From the IMG/VR virus record IMGVR_UViG_2778261246_000006: DNA of 34,300 nucleotides. One strand, 5' to 3'. The DNA comes from a virus. Taxonomy: Duplodnaviria > Heunggongvirae > Uroviricota > Caudoviricetes. Under the pieces are notes generated by a model. That model ran no database searches, was not told the origin of the DNA, and worked only from the letters and a program-made list of their open reading frames with translations. A program made the translations under genes and the position numbers. Positions 1-34,300 of this stretch are shown here, piece by piece; positions within the stretch are counted from its first letter, which is position 1, and each line of letters begins with the position of its first letter.

Positions 1-1032
1 TCAAAAACTTGCTATTGATGTTGGTAGTGTTGCCAGCGGATTAAACCGTAATGCAGTTTCCAGGTGATCCGGTGCCAGATGTGCGTAACGCATAGTCATT
101 TTTATATCGTGATGCCCGAGAATTTTTTGTAAGGCCAGGATATTTCCACCCGACATCATGAAGTGCGCCGCAAACGTATGGCGCAGAACGTGTGTCAGTT
201 GACCGCGAGGGAGCACGATAGACGTTTTTTCCATCACGGATAAAAATTGAAAATAGCAGTCTGTAAAGAAATTGAACCCATCAAGCGCCATGATCTCTTC
301 GTAAAGCTCTTTACTGATAGGGATGCTTCTGTTTTTCTTCCCCTTCGTTCTTACAAAGGTAATTCGGTATTTGGTCACCTGTGAGCGGGTAAGATTTACG
401 GCTTCACGCCAACGTGCGCCTGTGCTTAAGCATATCTTAACTACCAGTGCCAGAATTGGGTCCTGACGTTTGCAATCAGCCAGCAATTCAACAATCTGCT
501 CATGGGTAAGCCATGCCATCTCTTTTTCTGCGATGGTGAATTTTCGCATGTTCTCCAGTGGGTTCGGATACGACCATTCGCCCAGGCGGGATAGTTCGCT
601 AAAAACACTACTTAGATAGCTTTGCTCCAGGTTAATGGTGACCGGGCTTGCTCCTTTCTTCCATTTCTCGCTGAAGTAGATCTCACCTGTCAGGCGTTTA
701 TCTCGATAGTGGGCAAACATTTTAGATGTGAGATCAGTTGCAAGGGGATTGCCCAGAGCGTCAACCATCAGCAGCAATTTGTCATAGACATGCTGCCCAG
801 CAGTCAGTGATTTACCATGTAGTTTGAACCATAGCTCAACCACGTCTTTCAGTGTTCGACGATCCACTGATTCACCCAGCCAGGGCTTTGCTTCGGTTTC
901 TTCCATCGTGTGACGCTCAAAAGCCAGTGCTTCGCCTTTGGTGGCGAATTGTTTACGCACACGACGCCCACTACGTCCGGCGGGGTAACATTCGCAAAGC
1001 CATTTTCCTGTGGTGAGTTTTCGTACAGCCAT
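1..1032 (-). CDS. int: Tyrosine integrase (P2 Int family)
   Basis: Translation from MAVRKLTTGKWLCECYPAGRSGRRVRKQF shows recombinase boxes (TGARWRE; HVLRHTFAAHF; MRYAHL catalytic Tyr). GGAGGG RBS 8 nt upstream of the ATG at 1032; the ORF-track start at 1188 is probably an upstream in-frame extension. Confidence 0.9.
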   Translation of the reverse strand: MAVRKLTTGKWLCECYPAGRSGRRVRKQFATKGEALAFERHTMEETEAKPWLGESVDRRTLKDVVELWFKLHGKSLTAGQHVYDKLLLMVDALGNPLATDLTSKMFAHYRDKRLTGEIYFSEKWKKGASPVTINLEQSYLSSVFSELSRLGEWSYPNPLENMRKFTIAEKEMAWLTHEQIVELLADCKRQDPILALVVKICLSTGARWREAVNLTRSQVTKYRITFVRTKGKKNRSIPISKELYEEIMALDGFNFFTDCYFQFLSVMEKTSIVLPRGQLTHVLRHTFAAHFMMSGGNILALQKILGHHDIKMTMRYAHLAPDHLETALRFNPLATLPTSIASF

Positions 1033-1220
1033 AAAAAATGCCCTCCAATAGAGAGCATTTTTACTGTATGTATAACCAGTGTCAATGTATGAAATCCTGC
1101 GACCATACATCTCACTGAAGCCATAATGAAGTAGGCTATTCTTTTTGCTATGTGAGCATGTAACTTTTGCGGTTAACCTGTGGCTCATTTTTATTTTAGG
1201 CGCAGATATAAAAGCAAAAG

Positions 1221-1412
1221 TTATCGTGAGTTTTTAGTACAGATTTTTTTGGATTTACTAATAGTTCCATCATTGCAAACGAATTTGCCATCAGAGGTAC
1301 AGTGAGAAACACCTCCCTTTTTCCCTGAGCAGGGATAATTTCTAGCATAGGTAGCTAGTGGGTTTAATAACAAAGAACATGACAAAACCACAAAAAATAC
1401 CTTACCAAGCAT
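1221..1412 (-). CDS. Small secreted cysteine-rich protein (63 aa), candidate moron
   Basis: N-terminal signal-peptide-like segment [23 protein letters not shown], then about 40 aa with 4 Cys; GGAGG RBS 6 nt upstream overlapping the CI stop; AT-rich. Confidence 0.45.
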
Positions 1413-1427
1413 AATTTCCTCCCGGTA

Positions 1428-2003
1428 CTATTTAACATACTTGACTGTTAAACTTATAATTTTACCAATTATTTCAATGTCTTCTATCTTGCATTCGAAG
1501 GCTCTGTTTCCACCCTCGACGAAGATTCTTCCACCGGGTAAACGAGTAATGTCACGGATCGTTATTTCGCCATCAATACTTATTACCCATTTACCATCAC
1601 GTATATCATCAAATTCCTTATCACAAATAAATTCAGAATTATTATCTGTGATTACAAAAAGATTCTTGAATGCCGACGGTAGAAATTCTCTATCGAAAAT
1701 ATAAAAACCGTCTTCACACAAGGCCCCATCAGATAATACATATTTAGCAACTTCCATAGTATTTGTATTACCTGAAGTTTGCTTTGAACCATGCCCGGTT
1801 GTGAGCCAATTAAGCGAGGTGCCTGTTTCAAGGGCGCACTGGATTACCCATTCTGCTGGGAATGAGTCACGCATGTAGCGTGTGGCGAGTGTACTTTTAG
1901 AGATTCCTAAATGATCGCACAACGCCTGTCGAGTCTTGAATCCATAAGCTTCTACCATGCGCTCTATAGCGCCTCGTCCGCCTTTCTCCAAATTCATGGT
2001 CAC
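1428..2003 (-). CDS. cI: CI-type immunity repressor (phage 186 CI-like, 191 aa)
   Basis: N-terminal HTH-like region (ALCDHLGISKSTLATRYMRD); size and position (divergent from apl/cII, upstream of int) match the 186-type lysogeny operon. Confidence 0.8.
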   Translation of the reverse strand: MTMNLEKGGRGAIERMVEAYGFKTRQALCDHLGISKSTLATRYMRDSFPAEWVIQCALETGTSLNWLTTGHGSKQTSGNTNTMEVAKYVLSDGALCEDGFYIFDREFLPSAFKNLFVITDNNSEFICDKEFDDIRDGKWVISIDGEITIRDITRLPGGRIFVEGGNRAFECKIEDIEIIGKIISLTVKYVK

Positions 2004-2021
2004 TCCAAGTGAACTTTTATC

Positions 2022-2050
2022 TTGACGATTTCACTGTGCGATCGTATGTT
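2022..2050 (+). promoter_or_regulatory. Candidate sigma70 lytic promoter (pR-like): -35 TTGACG, 17-bp spacer, -10 TATGTT
   Basis: Hexamers with 17-bp spacing in the CI/apl divergent intergenic region; flanking inverted repeat GTGAAC (2010-2015) / GTTCAC (2057-2062) could be operator half-sites. Confidence 0.45.
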
Positions 2051-2122
2051 TATGGTGTTCACAAAATACAAACGATCCGTATTCGTCCTGATTAATCATC
2101 ATTAAACGAGGAATGTTGCATC

Positions 2123-2344
2123 ATGAGACCTAACATTTCAATCACTCTTACCACGCCTCATGTGACTATTGAACGCTATAGCGAGCTGACAGGGCTATCC
2201 ATCGATACCATCAATGACATGTTGGCTGATGGACGCCTTATCCGTCACCGTCTGCGCAAAGATAAAAAACGCGAAAAAGTGATGATCAACATAGCAGCAA
2301 TGACCGTTGATGCGCTTTCAGAATGCAATCTAAACCTTAATTAG
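2123..2344 (+). CDS. Apl/Cox-like excisionase and transcriptional regulator (73 aa)
   Basis: First gene of the rightward early operon, divergent from CI; HTH-like segment [21 protein letters not shown]; GAGGA RBS upstream. Confidence 0.6.
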
Positions 2345-2370
2345 TTCGATTCTGAGATACATCAGAGGCA

Positions 2371-2886
2371 TTGACCATGTTTGATTACCAAGTTTCCAAA
2401 CATCCACATTTTGATGAAGCCTGTCGTGCATTCGCATTGCGCCACAACCTGGTGCAACTGGCAGAACGTGCTGGCATGAATGTGCAGATTCTGCGGAACA
2501 AGCTGAACCCAGCTCAACCTCATTTATTAACCGCACCAGAAATCTGGCTGCTTACCGATCTGACTGAAGATTCAACGCTGGTAGATGGTTTTCTGGCACA
2601 GATTCATTGTCTGCCATGTGTACCGATTAATGAGGTGGCAAAAGAGAAACTGCCACATTACGTCATGAGTGCAACCGCAGAGATCGGGCGTGTTGCTGCA
2701 GGTGCGGTATCTGGCGATGTAAAAACCTGTGCCGGTCGTCGTGATGCTATCAGCAGCATTAACTCTGTAACACGACTGATGGCGCTGGCGGCTGTTTCAT
2801 TGCAGGCCCGTTTACAGGCTAATCCTGCGATGGCGAGTGCAGTTGATACCGTGACTGGCCTCGGTGCTTCATTCGGTTTGCTGTGA
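2371..2886 (+). CDS. cII: CII-like lysogeny establishment regulator (186 CII family, 171 aa)
   Basis: Position after apl; size and sequence character resemble 186 CII as recalled from memory (not verified by search). Confidence 0.7.
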
Positions 2887-2893
2887 GGTGCTT

Positions 2894-3094
2894 ATGCTGA
2901 CGAAAGAACCATCATTTGCATCGCTGCTGGTAAAACAAAGCCCGGCAATGCACTACGGTCACGGCTGGATCATGGGTGAGGATGGTAAACGCTGGCATCC
3001 GTGCCGTTCACAAGATGAATTGCTGGCAGAACTATCTACGAAAAAACGGGGGAACAAATGGCTATTGAAGGCACTGCGGCGACTGTTCCATTAA
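2894..3094 (+). CDS. Small early protein (67 aa), possibly Fil-like
   Basis: ORF with GAGGTG RBS before the ATG at 2894 (MLTKEPSFASLL...); function assignment is a guess from position in a 186-like early operon. Confidence 0.35.
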   Translation: MLTKEPSFASLLVKQSPAMHYGHGWIMGEDGKRWHPCRSQDELLAELSTKKRGNKWLLKALRRLFH

Positions 3095-3399
3095 GCCCCG
3101 GTGAACGCCTGAATGGACTTAATCACATTGCGGAATTAAGGGCGAAAGTTTTTGGCCTGAATATTGAGTCAGAGCTTGAGCGGTTTATTAAAGATATGCG
3201 TGATCCATGGGATATCAATAATGAACAAAATAAAAGGGCACTGGCTGCCATATTCTTTATGGCAAAAATTCCAGCTGAACGTCATAGCATCAGCATTAAT
3301 GAGCTGACCACTGACGAAAAGCGGGAGTTGATTAAAGCAATGAATCATTTTCGTGCAGTGGTGAGCTTATTTCCCAGACGGCTAACCATGCCGAATTAA
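3058..3399 (+). CDS. Hypothetical early protein (113 aa)
   Basis: ORF with GGGGGA RBS; overlaps the previous ORF by 37 nt; no motif recognised. Confidence 0.45.
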   Translation: MAIEGTAATVPLSPGERLNGLNHIAELRAKVFGLNIESELERFIKDMRDPWDINNEQNKRALAAIFFMAKIPAERHSISINELTTDEKRELIKAMNHFRAVVSLFPRRLTMPN

Positions 3400-3466
3400 C
3401 CAACTAATGAAATTAATGGCGTAAACCCGCCGGGCATCCCTTTATCTAAATTCAGGAGAATTGATT

Positions 3467-3700
3467 ATGCGTAATATTGAAACCCTCACGACTAAAACTG
3501 GACCGGATGACGCAGGGCTTAATATTTTACTGACAGAGGCTCGTCTGGAAGAACGCCGGGCAAGGGCTGAAGCAATGGCAGCTCGCCTTGATAGCCTGGC
3601 GTGTCATATCACATCCCGCCAGCTAAACCACGTCGAAGCAGCAGAACTGCTGCGTGTGACCGCTGAAGCAATCCAGAGCGAAGCGCAGGAGATCCACTAA
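3467..3700 (+). CDS. Hypothetical early protein (77 aa), P2 orf80/DUF2732-like
   Basis: AGGAG RBS 8 nt upstream of the ATG at 3467; predicted coiled/helical; stop overlaps next start. Confidence 0.5.
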   Translation: MRNIETLTTKTGPDDAGLNILLTEARLEERRARAEAMAARLDSLACHITSRQLNHVEAAELLRVTAEAIQSEAQEIH

Positions 3701-3927
3701 TGGCTGATGCAATGGATCTCGTACAGCAGCGCGTTGAAGAAGAACGCCAGCGCCATATCCGTGCTGCCCGTGCCAAAACACCGGGCGTGTCTCGCGTGCT
3801 TTGTATTGAATGTGAAGCGCCAATTCCGCCAGCACGCCGCCGTGCCATTCCTGGAGTGCAGCTTTGCATTACCTGTCAGGAAATCGCAGAGCTGAAAGGC
3901 AAACATTACAACGGAGGTGTTGTATGA
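3700..3927 (+). CDS. TraR/DksA-family C4 zinc-finger protein (75 aa)
   Basis: CIECEAPIPPARRRAIPGVQLCITCQ = CxxC-N17-CxxC; stop overlaps dam start (ATGA). Confidence 0.7.
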   Translation: MADAMDLVQQRVEEERQRHIRAARAKTPGVSRVLCIECEAPIPPARRRAIPGVQLCITCQEIAELKGKHYNGGVV

Positions 3928-4781
3928 GCACCATCCTGAAATGGGCGGGAAATAAAACCGCCATTATGTCCGAACTGAAAAAACATCTTCCTGCTGGCCC
4001 GCGACTGGTTGAACCTTTCGCGGGGTCCTGTGCTGTGATGATGGAGACGGATTATCCCAGCTATCTGGTTGCGGATATTAATCCTGATTTAATCAACCTC
4101 TATAAAAAGGTTGCCGCTGATTGTGAATCGTTTATATCTCGCGCCAGAGTTTTATTTGAGATCGCAAACAGGGAGGTGGCTTATTACAACATAAGGCAGG
4201 AGTTTAATTACTCAACTGAAATTACTGATTTCATGAAAGCGGTATATTTCCTGTATCTCAATCGTCACGGTTACCGTGGTTTATGTCGCTATAACAAGAG
4301 CGGGCATTTCAACATTCCCTACGGTAATTATAAAAATCCGTATTTCCCTGAAAAAGAAATTCGCGCATTTGCAGAAAAGGCCCAGCGAGCAACGTTTATC
4401 TGCGCCAGCTTTGATGAAACGCTGGCGATGTTGAAGGCGGGGGATGTGGTGTATTGCGATCCGCCGTATGACGGTACGTTTTCCGGCTATCACACTGACG
4501 GCTTCACTGAAGATGACCAGTATCACCTGGCATCTGTTCTTGAACATCGGTCATCAGAAGGACATCCGGTCATTGTTTCTAACAGTGACACATCCCTGAT
4601 CCGTTCGCTGTATCGCAATTTTACTCACCACTACATCAAGGCAAAACGCAGCATCGGTGTGGCAGCTGGTGATAGTAAATCTGCAACAGAAATCATTGCT
4701 GTTTCCGGGGCGCGCTGCTGGGTGGGATTTGATCCTTCGCGTGGCGTAGATAGTTCTGCTGTGTACGAGGTGCGTGTATGA
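3924..4781 (+). CDS. dam: DNA adenine methyltransferase (Dam-like, GATC-type N6-adenine MTase)
   Basis: [12 protein letters not shown]-terminus, [12 protein letters not shown]-binding motif, catalytic DPPY (YCDPPYDG); GGAGG RBS 6 nt upstream of the ATG at 3924. Confidence 0.9.
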
Positions 4782-7192
4782 GTCATGACGATATGAGCAA
4801 CTCTAGCGGCTTTAACGAGGCCGCTGCATCATTTTCATGGAACGGCCCGAAAAAGGCCATTAACCCTTATCTGGACCCGGCGGAATTTGCGCCGGAGTCT
4901 GCACTTTCAAACCTGATCACTCTGTATGCTGCCGATAACGAGCAGGAACAACTGCGCCGCGAGGCACTGAGTGAGCAGGTCTGGGAGCGTTATTTCTTTA
5001 ATGAATCCCGTGATCCTGTCCAGCGCGAAATGGAGCAGGATAAGCTCATTAGCCGCGCAAAGCTTGCGCATGAGCAGCAGCTTTTTAACCCGGACATGGT
5101 CATTTTGGCAGATGTCAGCGCCCAGCCTACCCACATCAGCAAGCCGCTGATGCAACGTATCGAATACTTCAGCAGCCTGGGCAGGCCAAAGGCTTATTCC
5201 CGCTATTTGCGTGAGACGATTAAGCCATGTCTGGAGCGACTGGATTGTGTACGCGACAGTCAGCTATCCGCTTCTTTCCGTTTTATGGCAAGCCATCAAG
5301 GGCTTGAGGGCCTGCTGATCCTGCCTGAAATGAGTCAGGATCAGGTAAAACGCCTGTCCACCCTGGTAGCTGCGCATATGAGCATGTGCCTTGATGCCGC
5401 TTGTGGCGATTTATATGCCACCGATGACGTTAAGCCAGAAGAAATCCGTAAGACATGGGAAAAGGTGGCAGCGGAAACCCTGCGACTGGATGTTATCCCG
5501 CCTGCGTTTGAGCAACTCCGCCGGAAAAGAAACCGCCGCAAACCCGTGCCCTATGAACTCATACCGGGTTCGCTGGCACGTATGCTTTGCGCCGACTGGT
5601 GGTATCGAAAATTGTGGAAGATGCGTTGCGAATGGCGGGAAGAGCAGTTGCGTGCTGTCTGCCTAGTCAGCAAAAAAGCATCTCCCTATGTCAGCTATGA
5701 AGCCGTGACGCATAAACGTGAGCAGCGCCGTAAGTCGCTGGAGTTTTTCCGTTCTCATGAACTGGTGAACGAAGACGGCGACACGCTGGATATGGAAGAT
5801 GTGGTAAACGCCAGCAGCAGCAACCCGGCACATCGCCGCAATGAGATGATGGCCTGTGTTAAAGGTCTGGAGCTTATCGCAGAAATGCGTGGTGACTGCG
5901 CCGTTTTCTACACTATCACCTGTCCGTCACGTTTCCATTCCACGCTCAACAACGGCAGACCCAACCCGACCTGGACAAATGCGACGGTAAGACAAAGCAG
6001 CGATTATCTGGTCGGCATGTTTGCTGCATTTCGTAAGGCTATGCACAAAGCCGGGTTGCGCTGGTATGGCGTGCGGGTGGCTGAGCCGCACCATGACGGT
6101 ACTGTGCACTGGCATCTCATGTGTTTCATGCGCAAAAAAGACCGCCGCGCCATTACTGCATTGTTGCGTAAGTTTGCCATCCGTGAAGACCGCGAGGAAC
6201 TGGGTAATAACACTGGTCCACGCTTTAAATCTGAGCTGATAAACCCACGCAAAGGAACACCGACAAGCTACATCGCGAAATACATCAGTAAGAACATTGA
6301 CGGGCGTGGTCTGGCTGGCGAGATCAGCAAGGAAACGGGTAAATCCCTGCGTGATAATGCTGAATACGTTAATGCCTGGGCGTCTCTGCATCGTGTTCAG
6401 CAATTCCGCTTCTTTGGCATTCCGGGGCGTCAGGCTTACCGTGAACTGCGATTGCTGGCTGGTCAGGCGGCAAGGCAACAGGGGGACAAAAAAGCAGGTG
6501 CGCCGGTACTGGATAACCCGCGCCTTGATGCCATCCTGGCTGCTGCTGATGCTGGTTGTTTTGCCACCTACATCATGAAGCAGGGCGGCGTACTGGTTCC
6601 CCGCAAATATCACCTTATCAGAACAGCTTATGAAATTAACGAAGAGCCGACTGCTTATGGCGATCACGGTATTCGTATTTATGGCATCTGGTCACCCATT
6701 GTACAGGGCAAGATTTGCACTCATGCAGTGAAGTGGAAAATGGTTCGTAAGGCCGTTGACGTTCAGGAGGCGGCAGCCGACCAGGGCGCTTGCGCCCCTT
6801 GGACTCGTGGCAATAACTGTCCCCTTGCTGAAAATTTGTACCAACAAGGGAAAGACAAATCAGCTGATGGAGATACCAGAACGGATATCACCCGCATGGA
6901 TGACAAGGAGTTGCACGATTACCTGCACAGTATGAGCAAAAAAGAGCGCCGGGAACTGGCAGCAAGGTTACGCTTGGTGAAACCGAAACGGCGTAAAGAC
7001 TACAAACAGCGAATTACAGATCATCAGCGACAGCAGCTCGTGTATGAACTGAAGTCCAGGGGATTTGATGGCAGCGAGAAAGAGGTCGATTTACTGCTTC
7101 GCGGCGGCAGTATTCCGTCAGGAGCAGGCCTGCGTATCTTCTATCGGAACCAGCGTTTGCAGGAAGATGATAAGTGGCGAAACCTGTATTAA
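4778..7192 (+). CDS. A: Replication initiation endonuclease A (rolling-circle HUH nickase, P2 gpA / 186 A)
   Basis: 804 aa; HUH-like VHWHLMCF and twin-tyrosine YIAKYISK motifs; position after the early operon. Confidence 0.9.
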
Positions 7193-7284
7193 TTACGCAG
7201 GTTAACAATTCGTGCTCTTAATAATACCAGGCATATCAGGCTGATGAGCGTAAAAAAACGTTTTACATCAGTAAGATTATTATA

Positions 7285-7304
7285 TACTGTAAATATAAAC
7301 AGTG
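7285..7304. promoter_or_regulatory. LexA (SOS) box TACTGTAAATATAAACAGTG, overlapping a putative promoter
   Basis: Perfect CTGT-N8-ACAG core at 7287-7302 in an AT-rich stretch 40-60 bp upstream of the 7345 ORF; possible second half-site-like element GTATACAGTAT at 7310-7320. Confidence 0.7.
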
Positions 7305-7344
7305 GTTATGTATACAGTATTGCTTTGGTGTCATAGGAGGAAAG

Positions 7345-7533
7345 ATGCAGGACTATTTTTTGGAGTCTTTGAAGCTCCAGCGCATTGATTTTTTTCTTAA
7401 GCTTGTAGCGGCTAGTGAGTGTAGTGATGAAGAGAAGGGGCTGGCTTTGCAGTGGGTTTCTGAACTGACTGATGAACTCATGGCGAAAATCAGAACCCAC
7501 GAATACAATCGCTCAATGGATGTCATCAGCTGA
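7345..7533 (+). CDS. Small protein (62 aa) downstream of the LexA box; possible Tum-like antirepressor N-terminal part
   Basis: Strong RBS (AGGAGG) before the ATG at 7345; immediately followed in another frame by the DinI-like ORF. Confidence 0.45.
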   Translation: MQDYFLESLKLQRIDFFLKLVAASECSDEEKGLALQWVSELTDELMAKIRTHEYNRSMDVIS

Positions 7534-7543
7534 GGTGACTTTT

Positions 7544-7777
7544 ATGCGCATTGAAATAATGATCGATAAAGAGCAGAAGATTAGCCAGTCTACCCTGGAC
7601 GCCCTTGAATCCGAGCTTTACCGCAATCTGCGCCCCCTGTATCCCAAAACGGTAATTCGTATCCGTAAAGGTAGCTCTAACGGTGTGGAACTGACCGGAC
7701 TGCAACTGGACGAAGAAAGAAAACAAGTGATGAAAATTATGCAGAAGGTGTGGGAAGACGACAGCTGGCTGCATTAA
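7544..7777 (+). CDS. DinI-family protein (77 aa)
   Basis: MRIEIMIDK...ELYRNLRPLYP...KIMQKVWEDDSWL matches the DinI fold pattern recalled from E. coli DinI (MRIEVTIAK...ILQETWE..DDW); GAGGTG RBS. Confidence 0.75.
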   Translation: MRIEIMIDKEQKISQSTLDALESELYRNLRPLYPKTVIRIRKGSSNGVELTGLQLDEERKQVMKIMQKVWEDDSWLH

Positions 7778-7899
7778 GAAACGTTGCTGGCGTCTGAACT
7801 TGCTTCTGGCGTCAGCAAGGTTGAACAACGAGCTGTGCGAGGCGTTAGTTGATATAGTATCAATATATAAAAGGTTTCTCGAAGTTTTAAGGTAAGGTT

Positions 7900-8619
7900 A
7901 TGACAACTATTAACAAGCATGGGTTATCTAGAACAATTCCTGAACCTGTAAAACTGGAGGTAAGGCAGCGCTGTGGCTTCGGTTGCGTTGTTTGTGCTTC
8001 TCCCATTGTTGAGTATGAGCATGTAATTCCCACATACGCTGATGCAAAGGAGCACTCTCCAAATGCAATAGCACTACTTTGTCCTACGTGCCATGCGAAA
8101 GTAACGAAACGTCTTTACTCTAAAGAGAAAATCATTAAAGCAATGGAATCTCCTGCAGCCTTACAAAAAGGGAATGTGGCCGATATATTGGACTTTTCTG
8201 ATAGGCATCCAATAATAATATTTGGTGGTGCGACGTTTGAATCCTGTACTGTACCAATAATGTTTCAAAATGAGCCATTGTTAACCATTGAAAAAGAAAA
8301 TAATGCTTTTCTTATTTCGGGTAAATTTTACGATAGTCAAGGTATTGTTAATCTTGAATTAATTAAGAATGAGTGGGTATGTAGTGCAAGGCATTGGGAT
8401 GTTCAGGTTGTCGGTCCTAGAATAACTATTATAGAAAAAAGGAAAGGTCCTCGTTTAATTATTAAAGTTGATGCGCCTGAAAGATTGATTGTGGAAAGAT
8501 TAGATATGTTGGTTAAGGGGACTCGGATTGTAGGAGACGAACACAAGCTAAGAGTCGGTCCACATCAATTTCACAACTGTGGAGTTTCAAATTGCAATAT
8601 TGGTTTCTGCTTTGGCTAA
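7900..8619 (+). CDS. HNH-motif nuclease-domain protein with unknown C-terminal domain (239 aa); cargo gene
   Basis: N-terminal CGFGCVVC...EYEHVIP...NAIALLCPTCH (CxxC/H-N-H/CxxCH arrangement); markedly AT-rich relative to flanking phage genes; own RBS. Confidence 0.6.
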   Translation: MTTINKHGLSRTIPEPVKLEVRQRCGFGCVVCASPIVEYEHVIPTYADAKEHSPNAIALLCPTCHAKVTKRLYSKEKIIKAMESPAALQKGNVADILDFSDRHPIIIFGGATFESCTVPIMFQNEPLLTIEKENNAFLISGKFYDSQGIVNLELIKNEWVCSARHWDVQVVGPRITIIEKRKGPRLIIKVDAPERLIVERLDMLVKGTRIVGDEHKLRVGPHQFHNCGVSNCNIGFCFG

Positions 8620-8732
8620 CTGGAGGTTGGAAAAAGACCATTTCCTATAAGCTGAGTATTTCGTGCATTTTTGCCAACGCATGTCTATGCCGCATGAAAT
8701 CGCATGATCGTTTGAGGATCGTTTTTGCTGAT

Positions 8733-8759
8733 GCCCGCCAGAGCTGGCGGGCTTTTGCT
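8733..8759 (+). terminator. Candidate rho-independent terminator after the HNH gene
   Basis: GC-rich inverted repeat GCCCGCC...GGCGGGC followed by TTTTGCTT. Confidence 0.4.
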
Positions 8760-8881
8760 TATGTCATGCAGGTGCATGAAAACCACTACACAAAGCGGGC
8801 AGGCGTGGCGGGGATACGAGCGCGCGCAAACATGTTTACTTGCAATTAATGTAGATATATTCTGAAATTGATAACTTACAC

Positions 8882-9091
8882 ATGAAAGGAGACGTGAGAG
8901 TGGCAAAATATACACCGGGCCAGAAAGTAAAACATGCAACAGGACATGGTCCAATCATGGTAATTGATCACTACCAATCGGCTACAATGGCAGTTTGTAC
9001 GTGGTTTATTGGTGCTAAGAACCAGCGCGGAGTTTTTCACGAAGATACTCTAGTTTTATTTGTTCCAAAAGCTGAGAGTGATGATGAATGA
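8882..9091 (+). CDS. Small protein (69 aa), YodC/DUF2158-like
   Basis: Pattern GQKVKHATGHGPIMVID...CTWFIGAKNQRGVFHEDTLVLF resembles the GDxVxLKSGGPxMTV...CxWF...F motif of DUF2158 as recalled; start could instead be an internal GTG. Confidence 0.45.
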   Translation: MKGDVRVAKYTPGQKVKHATGHGPIMVIDHYQSATMAVCTWFIGAKNQRGVFHEDTLVLFVPKAESDDE

Positions 9092-9350
9092 TTCTCTGAT
9101 AAAAATAGTTGACTGGATGGTTAATACCACTCGTTCTAATGGTGTGTTGTATCAGTCCGAGGTTGTTGAATTTCTAATCAATGACTTTGGGGACGAGTTC
9201 ATCAAAACTAATGAGAATGGTAATTACGCTATAAGCAGTACTGTGCTAGCAAATTTTAGAAAGGCTAGCAAAGACGATATAGTTTGGGATCGTGAACAGT
9301 TAGCTTGGCGTTTACGCAATGAAAGCGATTTACCCGGACGGATGCAGTAG
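9084..9350 (+). CDS. Hypothetical small protein (88 aa), translationally coupled to the upstream gene
   Basis: ATG at 9084 overlaps the upstream stop (GATGATGAATGA); AT-rich; no motif recognised. Confidence 0.45.
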   Translation: MNDSLIKIVDWMVNTTRSNGVLYQSEVVEFLINDFGDEFIKTNENGNYAISSTVLANFRKASKDDIVWDREQLAWRLRNESDLPGRMQ

Positions 9351-9367
9351 AGATAATACAGATAATA

Positions 9368-9407
9368 GTGAACAAGCTGATAATTTCAACTTGTTCACTT
9401 CTTTTTT
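9368..9407. terminator. Bidirectional rho-independent terminator between the cargo island and portal gene Q
   Basis: Perfect 9-bp inverted repeat GTGAACAAG / CTTGTTCAC followed by TTCTTTTTTAT; lies between convergent genes. Confidence 0.6.
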
Positions 9408-10449
9408 ATGACTGATTATTTTCTAAGCCATAATATTCAAATTTGACTACCTCTTCATCTAACCATTCATTAATTTCGGCAATGCGTTTTTGTAAAGGCA
9501 TCAGTTCATTCCGAACAAATACCCGGCTGGCTTTCTCCACATCCCCAAACCCCCCTACATTATTAGGCATAATCCCCATCATCTGCGGCGGCACTCGGTG
9601 TGCTGCCATCATGTCGTCCCGGCTCACGTTCTTGATATTTAGAAACTCATCCTTCGCCGCGACTTCTGACAACGGGATGATCTGAAGCCCGTCCTTTTTG
9701 CCGTTAGGCGAGTACATAAACAGATTGCGGAAGTTACCTGGTCCTTTGGCGCTTTTCATCGCATTGCGGAGGTTGTTCACATCCTCCTGGTTTTGCGCGG
9801 CATCGGTCATGTACATAATGAAGCCTGCATGACTGCCGTTAATGTAATACTTTCGACGGAACAGCGTGGCGGACTCGTTGAGCAGGGCAGACGGAATGGC
9901 AGAAAGATAGCCGGGCAGGCCGTAGATCTCCTGATTAATATCCGGTTCCATCAGATGAAAAATGCTGCCTTTCGTGAACTGATACGGCTGGGTTGTCATA
10001 CCGTATTGCATAAACCAGTAGGTATCCAGGTCTAACCCGCGTCGGGTGTATTTTGCCAGAGCAGGCTCAAGGGCTATAACTTCACCGAAGCGGTTCGTGC
10101 GTTTCTCCAGGTAGGCGTTACCAAATACCAGATAGTCCTGCACAAAACGTGAAAAAGCCTGCTGGCTGAGCAGCGGGTGAGGGATGTAGGTACTGGTCAG
10201 AATGTTGCATTTCACCGCAATTGGTGAGCTGTGATGCACGGCGGCGCGGAAGGTTCGTGCCAGTCCGTCAAAGCTGACGGGCGGCTCATACCAGCGATCC
10301 ATCTGTACGCATTCCACATAGTCCAGCAGTTCACGGCGGTCCAGAACAGGAACGGGATCGCCAAAGCTGAATGCTTCGGCTGAAGTCTGGCTTTTATGCT
10401 TGAGCTGATTCGTCGCCGCAGCGCGGTTTTTCTTACTCTTTCCCATCAA
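9406..10449 (-). CDS. Q: Portal protein (P2 gpQ)
   Basis: 347 aa, first gene of the leftward late operon, adjacent to terminase; P2 Q-like size and order. Confidence 0.9.
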   Translation of the reverse strand: MMGKSKKNRAAATNQLKHKSQTSAEAFSFGDPVPVLDRRELLDYVECVQMDRWYEPPVSFDGLARTFRAAVHHSSPIAVKCNILTSTYIPHPLLSQQAFSRFVQDYLVFGNAYLEKRTNRFGEVIALEPALAKYTRRGLDLDTYWFMQYGMTTQPYQFTKGSIFHLMEPDINQEIYGLPGYLSAIPSALLNESATLFRRKYYINGSHAGFIMYMTDAAQNQEDVNNLRNAMKSAKGPGNFRNLFMYSPNGKKDGLQIIPLSEVAAKDEFLNIKNVSRDDMMAAHRVPPQMMGIMPNNVGGFGDVEKASRVFVRNELMPLQKRIAEINEWLDEEVVKFEYYGLENNQS

Positions 10450-12212
10450 AAAATCTCCACAATATTGCTGGTATTGGCGGATTCGCCCTGCAGCGGTTCG
10501 TTAAACAGTGCGTGCATCGTTGCCCAGGCCAGATCGGCGTGGCTGGCTTCTTCGCTGCGGCTGGCTTCATAGGTCGGGCGGTTGCCGCTGGCGGTGGTGG
10601 CGCGACGGATTGCCATGAATGACTGCGCAATGTCGGTGTGCCCGGCGTCAAACTCCAGACGGCGGTGGCTGATAATGTCGTAGGCCTTGAGTACCAGGGC
10701 GTTTTTAACGTTGGGGTTGTAGACAAACTCCCGGACGGCAGGAAAGAACGCTTTCACGTTCTCGTAAACCCCGTGACCAACGCCGGTTGAGTCGATACCG
10801 ATATAAGTCACGTTGTACTGTTCGGTAAGTTTTTTGATGGCGTCAGCCTGGGCGCGGAAGTCCATCCCGCGCCACTGGTGACGCTCAAGAATGCGGAACT
10901 TACCACCCGGCACGGCTGGCGGTGCCACCACCACGCATCCAGCGCTGTCGCCGTTTTGCGTACCTTTTGCCGGGTCATAACCGATCCACACTTCGCGCCA
11001 GCCAAACGGGCGCAGCGCCAGTGCATGAAAGTCGGTCCAGACTTCCCAACTGTCCACCATGCACGCCTGCAGCTCGCTGAGCGGAAACACGGACGCGAGA
11101 TCGTCCACAAACTCGCACATCAGCAGGTTCTGGTATTCGTCCGGGCTGTACTCCATGCGTAGCTGGTCGAGGTCGAACAGGTTACAGCCGCCGCGCACCG
11201 CATCTTCCACGGTGACTATCTGGCGGTATTGCCCGTCTGCGCACAGCAGGCCGGGGGCCAGATTGCTGTGGGACAGATCGATGTCCACCTTATCGGCTTT
11301 GTTGCGCCCACGGTTGAACAGCGCACCGGACCAGAACGGATAAGCACTGTGTGTCAGACTGGATGGCGTGGAAAAATAGGTTTGTCGCCATTTTTTGTGA
11401 ATAGCCATACCGGAAGCCACTTTGCGCAGCTCCTGGAATTTCGGTATCCAGAAATATTCATCCAGATACAGGTTGCCGTGGTAACTCTGGGCCGTGCGGG
11501 CATTGGTGCCGAGGAAGTAAAGCGTGGCCCCGTTAGGAAGCACCATCGGATCGCCTTTCAGCTCCACCTCCACTTCTTTGGCAAAGTCGATGATGTACTG
11601 TTTAAAGACGTGGGCCTGAGCCTTGCTGGCAGAAAGGAAAATCTGGTTACGCCCGGTCAGCAGGGCGTCAATCAGGGCTTCACGGGCAAAGTAAAAGGTC
11701 GCGCCGATCTGGCGTGACTTCAGCAGGTTGCGGATGCGGTTGGTTTTTCCGGCTTCCCACCAGTGGCGCTGGTAGTTGAACATAGAGGAATGGAAGATTT
11801 CTTCCAGTTTCTCAATCTGTTCATCGGTGAAAACATTCTTTTCCGGCTGACGACGTGGGCCTTTGTTGCGGTTGGCAACGTTAGGGTTTAAGTCGGCTTC
11901 ATTGCCGCCATTGTTAAACTTGCCGATCCGCGCGTGGCGCTCAGACTGGCGTGCCAGCAGGTCAATTTCTTTGAAATCTTTCCCTTCTTTGTGCTCCTTC
12001 ATAATGAGCTGGCAGTAGCGTGCGGCGGTGGTGAGCTGCATCTGATCCAGCGGCCCATAGTCACCCCACTTGTCGCGTTTTTTCCAGCTGTGAACGGTTG
12101 CAACTTTCTCGCCCAGCATTTCAGCAATGCGGGCTACGCGGTATCCCTGAAAGTACAGCAGCATGGCCTGCCGACGGGGATCGAGATCTGCGGGTGTCAG
12201 TGTGGTGTTCAT
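10446..12212 (-). CDS. P: Terminase large (ATPase) subunit (P2 gpP)
   Basis: 588 aa; Walker B-like LYLDEYFW; divergent from scaffold gene O as in P2. Confidence 0.9.
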   Translation of the reverse strand: MNTTLTPADLDPRRQAMLLYFQGYRVARIAEMLGEKVATVHSWKKRDKWGDYGPLDQMQLTTAARYCQLIMKEHKEGKDFKEIDLLARQSERHARIGKFNNGGNEADLNPNVANRNKGPRRQPEKNVFTDEQIEKLEEIFHSSMFNYQRHWWEAGKTNRIRNLLKSRQIGATFYFAREALIDALLTGRNQIFLSASKAQAHVFKQYIIDFAKEVEVELKGDPMVLPNGATLYFLGTNARTAQSYHGNLYLDEYFWIPKFQELRKVASGMAIHKKWRQTYFSTPSSLTHSAYPFWSGALFNRGRNKADKVDIDLSHSNLAPGLLCADGQYRQIVTVEDAVRGGCNLFDLDQLRMEYSPDEYQNLLMCEFVDDLASVFPLSELQACMVDSWEVWTDFHALALRPFGWREVWIGYDPAKGTQNGDSAGCVVVAPPAVPGGKFRILERHQWRGMDFRAQADAIKKLTEQYNVTYIGIDSTGVGHGVYENVKAFFPAVREFVYNPNVKNALVLKAYDIISHRRLEFDAGHTDIAQSFMAIRRATTASGNRPTYEASRSEEASHADLAWATMHALFNEPLQGESANTSNIVEIF

Positions 12213-12258
12213 GGCACAAACCTACAGCCTTGAATGAAGGCTTTCCCCGCCTGCGGTT

Positions 12259-12276
12259 TGTGTGGTTATCGGTACA
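12259..12276. promoter_or_regulatory. Ogr/B-dependent late promoter element (TGT-N12-ACA) in the P/O divergent intergenic region
   Basis: TGTGTGGTTATCGGTACA; position matches P2 PP/PO late promoters. Confidence 0.5.
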
Positions 12277-12354
12277 AATACCGCGCATTGTTTCACTGCC
12301 CCCATCACCGCAACCATAAGGCTCCAGTAAGTTTTTTCTAACGGAGCACGGCTC

Positions 12355-13188
12355 ATGACAGTGAAAGCAAAGCGTTTTCGCATCGGGGTGGAAGGTGCCA
12401 CCACCGATGGACGCGAAATCCAGCGTGAATGGCTGGAACAGATGGCAGCCAGCTACAACCCGGCGGTGTATACCGCGCTGATTAACCTTGAGCACATCAA
12501 GTCTTATCTGCCGGACAGCACCTTTAACCGCTACGGCAAGGTGACGGCGCTGTTTGCTGAAGAAATCACGGAAGGTCCGCTGGCAGGCAAGATGGCGCTG
12601 TATGCCGACGTTGAGCCAACGGAGTCCCTGGTGGAGCTGGTGAAAAAAGGCCAGAAATTATTCACCTCTATGGAAGTCAGCCCGAAGTTCGCTGATACGG
12701 GCAAAGCCTACCTGGTCGGCCTGGCTGCCACTGATGACCCTGCCAGTCTGGGCACTGAAATGCTGACATTCAGCGCCAGTGCAGCCCATAACCCGCTGGC
12801 AAACCGCAAGCAGAATCCTGCCAATCTCTTTACCGCTGCAGAGGAAACGGTGATCGAACTGGAAGAAATCCAGGAGGACAAACCGTCCCTGTTTGCCCGT
12901 GTCACGGCGCTGTTCACCAAAAAAGAGCAGTCCGATGACGCCCGGTTCTCTGATGTGCATAAGGCCGTGGAACTGGTCGCCACTGAGCAGCAGAACCTGA
13001 GTGCGCGCACCGAAAAATCCCTGTCTGAGCAGGAAGAACGCCTGTCTGAGCTGGAGACTGCCCTGCAGGCACAGCTGACCGCCTTTAACGAACTGGTGGA
13101 CAAGCTGAGCCATGAAGACAGCCGCCAGGACTACCGCCAGCGTGCAACAGGCGGTAACGCCCCCGCTGACACTCTGACCAATTGCTGA
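12355..13188 (+). CDS. O: Capsid scaffolding protein (P2 gpO)
   Basis: 277 aa, acidic/coiled-coil C-terminus, position before major capsid. Confidence 0.85.
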   Translation: MTVKAKRFRIGVEGATTDGREIQREWLEQMAASYNPAVYTALINLEHIKSYLPDSTFNRYGKVTALFAEEITEGPLAGKMALYADVEPTESLVELVKKGQKLFTSMEVSPKFADTGKAYLVGLAATDDPASLGTEMLTFSASAAHNPLANRKQNPANLFTAAEETVIELEEIQEDKPSLFARVTALFTKKEQSDDARFSDVHKAVELVATEQQNLSARTEKSLSEQEERLSELETALQAQLTAFNELVDKLSHEDSRQDYRQRATGGNAPADTLTNC

Positions 13189-13204
13189 TGGAGCACAAAA
13201 CCTG

Positions 13205-14263
13205 ATGAAGAAGAATACCCGCTTTGCTTTTAACGCTTACCTGCAGCAGCTGGCGCGTCTGAACGGTGTGGCAGTTGAAGAACTGTCCAGCAAGTTCACC
13301 GTGGAGCCGTCCGTGCAGCAGACGCTGGAAGACCAGATCCAGCAATCCGCCGCATTCCTGACGCTGATTAACGTCACGCCAGTGACTGAGCAGTCTGGTC
13401 AGTTGCTGGGGCTGGGTGTTGGCAGCACCATTGCCGGAACCACTGATACCACCGCAAAAGAGCGTGAGCCTGTCGATCCGACGCTGATGGTCGATGTGGA
13501 ATACAAATGCGAGCAGACCAACGTTGACACGGTACTGACCTACGCGAAGCTGGACCTGTGGGCGAAGTTTCAGGATTTTCAGGTGCGTATCCGTGACGCC
13601 ATCGTGAAACGTCAGGCACTGGACCGCATCATGATCGGTTTTAACGGCGTGAAGCGTGCGAAAACCTCCAATCGTAGCGAAAACCCGCTACTGCAGGATG
13701 TGAATAAAGGCTGGCTGCAGAAAATCCGTGAGGATGCACCGGATCACGTCATGGGCAGCACCACCACGGGCGGTGAAACCACACCGGGTGCGGTGAAAGT
13801 CGGGAAAGGGGGCGAATATGCCAACCTGGACGCCGTGGTGATGGATGCGGTCAATGAGCTTATCGACGTGGTCTACCAGGACGATGACGATCTGGTGGTG
13901 ATTTGCGGGCGTGAACTGCTGTCTGACAAGTATTTCCCGCTGGTTAACAAAGAGCAGGAAAACAGTGAAAAACTGGCTGCCGATATGATCATCAGTCAGA
14001 AACGCATGGGTGGCCTGCAGGCCGTGCGTGCGCCGTTCTTCCCGCCGAATGCACTGCTGATCACCCGTCTGGATAACCTGTCCATCTACTGGCAGGAAGA
14101 CACCCGCCGCCGCTCAGTTATCGACAACCCGAAACGTGACCGGATTGAAAACTTTGAATCCGTTAACGAAGCCTATGTGGTTGAGGACTACCGCTGCGCC
14201 GCACTGGTGGAAAACATCCAGATTGGCGACTTCAGCGCCGCCGCAGCAGAAGCCGGAGCGTAA
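13205..14263 (+). CDS. N: Major capsid protein (P2 gpN)
   Basis: 352 aa, order O-N-M. Confidence 0.9.
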   Translation: MKKNTRFAFNAYLQQLARLNGVAVEELSSKFTVEPSVQQTLEDQIQQSAAFLTLINVTPVTEQSGQLLGLGVGSTIAGTTDTTAKEREPVDPTLMVDVEYKCEQTNVDTVLTYAKLDLWAKFQDFQVRIRDAIVKRQALDRIMIGFNGVKRAKTSNRSENPLLQDVNKGWLQKIREDAPDHVMGSTTTGGETTPGAVKVGKGGEYANLDAVVMDAVNELIDVVYQDDDDLVVICGRELLSDKYFPLVNKEQENSEKLAADMIISQKRMGGLQAVRAPFFPPNALLITRLDNLSIYWQEDTRRRSVIDNPKRDRIENFESVNEAYVVEDYRCAALVENIQIGDFSAAAAEAGA

Positions 14264-14266
14264 ACC

Positions 14267-14917
14267 ATGAGCCTGAGTCCCGCACGGCAGCATCGCCTGC
14301 GCGTTCAGGCTGAACAGGCCGCCCGTGAGGGCGGCAGTGTTCGCCACGCGTCGGGCTATGACCTGATGCTGCTGCAACTGGCGGAAGACCGCCGCCGTCT
14401 CAAGGGCGTTCAGTCCACGGTGAAAAAAGCGGAAATAAAGGTGGAGCTGCTGCCGAAATATGCCGCCTGGGCGGAGGGCGTCCTGGCTGCCGGAGGCGCT
14501 CAACAGGATGACGTGCTGATGTACGTGATGCTGTGGCGCATTGATGCCGGAGATTATGCCGGGGCGCTGGAGATCGGGCGTCATGCCCTGCGTCATGGCT
14601 GGGTGATGCCGCTGGGTAACCGCAACGTGCAGACCGTGCTGGCAGAGGAAATGGCAGACGCCGCGCAGAGCGCAATGCTTGCCGCCACCGGCTTTGATGC
14701 CGATCTGTTGTTGCAGACGCTGGAGCTGACAGACGGTCTGGATATGCCGGACCAGTCACGGGCGCGTCTGCATAAAGCGATTGGCGCTGTCCTGAGTGAA
14801 AGCAATCCGGCTTCCGCCCTTAATCATCTCAACCATGCGTTACAGCTTGATCCCCGCTGTGGCGTGAAAAAAGACAAACAGCAGCTGGAGCGCAGACTGC
14901 GCAATGACAGCCGCTGA
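14267..14917 (+). CDS. M: Terminase small subunit / endonuclease (P2 gpM)
   Basis: 216 aa, order after N. Confidence 0.85.
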   Translation: MSLSPARQHRLRVQAEQAAREGGSVRHASGYDLMLLQLAEDRRRLKGVQSTVKKAEIKVELLPKYAAWAEGVLAAGGAQQDDVLMYVMLWRIDAGDYAGALEIGRHALRHGWVMPLGNRNVQTVLAEEMADAAQSAMLAATGFDADLLLQTLELTDGLDMPDQSRARLHKAIGAVLSESNPASALNHLNHALQLDPRCGVKKDKQQLERRLRNDSR

Positions 14918-15012
14918 CAGAACGTGCCCCCGCGCACGGGCGGCACGGGGTGGCGAAAGGCACTGCCACATCAAAACCCCGTCCACCGCCCTCTATTTCA
15001 GGAGAAAGCAGC

Positions 15013-15477
15013 ATGAAGTTTGTTGCGCCAGAACAGGCACCGGAACAGGCGGAAATCATCAGAAATACGCCGTTCTGGCCTGATGTGGACCTGTCGGAGT
15101 TTCGCAGTGTCATGCGCACTGACGGCACGGTGACGCAGCCGCGTTTAAAGCAGGTTGCGCTGTCGGCAATTTCGGAGGTCAACGCAGAGCTGTATGAGTT
15201 TCGCAGACGTCAGCAGATGCTGGGGTATGTGTCGCTGGCTGAGGTTCCGGCGGAACAGCTGGACGGCAAAAGTGAGCGCATTCAGCACTATTTCAACGCG
15301 GTTTACTGCTGGGCACGCGCCATGCTCAACGAACGATACCAGGACTATGACGCCACGGCATCCGGTGTGAAGCGAGGCGAGGAACTGGCGGAATCCAGCG
15401 GTGATTTGTGGCGTGACGCCCGCTGGGCCATCAGCCGGGTGCAGGATGCGCCGCACTGCACAGTGGAGCTTATCTGA
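15013..15477 (+). CDS. L: Head completion/stabilization protein (P2 gpL)
   Basis: AGGAG RBS at 15001 before ATG 15013 (MKFVAPEQ...); the ORF-track start at 14950 is probably an extension. Confidence 0.85.
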   Translation: MKFVAPEQAPEQAEIIRNTPFWPDVDLSEFRSVMRTDGTVTQPRLKQVALSAISEVNAELYEFRRRQQMLGYVSLAEVPAEQLDGKSERIQHYFNAVYCWARAMLNERYQDYDATASGVKRGEELAESSGDLWRDARWAISRVQDAPHCTVELI

Positions 15478-15680
15478 TGAAAGTGCGTGCGCATCAGTAT
15501 GACACGGTGGACGCGCTTTGCTGGCGTCATTACGGGCGCACGCAGGGTGTCACGGAGCAGGTACTGAAGGCAAATCCGGGGCTTGCCGAATATGGCCCCT
15601 TTTTACCTCACGGGCTGCAGGTGGAGCTGCCGGACATTCCGACCACTACCACCGTGCAGACCGTCCAGCTATGGGACTGA
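15477..15680 (+). CDS. X: Tail protein X (P2 gpX)
   Basis: 67 aa; overlapping start/stop with L; conserved position. Confidence 0.8.
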   Translation: MKVRAHQYDTVDALCWRHYGRTQGVTEQVLKANPGLAEYGPFLPHGLQVELPDIPTTTTVQTVQLWD

Positions 15681-15683
15681 ATT

Positions 15684-15899
15684 ATGACGCTTGAGCGAAT
15701 CAGCGCCTTTATCACGTACTGCATCGCCGTTGTGCTGGCCTGGCTGGGCGATTTGTCCATCAAGGATGCCTCAACGCTGGGCGGCCTGATGATTGGTGTG
15801 CTGATGCTGGCTATCAACTGGTACTACAAACACAAAGCCTACCAGCTTCTGCGCGACGGGCAGATCTCGCGGGAGGACTATGAATCCATCAATCGTTAA
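15684..15899 (+). CDS. Holin (small two-TMD, pinholin-like)
   Basis: 71 aa with two hydrophobic segments and charged C-terminus, immediately upstream of the endolysin. Confidence 0.6.
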   Translation: MTLERISAFITYCIAVVLAWLGDLSIKDASTLGGLMIGVLMLAINWYYKHKAYQLLRDGQISREDYESINR

Positions 15900-16392
15900 A
15901 CGCTGCCTTGTCGGGGCCGTGCTGGCTATTGCTGCCACGCTGCCGGGGTTTCAGCAGCTTCACACCTCCGTGGAGGGGCTGAAACTGATTGCCGATTACG
16001 AAGGCTGTCGTCTGCAGCCGTATCAGTGCAGCGCGGGCGTCTGGACCGACGGCATTGGTAACACGTCAGGCGTCATTCCCGGCAAAACCATTACGGAACG
16101 ACAGGCAGCAGAAGGACTGATTTCCAACGTGCTGCGTGTGGAGCGGGCGCTGGAAAGGTGTGTGACACAACAGCCGCCGCAGAAGGTATATGACGCTGCG
16201 GTGTCGTTTGCCTTCAACGTGGGAACGGGCAATGCCTGCAGTTCCACGCTGGTGAAATTACTCAATCAGCGGCGCTGGGCGGATGCGTGCCGACAGTTGC
16301 CGCGCTGGGTTTATGTGAGAGGTGTGTTTAATCAGGGGCTGGATAACCGCCGTGCGCGGGAGATGGCCTGGTGTTTACAGGGAGCAAACTGA
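15880..16392 (+). CDS. SAR endolysin (T4-lysozyme-type muramidase, P21 R-like)
   Basis: Gly/Ala-rich N-terminal signal-anchor-release-like segment CLVGAVLAIAATLPGF; EGLKLIADYEG...WTDGIGNT catalytic region; C-terminal similarity to P21 R as recalled. Confidence 0.8.
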   Translation: MNPSIVKRCLVGAVLAIAATLPGFQQLHTSVEGLKLIADYEGCRLQPYQCSAGVWTDGIGNTSGVIPGKTITERQAAEGLISNVLRVERALERCVTQQPPQKVYDAAVSFAFNVGTGNACSSTLVKLLNQRRWADACRQLPRWVYVRGVFNQGLDNRRAREMAWCLQGAN

Positions 16393-16393
16393 A

Positions 16394-16771
16394 ATGAAAA
16401 AGAAATTAATCAGCGGGCTGTTTCTGATGTTATGGATGGCGCTGTTAATCGCAGCAATGGTGTATCCGCAGGGGATTTTTCCGGTACTGGCAGCGTCCGG
16501 CGTTTGGGTAGCCTGTTTACTGACATGGGCGGTAATTCCGGTAGCACTGGCTGCGTTAATTAAGAATGGCCCGCTCTGGCAGGAGTTGAGGGCATCTTTG
16601 CTGAAGACCATTACCCGAAAAGAAAACGTATTTATCAGCTGGGTGATGCGATTGCTGATTGTCGTAAGTCTCGCCTGGACGGGGTGGGCTATTACCCTGG
16701 TCTTTTATCTACTGACCGTTATTGCCTTCTGGATCACCCGTAATCAGATGGCGCAACAGGTAGCAGCATGA
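16394..16771 (+). CDS. Lysis-accessory membrane protein (LysA-like), four predicted TMDs
   Basis: GGAG RBS before the ATG at 16394 (MKKKLISGLFLML...); hydrophobic segments; position between endolysin and spanins. Confidence 0.5.
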   Translation: MKKKLISGLFLMLWMALLIAAMVYPQGIFPVLAASGVWVACLLTWAVIPVALAALIKNGPLWQELRASLLKTITRKENVFISWVMRLLIVVSLAWTGWAITLVFYLLTVIAFWITRNQMAQQVAA

Positions 16772-17196
16772 ACCGGTTGCTGCTGGTTATGCTGGCGTTA
16801 TTACTGGCGGCGCTGGGCTGGCAGACGTGGCGGCTGGCTGATGCCAGCCAGACCATCAGCACGCAGGCAGACGAGCTGCAGAGCAAAAGCCAGGCACTGG
16901 CAAAGAGCAACAGCCAGCTTATCAGCCTGTCCATTCTGACTGAAACCAATAACCGGGAGCAGGCGCGGCTCTATGCCGAAGCAGAACAGACCAGCGCGCT
17001 GCTGAGACAACGACAACACCGGATAGAGGAACTGAAACGTGAGAACGAGGATTTACGCCGCTGGGCTGATACTCCTTTGCCTGCTGACATTATCCGGCTG
17101 CGGGAACGTCCGACGCTCACCGGAGGTGCAGCTTACCGTCAGTGGTTGTCCGCGAGTGACGCCGTGTCGGCTGGATCAGGCAGCGCCGCGCACTAA
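16768..17196 (+). CDS. lysB: Inner-membrane spanin (LysB / Rz-like)
   Basis: N-terminal TMD MNRLLLVMLALLLAALGW, coiled-coil periplasmic domain. Confidence 0.7.
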   Translation: MNRLLLVMLALLLAALGWQTWRLADASQTISTQADELQSKSQALAKSNSQLISLSILTETNNREQARLYAEAEQTSALLRQRQHRIEELKRENEDLRRWADTPLPADIIRLRERPTLTGGAAYRQWLSASDAVSAGSGSAAH

Positions 17197-17329
17197 CGGT
17201 GATCTGAACGCGTTGCTGGATGAAACGGAGGCCGCCTGGGCGGTCTGTGCAGACAAAGTGGACATGATTATTGCGTGTCAGGAGCGAAACAGTGAACAAA
17301 CCACAATCCCTGCGCCACGCCCTCAATAA
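17039..17329 (+). CDS. lysC: Outer-membrane lipoprotein spanin (LysC / Rz1-like), starting inside lysB in the +1 frame
   Basis: Lipobox LTLSGC after a signal peptide; Pro-rich; overlaps the lysB 3' end and the R 5' end. Confidence 0.65.
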   Translation: MRTRIYAAGLILLCLLTLSGCGNVRRSPEVQLTVSGCPRVTPCRLDQAAPRTNGDLNALLDETEAAWAVCADKVDMIIACQERNSEQTTIPAPRPQ

Positions 17330-17723
17330 AGCAGTGCCTTATGTCCGCAATAACCCGGACAAACTGCATCTGTTTGTGGATAACGGTTCGCTGGTTGCCA
17401 CGGGGGCCAGCTCCATGTCATGGGAGTACCGCTACACCCTGAACGTGGTGATTGAGGATTTCAGCGGCGACCAGAATCTGCTGATGGCCCCGGTTTTGCT
17501 GTGGCTGCGTGATAACCAGCCCGATGCCATCAATAACCCGGCGTTACGGGAAAAGCTATTCACCTTTGAGGTGGATATTCTGCGCAACGATGTCTGTGAT
17601 CTCAGCCTCAACCTGCAACTGACGGAGCGTGTGCTGGTCAGCACTGACGGCAGTGTGTCGAGCGTTGAAGCTATAGCGGAACCTGATGAACCTGAAGAAA
17701 TGTGGACAGTGAAACGTGGCTGA
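17292..17723 (+). CDS. R: Tail completion protein R (P2 gpR)
   Basis: AGGAG at 17280 then GTG 17292 (VNKPQSLRHAL...); the alternative ATG at 17271 has no RBS. Confidence 0.8.
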   Translation: MNKPQSLRHALNKAVPYVRNNPDKLHLFVDNGSLVATGASSMSWEYRYTLNVVIEDFSGDQNLLMAPVLLWLRDNQPDAINNPALREKLFTFEVDILRNDVCDLSLNLQLTERVLVSTDGSVSSVEAIAEPDEPEEMWTVKRG

Positions 17724-18162
17724 ACTGCAGAAAGTTGACGACTGGCTGAGTGCCTTGCTGGCGAATCTGGAGCCAGCCGCAAGAAGCCGCATGATGCGCC
17801 AGCTGGCGCAGGAACTACGCCGGACACAGCAGCAAAATATCAGAATGCAGCGCAATCCAGATGGCAGCAATTATGAACCGCGACGGGTAACAGCACGCAG
17901 TAAAAAAGGCCGTATCAAACGTCAGATGTTTGCAAAGCTGCGCACCACAAAATACCTGAAAACTGCCGCCAGCGCCGACTCTGCCAGCGTGCAGTTTGAA
18001 GGCAAGGTACAGCGCATTGCCCGTGTTCATCACTACGGCTTACGTGATCGCGTCAGCCGCAAAGGACCGGAGGTCCGTTACGCAGAGCGTCGCCTTCTGG
18101 GTGTAAATGATGATGTTGGGGCAATGACCCGCGACATGATTCTGCAATGGCTGGCGGGGTGA
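17716..18162 (+). CDS. S: Tail completion protein S (P2 gpS)
   Basis: 148 aa; GTG start overlapping the R stop. Confidence 0.8.
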   Translation: MAELQKVDDWLSALLANLEPAARSRMMRQLAQELRRTQQQNIRMQRNPDGSNYEPRRVTARSKKGRIKRQMFAKLRTTKYLKTAASADSASVQFEGKVQRIARVHHYGLRDRVSRKGPEVRYAERRLLGVNDDVGAMTRDMILQWLAG

Positions 18163-18166
18163 TTTT

Positions 18167-18184
18167 TGTATCAGCACTGATACA
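18167..18184. promoter_or_regulatory. Ogr/B-dependent late promoter element (TGT-N12-ACA; palindromic TGTATCAGCACTGATACA) upstream of V
   Basis: Matches the P2 PV promoter position and dyad. Confidence 0.55.
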
Positions 18185-18230
18185 AGTTGCAGCACTGCCG
18201 CCTTTCTTCCCCTGATGGCAACCTTTCCCT

Positions 18231-18809
18231 ATGAACGCACAATTAACCGAAATCATGCGCCTTATCACCAACCTGATCCGCACTGGGGTAGTCACCGAAG
18301 TGGACAGGACAAACTGGCTTTGCCGGGTGAAAACGGGCGACCTTGAAACCAACTGGATCAGCTGGCTGACGCTGCGTGCCGGGAATGCCCGGACATGGTG
18401 GCGACCATCGGAAGGTGAGCAGGTGGTGCTGCTGAGTATGGGCGGTAATCTGGAAACAGCTTTTGCGCTGCCCGCCATCTATTCGAATCAGTTCGCACCA
18501 CCGTCGACGTCGGCGGACGCCTGCGTGACAGAACATCCTGATGGTGGCTGGTTTGAATATGAACCCGCCACCGGGCGCTGGTATGTCAGGGGCATCAAAT
18601 CTATGGTCATTGAGGCCGTCGACAACATCACCCTGAAAACCAGTGAGTTTGTGCTGGAGGCTGACCGCACGCGTATTAACAGCGAAGTAGTGATCAATGG
18701 TGGCGTTACCCAGGGCGGCGGTGCAATGAGTTCTAACGGGATCGTGGTTGATGCGCATCAGCATACTGGCGTTCTGAAAGGCGGTGACACCACCGGAGGC
18801 CCGGTATGA
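18231..18809 (+). CDS. V: Baseplate spike/assembly protein V
   Basis: 192 aa; order V-W-J-I-H. Confidence 0.85.
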   Translation: MNAQLTEIMRLITNLIRTGVVTEVDRTNWLCRVKTGDLETNWISWLTLRAGNARTWWRPSEGEQVVLLSMGGNLETAFALPAIYSNQFAPPSTSADACVTEHPDGGWFEYEPATGRWYVRGIKSMVIEAVDNITLKTSEFVLEADRTRINSEVVINGGVTQGGGAMSSNGIVVDAHQHTGVLKGGDTTGGPV

Positions 18810-19165
18810 CGCTTTATAGCGGGATGAACAATACCAGCGGTAAGGCCATTACTGATATTGACCATCTGCGCCAGTCGGTGCGGGACATTTTGCTGACGCC
18901 GCAGGGTAGCCGCATTGCCCGTCGTGAATATGGTTCCCTGCTGTCGGCACTGATAGACCAGCCACAAAATCCGGCATTACGCCTGCAGGTCATGTCGGCA
19001 GTATATGTGGCGCTGAGTCGCTGGGAGCCACGGCTGACGCTGGATTCCATCACCATCAACAGCAACTTTGACGGTTCTATGGTGGTGGAGCTGACCGGGC
19101 GGCGGAATAACGGTGTGCCTGTGTCCCTTTCCGTATCAACAGGAGCAGAGAATGGCAGTGATTGA
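18806..19165 (+). CDS. W: Baseplate protein W (gp25-like)
   Basis: 119 aa; overlapping start with V stop. Confidence 0.85.
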   Translation: MTLYSGMNNTSGKAITDIDHLRQSVRDILLTPQGSRIARREYGSLLSALIDQPQNPALRLQVMSAVYVALSRWEPRLTLDSITINSNFDGSMVVELTGRRNNGVPVSLSVSTGAENGSD

Positions 19166-20060
19166 CCTTTCGCAGTTGCCTGCACCGCAGATTGTGGATG
19201 TGCCGGACTTTGAGACGCTGCTTGCCGAACGCAAGGCCGAATTTGTGGCGCTTCATCCGAAAGATGAGCAGGAAGCAGTGATCCGCACGCTGGAACTGGA
19301 ATCTGAACCCGTCACCAAATTGCTGCAGGAGAACGCTTACCGTGAGTTGCTTCTGCGCCAGCGCATTAACGAAGCCGCACAGGCGGTGATGGTGGCTTAC
19401 GCGATGGGCGGCGATCTTGACCAGCTCGCTGCCAACTACAACGTGACACGCCTGACGGTGACGCCTGCTGATAATGATGCTGTGCCGCCCGTTGCAGCTG
19501 TGATGGAAAGCGATGAAGCGTTACGCCTGCGTGTGCCTGCAGCCTTTGAAGGGCTTTCTGTTGCGGGGCCAACTGCAGCTTATGAATTTCATGCCCGAAG
19601 CGCCGACGGTCGGGTGGCGGATGCCAGTGCAACCAGCCCGGCACCTGCAGAGGTGGTGCTGACTGTCCTTAGCCGCGAAGGCGATGGAACTGCAGAAAAA
19701 GACCTGCTGGACGTGGTGGAAAAAGCTCTGAACAGTGAGAACGTCCGCCCGGTGGCTGACCGTCTTACGGTTCGCAGCGCAGAAATCATACCGTACCGCG
19801 TGGAAGCCACCATTTTTCTCTATCCGGGGCCGGAAGCAGAGCCGGTAATGGCAGCGGCAAAAGCCAGCCTGCAGAAGTACATCGCCAGTCAGACGCGGCT
19901 TGGTCGGGATATTCGCCGTAGCGCCATCTTTGCCGCCCTGCATGTTGAGGGTGTGCAGCGTGTGGAGCTGGCTTCGCCGCTGGCGGATGTGGTTTTGAAC
20001 AAAACGCAGGCGGCATCATGTACGGAGTGGAGCGTGACCAACGGGGGAACGGATGAATAG
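19152..20060 (+). CDS. J: Baseplate assembly protein J
   Basis: GGAGCAGAGA then ATG 19152 (MAVIDLSQLP...); 302 aa. Confidence 0.85.
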   Translation: MAVIDLSQLPAPQIVDVPDFETLLAERKAEFVALHPKDEQEAVIRTLELESEPVTKLLQENAYRELLLRQRINEAAQAVMVAYAMGGDLDQLAANYNVTRLTVTPADNDAVPPVAAVMESDEALRLRVPAAFEGLSVAGPTAAYEFHARSADGRVADASATSPAPAEVVLTVLSREGDGTAEKDLLDVVEKALNSENVRPVADRLTVRSAEIIPYRVEATIFLYPGPEAEPVMAAAKASLQKYIASQTRLGRDIRRSAIFAALHVEGVQRVELASPLADVVLNKTQAASCTEWSVTNGGTDE

Positions 20061-20658
20061 TCTGCTGCCATCGGGGTCAACTTCACTGGAGCACCGACTG
20101 GCGCAGACCTGTAGCGGGATTTCTGATCTGCAGGTGCCGCTGCGTGACTTGTGGAATCCGGCTACCTGCCCGGTCAGCTTCCTGCCTTATCTCGCCTGGG
20201 CGTTCTCTGTGGATCGCTGGGACGAAGGCTGGACAGAAAGCGTCAAGCGTCAGGTGGTGAAGGATGCTTTTTATATTCATCAGCATAAAGGGACCACCAG
20301 TGCCGTGCGGCGGGTGGTGGAGCCGTTCGGCTTTCTGATCCGCATTATTGAGTGGTGGCAGACCGGAGAGGCACCGGGCACGTTTCGTCTGGATATCGGC
20401 GTGCAGGACCAGGGCATCACTGAAGATACCTATCTGGAACTTGAGCGACTGATAAGCGATGCCAAACCATGTAGCCGTCACATGATCGGCATGTCCATCA
20501 ATCTGCAGACCAGCGGTCCGCATTGGGTGGGGGCCGCCAGCTATCTTGGCGAAGAAATCACGATCTATCCGTATATCAACGAAACAATTATTTCCGGCGG
20601 CACCGCGCATGAAGGTGGGGCGGTCCATGTTATTGACACAATGAGAGTGAATCCATGA
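20053..20658 (+). CDS. I: Baseplate/tail protein I
   Basis: 201 aa; overlapping start/stop with J and H. Confidence 0.85.
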   Translation: MNSLLPSGSTSLEHRLAQTCSGISDLQVPLRDLWNPATCPVSFLPYLAWAFSVDRWDEGWTESVKRQVVKDAFYIHQHKGTTSAVRRVVEPFGFLIRIIEWWQTGEAPGTFRLDIGVQDQGITEDTYLELERLISDAKPCSRHMIGMSINLQTSGPHWVGAASYLGEEITIYPYINETIISGGTAHEGGAVHVIDTMRVNP

Positions 20659-22052
20659 GCACAAAATTTTATACCCTGCTGACGGATATTGGCGCGGCGA
20701 AACTTGCCAGCGCCGCCGCGCTCGGTGTGCCTTTAAAAATTACCCATATGGCGGTCGGCGATGGCGGCGGAACATTGCCAACGCCGGACGCAAAGCAGAC
20801 AGCATTGGTAAATGAGAAACGCCGGGCTGCGCTGAATATGCTTTATATCGACCCGCAGAACAGCAGCCAGATTATTGCTGAACAGGTGATCCCTGAAAAC
20901 GAGGGCGGTTGGTGGATACGTGAAGTGGGCCTGTTTGATGAGTCCGGGGCATTGATTGCCGTGGGAAACTGCCCGGAAAGCTATAAGCCGCAACTGGCTG
21001 AAGGCAGCGGGCGTACCCAGACCGTGCGCATGGTGCTGATTACCAGCAGCACGGACAATATCACCCTGAAAATCGACCCTGCTGTAGTGCTGGCAACCCG
21101 TAAATACGTGGATGATAAAGTCCTGGAATTAAAGCTGTATGTGGATGACCAGATGAGAAACCACATTGCCGCACAAGATCCTCATACCCAGTATGCGCAG
21201 AAACATAATCCGACATTTACCGGAGAACCAAAAGCGCCGACGCCTGCAGCAGGAAATAACACCACTCGGATTGCGACCACAGAGTTTGTTCAGGCCGCTA
21301 TTACTGCTCTGATTAACGGTGCGCCAGCCACGCTGGACACACTGAAAGAAATTGCCGCAGCCATTAACAATGACCCGAAATTCAGTACCACTATTAATAA
21401 TGCGCTGGCACTGAAAGCGCCGCTGTCGAGTCCGGCACTCACCGGAACGCCAACAGCACCTACTGCGGCACAGTCGGTCAACAATACACAGATTGCCACC
21501 ACGGCATTTGTGAAATCGGCGATTGCGGCAATGGTGGGTTCTGCACCTGCGGCACTGGATACACTGAACGAACTGGCGGCGGCACTGGGGAATGATCCGA
21601 ACTTTGCCACGACAATGCTTAATGCGCTGGCAGGTAAACAACCGCTGGACAATACGCTGACTCATTTGAGTGGAAAGGATGTAGCAGGTCTTCTCGCATA
21701 CCTTGGTTTGGGGGAATTGGCTCTGGCTGGCGCAACAACCGGCGCTATGTTGGTGAATGGGTATGTAGCAATTCCATTAATTATTTCTGGCGTTCGGAGA
21801 CCACTTATTATCCAGTGGGGAGTGGGGCAGTTTGGGGGAAGTCTGGGGGATGATGCGGGATATTTAAACAATTTCCCTTTCGCTTTTCCGTCGGCGTGCT
21901 ACGTGATGGTTGCCAGCCACGTGGGGCATACACCTTCGGGTGCCGGAATACTATCTGCTTCCGCAATCACAAAAAGCGGCTTTCGTGGTTTTTCCAGCGT
22001 AGTGACTGCCGCAAATCCTGTATCGGGCTGTTATGTTGCTATAGGAGGGTGA
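20655..22052 (+). CDS. H: Tail fibre protein H (constant N-terminal part plus the currently expressed variable C-terminus)
   Basis: 465 aa; internal tail-fibre repeats; the C-terminal ~115 aa lie inside the invertible segment. Confidence 0.85.
   Translation: MSTKFYTLLTDIGAAKLASAAALGVPLKITHMAVGDGGGTLPTPDAKQTALVNEKRRAALNMLYIDPQNSSQIIAEQVIPENEGGWWIREVGLFDESGALIAVGNCPESYKPQLAEGSGRTQTVRMVLITSSTDNITLKIDPAVVLATRKYVDDKVLELKLYVDDQMRNHIAAQDPHTQYAQKHNPTFTGEPKAPTPAAGNNTTRIATTEFVQAAITALINGAPATLDTLKEIAAAINNDPKFSTTINNALALKAPLSSPALTGTPTAPTAAQSVNNTQIATTAFVKSAIAAMVGSAPAALDTLNELAAALGNDPNFATTMLNALAGKQPLDNTLTHLSGKDVAGLLAYLGLGELALAGATTGAMLVNGYVAIPLIISGVRRPLIIQWGVGQFGGSLGDDAGYLNNFPFAFPSACYVMVASHVGHTPSGAGILSASAITKSGFRGFSSVVTAANPVSGCYVAIGG
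21210..21650 (+). repeat. Two tandem ~72-aa tail-fibre repeats within H (approx. 21210-21425 and 21431-21650)
   Basis: Repeat 1 PTFTGEPKAPTPAAGNNTTRIATTEFVQAAITALINGAPATLDTLKEIAAAINNDPKFSTTINNALALKAPL vs repeat 2 PALTGTPTAPTAAQSVNNTQIATTAFVKSAIAAMVGSAPAALDTLNELAAALGNDPNFATTMLNALAGKQPL. Confidence 0.8.
21691..21716. repeat. Left inversion crossover site (pix/cix/gix-like) inside H
   Basis: TTCTCGCATACCTTGGTTTGGGGGAA; the reverse complement of 23509-23532 is TTCTTAAACGTTGGTTTGGGAGAA, sharing TTGGTTTGGG(G/A)GAA. Confidence 0.65.
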
Positions 22053-22053
22053 T

Positions 22054-22488
22054 GTGTTTTTTAGTCCATCTTTAAATATTTTTGTGAATCCTGCGCTTAA
22101 GGATGACTACATCAATGTAAATTCATGGCCAGATGATGCTGTTGAAGTTGATGAGCAGGTGTATATTGAGTTTTCCGGATTACCGCCGAAAGGAAAAATC
22201 CGTATCGCTGGGGAAAATGGTTTTCCTGCATGGTCTGAAATTCCACCACCAACGCATGAGGAACAGATTGCCGCAGCCGAATTGAAAAAACAGCAATTGA
22301 TTAATCAGTCCAACGAATATATGAATACCAAGCAATGGCCTGGTAAAGCGGCTATTGGTCGTCTGAAAGGTGAGGAACTGGCGCAATATAATTTGTGGCT
22401 GGATTATCTGGACGCACTGGAACTGGTTGATACCTCCAGTGCTCCAGATATTGAATGGCCTACGCCTCCGGCAGCTCAGGCCAGATGA
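22054..22488 (+). CDS. G: Tail fibre assembly chaperone (P2 gpG / Mu U-like), currently in the expressed orientation
   Basis: 144 aa; conserved C-terminal ...DTSSAPDIEWPTPP; GTG start right after the H stop. Confidence 0.75.
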   Translation: MFFSPSLNIFVNPALKDDYINVNSWPDDAVEVDEQVYIEFSGLPPKGKIRIAGENGFPAWSEIPPPTHEEQIAAAELKKQQLINQSNEYMNTKQWPGKAAIGRLKGEELAQYNLWLDYLDALELVDTSSAPDIEWPTPPAAQAR

Positions 22489-23053
22489 CATCAGGCGCGG
22501 TGCTGGTATCTGTTGCCGTCACCGCGTCAATGTAATCCAGCACAATGTTAAGTCGGGTGGTTTCTGCCTGCATTAGCTTCCGTCCGGCCCGTAATTTCAG
22601 CTGAATCAGACTGATGGAAGCCATTGCAGCATCAATCAGTGACTGGCGCTGTGCTTCTGCCGCTTCTACTGCGGCACCGTGTTGTGCCTCAGTATCTGTC
22701 ACCCATTTCTCACCATCCCATTTATCATATGGCGTTAACGGTGAAAGCGTGACATAACCGTTTTTGATGGCACCGATATAATCCACTGTAACAGCTGCGC
22801 CATTTTCGATTGAGTAAACAGTCTCATTGCGATGGTCTTCTTCATGGCTCCATCCCTTACCCGTAAATACTGCCACTTTTCCCGGAATGTTTTCGCCAGG
22901 GTCAATACCAGTGGAACAGGCGGGCATACTTACGCCAGTATTAATATATTCATCAGACCAGCCCGTATATTCATACGTTACTGCATCATAATAAAAACAA
23001 CGCATATCACCCGGCACTGTAGCCAGTCCATTTTCATCAAAAACAGGTTTCAT
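22460..23053 (-). CDS. Alternative tail fibre assembly chaperone (U'-like) in the silent orientation
   Basis: 197 aa; C-terminal ...DTSTAPDVIWPELPEA parallels gpG; convergent with G, 3' ends overlapping by 29 nt. Confidence 0.75.
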   Translation of the reverse strand: MKPVFDENGLATVPGDMRCFYYDAVTYEYTGWSDEYINTGVSMPACSTGIDPGENIPGKVAVFTGKGWSHEEDHRNETVYSIENGAAVTVDYIGAIKNGYVTLSPLTPYDKWDGEKWVTDTEAQHGAAVEAAEAQRQSLIDAAMASISLIQLKLRAGRKLMQAETTRLNIVLDYIDAVTATDTSTAPDVIWPELPEA

Positions 23054-23562
23054 TATTTAGCCCTTACTAAAAAGTTGAATGCGATGTTACGGGGACGCGT
23101 TTCAGTACCGCCTGGGTTTTGAAAAGCGGGCAAAGCACTTCCAGCCGGCTGACTAACGCCGCTGGTATATAATGGAGAAGCATTCGAAACGGTGCCAAAC
23201 ACTACATTACTGCCACTTCCATTTAGCCCTAAAATTTTATGCTCGTGCGTTTTGAAATCGTCTGATTGCGCGGAAAGTAACGCACGGCCACTATCAACAC
23301 CACGGCCATCATCCCAGATACGAATGAAATCACCGCGGGCTTCAGGTAATACCAGCGAAGGAAACACTTTTGCCAGCACAGGATAATCAGTGGCAGAGAA
23401 TTTCGCGCCGTTGAACTTCAAAAACACCATACTGGACCAGCTGTCGATTACAGTATTTGGCATTGCAGCGGACGGCCAGAAGAACGGAACGCCAATAGCT
23501 GGAGCACCTTCTCCCAAACCAACGTTTAAGAAAATGCAGAGGTAACAGCTAACTGGCATCAT
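23053..23562 (-). CDS. Alternative tail-fibre variable C-terminal segment (Sv'-like), promoterless; would fuse to the H constant region after inversion
   Basis: Minus-strand frame reads ...LGLGEGAPAIGVPFFWPSAAMPNTV..., sharing the LGLGE junction with H at the crossover site; the functional coding part starts at the crossover (~23520), not at the ORF-track ATG. Confidence 0.6.
   Translation of the reverse strand: MMPVSCYLCIFLNVGLGEGAPAIGVPFFWPSAAMPNTVIDSWSSMVFLKFNGAKFSATDYPVLAKVFPSLVLPEARGDFIRIWDDGRGVDSGRALLSAQSDDFKTHEHKILGLNGSGSNVVFGTVSNASPLYTSGVSQPAGSALPAFQNPGGTETRPRNIAFNFLVRAK
23509..23532. repeat. Right inversion crossover site (inverted relative to 21691-21716)
   Basis: TTCTCCCAAACCAACGTTTAAGAA; inverted repeat of the site inside H. 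Confidence 0.65.
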
Positions 23563-23589
23563 CTCCGGTTTTTATTCAGGGGGATGATC

Positions 23590-24156
23590 ATGCTTATTGG
23601 CTATGTACGCGTGTCAACAAATGACCAGAACACCGATTTGCAACGTAATGCACTGAACTGCGCGGGATGTGAGCGGATTTTTGAGGACAAAATCAGTGGC
23701 ACTAAGTCCGACAGACCGGGGCTGAAAAAACTACTCAGGACACTATCGGCAGGAGACACGCTGGTTGTCTGGAAGCTGGACAGGTTGGGGCGCAGTATGC
23801 GGCATCTTGTTACGCTGATAGAAGAGTTGCGCCAGCGTGGTGTGAATTTCAGAAGCCTGACTGACAGTATTGATACCAGTACCCCAATGGGCCGTTTCTT
23901 TTTTCATGTCATGGGTGCCCTGGCTGAAATGGAACGCGAACTGATAGTTGAACGTACCAGGGCAGGGCTGGCTGCAGCTCGTGCCAAAGGCAGAGTAGGT
24001 GGACGCCGTCCTAAGTTGACCACCGAACAGTGGGCACAGATTGGGCGTTTACTCGAGGCCGGAGAATCAAGACAGCGTATTGCACTGATTTTTGATGTAG
24101 GCGTTTCTACCATTTATAGAAAATTTCCGGCAAATAAGATCAATGAATCCCCCTGA
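23590..24156 (+). CDS. pin: Serine DNA invertase (Pin/Cin/Gin/Hin family)
   Basis: MLIGYVRVSTNDQNTDLQRNALNCAG... catalytic Ser in YVRVST; C-terminal HTH; near-identical in character to e14 Pin as recalled. Confidence 0.95.
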   Translation: MLIGYVRVSTNDQNTDLQRNALNCAGCERIFEDKISGTKSDRPGLKKLLRTLSAGDTLVVWKLDRLGRSMRHLVTLIEELRQRGVNFRSLTDSIDTSTPMGRFFFHVMGALAEMERELIVERTRAGLAAARAKGRVGGRRPKLTTEQWAQIGRLLEAGESRQRIALIFDVGVSTIYRKFPANKINESP

Positions 24157-24204
24157 ATCAGCATTATGTTGATTATCCCTGCAAGCAGACAAATACCGTT
24201 ATTT

Positions 24205-24222
24205 TGTGTGAATAACGACACA
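24205..24222. promoter_or_regulatory. Ogr/B-dependent late promoter element (TGT-N12-ACA) upstream of FI
   Basis: TGTGTGAATAACGACACA about 75-95 bp upstream of the FI ATG; matches the P2 PF promoter position. Confidence 0.5.
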
Positions 24223-24298
24223 ACTGCGCTTAGCTGTTTGTCAGGCACAATCACTTCAACATAGGGCGAAGCCTAATCCAATCAGGAGGTTCGCCACT

Positions 24299-25471
24299 AT
24301 GGCTCAGGATTACCACCACGGGGTGCGCGTTGTTGAAGTCAACGAAGGCACCCGATCTATTACCACGGTGAGCACCGCCATCGTGGGTATGGTCTGCACG
24401 GGCGATGATGCCGATGCAAAAATGTTTCCTCTTAATAAACCCGTGCTGATCACTGATGTGCTGACTGCCAGCGGTAAAGCGGGTGAGTCCGGTACTCTGG
24501 CCCGTTCGCTGGATGCCATCGCTGACCAGGCAAAACCCGTGACCATTGTTGTGCGTGTGCCGCAGGGTGAAACGGAAGACGAAACCACGACCAATATCAT
24601 CGGCGCAGTGACTGCTGAAGGTAAAAAAACAGGTATGAAAGCCCTGTTATCTGCCCAGTCACAGCTCGGCGTTAAACCGCGCATTCTCGGCGTGCCAGGC
24701 CACGACACCAAGGCGGTAGCTACTGAGTTGCTGAGCGTGGCGCAAAGCCTGCGTGGATTTGCTTACCTGTCAGCGTATGGCTGCAAGACAGTGCAGGAGG
24801 CGATCACTTACCGCGAAAACTTCAGCCAGCGCGAAGGGATGCTGATCTGGCCTGACTTTACTGGCTGGGACACGGTGCTGAATGCCGAAGCAACGGCATA
24901 TGCCACCGCCCGTGCGCTTGGTCTGCGCGCCAAAATTGACGAGCAGACCGGATGGCACAAAAGCCTGTCCAACGTGGGCGTGAACGGTGTCACCGGAATT
25001 TCTGCAGATGTGTTCTGGGATCTGCAGGACCCGGCAACCGATGCAGGTCTGCTGAACCAGAACGACGTCACCACGCTTGTGCGTAAAGACGGTTTCCGCT
25101 TCTGGGGTTCCCGCTGCCTGAGTGATGACCCGCTCTTTGCCTTCGAAAACTACACCCGCACGGCGCAGGTGCTGATGGACACGATGGCAGAAGCACACAT
25201 GTGGGCGGTGGATAAACCGCTTAACCCGTCGCTGGCCCGCGACATTATCGAAGGTATCCGCGCCAAAATGCGCAGCCTGGTCAGTCAGGGCTATCTCATT
25301 GGTGGTGATTGCTGGCTGGATGAGTCGGTGAACGACAAAGACACGCTGAAAGCCGGAAAACTCACCATCGACTACGACTACACGCCAGTGCCGCCACTTG
25401 AAAACCTGATGCTGCGTCAGCGCATCACCGATCAGTACCTGGTGAATTTCGCCAGCCAGGTCAGCGCGTAA
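24299..25471 (+). CDS. FI: Contractile tail sheath protein FI
   Basis: 390 aa; AGGAGG RBS; order FI-FII-E-T-U-D. Confidence 0.9.
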
Positions 25472-25480
25472 GGGGACAAC

Positions 25481-25996
25481 ATGGCTTTACCACGCAAATT
25501 AAAACACCTGAACCTGTTTAACGACGGGAACAACTGGCAGGGGATCGTTGAGTCGCTGACGCTGCCGAAATTTACCCGCAAATATGAGAAGTATCGCGGC
25601 GGCGGAATGCCGGGTGCGGTGGATGTGGATCTGGGGCTTGATGACAGTGCGCTGGACACAGAATTTTCCATTGGTGGTACTGAATTGCTGCTGTTTAAAC
25701 AGATGGGTAAAGCCACGGTGGATGGCATCCAGCTGCGCTTTACCGGCTCTATTCAGCGTGACGATACCGGGGAAGTGCAGGCCGTGGAGCTTGTCGTGCG
25801 TGGACGTCACAAAGAAGTGGATTCCGGCGAGTGGAAGACGGGCGAAAGCAACACCACCAAAGTGACCAGTACCAACAGCTACGCGAAGCTGACCATCAAT
25901 GGTGAGGTGCTCTATGAAGTGGACCTTATCAACATGGTGGAAATTGTGGACGGTGTGGACCTGATGGAAGCGCACCGCAACGCCCTCGGCCTCTGA
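25481..25996 (+). CDS. FII: Tail tube protein FII
   Basis: 171 aa; immediately after sheath. Confidence 0.9.
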   Translation: MALPRKLKHLNLFNDGNNWQGIVESLTLPKFTRKYEKYRGGGMPGAVDVDLGLDDSALDTEFSIGGTELLLFKQMGKATVDGIQLRFTGSIQRDDTGEVQAVELVVRGRHKEVDSGEWKTGESNTTKVTSTNSYAKLTINGEVLYEVDLINMVEIVDGVDLMEAHRNALGL

Positions 25997-26050
25997 TATA
26001 TCTGAACGGCGCGGGATACCGCGCCAGAACCCAATTGACAGGACAGCAAA

Positions 26051-26353
26051 ATGAGCGATAAGCAGACTGAAAAGACCATTCAACTGGATACCCCCATCAA
26101 GCGCGGTAAAACAGAAATCACCGAAATTGTGCTGCGTAAACCGCAGTCCGGTGCGCTGCGCGGTACACGCCTGCAGGCCATTATGGATATGGATGTAAAC
26201 GCGATGATGATCGTGATCCCCCGCATCTCCAGTCCGGCACTGACTGCACAGGAAATTGCAGAGATGGACCCGGCAGATCTCACTGCCATGTCGGTTGAGG
26301 TTGTCACTTTTTTGTTGAAGAAGTCGGTGCTTGCCGGTTTACCGACAGCCTGA
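26051..26353 (+). CDS. E: Tail assembly chaperone E
   Basis: 100 aa; contains slippery TTTTTTG at 26308-26314. Confidence 0.8.
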   Translation: MSDKQTEKTIQLDTPIKRGKTEITEIVLRKPQSGALRGTRLQAIMDMDVNAMMIVIPRISSPALTAQEIAEMDPADLTAMSVEVVTFLLKKSVLAGLPTA

Positions 26354-26487
26354 CGGTTGACGATCTGGTGGCAGATATCGCCACCATTTTTCACTGGCCG
26401 CCATCCGTTACTGACGTTATGCCGCTGACCGAAGTGCTGGAATGGCGGTATAAAGCGATTCAGAGAAGCGGGGCCAACGATGAGTGA
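26051..26487 (+). CDS. Tail assembly chaperone E+E' (programmed -1 frameshift product)
   Basis: After a -1 slip at T TTT TTG the -1 frame stays open from 26311 to the TGA at 26485-26487, overlapping the T start. Confidence 0.6.
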
Positions 26488-29400
26488 TAACAACCTGCGT
26501 CTGCAGGTCATTCTTAATGCGGTTGACAAGCTCACCCGCCCATTTCGATCTGCGCAGGCCAGTTCAAGAGAACTGGCTGCTGCTGTCAAAAAATCCCGCG
26601 ATGCAATAAAGCAGCTTGATCAGGCCGGGAGCAGTCTGGACAGCTTCCGAAAGCTGCAGGCAGAAAATCAGAAATTAGGCGACAGGCTGAACTATGCCCG
26701 CCAGCGTGCAAATTTGCTCAGTCAGGAACTGGGAGCGATGGGGCCGCCTTCGCAACGTCAGGTTGTTGCTCTGGGCCGTCAACGGCTGGCTGTTCAGCGC
26801 CTGGAAGAACGCCAGAAAAAGCTGCAGCAGCAGACGGCGCTTGTGCGTGCTGAACTGTACCGGGCGGGAATTTCTGCGAAAGACGATGCGGGAGCAACTG
26901 CCCGTTTAGCCCGTGAAACATCACGTTATAACCAGGAACTTTCGAAACAGGAGGCGCGGCTGAAGCGACTGGGGGAAGCTCAGCGCAGGATGAATGCAGC
27001 GCGTGCCAGTTATGCCCGTTCGCTGGAGGTGCGTGATCGTATTGCAGGTGCCGGAACCACTACCACGGCTGCAGGACTGGCAATGGGCGCACCAGTGATG
27101 GCGGCAGTAAAAAGCTATACCAGCATGGAAGATGCCATGAAAGGTGTGGCAAAGCAGGTCAATGGTCTGCGTGACGATAATGGCAACCGCACTGCACGTT
27201 TTTATGAAATGCAGGATGCCATCAAGGCTGCCAGCGAACAGTTGCCGATGGAAAACGGTGCGGTGGATTTCGCTGCACTGGTTGAAGGTGGTGCGCGCAT
27301 GAACGTCGCAAACCCTGACGACAGTTGGGAAGATCAGAAACGTGACCTGCTGGCCTTCGCCAGTACGGCAGCAAAGGCGGCAACAGCCTTTGAGCTGCCA
27401 GCGGATGAACTGTCAGAAAGTCTGGGGAAAATCGCCCAGCTCTACAAAATCCCCACCCGCAATATTGAACAGCTCGGTGATGCGCTGAACTATCTGGATG
27501 ATAACGCCATGTCGAAAGGGGCAGACATCATTGATGTGATGCAACGTCTGGGCGGTGTGGCTGACCGTCTGGATTATCGTAAAGCGGCGGCGCTGGGTTC
27601 CACCTTCCTGACACTGGGCGCTGCGCCAGAGGTTGCAGCCAGTGCAGCAAACGCGATGGTGCGTGAATTGTCCATTGCCACCATGCAAAGCAAAAGTTTC
27701 TTTGAAGGGATGAATCTGCTGAAACTCAATCCTGAAGTGATTGAAAAGCAGATGACGAAGGATGCGATGGGAACCATCCAGCGCGTGCTGGAGAAGGTAA
27801 ACGCGCTGCCGCAGGACAAGCGCCTGTCTGCCATGACTATGTTGTTTGGTAAAGAGTTTGGCGATGACGCGGCGAAACTGGCAAACAACCTGCCGGAACT
27901 GCAGCGTCAGTTAAAACTGACAGCGGGCAATGATGCGCTCGGCTCCATGCAGAAAGAATCCGACATTAACAAGGATTCACTTTCTGCGCAGTGGTTGCTG
28001 GTCAAAACCGGAGCGCAGAACACCTTCAGCAGCCTGGGCGAAACGCTGCGCCAGCCGCTGATGGATATTCTGTACACGGTGAAAAGCGTCACGGGGGCGT
28101 TGCGTCGCTGGGTGGAAGCTAACCCGGAACTGACAGGCACACTGATGAAAGCATCGGCTGTTGTGGCTGCGGTTACCGTCGGCCTCGGCACCTTAGCGGT
28201 GGCGCTGGCTGCAGTGCTGGGGCCGCTGGCAGTGATCCGTCTGGGATTCTCTGTGCTGGGTATCAAAACGTTATCTTCCGTTACGGCAGCAGTAACTCGA
28301 ACCAGCAGCGCGTTGTCCTGGCTGGCTGGCGCACCACTGGCACTGCTGCGACGCGGGCTTGCTTCATCGGGCAACGCCGCAGGTTTACTTACTGCGCCGT
28401 TGTCGTCTTTGCGCCGCACGGCATCACTGATGGGAAATGTCCTGAAAACTGTAGCAGGTGCGCCGGTTGCACTTTTGCGGTCTGGATTATCCGGTTTACG
28501 TGCTGTTGCTGTGATGTTTATGAATCCTCTGGCGGTACTGCGCGGTGGACTGGCCGCCGCAGGCACGGTGCTGCGAGTACTGGCATCTGGTCCACTGGCG
28601 ATGCTGCGCGTTGCCCTGTATGCCATATCTGGTCTGTTAGGTGCTCTGCTCAGTCCGATAGGTCTTGTGGTTACTGCACTGGCGGGCGTGGCGCTGGTTG
28701 TCTGGAAATACTGGCAACCCATCACCGCATTTCTCGGTGGCGTGGTGGAAGGATTCAAAGCGGCGGCAGGTCCCATCAGTGCAGCGTTCGAACCGCTTAA
28801 GCCCGTGTTCCAGTGGATTGGCGACAAAGTGCAGGCGCTGTGGGGCTGGTTTACTGATCTGCTGACGCCCGTTAAGTCGACCTCTGCCGAACTGCAGAGC
28901 GCAGCGGCAATGGGGCGGCGATTCGGGGAGGCACTGGCGGAAGGGCTGAATATGGTCATGCATCCGCTGGACTCCCTGAAATCCGGCGTTTCCTGGTTGC
29001 TGGAGAAGCTCGGCATTGTCAGTAAAGAGGCCGCAAAGGCAAAACTGCCGGAAAGCGTGACGCGTCAGCAACCTGCGACGGTGAATGCAGACGGTAAAGT
29101 GATGATGCCATCGGGTGGTTTTCCATCATGGGGATATGGCTTTGCGGGGATGTATGACAGCGGCGGGTATATCCCGCGCGGGCAGTTTGGCATCGTCGGT
29201 GAAAACGGGCCGGAAATTGTTAACGGCCCGGCAAATGTGACCAGCCGGAGAAATACAGCTGCACTGGCTGCCGTTGTTGCCGGAATGATGGGCGTTGCTG
29301 CCGCGCCAGCAGAGCTTCCACCGTTGCACCCTTTGGCACTTCCCGCGAAAGGTGGAGAAGCAATTGTGAGTCGCGCAGCCACTGTGCCGCTCGTTCAACG

Positions 29401-29557
29401 GATTGAGGCACCGACGCAGATCATCATTCAGACGCAGCCAGGACAAAGTGCGCAGGATATTGCGCGGGAGGTGGCACGCCAGCTTGATGAACGTGAACGC
29501 AGGCTGAAGGCAAAAGCCAGGAGTAACTACAGCGATCAGGGGGGATACGACGCATGA
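26480..29557 (+). CDS. T: Tail tape measure protein T
   Basis: 1025 aa, Ala/Leu-rich helical, Gly/Ala/Leu-rich hydrophobic repeats in the centre. Confidence 0.9.
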   Translation: MSDNNLRLQVILNAVDKLTRPFRSAQASSRELAAAVKKSRDAIKQLDQAGSSLDSFRKLQAENQKLGDRLNYARQRANLLSQELGAMGPPSQRQVVALGRQRLAVQRLEERQKKLQQQTALVRAELYRAGISAKDDAGATARLARETSRYNQELSKQEARLKRLGEAQRRMNAARASYARSLEVRDRIAGAGTTTTAAGLAMGAPVMAAVKSYTSMEDAMKGVAKQVNGLRDDNGNRTARFYEMQDAIKAASEQLPMENGAVDFAALVEGGARMNVANPDDSWEDQKRDLLAFASTAAKAATAFELPADELSESLGKIAQLYKIPTRNIEQLGDALNYLDDNAMSKGADIIDVMQRLGGVADRLDYRKAAALGSTFLTLGAAPEVAASAANAMVRELSIATMQSKSFFEGMNLLKLNPEVIEKQMTKDAMGTIQRVLEKVNALPQDKRLSAMTMLFGKEFGDDAAKLANNLPELQRQLKLTAGNDALGSMQKESDINKDSLSAQWLLVKTGAQNTFSSLGETLRQPLMDILYTVKSVTGALRRWVEANPELTGTLMKASAVVAAVTVGLGTLAVALAAVLGPLAVIRLGFSVLGIKTLSSVTAAVTRTSSALSWLAGAPLALLRRGLASSGNAAGLLTAPLSSLRRTASLMGNVLKTVAGAPVALLRSGLSGLRAVAVMFMNPLAVLRGGLAAAGTVLRVLASGPLAMLRVALYAISGLLGALLSPIGLVVTALAGVALVVWKYWQPITAFLGGVVEGFKAAAGPISAAFEPLKPVFQWIGDKVQALWGWFTDLLTPVKSTSAELQSAAAMGRRFGEALAEGLNMVMHPLDSLKSGVSWLLEKLGIVSKEAAKAKLPESVTRQQPATVNADGKVMMPSGGFPSWGYGFAGMYDSGGYIPRGQFGIVGENGPEIVNGPANVTSRRNTAALAAVVAGMMGVAAAPAELPPLHPLALPAKGGEAIVSRAATVPLVQRIEAPTQIIIQTQPGQSAQDIAREVARQLDERERRLKAKARSNYSDQGGYDA

Positions 29558-30039
29558 TGATGGTGCTGGGATTGTACGTGTTTATGCTGCGCACCGTTCC
29601 GTATCAGGAACTGCAGTATCAACGCAGCTGGCGACATGCGGCAAACAGTCGGGTAAACCGACGTCCGTCCACGCAGTTTCTGGGACCGGAAAACGACATG
29701 CTGACGCTTTCCGGTGTTCTTATGCCGGAAATAACAGGCGGCAGGCTGTCGTTGCTGGCACTGGAGCAGATGGCAGAACAGGGGAAAGCATGGCCCCTGA
29801 TTGAAGGCAGCGGCACGATTTACGGCATGTATGTGATTGAGGGACTGAATCAGACTAAAACGGAGTTTTTCCGCGACGGTATGCCGCGCCGGATTGAGTT
29901 CACCCTGTCGCTCAAACGAGTGGATGAATCCCTGTCCGATATGTTCGGTGATCTCAGTGCGCAACTGAATAATCTGCAGGACACGGCAACGTCTGCCTTA
30001 AGCGATATCAGTAAAACGGTGGGAGGGCTGCTGTCGTGA
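29554..30039 (+). CDS. U: Tail protein U
   Basis: 161 aa; overlapping start with T stop. Confidence 0.85.
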   Translation: MMMVLGLYVFMLRTVPYQELQYQRSWRHAANSRVNRRPSTQFLGPENDMLTLSGVLMPEITGGRLSLLALEQMAEQGKAWPLIEGSGTIYGMYVIEGLNQTKTEFFRDGMPRRIEFTLSLKRVDESLSDMFGDLSAQLNNLQDTATSALSDISKTVGGLLS

Positions 30040-31136
30040 ATTTCAGCTCTGAACTGCTTAACAAAGGCAACAAAACTCCCGCATTCAGCATCAGTATTGA
30101 GGGCAGGGATATCACCACTGTGCTGGATAACCGCCTGATGAGTTTGACGCTGACGGATAACCGGGGCTTTGAAGCGGACCAGCTTGATCTGGAGCTGGAT
30201 GACGCTGACGGAAAAATCATGCTGCCGCGCCGTGGTGCGGTTATTACGCTGGCGCTGGGCTGGAAGGGGCAGCCGCTTTTCCCGAAAGGGGCATTCACAG
30301 TGGACGAGATTGAACACACTGGCGCACCGGACCGCCTGACTATCCGGGCGCGAAGTGCTGATTTTCGGGAAACGCTGAATACCCGCCGTGAAAAATCGTG
30401 GCATAAGACCACCGTCGGGGAAGTGGTGAAGGAAATAGCCGCGCGGCACAAGCTGAAGATGGCACTGGGTGAGGACCTGTCGGATAAACCCGTGGAGCAT
30501 ATAGACCAGACTAATGAGAGTGACGGCAGTTTTCTGATGCGGCTGGCGCGCCAGTACGGTGCTATTGCGTCGGTGAAAAATGGCAATCTGTTATTCATCC
30601 GGCAGGGGCAGGGTAAAAGCGCCAGTGGTAAACCACTACCGGTTATCACTATCACACGTAAGGACGGCGACAGTCACCGCTTTACCCTGGCAGATCGCGG
30701 AGCCTACACGGGCGTAATTGCCAGCTGGTTGCATACCCGCGAACCCGCGAAGAAAGAAAGCACCACGGTGAAGCGTAAGCGCAGGACTGCAAAGCAGAAG
30801 AAAGAGCCGGAAGCGAAGCAGGGCGATTACCTGGTGGGTACGGATGAAAACGTGCTGGTACTTAATCGCACTTATGCCAACCGGAGCAACGCCGAACGTG
30901 CGGCGAAAATGCAGTGGGAACGCCTGCAACGCGGTGTTGCGTCATTCTCGCTACAACTGGCGGAAGGTCGGGCAGATCTCTACACGGAAATGCCAGTGAA
31001 AGTCAGTGGCTTTAAACAGCCAATAGATGATGCGGAATGGACCATTACCACCCTGACGCATAATGTCAGCCCGGATAACGGTTTTACGACCAGTCTGGAG
31101 CTTGAAGTGAGGATTGATGATTTCGAAATGGAGTGA
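30036..31136 (+). CDS. D: Tail protein D (late control D family)
   Basis: 366 aa; last structural gene before ogr. Confidence 0.9.
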   Translation: MNFSSELLNKGNKTPAFSISIEGRDITTVLDNRLMSLTLTDNRGFEADQLDLELDDADGKIMLPRRGAVITLALGWKGQPLFPKGAFTVDEIEHTGAPDRLTIRARSADFRETLNTRREKSWHKTTVGEVVKEIAARHKLKMALGEDLSDKPVEHIDQTNESDGSFLMRLARQYGAIASVKNGNLLFIRQGQGKSASGKPLPVITITRKDGDSHRFTLADRGAYTGVIASWLHTREPAKKESTTVKRKRRTAKQKKEPEAKQGDYLVGTDENVLVLNRTYANRSNAERAAKMQWERLQRGVASFSLQLAEGRADLYTEMPVKVSGFKQPIDDAEWTITTLTHNVSPDNGFTTSLELEVRIDDFEME

Positions 31137-31226
31137 TTCTTCGCAATGGAGAACTTTTAAGTTTTCAAAATGGAATAATGCGGTATCATTATTGTGAATT
31201 TAGCAAAAATGGGGAGAGCTCGAAAA

Positions 31227-31445
31227 ATGATGATTTGCCCACTGTGTGGAAGTGCCGCCCATACTCGCAGCAGTTTTCAGGTATCTTCATTGACCAAAGA
31301 GCGTTACAACCAGTGCCAGAACATTAACTGCAGCCATACTTTTGTTACCCATGAAACTTTTGTTCGTTCGATTGCAACGCCAAAAGAGTCAAATCCGGTT
31401 CAGCCGCATCCAATGAAATCAGGACAAGTGGCGCTCTCTCTTTGA
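31227..31445 (+). CDS. ogr: Late-gene transcription activator, Ogr/B zinc-finger family
   Basis: MMICPLCGSAAHTRSS...NQCQNINCSHTF (CxxC...CxxxxC zinc finger); 72 aa from the ATG at 31227. Confidence 0.85.
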   Translation: MMICPLCGSAAHTRSSFQVSSLTKERYNQCQNINCSHTFVTHETFVRSIATPKESNPVQPHPMKSGQVALSL

Positions 31446-31525
31446 CGCTGCCGCCATTTTGTCGCCATCGTTAAAAAACAGTGCTTCTAACATCATGATT
31501 TTAAACGGTATAAATTTCAGACAAC

Positions 31526-31568
31526 AAAAAACCCATCAACCTTGAACCGAAATGGCGGGGTTGATGGG
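31526..31568 (-). terminator. Stem-loop with a T-run on the minus strand; candidate terminator downstream of ybjL, in the expected attR region
   Basis: Perfect 10-bp stem CCCATCAACC / GGTTGATGGG with 17-nt loop, preceded on the plus strand by AAAAAA. Confidence 0.45.
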
Positions 31569-31680
31569 CTCCACAAAATGGGGACATCAAAGAAAAGCAG
31601 TGGCACTAATTAAGACTGATGCCCTGCGGAAAAGTTCTGCGGTTGTGCAAAAAAATTTCATTTTCAGGGCAACTTCAGTT

Positions 31681-33366
31681 TTATCCTAATCCTGGCCATA
31701 CCATGACGATGATTGTCCCTGCCAGCGTCAGCAGGACGTTGGCGATTGCATAGGTGCCCGCATAGCCCAGCGCCGGGATGTTACTGCGAGCTGTATCACT
31801 GATGATCTCCATTGCCGGCGCGCAGGTACGTGCGCCCATCATTGCGCCGAACAACAGTGCGCGGTTCATTCGCAATACATAAGCACCGAACAAGAAACAG
31901 ATAACCACGGGCACCAGACTGACAATCAATCCGGCAATCAACATCTGACCGCCAATCGCGCCCAGGCCGTTATTAATACCGCTACCGGCGCTCAGACCAA
32001 CGCCTGCCATAAACACCATCAAGCCGAACTCTTTCACCATGCTTAATGCACCTTGCGGAATGTAACCGAAGGTCGGGTGGTTAGCACGCATAAAGCCCAG
32101 CATAATTCCGGCGAATAACAACCCGGCAGCGTTCCCCATGCCGAAACTGAATGTGCTGAACTGGAAGGTGATCATCCCGATCATCAGCCCAATAACAAAG
32201 AAGGCGCAAAATGCCAGCAGGTCAGTGACCTGGCTGTGAATCGAGATAAAGCCGATGCGATCGGCGATGGTTTTTACGCGACGGGCATCACCGCTGACTT
32301 GTAAAACGTCACCTTTGTTAAGCACGACGTTGTCATCTATCGGCATCTCAATCTGGCTACGAATGACGCGGTTAAGGAAGCAACCGTGATCGGTCAACTT
32401 CAGTTGTGCGAGACGTTTACCTACAGCGTTATGGTTTTTAACGACCACTTCTTCAGTGACGATACGCATGTCGAGAAGGTCACGATCGAAAACTTCTTTA
32501 CCGTTACGGAAGCTGGGATCGAGTCGGGCATGGGCGTCGGGATAGCCTACCAACGCTATTTCATCGCCCATTTGTAGCACGGCATCACCGTCTGGATTTG
32601 CCAGAATCCCGTTACGTCGAATACGTTCAATGTAGCAGCCGGTTTGTCGATAAATACCCAGTTCACGCAGATTTTTGCCGTCGGTCCAGGCCACCAGCTC
32701 CGGGCCGACGCGATAGGCGCGGATCACCGGTAAATAAACCTTACGGTTGGCATCAGTGTCCAGGCCACGTTCGCGGGCGATTTGCTGGGCGCTGGTCTGT
32801 AAGTCCTGATGCTGCAATTTCGGCAAGTAACGCGCACCAACAATCAAACTCACCAGACCGATTAAATAGGTTAAGGCATACCCGAGGCTCAGATTATCCA
32901 GTGCCAGTGAGAGCTGCCTGCTTTCCATGCCGAAATGACGCAGTGTATCGCCAGCACCGACCAGAACCGGTGTCGACGTCATAGAGCCTGCTAACATACC
33001 GGCCGTCAGGCCAATATCCCAGCCAAACAGCTTACCTAACCCTAAGGCGATCACCAGCGCACTGCCAACCATCACCAGTGCTAACATTAGGTAATTTTTC
33101 CCATCGCGAAAAAAAATGGAAAAAAAGTTCGGTCCGGCTTCGACCCCGACGCAGAAAATAAACAGCATAAAGCCAAGATTAAGCGCATCGGTGTTAATGC
33201 TGAAATGTTGTTGGCCTAATAACAGCGATACGACTAAAACGCCAATGGAATTACCCAGTTGGATCGAACCAAGTCGTAACTTTCCGAGACATAGCCCAAG
33301 CGCGAGGACCACAAATAATAACAGAATGTAATTCCCATTTAACAATTCGGCGACGTTTATATTCAC
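31681..33366 (-). CDS. ybjL: Putative transport protein YbjL (AAE-family transporter, 561 aa); host gene
   Basis: 561-aa polytopic membrane protein with a central soluble region; recognised with flanking ybjM and grxA as the E. coli ybjL-ybjM-grxA locus. Confidence 0.85.
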
Positions 33367-33635
33367 GGAGGCTAACTTCTTGTTTACTAGTAAGCTGTTG
33401 AAAGAAATGGTAATTTACGATAATGTTTTTTACCAGAATTCAGGGCGCAGATTCATTCAGCGCACCTAAACGATAGTAAAGTAACAATATATTTTACTAG
33501 TGTAATCACATTAGGTATCAACGGCTATATGAATTGCGTTGGCCTATATTAGCATGGAATGCGAAGCGGCTTTATCTTACTGAACGCCACACTGGCGAAA
33601 AATGTGTTCGATAGACGCAGTGTCAGGAGGAACGA

Positions 33636-34013
33636 GTGAAACATAAACAACGTTGGGCGGGGGCAATCTGCTGTTTTGTCCTCTTCATTGTGGTGTGCCT
33701 TTTTCTGGCGACGCACATGAAAGGCGCTTTTCGGGCTGCCGGGCATCCTGAAATCGGCTTGCTGTTTTTCATTCTTCCTGGAGCAGTTGCCAGTTTCTTT
33801 TCACAGCGTAGAGAAGTCCTGAAACCTCTATTTGGCGCAATGCTGGCGGCACCCTGTTCAATGCTTATTATGCGGCTGTTTTTTTCACCGACCCGCTCAT
33901 TCTGGCAAGAGCTGGCATGGTTACTAAGCGCGGTGTTCTGGTGTGCGCTGGGGGCACTGTGTTTCTTATTTATCAGTAGTTTGTTTAAACCACAGCACAG
34001 AAAAAATCAGTAA
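33636..34013 (+). CDS. ybjM: Inner membrane protein YbjM (125 aa); host gene
   Basis: Four hydrophobic segments; conserved neighbour of grxA. Confidence 0.8.
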   Translation: MKHKQRWAGAICCFVLFIVVCLFLATHMKGAFRAAGHPEIGLLFFILPGAVASFFSQRREVLKPLFGAMLAAPCSMLIMRLFFSPTRSFWQELAWLLSAVFWCALGALCFLFISSLFKPQHRKNQ

Positions 34014-34036
34014 AGCCCTCAACGCGAGGGCTTGTC
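34014..34036. terminator. Bidirectional terminator hairpin between ybjM and grxA
   Basis: AGCCCTC aacgc GAGGGCT between convergent genes. Confidence 0.55.
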
Positions 34037-34042
34037 AGACGA

Positions 34043-34300
34043 TCAGGCGTCCAGATTTTCTTTCACCCATGCAGCAAAATCGGTATAGCCGCCGATATGT
34101 TGCTGATCGACAAAAATCTGCGGCACGGTTTCTACGGGTTTACCTGCCTTTTGTTGTAGATCTTCTTTAGTGATCCCTTCCGCACGAATATCTACATACT
34201 GATACTGAAAATCATCGCGTTCATTGCTCAATTTCTCAGCCAGATCTTTTGCACGCACACAGTAAGGGCAACCCGGACGACCAAAAATAACGGTTTGCAT
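34043..34300 (-). CDS. grxA: Glutaredoxin 1
   Basis: 85 aa with CPYC active site (MQTVIFGRPGCPYCVRAK...); start codon at the window end. Confidence 0.9.
   Translation of the reverse strand: MQTVIFGRPGCPYCVRAKDLAEKLSNERDDFQYQYVDIRAEGITKEDLQQKAGKPVETVPQIFVDQQHIGGYTDFAAWVKENLDA

Follow-up and report, generated by a model that had tools for sequence, protein, structure and literature searches.

A 63-codon gene on the minus strand of a 34,300-nucleotide viral sequence (IMG/VR record IMGVR_UViG_2778261246_000006, the whole of which is called the window below) is best explained as a genuine member of the YdcA family and as cargo that a 186-like prophage lying beside rybB carries in its lysogenic operon, directly behind the cI repressor gene. 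The probability of this reading is put at about 0.6, a figure that covers mainly the identity and location of the gene, its transcription from the cI promoter and translation from its own site, and the export and disulfide steps of its product. The gene and its family are already catalogued in RefSeq, NCBIfam, Pfam and the PHROGs, so no new element has been discovered, and the gene is ordinary as an element.

Organization of the repressor-integrase region

The window was recognized as a 186-like prophage because it encodes a 186/HP1-type CI repressor (Pfam Phage_CI_repr, 2.8e-33, and Phage_CI_C, 2.7e-27), a tyrosine integrase, and Apl-like and CII (CP76) genes at 2123-2886 in the orientation opposite to cI and int (Table 1). 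RefSeq places the start of cI at 1997, two codons further in, and annotates an int of 1032 nt in the same prophage type. The region resembles that of phage 186 in its repressor type, its apl/cII/fil neighbours and the orientation of cI and int, but differs in what lies between these two genes. In the pL unit of 186 (cI-int-orf69), for which the database record annotates co-transcription from pL, the cI stop and the int start overlap by 1 nt and no gene intervenes, whereas 395 nt (1033-1427) holding ydcA and a structured int leader separate cI and int in the window, 188 nt of which form a spacer between ydcA and int.

The ydcA gene follows cI on the same strand after a gap of 15 nt, in agreement with the co-orientation given in the first-pass annotation of this DNA. 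Read directly on the minus strand from 1430 to 1410, the junction is TAG TACC GGGAGG AAATT ATG. The strong ribosome-binding site that had been proposed was confirmed as GGGAGG (1423-1418), 5 nt before the ydcA ATG, but its supposed overlap with the CI stop was not, as it begins 4 nt after that stop (1430-1428). With a G+C content of 35.9 %, against 40.3 % for cI and 52 % for the window, the ORF is AT-rich, as first described, and shows the deviant base composition of a moron. Rfam models matched nothing in the ydcA region, and RybB was their sole match in the window. A near-consensus sigma-70-like site (TTAACA-17-TATAAT, 11/12) at 1432-1460 on the plus strand runs antisense into the 3' end of cI and may be due to chance in AT-rich DNA.

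At its far end the window contains the RybB sRNA at 31523-31601 on the minus strand (Rfam RF00110, 105 bits), followed by a ybjL-like gene (Asp-Al_Ex and TrkA_C) at 31681-33366 on the minus strand and ybjM at 33636-34013 on the plus strand. These are host DNA, which places the right prophage border before about 31.5 kb. In Escherichia coli BL21(DE3) and FDAARGOS_433, rcdA borders the int end of this prophage type, which puts the attachment site in the rcdA-rybB interval. Elsewhere in the window, the interval between the replication and portal genes (7472-9350, plus strand) carries a DinI-like gene and genes for a 239-aa HNH-motif protein and a DUF6953 protein; the replication-to-portal interval is the main defence hotspot of P2 phages (PMC13586616). 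A serine recombinase gene of the resolvase/invertase type (23584-24156, plus strand) stands beside tail-fibre assembly genes (22460-23562, minus strand), which suggests that 22460-24156 is an invertible tail-fibre (host-range) segment.

Table 1. Features of the window and of the related loci used for comparison
Feature	Sequence	Position or identifier	Strand	Basis or remark
ydcA-like CDS, 63 codons plus stop at 1221-1223, ATG start	Window	1221..1412	-	ORF list
Predicted Sec signal peptide, residues 1-23	Window	1344..1412	-	Hydropathy, -3/-1 residues, homologue alignment
Mature 40-aa domain, 4 Cys, pI 9.7	Window	1224..1343	-	Family alignments, AF2, dN/dS
Shine-Dalgarno GGGAGG of ydcA	Window	1418..1423	-	Read from sequence
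cI repressor gene, 186/HP1 type	Window	1428..2003	-	Pfam; RefSeq 'phage repressor protein CI'
Integrase gene, ATG at 1032-1030, stop at window start	Window	1..1032	-	Pfam Int_N and Phage_integrase
Candidate terminator/attenuator or int translational operator, 13-bp hairpin	Window	1034..1062	-	RNA fold, conservation
Promoter-like site TTGACA-17-AAAAAT, just upstream of int	Window	1057..1085	-	Consensus scan, 10/12 matches
Promoter-like motif and hairpin before int	Relatives	L166 5535-5620, L170 5295-5385, L003 3470-3558		
YdcA-family ORF, 60 aa	Haemophilus HP2/S2	NC_003315 complement 2486-2668 (L001 2944-3126)	-	Unannotated in HP2 record
ydcA-int cargo: KAP-family NTPase, candidate defence protein PDC-S20	E. 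coli prophage, P0013-type ydcA allele	L166 4198-5529		PADLOC 1.3e-171
ydcA-int cargo: P-loop NTPase fold protein	E. coli FDAARGOS_433			Same position as KAP NTPase
ydcA-int cargo: 347-aa protein	Hafnia	L170 4247-5290		No PADLOC match
ydcA-int cargo: ISL3 element and ClbS/DfsB-like gene	E. coli CE10	L174 855-2612		
Behind cI: 558-aa protein, PD-Lambda-1 model	vB_EcoM-813R9, without ydcA	L003 1791-3467		PADLOC 3.1e-120
Behind cI: 349-aa protein	Klebsiella phage 4LV2017, without ydcA	L002 1851-2900		No PADLOC match
YdcA-nuclease fusions	Family representatives	P0189, P0213, P0223, P0157, P0126, P0226, P0220		
SNase-associated loci	Several Alphaproteobacteria and other taxa	L128, L138, L140, L145, L157, L159, L160		

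Family membership, selection and prevalence

The translated ORF matches the NCBIfam model NF007463 (PRK10040.1-2, YdcA family) with 114.6 bits over residues 5-63 of 63, the curated cut-off being 93, and the functionally unassigned family PHROG 6000 with an E-value of 3.1e-34, while PF27300 ('YdcA') is precomputed on 58 of 63 of its homologues. The copy of Pfam that was searched, which does not hold PF27300, gave only a sub-threshold GULLO2-like match. The ORF is no orphan, given these family assignments, the chromosomal K-12-type ydcA that the same family includes, and an existing RefSeq annotation, which reads 'hypothetical protein' or, where PGAP was run recently, 'YdcA family protein'.

The window protein has every residue that is invariant or nearly so in two family alignments, including the core F-x-C-x-D-G-x-x-S-x-S-K ... 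C with its four Cys, and the 63-aa length fits the small size of the family (about 55-65 aa) with a predicted N-terminal Sec signal peptide. The prophage gene shares its architecture with a chromosomal paralogue, the E. coli ydcA beside cybB. The K-12-type protein (57 aa, encoded beside cybB/rydC; families NF007462/NF007463, PF27300) likewise consists of a signal peptide and a PCSG-KGG-[VI]-SHC... core with four Cys; the window protein differs from it in belonging to the NF007463 subgroup, its NF007462 score of 68.5 bits being below the cut-off of 118, and its gene differs in being prophage-borne behind cI instead of standing next to cybB. A profile search of 1.84 billion representative proteins returned 460 YdcA-family clusters, and the species-level loci belong to Gamma-, Beta- and Alphaproteobacteria. 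Betaproteobacterial members of about 105 aa (P0056, P0058, P0060 and P0062) have a Cys-rich C-terminal module, C.C...C.GPRGG.YC...G.K.Y, which may be the Pfam PBCV_basic_adap domain that two longer representatives match.

Compared with the BL21(DE3) allele, the whole ORF has 13 nt differences, of which 11 are synonymous and 2 non-synonymous (dN/dS 0.044), and the mature part has 9 synonymous and 1 non-synonymous (dN/dS 0.023). Relative to a 67 %-identical paralogue type that other prophages of E. coli carry, saturation has been reached at synonymous sites, dN of the mature part is 0.05 and the signal peptide has diverged freely. The mature part is under strong purifying selection, and we are confident of this. 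A chance ORF at 1221-1412 was ruled out by the HMM scores and dN/dS; the NF007463 score above its cut-off, the PHROG 6000 match and the dN/dS of the mature part bear out the earlier reading of a real gene.

Of 5,426 complete E. coli genomes, 597, among them HS and BL21(DE3), contain the ORF, and 648 contain this cI allele. Two genomes with more divergent cI alleles have an intact ydcA copy 15 nt behind cI, and one disrupted copy, split by IS5, was seen among those inspected. IMG/VR contains 493 relatives of the ORF; the 80 loci listed are all 98-100 % identical copies of the same prophage and speak for prevalence without diversity. In the decayed prophage of BL21(DE3) (NZ_CP053602 872712-878282), cII and a replication gene are pseudogenes, and int, ydcA and cI are intact.

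Predicted export and structure of the product

The N-terminus has the n/h/c layout of a Sec signal, with K4, a hydrophobic stretch spanning residues 5-16 (Kyte-Doolittle means of 2.2-2.7 over 9 residues) and T-Y-A at positions -3 to -1; the signal peptide was called from hydropathy, -3/-1 heuristics and the alignment of homologues. The cleavage column reads SFA, SYA or AQA in 24 homologues, directly before an almost invariant motif, and in the family alignments the signal peptide evolves fast, the AxA-type site is kept and the mature core is nearly invariant. The mature part of 40 aa has four Cys, nine K+R against two D+E (both Asp), a net charge of +7 and a pI of 9.7, and a fifth Cys (C12) lies inside the signal peptide. 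AF2 pLDDT values are 84-91 over residues 31-60. Re-reading, hydropathy and alignments all reproduce the first-pass description of a 63-aa ORF whose signal-peptide-like N-terminus ends in ATYA and whose mature part, of roughly 40 aa, has four Cys. The K-12 YdcA, of 57 aa, is described as having a signal sequence and as predicted to be periplasmic (bioRxiv 10.1101/2024.02.12.579971). On these sequence features, the window protein is likely exported by Sec, cut after ATYA and folded as a two-disulfide periplasmic knot; removal of residues up to ATYA23 and closure of both disulfides would, with high probability, give a 4.3-kDa knot of pI 9.7.

Processing as a lipoprotein was considered, with cleavage at a VLS/C12 lipobox and anchoring in the outer membrane like Llp and Cor. 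V-L-S-C at residues 9-12 fits the lipobox consensus and one family member is named 'Lipoprotein' in UniRef, but Cys12 is unusually near the N-terminus with further hydrophobic core after it, position -1 is I, F or V in homologues (LLIC, LLFC, ILVC) if the Cys is present at all, and the AxA site before NYPCS is kept in all of them. This reading is very unlikely, and it was rejected because the C12 lipobox is not conserved in homologues.

A bacteriocin-like toxin or immunity factor exported against competitors, as the first-pass annotation had suggested, has the smallest probability of the readings weighed here and was rejected. The product is small, cationic and Cys-rich and has a leader, and so resembles class II bacteriocins and microcins superficially. 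However, the ORF matched no bacteriocin, microcin or immunity family in Pfam, NCBIfam or the PHROGs, and it has no partner gene for immunity or processing and no dedicated exporter beside it, being flanked by cI on one side and the 188-nt spacer and int on the other. Its homologues are single chromosomal genes in many Proteobacteria, and its leader is a Sec signal, which in a Gram-negative cell delivers to the periplasm only. None of the PADLOC defence models matched the ORF.

Transcription and the int leader

A consensus scan of the minus strand found no promoter-like or terminator-like site between cI and the ydcA ORF. Given the 15-nt gap, the common orientation and this result, co-transcription of cI and ydcA is the simplest expectation, and ydcA is likely expressed with CI in lysogens; very probably the cI promoter, pL, would drive its transcription there, and its own GGGAGG would serve for translation. 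The designation as a moron held for accessory presence (ydcA is found in HP2/S2 and many prophages and is absent from 186) and for base composition. It failed for the flanking promoter and terminator, none of which were found for ydcA itself, and unlike a textbook moron with its own promoter, ydcA rides along in the operon of cI.

The RNA fold of 1025-1235 on the minus strand has an energy of -58.6 kcal/mol (z = -4.64 relative to shuffled controls). The hairpin before int, with a 13-bp stem reading AAAAAUGCUCUCU-AUU-GGAGGGCAUUUUU, contains the int Shine-Dalgarno, is flanked by an A-tract and, after the stem, by a U-tract, and is the only terminator-like element found near ydcA. The E. coli KAP-type, Hafnia and vB_EcoM-813R9 relatives preserve its stem with changes in both arms, and a TTGACx-17/18-TAAAAT-like motif upstream of it is conserved in relatives regardless of the upstream cargo. 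As far as their sequence indicates, the hairpin and promoter-like motif may terminate the message of cI and its cargo, control int, or do both. Their conservation, together with the U-tract, suggests that the lysogenic message may largely end after ydcA, with int separately controlled or attenuated. The gene had been placed inside a cI-int transcript; the expected linkage to cI stands, with no site found between the two genes, but the extension into int may be attenuated, given the hairpin and promoter-like site.

Position behind cI in related phages and prophages

E. coli KAP-type prophages, Hafnia, CE10, FDAARGOS_433 and the decayed BL21(DE3) prophage all keep ydcA paired with cI. The comparison of cI-int regions proposed in the first-pass annotation thus showed the pair to be kept in divergent prophages, with the IS5-split copy as the one disruption seen. 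The genes between ydcA and int in these relatives, and those behind cI in phages without ydcA, are given in Table 1. Among P2 phages, 8 % of defence systems sit between integrase and primase (PMC13586616).

The YdcA-family ORF of Haemophilus HP2/S2 resembles the window gene in lying directly after cI and before int on the same strand. Its ATG starts on the last base of cI and overlaps the stop. It differs in that HP2 has a 254-aa orf1(S), with a signal-peptide-like N-terminus, between the YdcA ORF and int, where the window has no such gene. The Haemophilus host of HP2/S2 is a naturally competent species of the Pasteurellaceae. Using tblastn, no YdcA match was found in the P2 or 186 records, nor in any Escherichia, Salmonella or Klebsiella phage record. 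The statement that the gene has no counterpart in P2 or 186 is therefore correct, in keeping with the cI/int overlap of 186, but it does not extend to the wider Peduoviridae, in which HP2/S2 and the E. coli and Hafnia prophages have one.

Moraxella and Acinetobacter siphophages carry YdcA homologues among their tail genes. Over the 79 species-level loci, the upstream neighbour of the YdcA gene is a CI-type repressor in seven, and the gene stands beside cybB in five. The gene is a mobile accessory that, within Peduoviridae, travels preferentially with cI. Its conserved linkage to cI, of which the unannotated HP2 gene is one instance, was not found in the literature searched.

Association with nucleases and similarity to Dis2

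Fused Pfam domains recognizable in the 63 representatives that reach 100 aa or more are Endonuclease_NS (5), SNase (2), PLDc_2 (1), PBCV_basic_adap (2), VasL (1) and DUF4124 (1). The YdcA domain directly follows the signal peptide in the nuclease fusions inspected, N-terminal to the nuclease. In 7 of 80 species loci, an SNase ORF on the same strand lies beside the domain or is fused with it. The mean net charge of the domain is +3.9 (183 variants). The sharing of one small basic module by three unrelated nuclease folds suggests that the domain supplies substrate binding or localization; fusion is equally compatible with a localization or anchoring module or a pro-domain as with DNA binding. 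The association was not found in the literature searched. YdcA is best read as a periplasmic cargo protein made with CI in the lysogen, and it may serve as a polyanion- or DNA-binding module. The binding step itself, in which the knot would bind a polyanion, most likely nucleic acid, is proposed tentatively, at somewhat under even odds, from the repeated fusion or adjacency of the same domain to secreted nucleases of three unrelated folds.

Dis2 of Legionella pneumophila (Lpg0823; 7muc_AN), an outer-membrane-cap subunit of the Dot/Icm T4SS, was the top Foldseek PDB match (E 0.47, prob 0.75) and the top sequence-profile match (E 4e-5). Pairwise alignment with hhalign gave 95 % probability and 48 % identity over 25 columns. 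Statistically, the homology is moderately supported. Like YdcA, Dis2 has a signal peptide and the motif C-S-K-x-GG-I-x-x-C...VCN(D/N)G-x-x-S, which occurs twice in it. Dis2 differs in being a tandem duplication of 124 aa built into a secretion machine. The YdcA domain probably matches the two Dis2 lobes. The disulfides of Dis2 are visible in cryo-EM density (PMC8486379), its two lobes lie near the outer membrane and contact DotK, DotC and DotD (PMC8486379, PMC12716638), and it has been described as Legionellales-specific with no obvious homologues (PMC12716638). A relationship between YdcA and Dis2 was not found in the literature searched, and a query with 45 aa of Dis2, cut out of the HMMER alignment, returned no Dis2 homologue candidates. 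A similarity to LDL-receptor class A domains was judged a coincidence of cysteine spacing, since an invariant Ser of YdcA stands where LDLa has its third Cys.

The two lobes near the outer membrane and the top rank of Dis2 in both searches also fit Dis2-like docking of YdcA on outer-membrane lipoproteins or complexes, which would alter them, for instance by hiding a receptor for phages or an apparatus for secretion or conjugation. We regard docking of this kind as improbable. The position of Dis2 at the outer-membrane face of a secretion machine, and not on DNA, was counted against a DNA role of YdcA (PMC12716638).

Possible roles in the lysogen

The last step of the proposed mechanism, which goes beyond the DNA-binding periplasmic cargo protein and is doubtful, would have the YdcA of the lysogen act at the envelope against incoming foreign DNA, through superinfection exclusion or a block to DNA uptake. 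It was proposed because such roles are common for genes co-expressed with phage repressors. Lambda bor and lom, T5 llp, phi80 cor and T4 sp are envelope-acting genes expressed in lysogens, and they too encode small exported phage or prophage proteins; YdcA has no detected sequence similarity to them, PHROG 6000 being its only significant PHROG match. We know of no exclusion or serum-resistance phenotype for any YdcA protein. Against the exclusion step stands the fact that phage DNA does not normally lie exposed in the periplasm during injection. The occurrence of the family in ordinary chromosomal contexts as well (beside cybB in 5 of 79 loci) means that its role need not be phage-specific.

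A role in stress tolerance is nearly as likely as an envelope barrier to incoming DNA. An extra copy of YdcA, made constitutively from the cI promoter, would shield or condition the envelope, for instance under acid or organic-acid stress, and so benefit the lysogen. The only reported ydcA phenotype is that of an E. coli W deletion, which is severely impaired by 300 mM 3-hydroxypropionate, and induction of ydcA at pH 5 under YdcI is cited in the same work (PMC7642389); this sensitivity would indicate stress tolerance rather than exclusion. The wide distribution of the family in non-phage chromosomal contexts and the survival of an intact ydcA in BL21(DE3), whose prophage has decayed to the point that cII and the replication gene have become pseudogenes, are in keeping with a benefit to the host. 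However, the phenotype is erased by deletion of yieP (PMC7642389), and it may be polar, since the adjoining rydC encodes an sRNA activating cfa and acid resistance (bioRxiv 10.1101/2024.02.12.579971). A host-fitness role also leaves the nuclease fusions and neighbours unexplained.

A broader and unlikely proposal, placed between the stress-tolerance and docking readings in probability, is that the YdcA knot is an unrecognized periplasmic nucleic-acid-binding mini-domain, attached by bacteria to secreted nucleases and, in its free form, captured by temperate phages and used as a DNA trap. If this is true, the P2/186-like phages, HP2 and the Moraxella and Acinetobacter siphophages would be the lineages that captured a free-standing YdcA, and the repressor-linked YdcA of the P2/186-like and HP2-type phages would block superinfection, transformation or conjugation. 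Dis2 would then be a duplicated relative of YdcA recruited into a secretion machine derived from DNA transfer.

Conclusions

A YdcA encoded in a repressor operon is present in the prophage of about 11 % of complete E. coli genomes, including those of BL21(DE3) and HS, and its position and prevalence together suggest that it is probably constitutive in many tractable strains. The constant cI-ydcA passenger, set against the variable slot between ydcA and int with its PD-Lambda-1 and KAP NTPase (PDC-S20) systems, offers an anchor for mining that slot. The association with nucleases and a probable kinship with Dis2 are the first sources of testable hypotheses on the YdcA family, and the latter bears on a T4SS subunit regarded in the literature as lacking obvious homologues. 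Together with the cI-ydcA linkage, they make an uncharacterized family testable in standard strains.

Follow-up and report, generated by a model that had tools for sequence, protein, structure and literature searches.

The question raised by the region immediately downstream of the replication gene in this stretch of viral DNA (the window, 34.3 kb in its entirety) is whether it holds an intact SOS-induction module, and which of its parts would release the prophage from repression. The first-pass annotation had read a LexA core, a 62-aa open reading frame (ORF1) and a 77-aa DinI-like open reading frame (ORF2) as a module resembling tum of phage 186, a reading which is supported here by the identity of ORF2, by the profile and PHROG homology of ORF1 and by the 186-type CI/Apl/CII switch of the prophage; it had offered a genuine two-gene arrangement and a frameshifted tum as alternatives. 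We conclude that the region is very probably the split tumA-tumB SOS operon of a Fels-2/186-type prophage, an arrangement that is already described (PSP3 tumA/tumB and Fels-2) and very common.

The prophage and its tum module

The window is a 186-like (Fels-2/186-type, Peduoviridae) prophage, the gene map of which comprises the following features.

4-1032, minus strand: integrase (int)
1428-2003, minus strand: 186-type CI immunity repressor (Pfam Phage_CI_repr 2.8e-33 and Phage_CI_C 2.7e-27)
2123-2344: Apl-like gene
2371-2886: CII (Pfam Phage_CP76 match)
4778-7192: replication gene A (gpA)
7262-7818: tum module
7900-9350: variable cargo region
9406-10449, minus strand: portal gene

ORF mapping places the tum module between gpA and the portal gene, which is the slot occupied by tum in 186, and the CI/Apl/CII switch is of the 186 type; phage 186 shares with the window the genomic slot, the type of switch and a LexA-repressed promoter, the latter being predicted in the window. 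The CI protein, which is 33% identical to 186 CI, is without a credible S24 autocleavage domain (its Peptidase_S24 score lies under the Pfam cut-off) and is the presumed target of TumA. By ORF map and Pfam, the module is accordingly carried by a temperate phage of the 186 type whose CI is non-cleavable, and it occupies the interval between gene A and the portal gene.

Several features of the surrounding DNA were observed in passing. Between cI and int, which in 186 follow one another directly, the window has an inserted 63-aa ORF (1221-1412, minus strand), the product of which has a signal-peptide-like N-terminus and contains several cysteines; it gave no match in Pfam or PADLOC and resembles a moron. 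A full-length RybB sRNA gene is present towards the far end of the window (31523-31601, minus strand; Rfam RF00110, 105 bits), and because of this gene that end is probably host chromosome or the prophage attachment-site region. No RNA family was detected by Rfam in the tum region. Between tumB and the portal gene (7900-9350) there is a variable cargo hotspot, which in the window encodes a 239-aa HNH-motif protein (phrog_6544; Pfam HNH 2.4e-5), a DUF2158-like 69-aa ORF and a DUF6953 96-aa ORF, and which elsewhere holds orf97 (186), another 243-aa gene (Fels-2) or a TIR-domain gene (phage 500465-1). Both the 239-aa HNH gene and STM2726 of Fels-2 were considered as counterparts of 186 orf97 and rejected as unrelated, and a PADLOC search of the cargo downstream of tumB was without significant match. 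The cargo genes may be co-transcribed from the SOS promoter.

The elements of the module itself are listed below.

7262-7267, plus strand: -35-like hexamer TTTACA of the tum promoter (TTTAC invariant or nearly so across 20 upstream regions)
7283-7290, plus strand: predicted -10 region TATACTGT, invariant in 20 relatives and overlapping SOS box 1
7285-7304, no strand: SOS (LexA) box 1 TACTGTAAATATAAACAGTG, 17 of 20 consensus positions
7300-7319, no strand: SOS box 2 CAGTGGTTATGTATACAGTA, weaker, overlapping box 1 by 5 bp
7345-7533, plus strand: tumA-like gene for a 62-aa predicted antirepressor (Shine-Dalgarno GGAGG, 7335-7339)
7544-7777, plus strand: tumB-like gene for a 77-aa DinI-family protein (Shine-Dalgarno GAGGTGA, 7532-7538)
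7784-7818, plus strand: GC-rich hairpin after tumB, lacking a U-tract, with a strong stem in the RNA fold

ORF1 had been placed directly 3' of the LexA box, where it is indeed found at 7345-7533 with a TGA stop codon at 7531-7533, and its product matches STM2728 of Fels-2 at 61/62 aa (98% identity). Direct BLASTP of ORF1 against 186 Tum was without a match. A profile of the ORF1 family, built from 28 diverse relatives, aligned residues 5-44 with residues 5-44 of 186 Tum (hhalign 94.5%, E 7.6e-8), matched a 61-aa 'tum protein' of a Yersinia phage with 96.6% probability and matched PSP3 TumA weakly (probability 8.6%, E 0.0039). Among the PHROGs, ORF1 belongs to phrog_698, which is also matched by the N-terminus of 186 Tum (2.7e-5, residues 7-44), and it matches phrog_1993, the PSP3 TumA family, at 0.0022. 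On the strength of the profile comparison and the PHROG cross-matches, members of the ORF1 family are homologues of the N-terminal part of Tum, a relationship that pairwise BLASTP alone fails to recover, and ORF1 is the counterpart of the N-terminal half of Tum. The predicted structure of ORF1 is a two-helix hairpin (pLDDT 88.5), and the TumA family was without a match among solved structures.

The assignment of ORF2 was more direct. Its start is the ATG at 7544, the upstream in-frame ATGs at 7472 and 7520 not being the start, and its Shine-Dalgarno sequence overlaps the tumA stop codon. The product matches the Pfam DinI family (PF06183) at E 6.6e-23 and 81.3 bits against a cut-off of 24.2, is 41% identical to residues 71-145 of 186 Tum (E 3e-24), 78% identical to PSP3 TumB and 100% identical (77/77 aa) to STM2726.1 of Fels-2. 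Residues 1-77 of E. coli DinI (PDB 1GHH) align end to end with ORF2 (E 2.7e-6), and the C-terminal acidic W-E-x-x-D-x-W region is common to both, so that the family membership of ORF2 is borne out by the full-length domain as well as by a solved structure. ORF2 differs from host DinI in being phage-borne and closer to the clade of Tum C-terminal parts and TumB (41-100% identity). It is the counterpart, by sequence, of the DinI-like C-terminal half of Tum, and this DinI-like segment follows the antirepressor segment as it does in Tum. Alignment to 186 Tum, which the first-pass annotation had proposed as a check, finds both ORFs related to it, ORF1 by profile and ORF2 by its 41% identity.

Two hairpins were noted around tumB. 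The one at 7784-7818 is possibly a weak terminator or an RNA-stability element, and its sequence is retained directly 3' of tumA in loci without tumB. The other, a 6-bp stem (GTCATC...GGTGAC) followed by TTTT at 7522-7539, spans the tumA stop codon and the tumB Shine-Dalgarno sequence, which it would bury, and was flagged as terminator-like; as a regulatory element it was dropped, as the junction sequence is unconserved in relatives and the stem is probably incidental.

Predicted promoter and overlapping SOS boxes

The operator described at 7285-7304, with its CTGT-N8-ACAG LexA core overlapping a -10-like element, is present as stated in the first-pass annotation. Box 1, TACTGTAAATATAAACAGTG, has 3 differences from the 20-bp LexA consensus TACTGTATATATATACAGTA and is the sole such consensus match in the 34.3-kb window, a match of this kind being found in 0/100 dinucleotide shuffles. 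The bare core occurred at least once in 38/100 shuffles and is weak evidence when taken alone. A comparable box is situated 20-97 nt 5' of ORF1 in 32/33 related loci.

A consensus promoter scanner called no promoter at the tum module, and the tum promoter was assigned by analogy with the annotated p95 promoter of 186 and from the pattern of conservation across genera. When 20 upstream regions from different genera are aligned, the spacer between the -35-like hexamer and the -10 region is constant in length and variable in sequence. The TACTGT at 7285-7290 lies 17 bp from the TTTACA hexamer, and the 186 record gives p95 as TTCACA-18-TACTGT, in which TACTGT is both the -10 element and the left half of the LexA site. 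The element at 7283-7290 is on these grounds the predicted -10 region, and a LexA operator is predicted to overlap the promoter directly 5' of tumA.

Adjoining this operator is a second box, CAGTGGTTATGTATACAGTA, a feature that had been missed earlier. It consists of a good half-site (TACTGT, on the minus strand) and one degenerate half, and scores approximately 7.3 on a heterology index for which every sampled 20-mer of the window exceeds 12; the matrix, rebuilt from E. coli sites, does not exactly reproduce published values, and the index serves for ranking only. Box 2 recurs in Fels-2 and in 21/33 loci, again offset by +15, and is absent from 186, PSP3, ESSI-2, ev040, YenM and L030-L037.

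The two boxes of the window, both better than background and overlapping by about 5 bp in a 15-bp register, constitute a predicted colicin-style pair of SOS boxes. Over 35 bases, 30 are identical between the window (TACTGTAAATATAAACAGTGGTTATGTATACAGTA) and a colicin plasmid (AACTGTATATAAAACCAGTGGTTATGTGTACAGTA), the latter sequence being the operator 5' of the pore-forming colicin gene on a Col plasmid. Colicin and pesticin operators contain two 20-bp boxes at a 15-bp offset, as does the window, and the pst operator of pPCP1 (TACTGTACATAAAAACAGTGGTTTTATGTACAGTA) has the same layout. Such colicin operators are reported to be bound by two LexA dimers and to be very tightly repressed (PMC2994835). 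In the bacteriocin promoters the boxes are located 3' of the -10 element, whereas box 1 of the window overlaps it, and a resemblance over 35 bp may reflect either shared ancestry or convergence.

Another good LexA-type box is found elsewhere in the window, at 1062-1081 on the minus strand (CACTGGTTATACATACAGTA), approximately 30 nt 5' of the probable int start at 1032 (MAVRKL...). In the int promoter (approximately 1040-1087, minus strand) this box takes up the 17-bp spacer that separates a perfect TTGACA from AAAAAT. In the 3 further loci that have an int of this type (L008, L017 and L040), the TTGAC(C)ACTG...ACAGT block is kept, the sequence further 5' of it being completely different, and among the related loci the int-proximal box accompanies only the int type of the window. 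This arrangement suggests that the int promoter may be SOS-controlled.

TumA as predicted antirepressor

Based on the literature on 186, PSP3 and Fels-2, the module would be expected to operate as follows. In the lysogen, host LexA would occupy the overlapping pair of SOS boxes, thereby covering the -10 element and the promoter start and keeping the operon off; upon DNA damage, activated RecA would bring about self-cleavage of LexA and the operon would be transcribed. The 62-aa helical-hairpin TumA would then bind the non-self-cleaving 186-type CI and stop it from binding its operators, so that the lytic promoter would fire and the prophage be induced. The separately translated 77-aa TumB would be an accessory, probably acting on RecA filaments and tuning the SOS signal; the 186 record states of the DinI part of Tum that it 'modulates SOS induction'. 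The same logic is seen in the dinI-gfoA/gftA operons of Gifsy-1, -2 and -3, which are LexA-repressed and combine a small antirepressor with a DinI homologue (PMC3121763), albeit with dinI first, the reverse of the order in the window; Gifsy prophages did not appear among the matches obtained.

It is conceivable, but in our estimation improbable, that the region is only an SOS-inducible accessory operon of the dinI type, in which ORF1 has another role and the prophage is induced by another route. The family of ORF1, phrog_698, is listed by PHROGs as being of unknown function, and the only documentation of the upstream gene as antirepressor is a personal communication, which is quoted in the report that attributes the antirepressor activity of PSP3 to that gene (PMC3121763). 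The same report nevertheless does name the upstream gene of PSP3 as the antirepressor, and the homology of ORF1 is to the first 45 residues of 186 Tum, the part which lies outside the DinI-like half. An antirepressor would moreover be needed since the 186-type CI is without a credible S24 autocleavage domain, and in the related loci no LexA box other than the int-proximal one is present in the 10 kb 5' of ORF1.

Gene content in the relatives also argues against an accessory operon, as ORF1 is kept where dinI has been lost. The comparison set consisted of 33 loci from approximately 15 Enterobacterales genera, and tumA is intact in 32 of these; tumB is absent from 13 (L013, L017, L023, L027, L031-L038 and L040) and decayed, by premature stops or frameshifts, in 4 (L012, L022, L026 and L039). 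In L017, L027 and L040 tumB has been cleanly deleted, the post-tumB hairpin being joined straight to tumA, and the ESSI-2, ev040 and Yersinia YenM phages carry a TumA-like gene alone. The retention of tumA combined with the frequent loss of tumB fits an essential antirepressor, TumA, and a dispensable modulator, TumB. One record, L002 (Escherichia phage 500465-1, NC_049342), has IS100-type genes (istB and transposase fragments at 913-2145 and 3045-3677) within or adjoining its gpA region, together with local frame disturbances in tumA and tumB, and is for these reasons probably degraded or error-containing; its deposited annotation extends both ORFs upstream to longer starts.

The accessory-operon reading draws some support from the observation that the divergence of TumA does not follow that of CI. 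Co-variation of the two sequences was not found (Spearman -0.06 and -0.10). Where two loci share a TumA that is at least 96% identical, measured over its first 55 residues, their CI proteins are 33-59% identical in the N-terminal, DNA-binding domain and 26-59% identical in the C-terminal domain. An antirepressor and repressor matched with high specificity would not be expected to behave in this way, and the argument for specificity from co-variation of TumA with its cognate CI was abandoned, the correlation being absent. An individual case is L029 (Pantoea stewartii ATCC 8199; CI at approximately 3204-3725, tumA at 10001), in which a Fels-2-type TumA, 84% identical to that of the window, is accompanied by a CI of the 186 sequence type, the N-terminal domain of which is 29% identical to that of the window CI; this pairing represents either an antirepressor of broad specificity or a recombinant in which the two are mismatched. 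The absence of co-variation suggests that TumA recognises a conserved surface of CI or that mismatched recombinants are frequent, and is to be treated as a lead, not a result.

Relative frames of tumA and tumB

The first-pass annotation had pointed out that the 77-aa DinI-like ORF is in a different frame from ORF1, and this is the case, the two start codons being 199 nt apart. The alternative that it had raised on this account, namely a 186-like tum inactivated by a frameshift or sequencing error in a prophage that is not SOS-inducible, has a certain arithmetic appeal, as the two ORFs total 139 aa against the 146 aa of 186 Tum and each matches one half of it. It has, however, been refuted by the comparative data and we assign it next to no probability. 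A stop at the same position, with a separate Shine-Dalgarno sequence and ATG for ORF2, is seen again in Fels-2, more than 50 phage records, 1125 E. coli genomes and the 33 loci. ORF1 is exactly 62 aa long in 29/33 loci and ends in TGA, TAA or TAG, and intact ORF2 copies start 198, 199, 200 or 201 nt past the ORF1 start, each with its own Shine-Dalgarno sequence. Because of this variable offset, ORF2 occurs in all three frames (0, +1 or +2) relative to ORF1. Purifying selection on both ORFs is strong, with dN/dS values of 0.04-0.13 (ORF1) and 0.08-0.14 (ORF2).

The search for fused proteins in this TumA family identified none: a DinI domain was found in 0/120 of the closest ORF1 protein clusters, and among 66 ORF1 representatives at 50% identity, only two odd, long proteins, P0159 and P0179, had room for a DinI domain 3' of the match. 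The remaining alternative, a fused TumA-TumB made as a single 186-like polypeptide by programmed frameshifting or stop-codon readthrough, for which one may cite the viability of the fused form in 186 and the in-frame genes of PSP3 with only TAG and one codon between them, is just as improbable, given that the relative frame is unconserved in the clade with ORF1-type proteins (offsets 198-201), that the 9-12 intergenic nt contain a Shine-Dalgarno sequence and not a slippery site, and that 13/33 loci have an intact tumA and no tumB. Both the frameshifted tum and the fusion by programmed frameshifting can in effect be excluded, and the module is a split tumA/tumB operon of two genuine genes, not a broken tum.

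Comparison with individual phages leads to the same placement. Phage 186 produces one fused 146-aa polypeptide, the N-terminal 45 aa of which are homologous to ORF1 and the C-terminal DinI-like domain of which is homologous to ORF2, and internal starts also yield the DinI part alone. It further differs from the window in having a single SOS box and in its downstream orf97, which is unrelated to the downstream genes of the window. The window does not hold a tum in this strict sense, that is, one ORF of approximately 146 aa; the TGA at 7531-7533, followed by a separate Shine-Dalgarno sequence and the ATG at 7544 in another frame, assigns the module to the split form of PSP3 and Fels-2. Splitting of tum by a stop codon in both of these phages was reported by Lemire et al. 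(PMC3121763).

The Salmonella phage PSP3 likewise has two genes that follow a LexA box, namely a small UV-induction gene and a 77-aa DinI homologue; its record annotates tumA as 'similar to 5' end 186 tum; UV induction of prophage' and tumB as 'similar to dinI and 3' end of 186 tum'. PSP3 TumA belongs to another sequence subfamily (phrog_1993), the PSP3 genes are in frame, whereas those of the window are in different frames, and the 186-like promoter of PSP3 contains a single SOS box as compared to the two of the window.

The closest counterpart is the module of the Salmonella phage Fels-2 (STM2728/STM2726.1), the DNA of which is 97.1% identical to that of the window, both SOS boxes included, and which holds the same position after gpA. 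Fels-2 differs from the window only in its downstream cargo genes and its CI immunity type, the module itself being without meaningful difference. In the literature, the lethality of a lexA null mutation is attributed to Fels-2, and as a phage that is lethal upon loss of LexA possesses a 97% identical module, the split form works; this lethal derepression likewise speaks against an inactivated tum. Between the alternatives initially put forward, it is thus the two-gene arrangement that stands, the frameshifted tum having failed on the variable frames, the purifying selection, the identity with Fels-2 and the PSP3 annotation. There is no ground for the concern about impaired inducibility through a frameshift, since the evidence settles the two-gene arrangement.

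The SOS-induction module of this prophage is consequently intact and standard, and nothing in the region points to non-inducibility. The module is present in 1125/5426 complete E. coli genomes, about one in five, and in many other Enterobacterales. Its genes are labelled 'hypothetical protein' and 'DinI-like family protein' by PGAP in the E. coli genomes, and tumA is currently 'hypothetical' (PGAP) or of 'unknown function' (PHROGs); the practical value of the present analysis lies in a better annotation, with tumA as antirepressor and tumB as DinI-like.

A more tentative proposal, and one that we consider rather doubtful as a whole, is that the Fels-2-type tum operon departs from the 186 paradigm by combining a double-box lock, a broad-spectrum TumA and a LexA-controlled int. 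If true, the double SOS box would make for tighter, later and more switch-like induction than the single-box p95 of 186, the near-invariant TumA, whose neighbouring CI repressors include one of the 186 type, would be a broad-spectrum antirepressor, able to recognise a surface conserved among CI proteins and to cross-induce 186-like prophages of other immunity types, and LexA control of the integrase would be direct in this int lineage. The double SOS box and the absence of TumA-CI co-variation offer modest leads on the timing of induction and on crosstalk among 186/P2-like prophages.

Follow-up and report, generated by a model that had tools for sequence, protein, structure and literature searches.

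An almost complete P2/186-like prophage fills the 34,300-nt window (the whole stretch of DNA analyzed here), and within its cargo region, beside the cos site, lie two co-directional, overlapping small genes, ORF1 and ORF2. We found that these genes form a real, coupled, self-contained and mobile operon, located in a slot that holds a defense system in a sister prophage. The operon joins two families that are both named as domains of unknown function, DUF2158 (YodC) in ORF1 and DUF6953 in ORF2, and comparison of many loci indicates that this association is specific, translationally coupled and distributed across phyla and phages. With a little less than even confidence, we propose that the pair is a non-enzymatic module of two proteins that acts by binding, in conflict or in regulation.

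The window begins with an integrase gene (1-1188, minus strand) and a CI repressor gene (1428-2003, minus strand), followed by CII and then a Dam methylase ahead of replication gene A (gpA; 4778-7192), after which the cargo region starts. The portal gene (Q; 9406-10449) and the terminase gene (10446-12212) are both on the minus strand, with head and tail genes beyond the terminase and host ybjL/ybjM-like genes at the right end of the window. The pair therefore sits between gene A and portal gene Q, in an interval that is variable among otherwise collinear prophages. This GpA-GpQ interval is the main defense hotspot of P2-like phages (PMC9122126; PMC13586616), and the proteins of the pair have been catalogued as "hypothetical" hotspot cargo (PMC9122126, supplementary file 6). 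The hotspot of P2 contains tin and old.

The conserved stretch upstream of the pair is identified by its sequence as the cos site. At 8802-8820 (no strand assigned) the window carries GGCGTGGCGGGGATACGAG, the cohesive-end equivalent, which agrees with the P2 cohesive end GGCGAGGCGGGGAAAGCAC at 14 of 19 bases; on either side, the sequence can be aligned with the P2 cosR/cosL junction. Conservation around cos reaches further, over approximately 8678-8842, and a 150-nt stretch within this region (8678-8827) is kept in 98 records of P2-like phages belonging to at least six genera and is common to prophages with and without the pair. The cohesive end forms the left boundary of the slot that the pair occupies. 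The pair lies between cos and the portal gene, at the very left of the chromosome as packaged. The P2 cos-to-portal interval consists of only ~140 nt plus the terminator tQ. The initial annotation placed a candidate terminator after the HNH gene upstream of the pair; a hairpin at 8733-8752 followed by a T-run is indeed present, but it lies inside the conserved cos region and does not belong to the HNH gene. A 29-codon frame at 8777-8866, upstream of ORF1, was considered as coding and rejected because it spans cos and contains a stop codon in the Klebsiella copy. This frame is fused to ORF1 in one protein record (P0011).

Comparison with 25 related prophage loci allowed a map of the hotspot to be drawn. 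The left flank, which extends to ~7775-7850, contains a conserved 62-aa ORF and a DinI-like gene. It is followed by a variable slot (~7850-8675) that holds the HNH gene in the window, and then, from cos to the portal gene, by a second slot that holds the pair. Beside an unchanged pair, the first slot carries at least eight alternative cargoes, including HipA/HIRAN, DUF8087 and several unknown proteins, and the second slot elsewhere contains the Lamassu genes LmuA/LmuB (in the sister prophage, E. coli L73) or the pair alone (in Klebsiella). The flanking sequence was found in ~1260 of 5426 complete E. coli genomes and the pair in 8 of them. More than 1000 E. coli genomes carry the HNH gene but lack the pair, and the combination of HNH gene and pair seen in the window was found in none of the 5426. 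This comparison shows that cos divides the GpA-GpQ hotspot into two independently swapped slots; the HNH gene, across cos from the pair, is a cargo of its own that can be exchanged. The suggestion that the pair might be its own unit, separate from the HNH gene, is thus borne out by the related prophage loci, and the functional link to the HNH gene that was also raised is refuted by the modular map and by the position of cos between the two.

The pair has its own flanking signals. An AT-rich region at 8828-8899 (plus strand) is specific to the pair and is presumed to hold its promoter and 5′ UTR; similarity to prophages without the pair stops at 8827. Candidate promoter hexamers within it are TTGCAA at 8840-8845 together with either TATATT at 8856-8861 or TGAAAT at 8863-8868, and both TTGCAA and TATATT are kept in the Klebsiella copy. 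A promoter scan upstream of the pair returned no site at the 9-of-12 threshold. Downstream of ORF2, at 9367-9399 (no strand assigned), is a bidirectional terminator, a hairpin with a 14-bp stem and T-runs on both strands. It is the equivalent of P2 tQ, which P2 annotates at the same place relative to gene Q, and this predicted structure can end both the pair transcript and that of the convergent portal/terminase operon. A candidate antisense promoter lies at 9389-9362. An Rfam scan of 8600-9450 gave one match only, at chance level.

ORF1 (8900-9091, plus strand) encodes a divergent DUF2158/YodC-like protein of 63 aa with a GTG start, an acidic C-terminal tail (ESDDE) and a TGA stop codon at 9089-9091. 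It had been read at first as a 69-aa protein starting at ATG 8882. GTG 8900 is the more likely start because it is preceded by the Shine-Dalgarno sequence AAGGAG (8886-8891, with an 8-nt spacer) and because RefSeq (WP_024169233.1) and the gene calls of 63-aa homologues use the 63-aa form; ATG 8882 has no Shine-Dalgarno sequence. Against the Pfam family PF09926 (DUF2158/YodC), the 69-aa and 63-aa forms score 19.5 and 19.7 bits, respectively (E ~8e-4), which falls slightly short of the gathering score of 22.3 bits. We attribute the shortfall to a one-residue insertion in the GGP loop, which reads "TGHGP" in ORF1. The family motif G-D-x-V-x-L-K-S-G-G-P-x-M-T-V ... (C/T)-x-W-F-x-G-x-K ... F is recognizable in ORF1, so that the YodC pattern described by the initial annotation is present, but with two departures, namely this insertion and I22 in place of the final V. 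ORF1 also matches PHROG 3261 (E = 1e-7). When ORF1 was aligned with 11 positional partners, residues G7, V10, G15, G17, P18, W35, F36, G38, K40 and F46 were invariant, and all 12 sequences matched PF09926, with a best value of 7.6e-15. Against a profile made from these partners, near-identical E. coli copies included, ORF1 scores 89 bits. These matches place ORF1 among the DUF2158/YodC proteins as a divergent member, in agreement with the family first proposed. We take the DUF2158 domain to be an SH3/KOW-like small beta-barrel.

ORF2 (9084-9350, plus strand) encodes a protein of 88 aa with a predicted winged-helix fold. No motif had been recognized in it from the letters; a profile search, however, matched it to PF22266 (DUF6953) with 84.7 bits (E = 4.8e-24) over profile positions 4-73 of 74, well above the gathering threshold of 27 bits and across the whole domain. 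ORF2 also matches PHROG 10782, and all of the nearly invariant DUF6953 residues (W11, M12, Q24, N43, G46, F58, W68, W75, R76, R78 and D82) are present in it. By profile, ORF2 is assigned as an unambiguous DUF6953 member. Word-indexed homologue searches, even with a profile, gave close relatives only, and an exhaustive search was needed for the distant ones; it gave 638 representatives at E ≤ 1e-3. The RefSeq call of 77 aa (start at 9117) is probably wrong because it removes the nearly invariant W11-M12 of helix 1.

An AlphaFold2 model of ORF2 built from a 70-sequence alignment reached a pLDDT of 93.6, and this alignment was needed, as the model from the single sequence (pLDDT 53) was unusable. 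The predicted topology is helix-strand-helix-hairpin-helix-wing, with the extra hairpin bearing a conserved NxNGN motif, and the fold is modeled confidently as a winged helix. Its best structural matches are the wHTH domains of the defense regulators CapW (CBASS) and BrxR (BREX), and protein-binding winged helices (cullin WHB and MAGE) are also among the matches. The likeness to CapW and BrxR resides in the wHTH domain; the succession of an N-terminal wHTH, a WYL and a WCX domain that characterizes wHTH-WYL proteins was not found. A search of BFVD viral folds with the ORF2 model gave no match at E ≤ 1e-3, and PDB sequence searches with ORF1 and ORF2 returned noise only. Basic residues R59, K60, R70, R76, R78 and R86, which lie in helix 3, the wing and the C-terminal tail, are 67-96% conserved (n = 70 homologues), and the median net charge of DUF6953 is 0, with ORF2 itself at -4 (pI 4.6). 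Nucleic-acid binding by this conserved basic face is plausible from the model but not assured, because the family is not basic overall and because protein-binding winged helices are among the structural matches.

The two genes meet at 9080-9091, which reads GATGATGAATGA, and the ORF1 stop and ORF2 start overlap within it; the 8-nt overlap itself, ATGAATGA (9084-9091, plus strand), is the translational-coupling junction. ORF2 could start at ATG 9081 or ATG 9084. The Klebsiella copy of the region, which is 81% identical, has AAG in place of the first ATG and keeps the second ATG and the TGA, so ATG 9084 is the conserved start, the protein has 88 aa, and the overlap ATGA(A/G)TGA is kept between the window and Klebsiella. 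The overlap and the ORF2 length given at the outset are thus confirmed. Upstream of the ORF2 start there is only a weak GAGAG, which fits termination-reinitiation. Among distant pairs the junction is ATGA/GTGA in approximately 15 loci, TAATG in 4, and a gap of 2-7 nt in a few, and these arrangements are the classical signature of translational coupling. With the start/stop overlap conserved in approximately 25 independent loci, the translationally coupled unit that had been claimed is upheld. Relative to the Klebsiella copy (dS ~0.9), dN/dS is 0.05 for ORF1 and 0.08 for ORF2. Both genes genuinely encode proteins, and purifying selection on them is strong. The low dN/dS together with recurrence of the same overlapping pair across phyla places the pair above chance.

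We surveyed the pairing from the side of each family. A DUF6953 scan with one genome per species gave 26 loci (35-46% identity), to which four distant viral loci were added for a total of 30. A DUF2158-like ORF lies directly upstream of DUF6953 and on the same strand in 10 of the 26 genome loci and in all four viral loci, and such an ORF was found nowhere else within these loci. The ten genome loci come from Polyangiaceae, Nitrincola, Castellaniella, Nitrosomonas, Verrucomicrobiales, Planctomycetaceae, three Rhodobacterales and Sneathiella, so that the pair is represented in Myxococcota, Alpha-, Beta- and Gammaproteobacteria, Verrucomicrobia and Planctomycetes. Reciprocally, DUF6953 is the next gene in 15 of 80 phage loci that carry DUF2158. 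When the downstream neighbors were clustered (78 DUF2158 genes evaluated, 61 with a callable downstream ORF), DUF6953 was the sole large cluster, and every other cluster had three members or fewer. Each family also occurs on its own, DUF6953 without DUF2158 in 16 of the 30 loci and DUF2158 without DUF6953 in 63 of the 78 phage loci, and in a rough tree the solo and paired DUF6953 proteins form different clades. Together these comparisons indicate an association that is specific and translationally coupled across phyla and phages, and a pairing that is ancient. In one metagenomic protein, P0147, DUF2158 (39.9 bits) and DUF6953 (91.3 bits) are fused in gene order, which is supportive only as evidence for the pairing, since the DUF2158, TIR and HEPN fusions to DUF6953 each come from one metagenomic contig of 1-2 kb (1 kb for P0147). 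DUF6953 is also joined, on its N-terminal side, to zinc ribbons, to long acidic repeats, to one TIR domain and to one weakly matching HEPN domain. As possible evidence for defense, the fusions to TIR and HEPN were down-weighted because they stand on these single short contigs and because the HEPN match is below threshold.

The surroundings of the pair are heterogeneous. Upstream of the solo DUF6953 genes there is no small conserved partner, save one zinc-ribbon ORF in Paenibacillus, and no recurrent third gene was found around the 30 distant DUF6953 loci, where many neighbors are housekeeping genes and defense genes are near only a minority. Bacterial neighbors of the pair include QatABCD and HipA (beside one distant pair), restriction-modification genes, a Zot-type inovirus gene, a resolvase and housekeeping genes; in unrelated phages the pair adjoins a small-terminase gene (L053) or an integrase. 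Searches of 50,697 phage records with the pair by blastn and tblastn gave no match, and on the phage side its only known sources are prophages and viral contigs from metagenomes. In PADLOC-DB v2, ORF1 had no match and ORF2 matched only JukA (E = 0.032, 11.7 bits), and Pfam, NCBIfam and PADLOC gave no toxin or antitoxin match for either protein. By these profile searches, the pair corresponds to no known defense or toxin-antitoxin system. No homologue of known function was found for either family.

In our reading, the pair is an accessory operon that a P2/186-like prophage carries in its cos-proximal slot; it is self-contained and horizontally mobile, and its two proteins are made in coupled fashion from a single mRNA. 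Coupled translation, the specific association of the families and their one fusion suggest that ORF1 and ORF2 form a physical complex, most likely a stoichiometric one of two proteins that lack enzymatic domains. Through its conserved basic helix-3/wing face (R59, K60, R70, R76, R78 and R86), ORF2 would bind a conserved ligand, most likely nucleic acid, and the YodC-like ORF1 would provide a second binding surface or modulate that of ORF2. Such a complex may serve the lysogen or the phage in phage-host or phage-phage conflict. P2 Tin acts by binding, not catalysis, and superinfection exclusion by binding, as with Tin from the same hotspot, is one route by which the pair could act. Like the pair, tin and old are non-essential cargo of the GpA-cos-GpQ hotspot; in contrast, they lie to the right of cos and the pair to its left, and there is no sequence relationship. 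The other route would be sensing and regulation; a sensor-effector module, which the initial annotation also named, may be an apt description. Neighbors of the UG2 defense reverse transcriptases include proteins with a YodC (COG5475/DUF2158) domain, in one case fused to a WYL-like domain (Mestre et al. 2022, PMC9226505), so YodC, wHTH and WYL domains combine variously in defense neighborhoods. The UG2 accessory proteins share with ORF1 the N-terminal YodC family, there combined with a regulatory-type WYL-like domain in a defense context, whereas the partner in the pair is a separate DUF6953 winged-helix protein and no reverse transcriptase is present. By analogy, this link supports a regulatory or sensing flavor for the pair. 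A stronger proposal, which we consider somewhat unlikely, is that the pair represents a new, very small, non-enzymatic conflict system of two proteins (~150 aa altogether) found in phages and defense islands across bacterial phyla; the YodC-type protein and its dedicated winged-helix partner would together sense or block some conserved step, either of an invading phage or of a host defense.

Other explanations share parts of this evidence. The DUF6953 protein could instead be a sequence-specific wHTH regulator of its own, prophage or host genes, with the YodC-like protein as a co-factor or anti-factor and no direct role in defense. The DNA-binding wHTH domains of CapW and BrxR as best structural matches and the conserved basic residues on the helix-3/wing face both agree with this account, as does a near-palindrome, TTACTTGCAATTAA, at 8836-8849 in the upstream region, and a small partner with an acidic tail such as ORF1 could mimic DNA. 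The palindrome, however, is lost in the Klebsiella copy, ORF2 is acidic (pI 4.6), and no conserved target gene adjoins the pair. Moreover, polar and basic residues on the surface hardly vary between Firmicutes and Proteobacteria, which would be unusual for lineage-specific operator recognition, and we regard a pure transcription factor as unlikely. Lower still is the probability we give to a type II toxin-antitoxin system with reversed gene order, in which one protein would be toxic and the other would neutralize it and repress the operon (toxin-antitoxin pairs were one option named by the initial annotation), so that the prophage is stabilized or infection aborted. Two small, co-directional, overlapping genes on mobile elements, one with a DNA-binding-type fold, do recall HicAB, HigBA and MqsRA, in which a small first gene and a DNA-binding-type second gene also have overlapping start and stop codons and are mobile, and cargo of this type, such as HipA, is found in the same hotspot. 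Yet the pair is not homologous to these systems, Pfam, NCBIfam and PADLOC gave no match to toxins or antitoxins, and the members of the pair do not co-occur obligately, given the solo counts above. DUF2158 is, in addition, a solo, RpoS-induced chromosomal gene in enterobacteria, for example E. coli yodC (PMC5437024). Both domains can apparently share one polypeptide (P0147), and DUF6953 is also fused to zinc ribbons and acidic repeats instead of being paired with a toxin. This absence of homology, the frequent solo occurrence of both partners and the fusions, including those to non-toxin domains, all disfavor the toxin-antitoxin reading.

It is quite improbable, too, that the pair is a counter-defense operon like acr-aca, in which ORF1 or an acidic complex would inhibit a host defense and the downstream wHTH protein would act as regulator. 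A small gene ahead of a conserved gene of HTH type, at prophage accessory positions, would suit such an operon; both proteins are small, ORF2 and the ORF1 tail are acidic, and the pair is frequent in phage contigs at module borders (cos, small terminase and integrase). Nevertheless, DUF2158 is conserved across phyla, unlike fast-evolving anti-defense proteins, many pairs are in bacterial chromosomes with no phage genes nearby, and few anti-defense genes are known in P2-like phages (PMC13586616). A role as a packaging accessory factor, with the pair binding near cos or working with terminase, would place its function in the structures that it adjoins, namely cos in the window and the small-terminase gene in L053, and in three phages the gene directly after DUF2158 is small-terminase-like. 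DNA binding through a winged helix is known from small terminases. The pair is nonetheless dispensable, since only 8 of the ~1260 E. coli genomes with this prophage type carry it. Lamassu replaces it in the same slot, and it also occurs in non-phage chromosomal contexts, so we consider a packaging function extremely improbable.

The genes themselves are not new, as RefSeq annotates them as "hypothetical protein" and "DUF6953 family protein" and they are among the catalogued hotspot cargo. In the literature searched, there was nothing on DUF6953, and DUF2158/YodC appeared in tabular mentions and in the UG2 note only; no function was assigned to either family and no paper linked them. The conserved DUF2158-DUF6953 module and its cos-proximal placement therefore appear undescribed in that literature. 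Two domains of unknown function are now joined in a specific, coupled, cross-phylum pair that travels on phages and, in P2-like prophages, occupies the defense hotspot that has been studied best; the pair is a clean testable candidate and not a demonstrated new mechanism. It is well defined and easily cloned (~580 bp including the upstream region and terminator). Should an activity in exclusion, sensing or counter-defense prove true, the binding module proposed here would add a new type of minimal module and offer a first route to the function of YodC, a small E. coli protein that is conserved, regulated by RpoS and part of a widespread family. The division of the hotspot by cos into two slots is useful for delimiting cargo in P2-like phages.

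The GpA-GpQ hotspot, the cargo region between replication gene A and portal gene Q of P2-like phages, is divided by the cos site into two cargo slots that are exchanged independently. The prophage cos site was placed at 8678-8842, with its core at 8802-8820, on the basis of P2 cohesive-end identity, flank alignment and conservation. The P2 cohesive end is identical to the core at 14 of 19 positions, the P2 cosR/cosL junction aligns with the flanks of the core, and the region is conserved across 98 P2-like phage records. The initial annotation had read a hairpin at 8733-8752 as a candidate terminator of the HNH gene; the hairpin falls within this conserved cos region.

On the gpA side, the first slot is bounded on the left in all related prophages by a conserved ORF of 62 aa together with a DinI-like gene (7345-7777, plus strand), whose product has 77 or 101 aa according to which start is used. 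Within the slot lies an HNH endonuclease gene (7900-8619, plus strand; 239 aa; Pfam HNH, PHROG 6544), whose 3′ end is approximately 180 nt ahead of cos. The location beside cos is reminiscent of HNH proteins associated with packaging in HK97-like phages; in the window, the HNH gene is swappable cargo of this slot. Many E. coli prophages carry the HNH gene but lack the pair, the DUF2158/YodC-like ORF1 and the DUF6953 winged-helix ORF2.

The pair occupies the second slot, between cos and the portal gene, which in E. coli L73 (NZ_CP033378.1) is filled by a Lamassu system (locus L001, 6710-9438). There LmuA is present as two ORFs of 192 and 174 aa, one for each half of the LmuA model, followed by LmuB; the two-ORF LmuA may be either frameshifted or genuinely split. 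In the window, a 29-codon frame (8777-8866, plus strand) crosses cos and is joined to ORF1 in the 104-aa database protein P0011. Because the Klebsiella copy of the frame contains a stop, we regard the frame as an annotation or variant artefact and reject it as a leader peptide. The top sigma-70-like match of the region (TTGAAA-16-TATTAT, 10/12; 9362-9389, minus strand) lies within the terminator hairpin; its direction is antisense to ORF2, whose 3′ end it faces. Given the AT-rich sequence, the match may have arisen by chance.

Phages commonly carry DUF2158 genes, with 129 confirmed loci retrieved from a single peptide pattern. Three IMG/VR contigs (L102, L104 and L127; about 2500-3360) carry one directly upstream of a small-terminase-like gene, and at locus L053 the pair and the small-terminase gene are divergent. 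Another DUF2158 protein, WP_001547483, has 17 entries with varying neighbours in a catalogue of P2/P4 hotspot cargo (PMC9122126, supplementary file 6), so carriage of YodC-type genes may be general to such hotspots.

Among more distant bacterial loci, those of Rhodobacterales and Sneathiella (L022, 4250-4745; L024, 4207-4754; L028, 4072-4440) have two more small, conserved ORFs after the pair, one encoding about 80 aa and the other about 103 aa, which suggests that Alphaproteobacteria carry the module in a four-gene form. In Nitrincola tibetensis (L007, 1444-8241) the surroundings are a typical defence-island context, with a HipA-like kinase operon on one side of the pair and a complete QatABCD defence system on the other. 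In Paenibacillus tyrfis, a solo DUF6953 gene is preceded by a zinc-ribbon ORF of 66 aa (L023, 2054-2254), with about 30 nt between the two, an arrangement that parallels the zinc-ribbon-DUF6953 fusions in database proteins P0063, P0132 and P0145.

Elsewhere in the window, a Hin/Cin-type serine invertase gene (23584-24156, plus strand) adjoins a tail-fibre assembly gene plus another ORF, the latter lacking any Pfam match, on the opposite strand (22460-23562). This arrangement suggests that 22460-24156 is an invertible tail-fibre host-range switch.

Follow-up and report, generated by a model that had tools for sequence, protein, structure and literature searches.

We are highly confident that the window (the whole stretch of DNA that was analysed, 34.3 kb) belongs to a P2/186-like prophage of E. 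coli and carries a host-range switch that a DNA invertase drives between two states. Copies with 99.95% identity or more to the window were found in both orientations, with their junctions at the crossover sites, and the switch, which is of the ordinary two-state type, is real and very probably functional. In what follows we describe the sites, the fibre cassettes that they bracket and the invertase, together with the other readings that the locus could be given, and then compare the locus with those of known phages.

The switch is bounded by two 26-bp imperfect palindromes with identical asymmetric 2-bp cores, as in the sites of Hin, Gin, Cin and Pin-type invertases. The left site (TTCTCGCATACC TT GGTTTGGGGGAA, 21691..21716) lies inside the fibre gene H, where it codes for LLAYLGLGE, and the right site (TTCTCCCAAACC AA CGTTTAAGAAAA) is at 23509..23534. 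The preliminary description, made from the sequence alone, had placed the repeats at 21691-21716 and 23509-23532, and the pattern search agreed with these positions except at the right end, which extends to 23534. Since the cores, TT on the left and AA on the right, are non-palindromic, the two sites are in inverted orientation. With up to three mismatches permitted, the palindromic invertase-site pattern TTCTCNNAAACCNNGGTTTNNGAGAA matched the whole window at these two places only, while none of 100 shuffles of the window contained any match (0 expected by chance). A half-site weight matrix, built with the two window sites included, scored them at 30-31 bits against 7.7 bits for the runner-up, and a repeat search of the window returned the same pair as an inverted repeat. 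A third crossover site, sought across the 34.3 kb with both the pattern and the half-site matrix, was not found, and the locus is therefore not a shufflon.

As it stands, H (20655-22052, plus strand) codes for 465 amino acids, with a Pfam Phage_tail_fib N-terminus and a Gp53-like_C domain. Its constant N-terminal part, hereafter Hc (20655..21702, plus strand; PF12571 Phage_tail_fib over residues 1-150, E 2.9e-65), is preceded by P2-type V-W-J-I genes and lies outside the invertible segment, which measures about 1.8 kb between the core dinucleotides (21705..23520) and holds two convergent tip and chaperone cassettes on opposite strands. On the plus strand, the currently expressed variable C-terminus of H (tip A, 21717..22052) has a Gp53-like C-terminal domain (PF21882, E 4.1e-11), matches PHROG tail-fibre families and, weakly, the R1 pyocin fibre 6CXB (E 0.037), and is followed by a G/TfaP-like chaperone with a GTG start (chaperone A, 22054..22488; Caudo_TAP, E 2.8e-35). 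On the minus strand are a TfaE-like chaperone, silent in the present orientation (chaperone B, 22460..23053; Caudo_TAP, E 1.9e-25), and tip B (23053..23508), an alternative, start-less C-terminus of H that resembles e14 StfE and the collar of T4 gp37 (tail-fibre families phrog_3100 and phrog_523, E 1e-49 to 1e-51; T4 gp37, 2XGF, E 1.5e-8). Both cassettes, the silent one as well as the active one, are intact open reading frames. The ORF map and the Pfam and PHROG assignments thus bear out the earlier proposal that the repeats bracket the H C-terminus and its chaperone on the plus strand and an alternative chaperone and tip on the minus strand. BLASTP of the tips and chaperones against H and G of P2, S and U of Mu and S and U of P1 gave no similarity at E<0.01, and the cassettes are therefore e14-type and not Mu, P1 or P2-type.

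The minus-strand tip frame does continue through the right crossover site, as had been claimed (23053-23562 in the ORF list, including the extension across the site), but it does not share the LGLGE junction of H that had been ascribed to it: the site-spanning peptide is LGLGE in H and VGLGE on the minus strand, so that only GLGE is common to the two before inversion. In-silico inversion at the core kept the frame and yielded a fused protein of 505 amino acids (H'), in which Hc is joined to tip B and LGLGE is joined to GAP in the junction peptide. The fusion of the H constant region to a different tip, also foreseen in the preliminary description, is thus in frame, and the resulting protein is deposited from E. 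coli isolates. Given that the tips come from unrelated families (Gp53-like_C in one case and gp37-collar/StfE-like in the other), the two orientations would likely produce two virion types with different receptors.

The flip might, by analogy with e14, serve the lysogen besides, or instead of, the host range of the phage, if the Hc-tip B fusion were made in the lysogen and blocked the adsorption of other phages. Some ground for this reading comes from the identity of tip B to e14 StfE (42%) and of chaperone B to TfaE (61%), and the PinQ-driven flip of the e14 P segment is reported to give rise to StfE2, which prevents T2 from adsorbing (PMC12529663). However, the similarity to StfE is moderate, and the prophage seems complete, with H in a late operon that is intact. 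P2-type late genes require activation by Ogr, and little H is thus expected in a lysogen, which makes a role of this kind very unlikely. It is likewise very doubtful that a P2-like switch would serve at the same time as a phase-variable defence through its Hc-tip B fibre in the manner of e14 StfE2. The window Pin could possibly also act in trans on e14-type segments of the same cell.

In regards to the enzyme that would drive the host-range switch, the gene at 23590..24156 (plus strand) codes for a Pin-type serine DNA invertase (Pfam Resolvase, E 2.3e-53, and HTH_7, E 1.5e-15). Its start is most likely the ATG at 23590 (MLIGYVRVST), which gives 188 amino acids as annotated in relatives, and not 23584. 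The protein aligns over its full length with the Gin structures 3UJ3 and 4M6F (E 1e-92) and has the N-terminal catalytic Ser and C-terminal HTH of the small serine recombinases, which are about 185-195 aa long. The Ser of YVRVST, a substitution of which had been named as the sign of a catalytically dead enzyme, is intact (Ser9), and the DRLGR motif, the counterpart of the resolvase catalytic Asp/Arg cluster, is kept as well. The enzyme shares 86.7% identity with e14 PinE, 78% with P1 Cin and 75% with Mu Gin, and reaches 99.5% with that of Escherichia phage 500465-1. The start of the gene is 69 bp from the right core, and the corresponding spacing between site and invertase start in Mu is 67 bp.

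Within the invertase gene, at its 5′ end, lies a candidate Fis-dependent recombinational enhancer (23608..23679), recognized by its colinearity with P1 cin. It aligns with cin nucleotides 19-90, annotated in the P1 record as the enhancer of Cin-mediated inversion, without indels and with 56 of 72 positions identical (70% over the whole gene), which suggests that it may act as a Fis-dependent enhancer in the prophage too. Enhancers of this kind have two Fis sites at a fixed spacing, and two candidate 15-bp G...C cores are found in this region, at 23611-23625 and 23660-23674, in a register that we take to be that of the Hin Fis sites. A consensus scan for an invertase promoter gave matches at or below shuffle level, as did the search for a V-operon terminator in and beside the segment, where the only candidate was a weak hairpin at 23551-23570. 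A 12-bp perfect inverted repeat around the invertase ORF (23574-23585 and 24147-24158) was considered as a regulatory pairing and rejected: since e14, Mu, P1 and L013 lack it and the near-identical relatives show no variation in it, it has no comparative support, and by our own estimate about 0.4 such repeats would be expected by chance in the region.

Two of the deposited copies (L007 and L009) have the native orientation and match the window at 99.99-100% identity, and in two others (L008 and L011), the flanks of which are 99.98% identical to the window, exactly 21703-23525 is inverted. The L008 segment is inverted at 99.95% identity with flanks colinear with those of the window, and the same inversion between colinear flanks distinguishes L002 from L001. 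The breakpoints between the isomers fall within 21703-21716 and 23509-23525, inside the predicted sites, the L008 junctions are the predicted recombinant sites, and in both L008 and L011 chaperone B is directly downstream of the fused 505-aa H'. H' is encoded without any difference on 7 contigs of public E. coli assemblies, and native H on 12, and among 5426 complete E. coli genomes the junction of Hc with tip A was found in 21 and that with tip B in 46. One further contig (L010) has the right junction in its native form and, at its end, in exactly the flipped form that was predicted, which points to a mixed culture, although it could reflect two prophage copies instead. Since near-identical copies are found in both orientations, we infer that the window's own copy would switch as well.

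It could nevertheless be argued that the window carries a fossil switch, consisting of sites and gene remnants in a locked copy, and that the opposite-orientation copies in the databases record old events. The sites do depart from perfect palindromy and the invertase has no recognisable promoter, as would suit such a copy, but nucleotide copies that are 99.98-100% identical in both orientations imply that the segment inverted recently on the time scale of point mutation, one assembly holds both junction types, and the invertase is intact, as are the two tips and their chaperones, so that we regard a fossil as highly improbable. That the repeats are a mere conserved coding motif (GLGE) and that the variants arose when phages exchanged cassettes or recombined by homology is hardly credible. 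Unrelated prophage backbones do carry the module at 94-95% identity, with the similarity beginning at the crossover site, and horizontal exchange at this boundary therefore occurs. However, the isomers differ by a precise inversion alone, bounded by a shared core region of 14 bp, a length at which RecA would not recombine efficiently, and the repeats fit the 26-bp invertase-site consensus with the non-coding right half-site included.

Site-specific inversion by the Pin-type enzyme would then proceed as follows. The late V-operon transcript would cover V-W-J-I-H, in which codons 1-350 of H (Hc) are the fixed part. Dimers of the serine invertase would bind both 26-bp sites, assisted by host Fis on the putative enhancer that overlaps the 5′ end of their own gene, make 2-bp staggered cuts at the TT/AA cores, rotate one half-complex by 180 degrees and religate the ends, thereby flipping the 1.8-kb segment. 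In the present orientation Hc would be expressed with tip A (the Gp53-like domain), followed by chaperone A, and in the other orientation with tip B (gp37-collar/StfE-like) in frame, followed by chaperone B. With a different tip in each orientation, a single lysogen population would release two virion types of different receptor specificity. In this scheme the dependence on Fis and the enhancer, the rate of flipping and the actual receptors are what we infer.

The prophage around the switch has the P2-type late gene order (Q P O N M L ... V W J I H G FI FII E E' T U D ogr), and the corresponding Pfam families occur in P2 order (GPA, GPD, Tail_P2_I, Baseplate_J, GPW_gp25, Phage_base_V, P2_GpE, sheath and tube). 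It matches Klebsiella phage KP12 at 95.8% identity over 83% of the window, as well as other P2-like phages, and its immunity region is 186-type (CI/CII). A PADLOC search with the ORFs of the old/tin hotspot gave no match for the HNH protein. Between G and FI, chaperone A (ending at 22488) is followed by cassette B, the invertase (ending at 24156), a TGT-N12-ACA motif at the right edge of the slot (24205..24222, plus strand, read in the sequence) and FI at 24299. We take TGT-N12-ACA to be the consensus of the P2 late promoter activator site, and its position relative to FI is that of the activator site annotated in P2. The order in the P2 reference is H-G-terminator-fun(Z)-activator site/pF-FI with no invertase, in keeping with the preliminary description, according to which canonical P2 has no switch and the invertase stands in the place of Z/fun.

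The switch has little significance beyond correct annotation and adds no new mechanism. It does explain why RefSeq-style annotation calls the silent tip a pseudogene without an N-terminus, or H split, why assemblies break or carry hybrid junctions at this locus, and why near-identical prophages have different fibre proteins. In phage typing and therapy, two virion types with different receptor-binding tips should be expected per lysogen.

The architecture of the Mu G, P1 C and e14 P segments, invoked in the preliminary description, matches that of the window part by part. In the Mu G/Gin and P1 C/Cin systems too, the sites are 26 bp long around a 2-bp core, the constant N-terminus of the fibre is encoded outside the segment, two tip and chaperone cassettes converge within it, and the invertase lies just beyond; its 5′ end contains the enhancer, for which the window has the candidate at 23608..23679. 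Their segments are larger (3 and 4.2 kb in Mu and P1, respectively), and the core is GA/TC in Mu as opposed to AA/TT in the window, while P1 cixL/cixR have the same TT/AA core pair. In e14 the gene order and orientations (stfP-tfaP-tfaE-stfE'-pinE) are those of the window, the P segment is of similar size (1797 bp; PMC12529663), and the site beside pinE differs by 1 nt from the right site of the window. The e14 counterparts (StfP for tip A, TfaP for chaperone A, TfaE for chaperone B and StfE for tip B) are 39-61% identical to the window proteins, with 57% for TfaP, and e14 shows a similar spurious ORF extension across its right site (MPFACYFFIFINVGLGEG versus MMPVSCYLCIFLNVGLGEG). However, the e14 module sits in a lambdoid element that is defective and has Mu-like baseplate genes, whereas the module of the window is set in an intact P2/186-type late operon, from I to FI, and the constant part of its fibre is P2 H-like (PF12571), unlike that of e14.

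Canonical P2 (NC_001895) has the same late order, V-W-J-I-H-G ... FI-FII-E-T-U-D-ogr, with TGT-N12-ACA before FI, but its H is fixed, at 669 amino acids, and is followed by one G, and beyond a terminator comes fun(Z), with neither invertase nor crossover sites. The novelty that the preliminary description implied does not hold, since a switch of this kind at the Z/fun position is already well known in the P2-like family: invertible P2-like fibre segments and Z/fun invertases have been published, and the layout is routinely annotated. Inversion was demonstrated by sequencing and PCR in P2-like prophages of EPEC E2348/69 (PMC4272514), as published experiments show for e14 too, and invertases have been reported in the Z/fun hotspot of P2-like phages (bioRxiv 10.1101/2024.10.15.618418). 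One EPEC P2-like locus has three repeats (a shufflon), in contrast to the two sites of the window. The deposited phages 500465-1, Cartapus, pro483, KP12 and 'P2' KC618326 carry the two-variant layout in the same slot, after H/G and before FI, and APEC IMT5155 has the module at about 97% identity. Compared with these P2-like invertible fibre loci, that of the window differs only in its particular combination of tips.

The tail-fibre gene H (20655-22052, plus strand) encodes a protein of 465 aa that begins like a P2-type fibre (PF12571, E 3e-65) and ends in a Gp53-like domain (PF21882); on the same strand the gene is followed by chaperone A (22054-22488, Caudo_TAP). Facing them on the minus strand are chaperone B (22460-23053, also Caudo_TAP) and the tip B ORF, ending at 23053, which matched tail-fibre PHROGs (E 1e-49 to 1e-51) and had no Pfam match. 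At the sequence level, tip B (23053-23508) resembles the T4 gp37 collar domain (2XGF, E 1.5e-8), and tip A (21717-22052) gives a weak match to the foot of the R1 pyocin fibre (6CXB, E 0.037); the two tips are thus members of unrelated families.

The palindromic pattern of Hin/Gin/Cin-type crossover sites, searched with up to 3 mismatches over the whole 34.3-kb window, had exactly two matches, at 21691-21716 (TTCTCGCATACC-TT-GGTTTGGGGGAA) and 23509-23534 (TTCTCCCAAACC-AA-CGTTTAAGAAAA), and none in 100 dinucleotide-preserving shuffles; a separate repeat search recovered the same pair as inverted repeat I2. The preliminary description had located the left site and the start of the right one correctly, but ended the latter at 23532 instead of 23534. 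With TT at the centre of the left site and AA at that of the right, the two sites share an identical, non-palindromic core and face in opposite directions. A half-site weight matrix scored them at 30-31 bits versus 7.7 for the next best position, but what counts here is just the width of that gap, as the matrix was trained on Mu, P1, e14 and these two sites themselves. Neither pattern search nor matrix found a third crossover site in the 34.3-kb window.

When 21705-23520 was inverted in silico, cutting at the cores, the constant N-terminal part of H (Hc, 20655-21702) fused in frame with tip B to give a 505-aa fibre, H', with the junction ..AYLGLGE|GAPAIGVPFFWPS... The in-frame fusion to another tip thus stands as first described, but to call the LGLGE junction shared with H is a little imprecise, the minus-strand frame reading VGLGE prior to inversion. 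In relatives (L001 7654-8115; L002 5256-6761) RefSeq calls the silent tip a pseudogene "missing N-terminus" and, in the flipped isomer, splits H into two partial pseudogenes; such calls are artefacts that arise from the invertibility of the fibre genes and are no sign of decay.

The decisive test of flipping came from public data, that is, from near-identical copies of the element rather than from a culture of the source strain. The complete genomes of two E. coli strains, APEC IMT5155 (L001) and MFDS1006657 (L002), carry 98%-identical P2-like prophages in which the segment alone is inverted, and the BLAST breakpoints overlap precisely over the stretch common to both sites. By exact-sequence look-up in public E. 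coli assemblies, H' was found with every residue as predicted on 7 contigs, and native H on 12. Among the listed contigs that encode the exact chaperone B and were aligned, two have the native orientation, L007 at 99.99% identity to window 17460-28053 and L009 at 100% over 17460-24164. In L008 and L011 the flanks are 99.98% identical to the window and 21703-23525 is inverted at 99.95%, the junction sequences of L008 being the predicted recombinant sites. One further contig, L010 (GCA_002227625.1, NLJK01000025.1), contains the native right junction, with tip B by the invertase flank, and at its end (6310-6468) 131 nt that match the predicted flipped right junction exactly, with tip A in that place (window 21717-21756 in reverse complement, fused to 23521-23639). 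A genome with two prophage copies could yield such a contig, but the repeat in common is just about 14 bp long, so it most likely records reads of both isomers in one sequenced culture. Finally, junction-specific 301-nt queries against 5426 complete E. coli genomes detected the Hc-tip A junction in 21 and the Hc-tip B junction in 46. Taken together, these comparisons of public sequences show that the element is inverted at the sites predicted for it, and that this happens fast compared with point mutation.

The DNA invertase (23590-24156, plus strand; Resolvase and HTH_7) aligns with the Mu Gin structures 3UJ3 and 4M6F over 184 residues (E about 1e-92), and both the catalytic Ser9 and the DRLGR motif are in place. 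The label "Pin-type" is borne out by its identity to e14 PinE (86.7%), above P1 Cin (77.8%) and Mu Gin (74.6%); to the invertase of Escherichia phage 500465-1 it is 99.5% identical. In the P1 record, the enhancer of Cin-mediated inversion is marked at nt 19-90 of cin; the two genes are colinear without indels, with 56/72 identical positions in the corresponding stretch (23608-23679) and 70% over the whole gene. Because of this homology and the Fis/enhancer-dependent mechanism established for the family (PMC3798978), we infer a putative enhancer, and Fis dependence, at 23608-23679. The right core lies 69 bp from the invertase start, versus 67 bp in Mu.

The interval from the right site to the start of the invertase contains a weak hairpin with a T-run after it (23551-23575), which belongs to a TGGCATCAT...TTTT stretch conserved upstream of pinE and gin, and could be a terminator of fibre-operon read-through or part of the invertase control region. 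A perfect 12-bp inverted repeat, ATTCAGGGGGAT / ATCCCCCTGAAT (23574-23585 and 24147-24158), brackets the invertase ORF, its arms covering the Shine-Dalgarno and the stop codon. Close relatives have it unchanged, but it is absent from e14, Mu, P1 and L013 (another P2-family prophage), and has an expectation by chance in the region that we estimate at ~0.4; it may be a coincidence or a lineage-specific mRNA pairing.

With the sites, the in-frame H' and both isomers in public genomes, the invertible tail-fibre switch is upheld as a whole, and we are highly confident in a Pin-type, two-state inversion that exchanges the fibre tip together with its chaperone. The invertase, presumably with Fis and the enhancer, would flip the segment so that Hc is followed by the other tip and its chaperone.

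PinQ-driven inversion of the P segment of e14 is reported to produce StfE2, which blocks T2 adsorption (PMC12529663). A similar defence role for the tip B fusion is conceivable since tip B is a StfE homologue, but seems very improbable given that H lies in a late operon that depends on Ogr, within an intact prophage.

The early region (1-9400) is 186-type, not P2-type: integrase (1-1188, minus), CI (1428-2003, minus) and CII/CP76 (2371-2886), both of the 186 type, a D12-class (Dam-class) adenine methyltransferase (3864-4781), the gpA replication protein (4778-7192) and a DinI-like protein (7472-7777). The old/tin hotspot contains a 239-aa HNH-domain protein without a PADLOC match (7900-8619) and small ORFs (8882-9091; 9060-9350). 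The element has a full P2-type late region, is 95.8% identical to Klebsiella phage KP12 over 83% of its length, and looks like an intact prophage. Its right end (within 31228-34300) comprises an ogr-like zinc-finger gene (31228-31446) and a hairpin (about 31526-31570), followed by chromosomal ybjL (31681-33366, minus), ybjM (33636-34013) and grxA, which are 99.8% identical to E. coli, so that the host is E. coli and the prophage is integrated beside ybjL.

Such crossover sites have long been thought to double as boundaries of horizontal cassette exchange. The module with its invertase (21699-23900) is also present, with 94-95% of nucleotides identical, in a prophage at ssrA that has an e14/Mu-type baseplate and is annotated stfP/pinE (L012, 7001-9193), and in another P2-family prophage in which the sheath, tube and tape-measure genes point in the reverse direction (L013, 7001-9202). 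As similarity begins at the left crossover site in both, a role for this site as an exchange boundary would fit.

In regards to known systems, e14 has counterparts of all four cassette proteins (StfP 39%, local; TfaP 57%; TfaE 61%; StfE 42%), and its site adjoining pinE is one base off the right site; P1 cixL/cixR have the same core pair. BLASTP found no similarity between the cassettes and the tips and chaperones of P2 H/G, Mu S/U or P1 S/U. In reference P2, which has no invertase and no such switch, H (669 aa) and G are followed by a terminator, then by fun(Z), which runs the opposite way, the activator site of pF and FI, whereas here the G-FI gap contains cassette B and the invertase, in the Z/fun slot as previously proposed, then TGT-N12-ACA (24205-24222) and FI at 24299; this motif, 77-94 bp upstream of the FI start, has the same position as the Ogr activator site annotated in P2. 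Goldberg et al. 2014 reported inversions, by whole-genome sequencing with PCR confirmation, in e14 and in a pair of P2-like prophages carried by EPEC E2348/69, where the locus was a simple two-variant one in the first case and a shufflon with three repeats in the second (PMC4272514), and according to Egorov et al. 2024 a DNA invertase is often encoded at the Z/fun hotspot of P2 and comes with inversion of neighbouring genes (bioRxiv 10.1101/2024.10.15.618418). The deposited P2-like phages 500465-1, Cartapus, pro483, KP12 and O157:H43 "P2" are likewise annotated with a fibre, two assembly proteins and a DNA invertase. On all these grounds the switch is an already known arrangement, correctly read.
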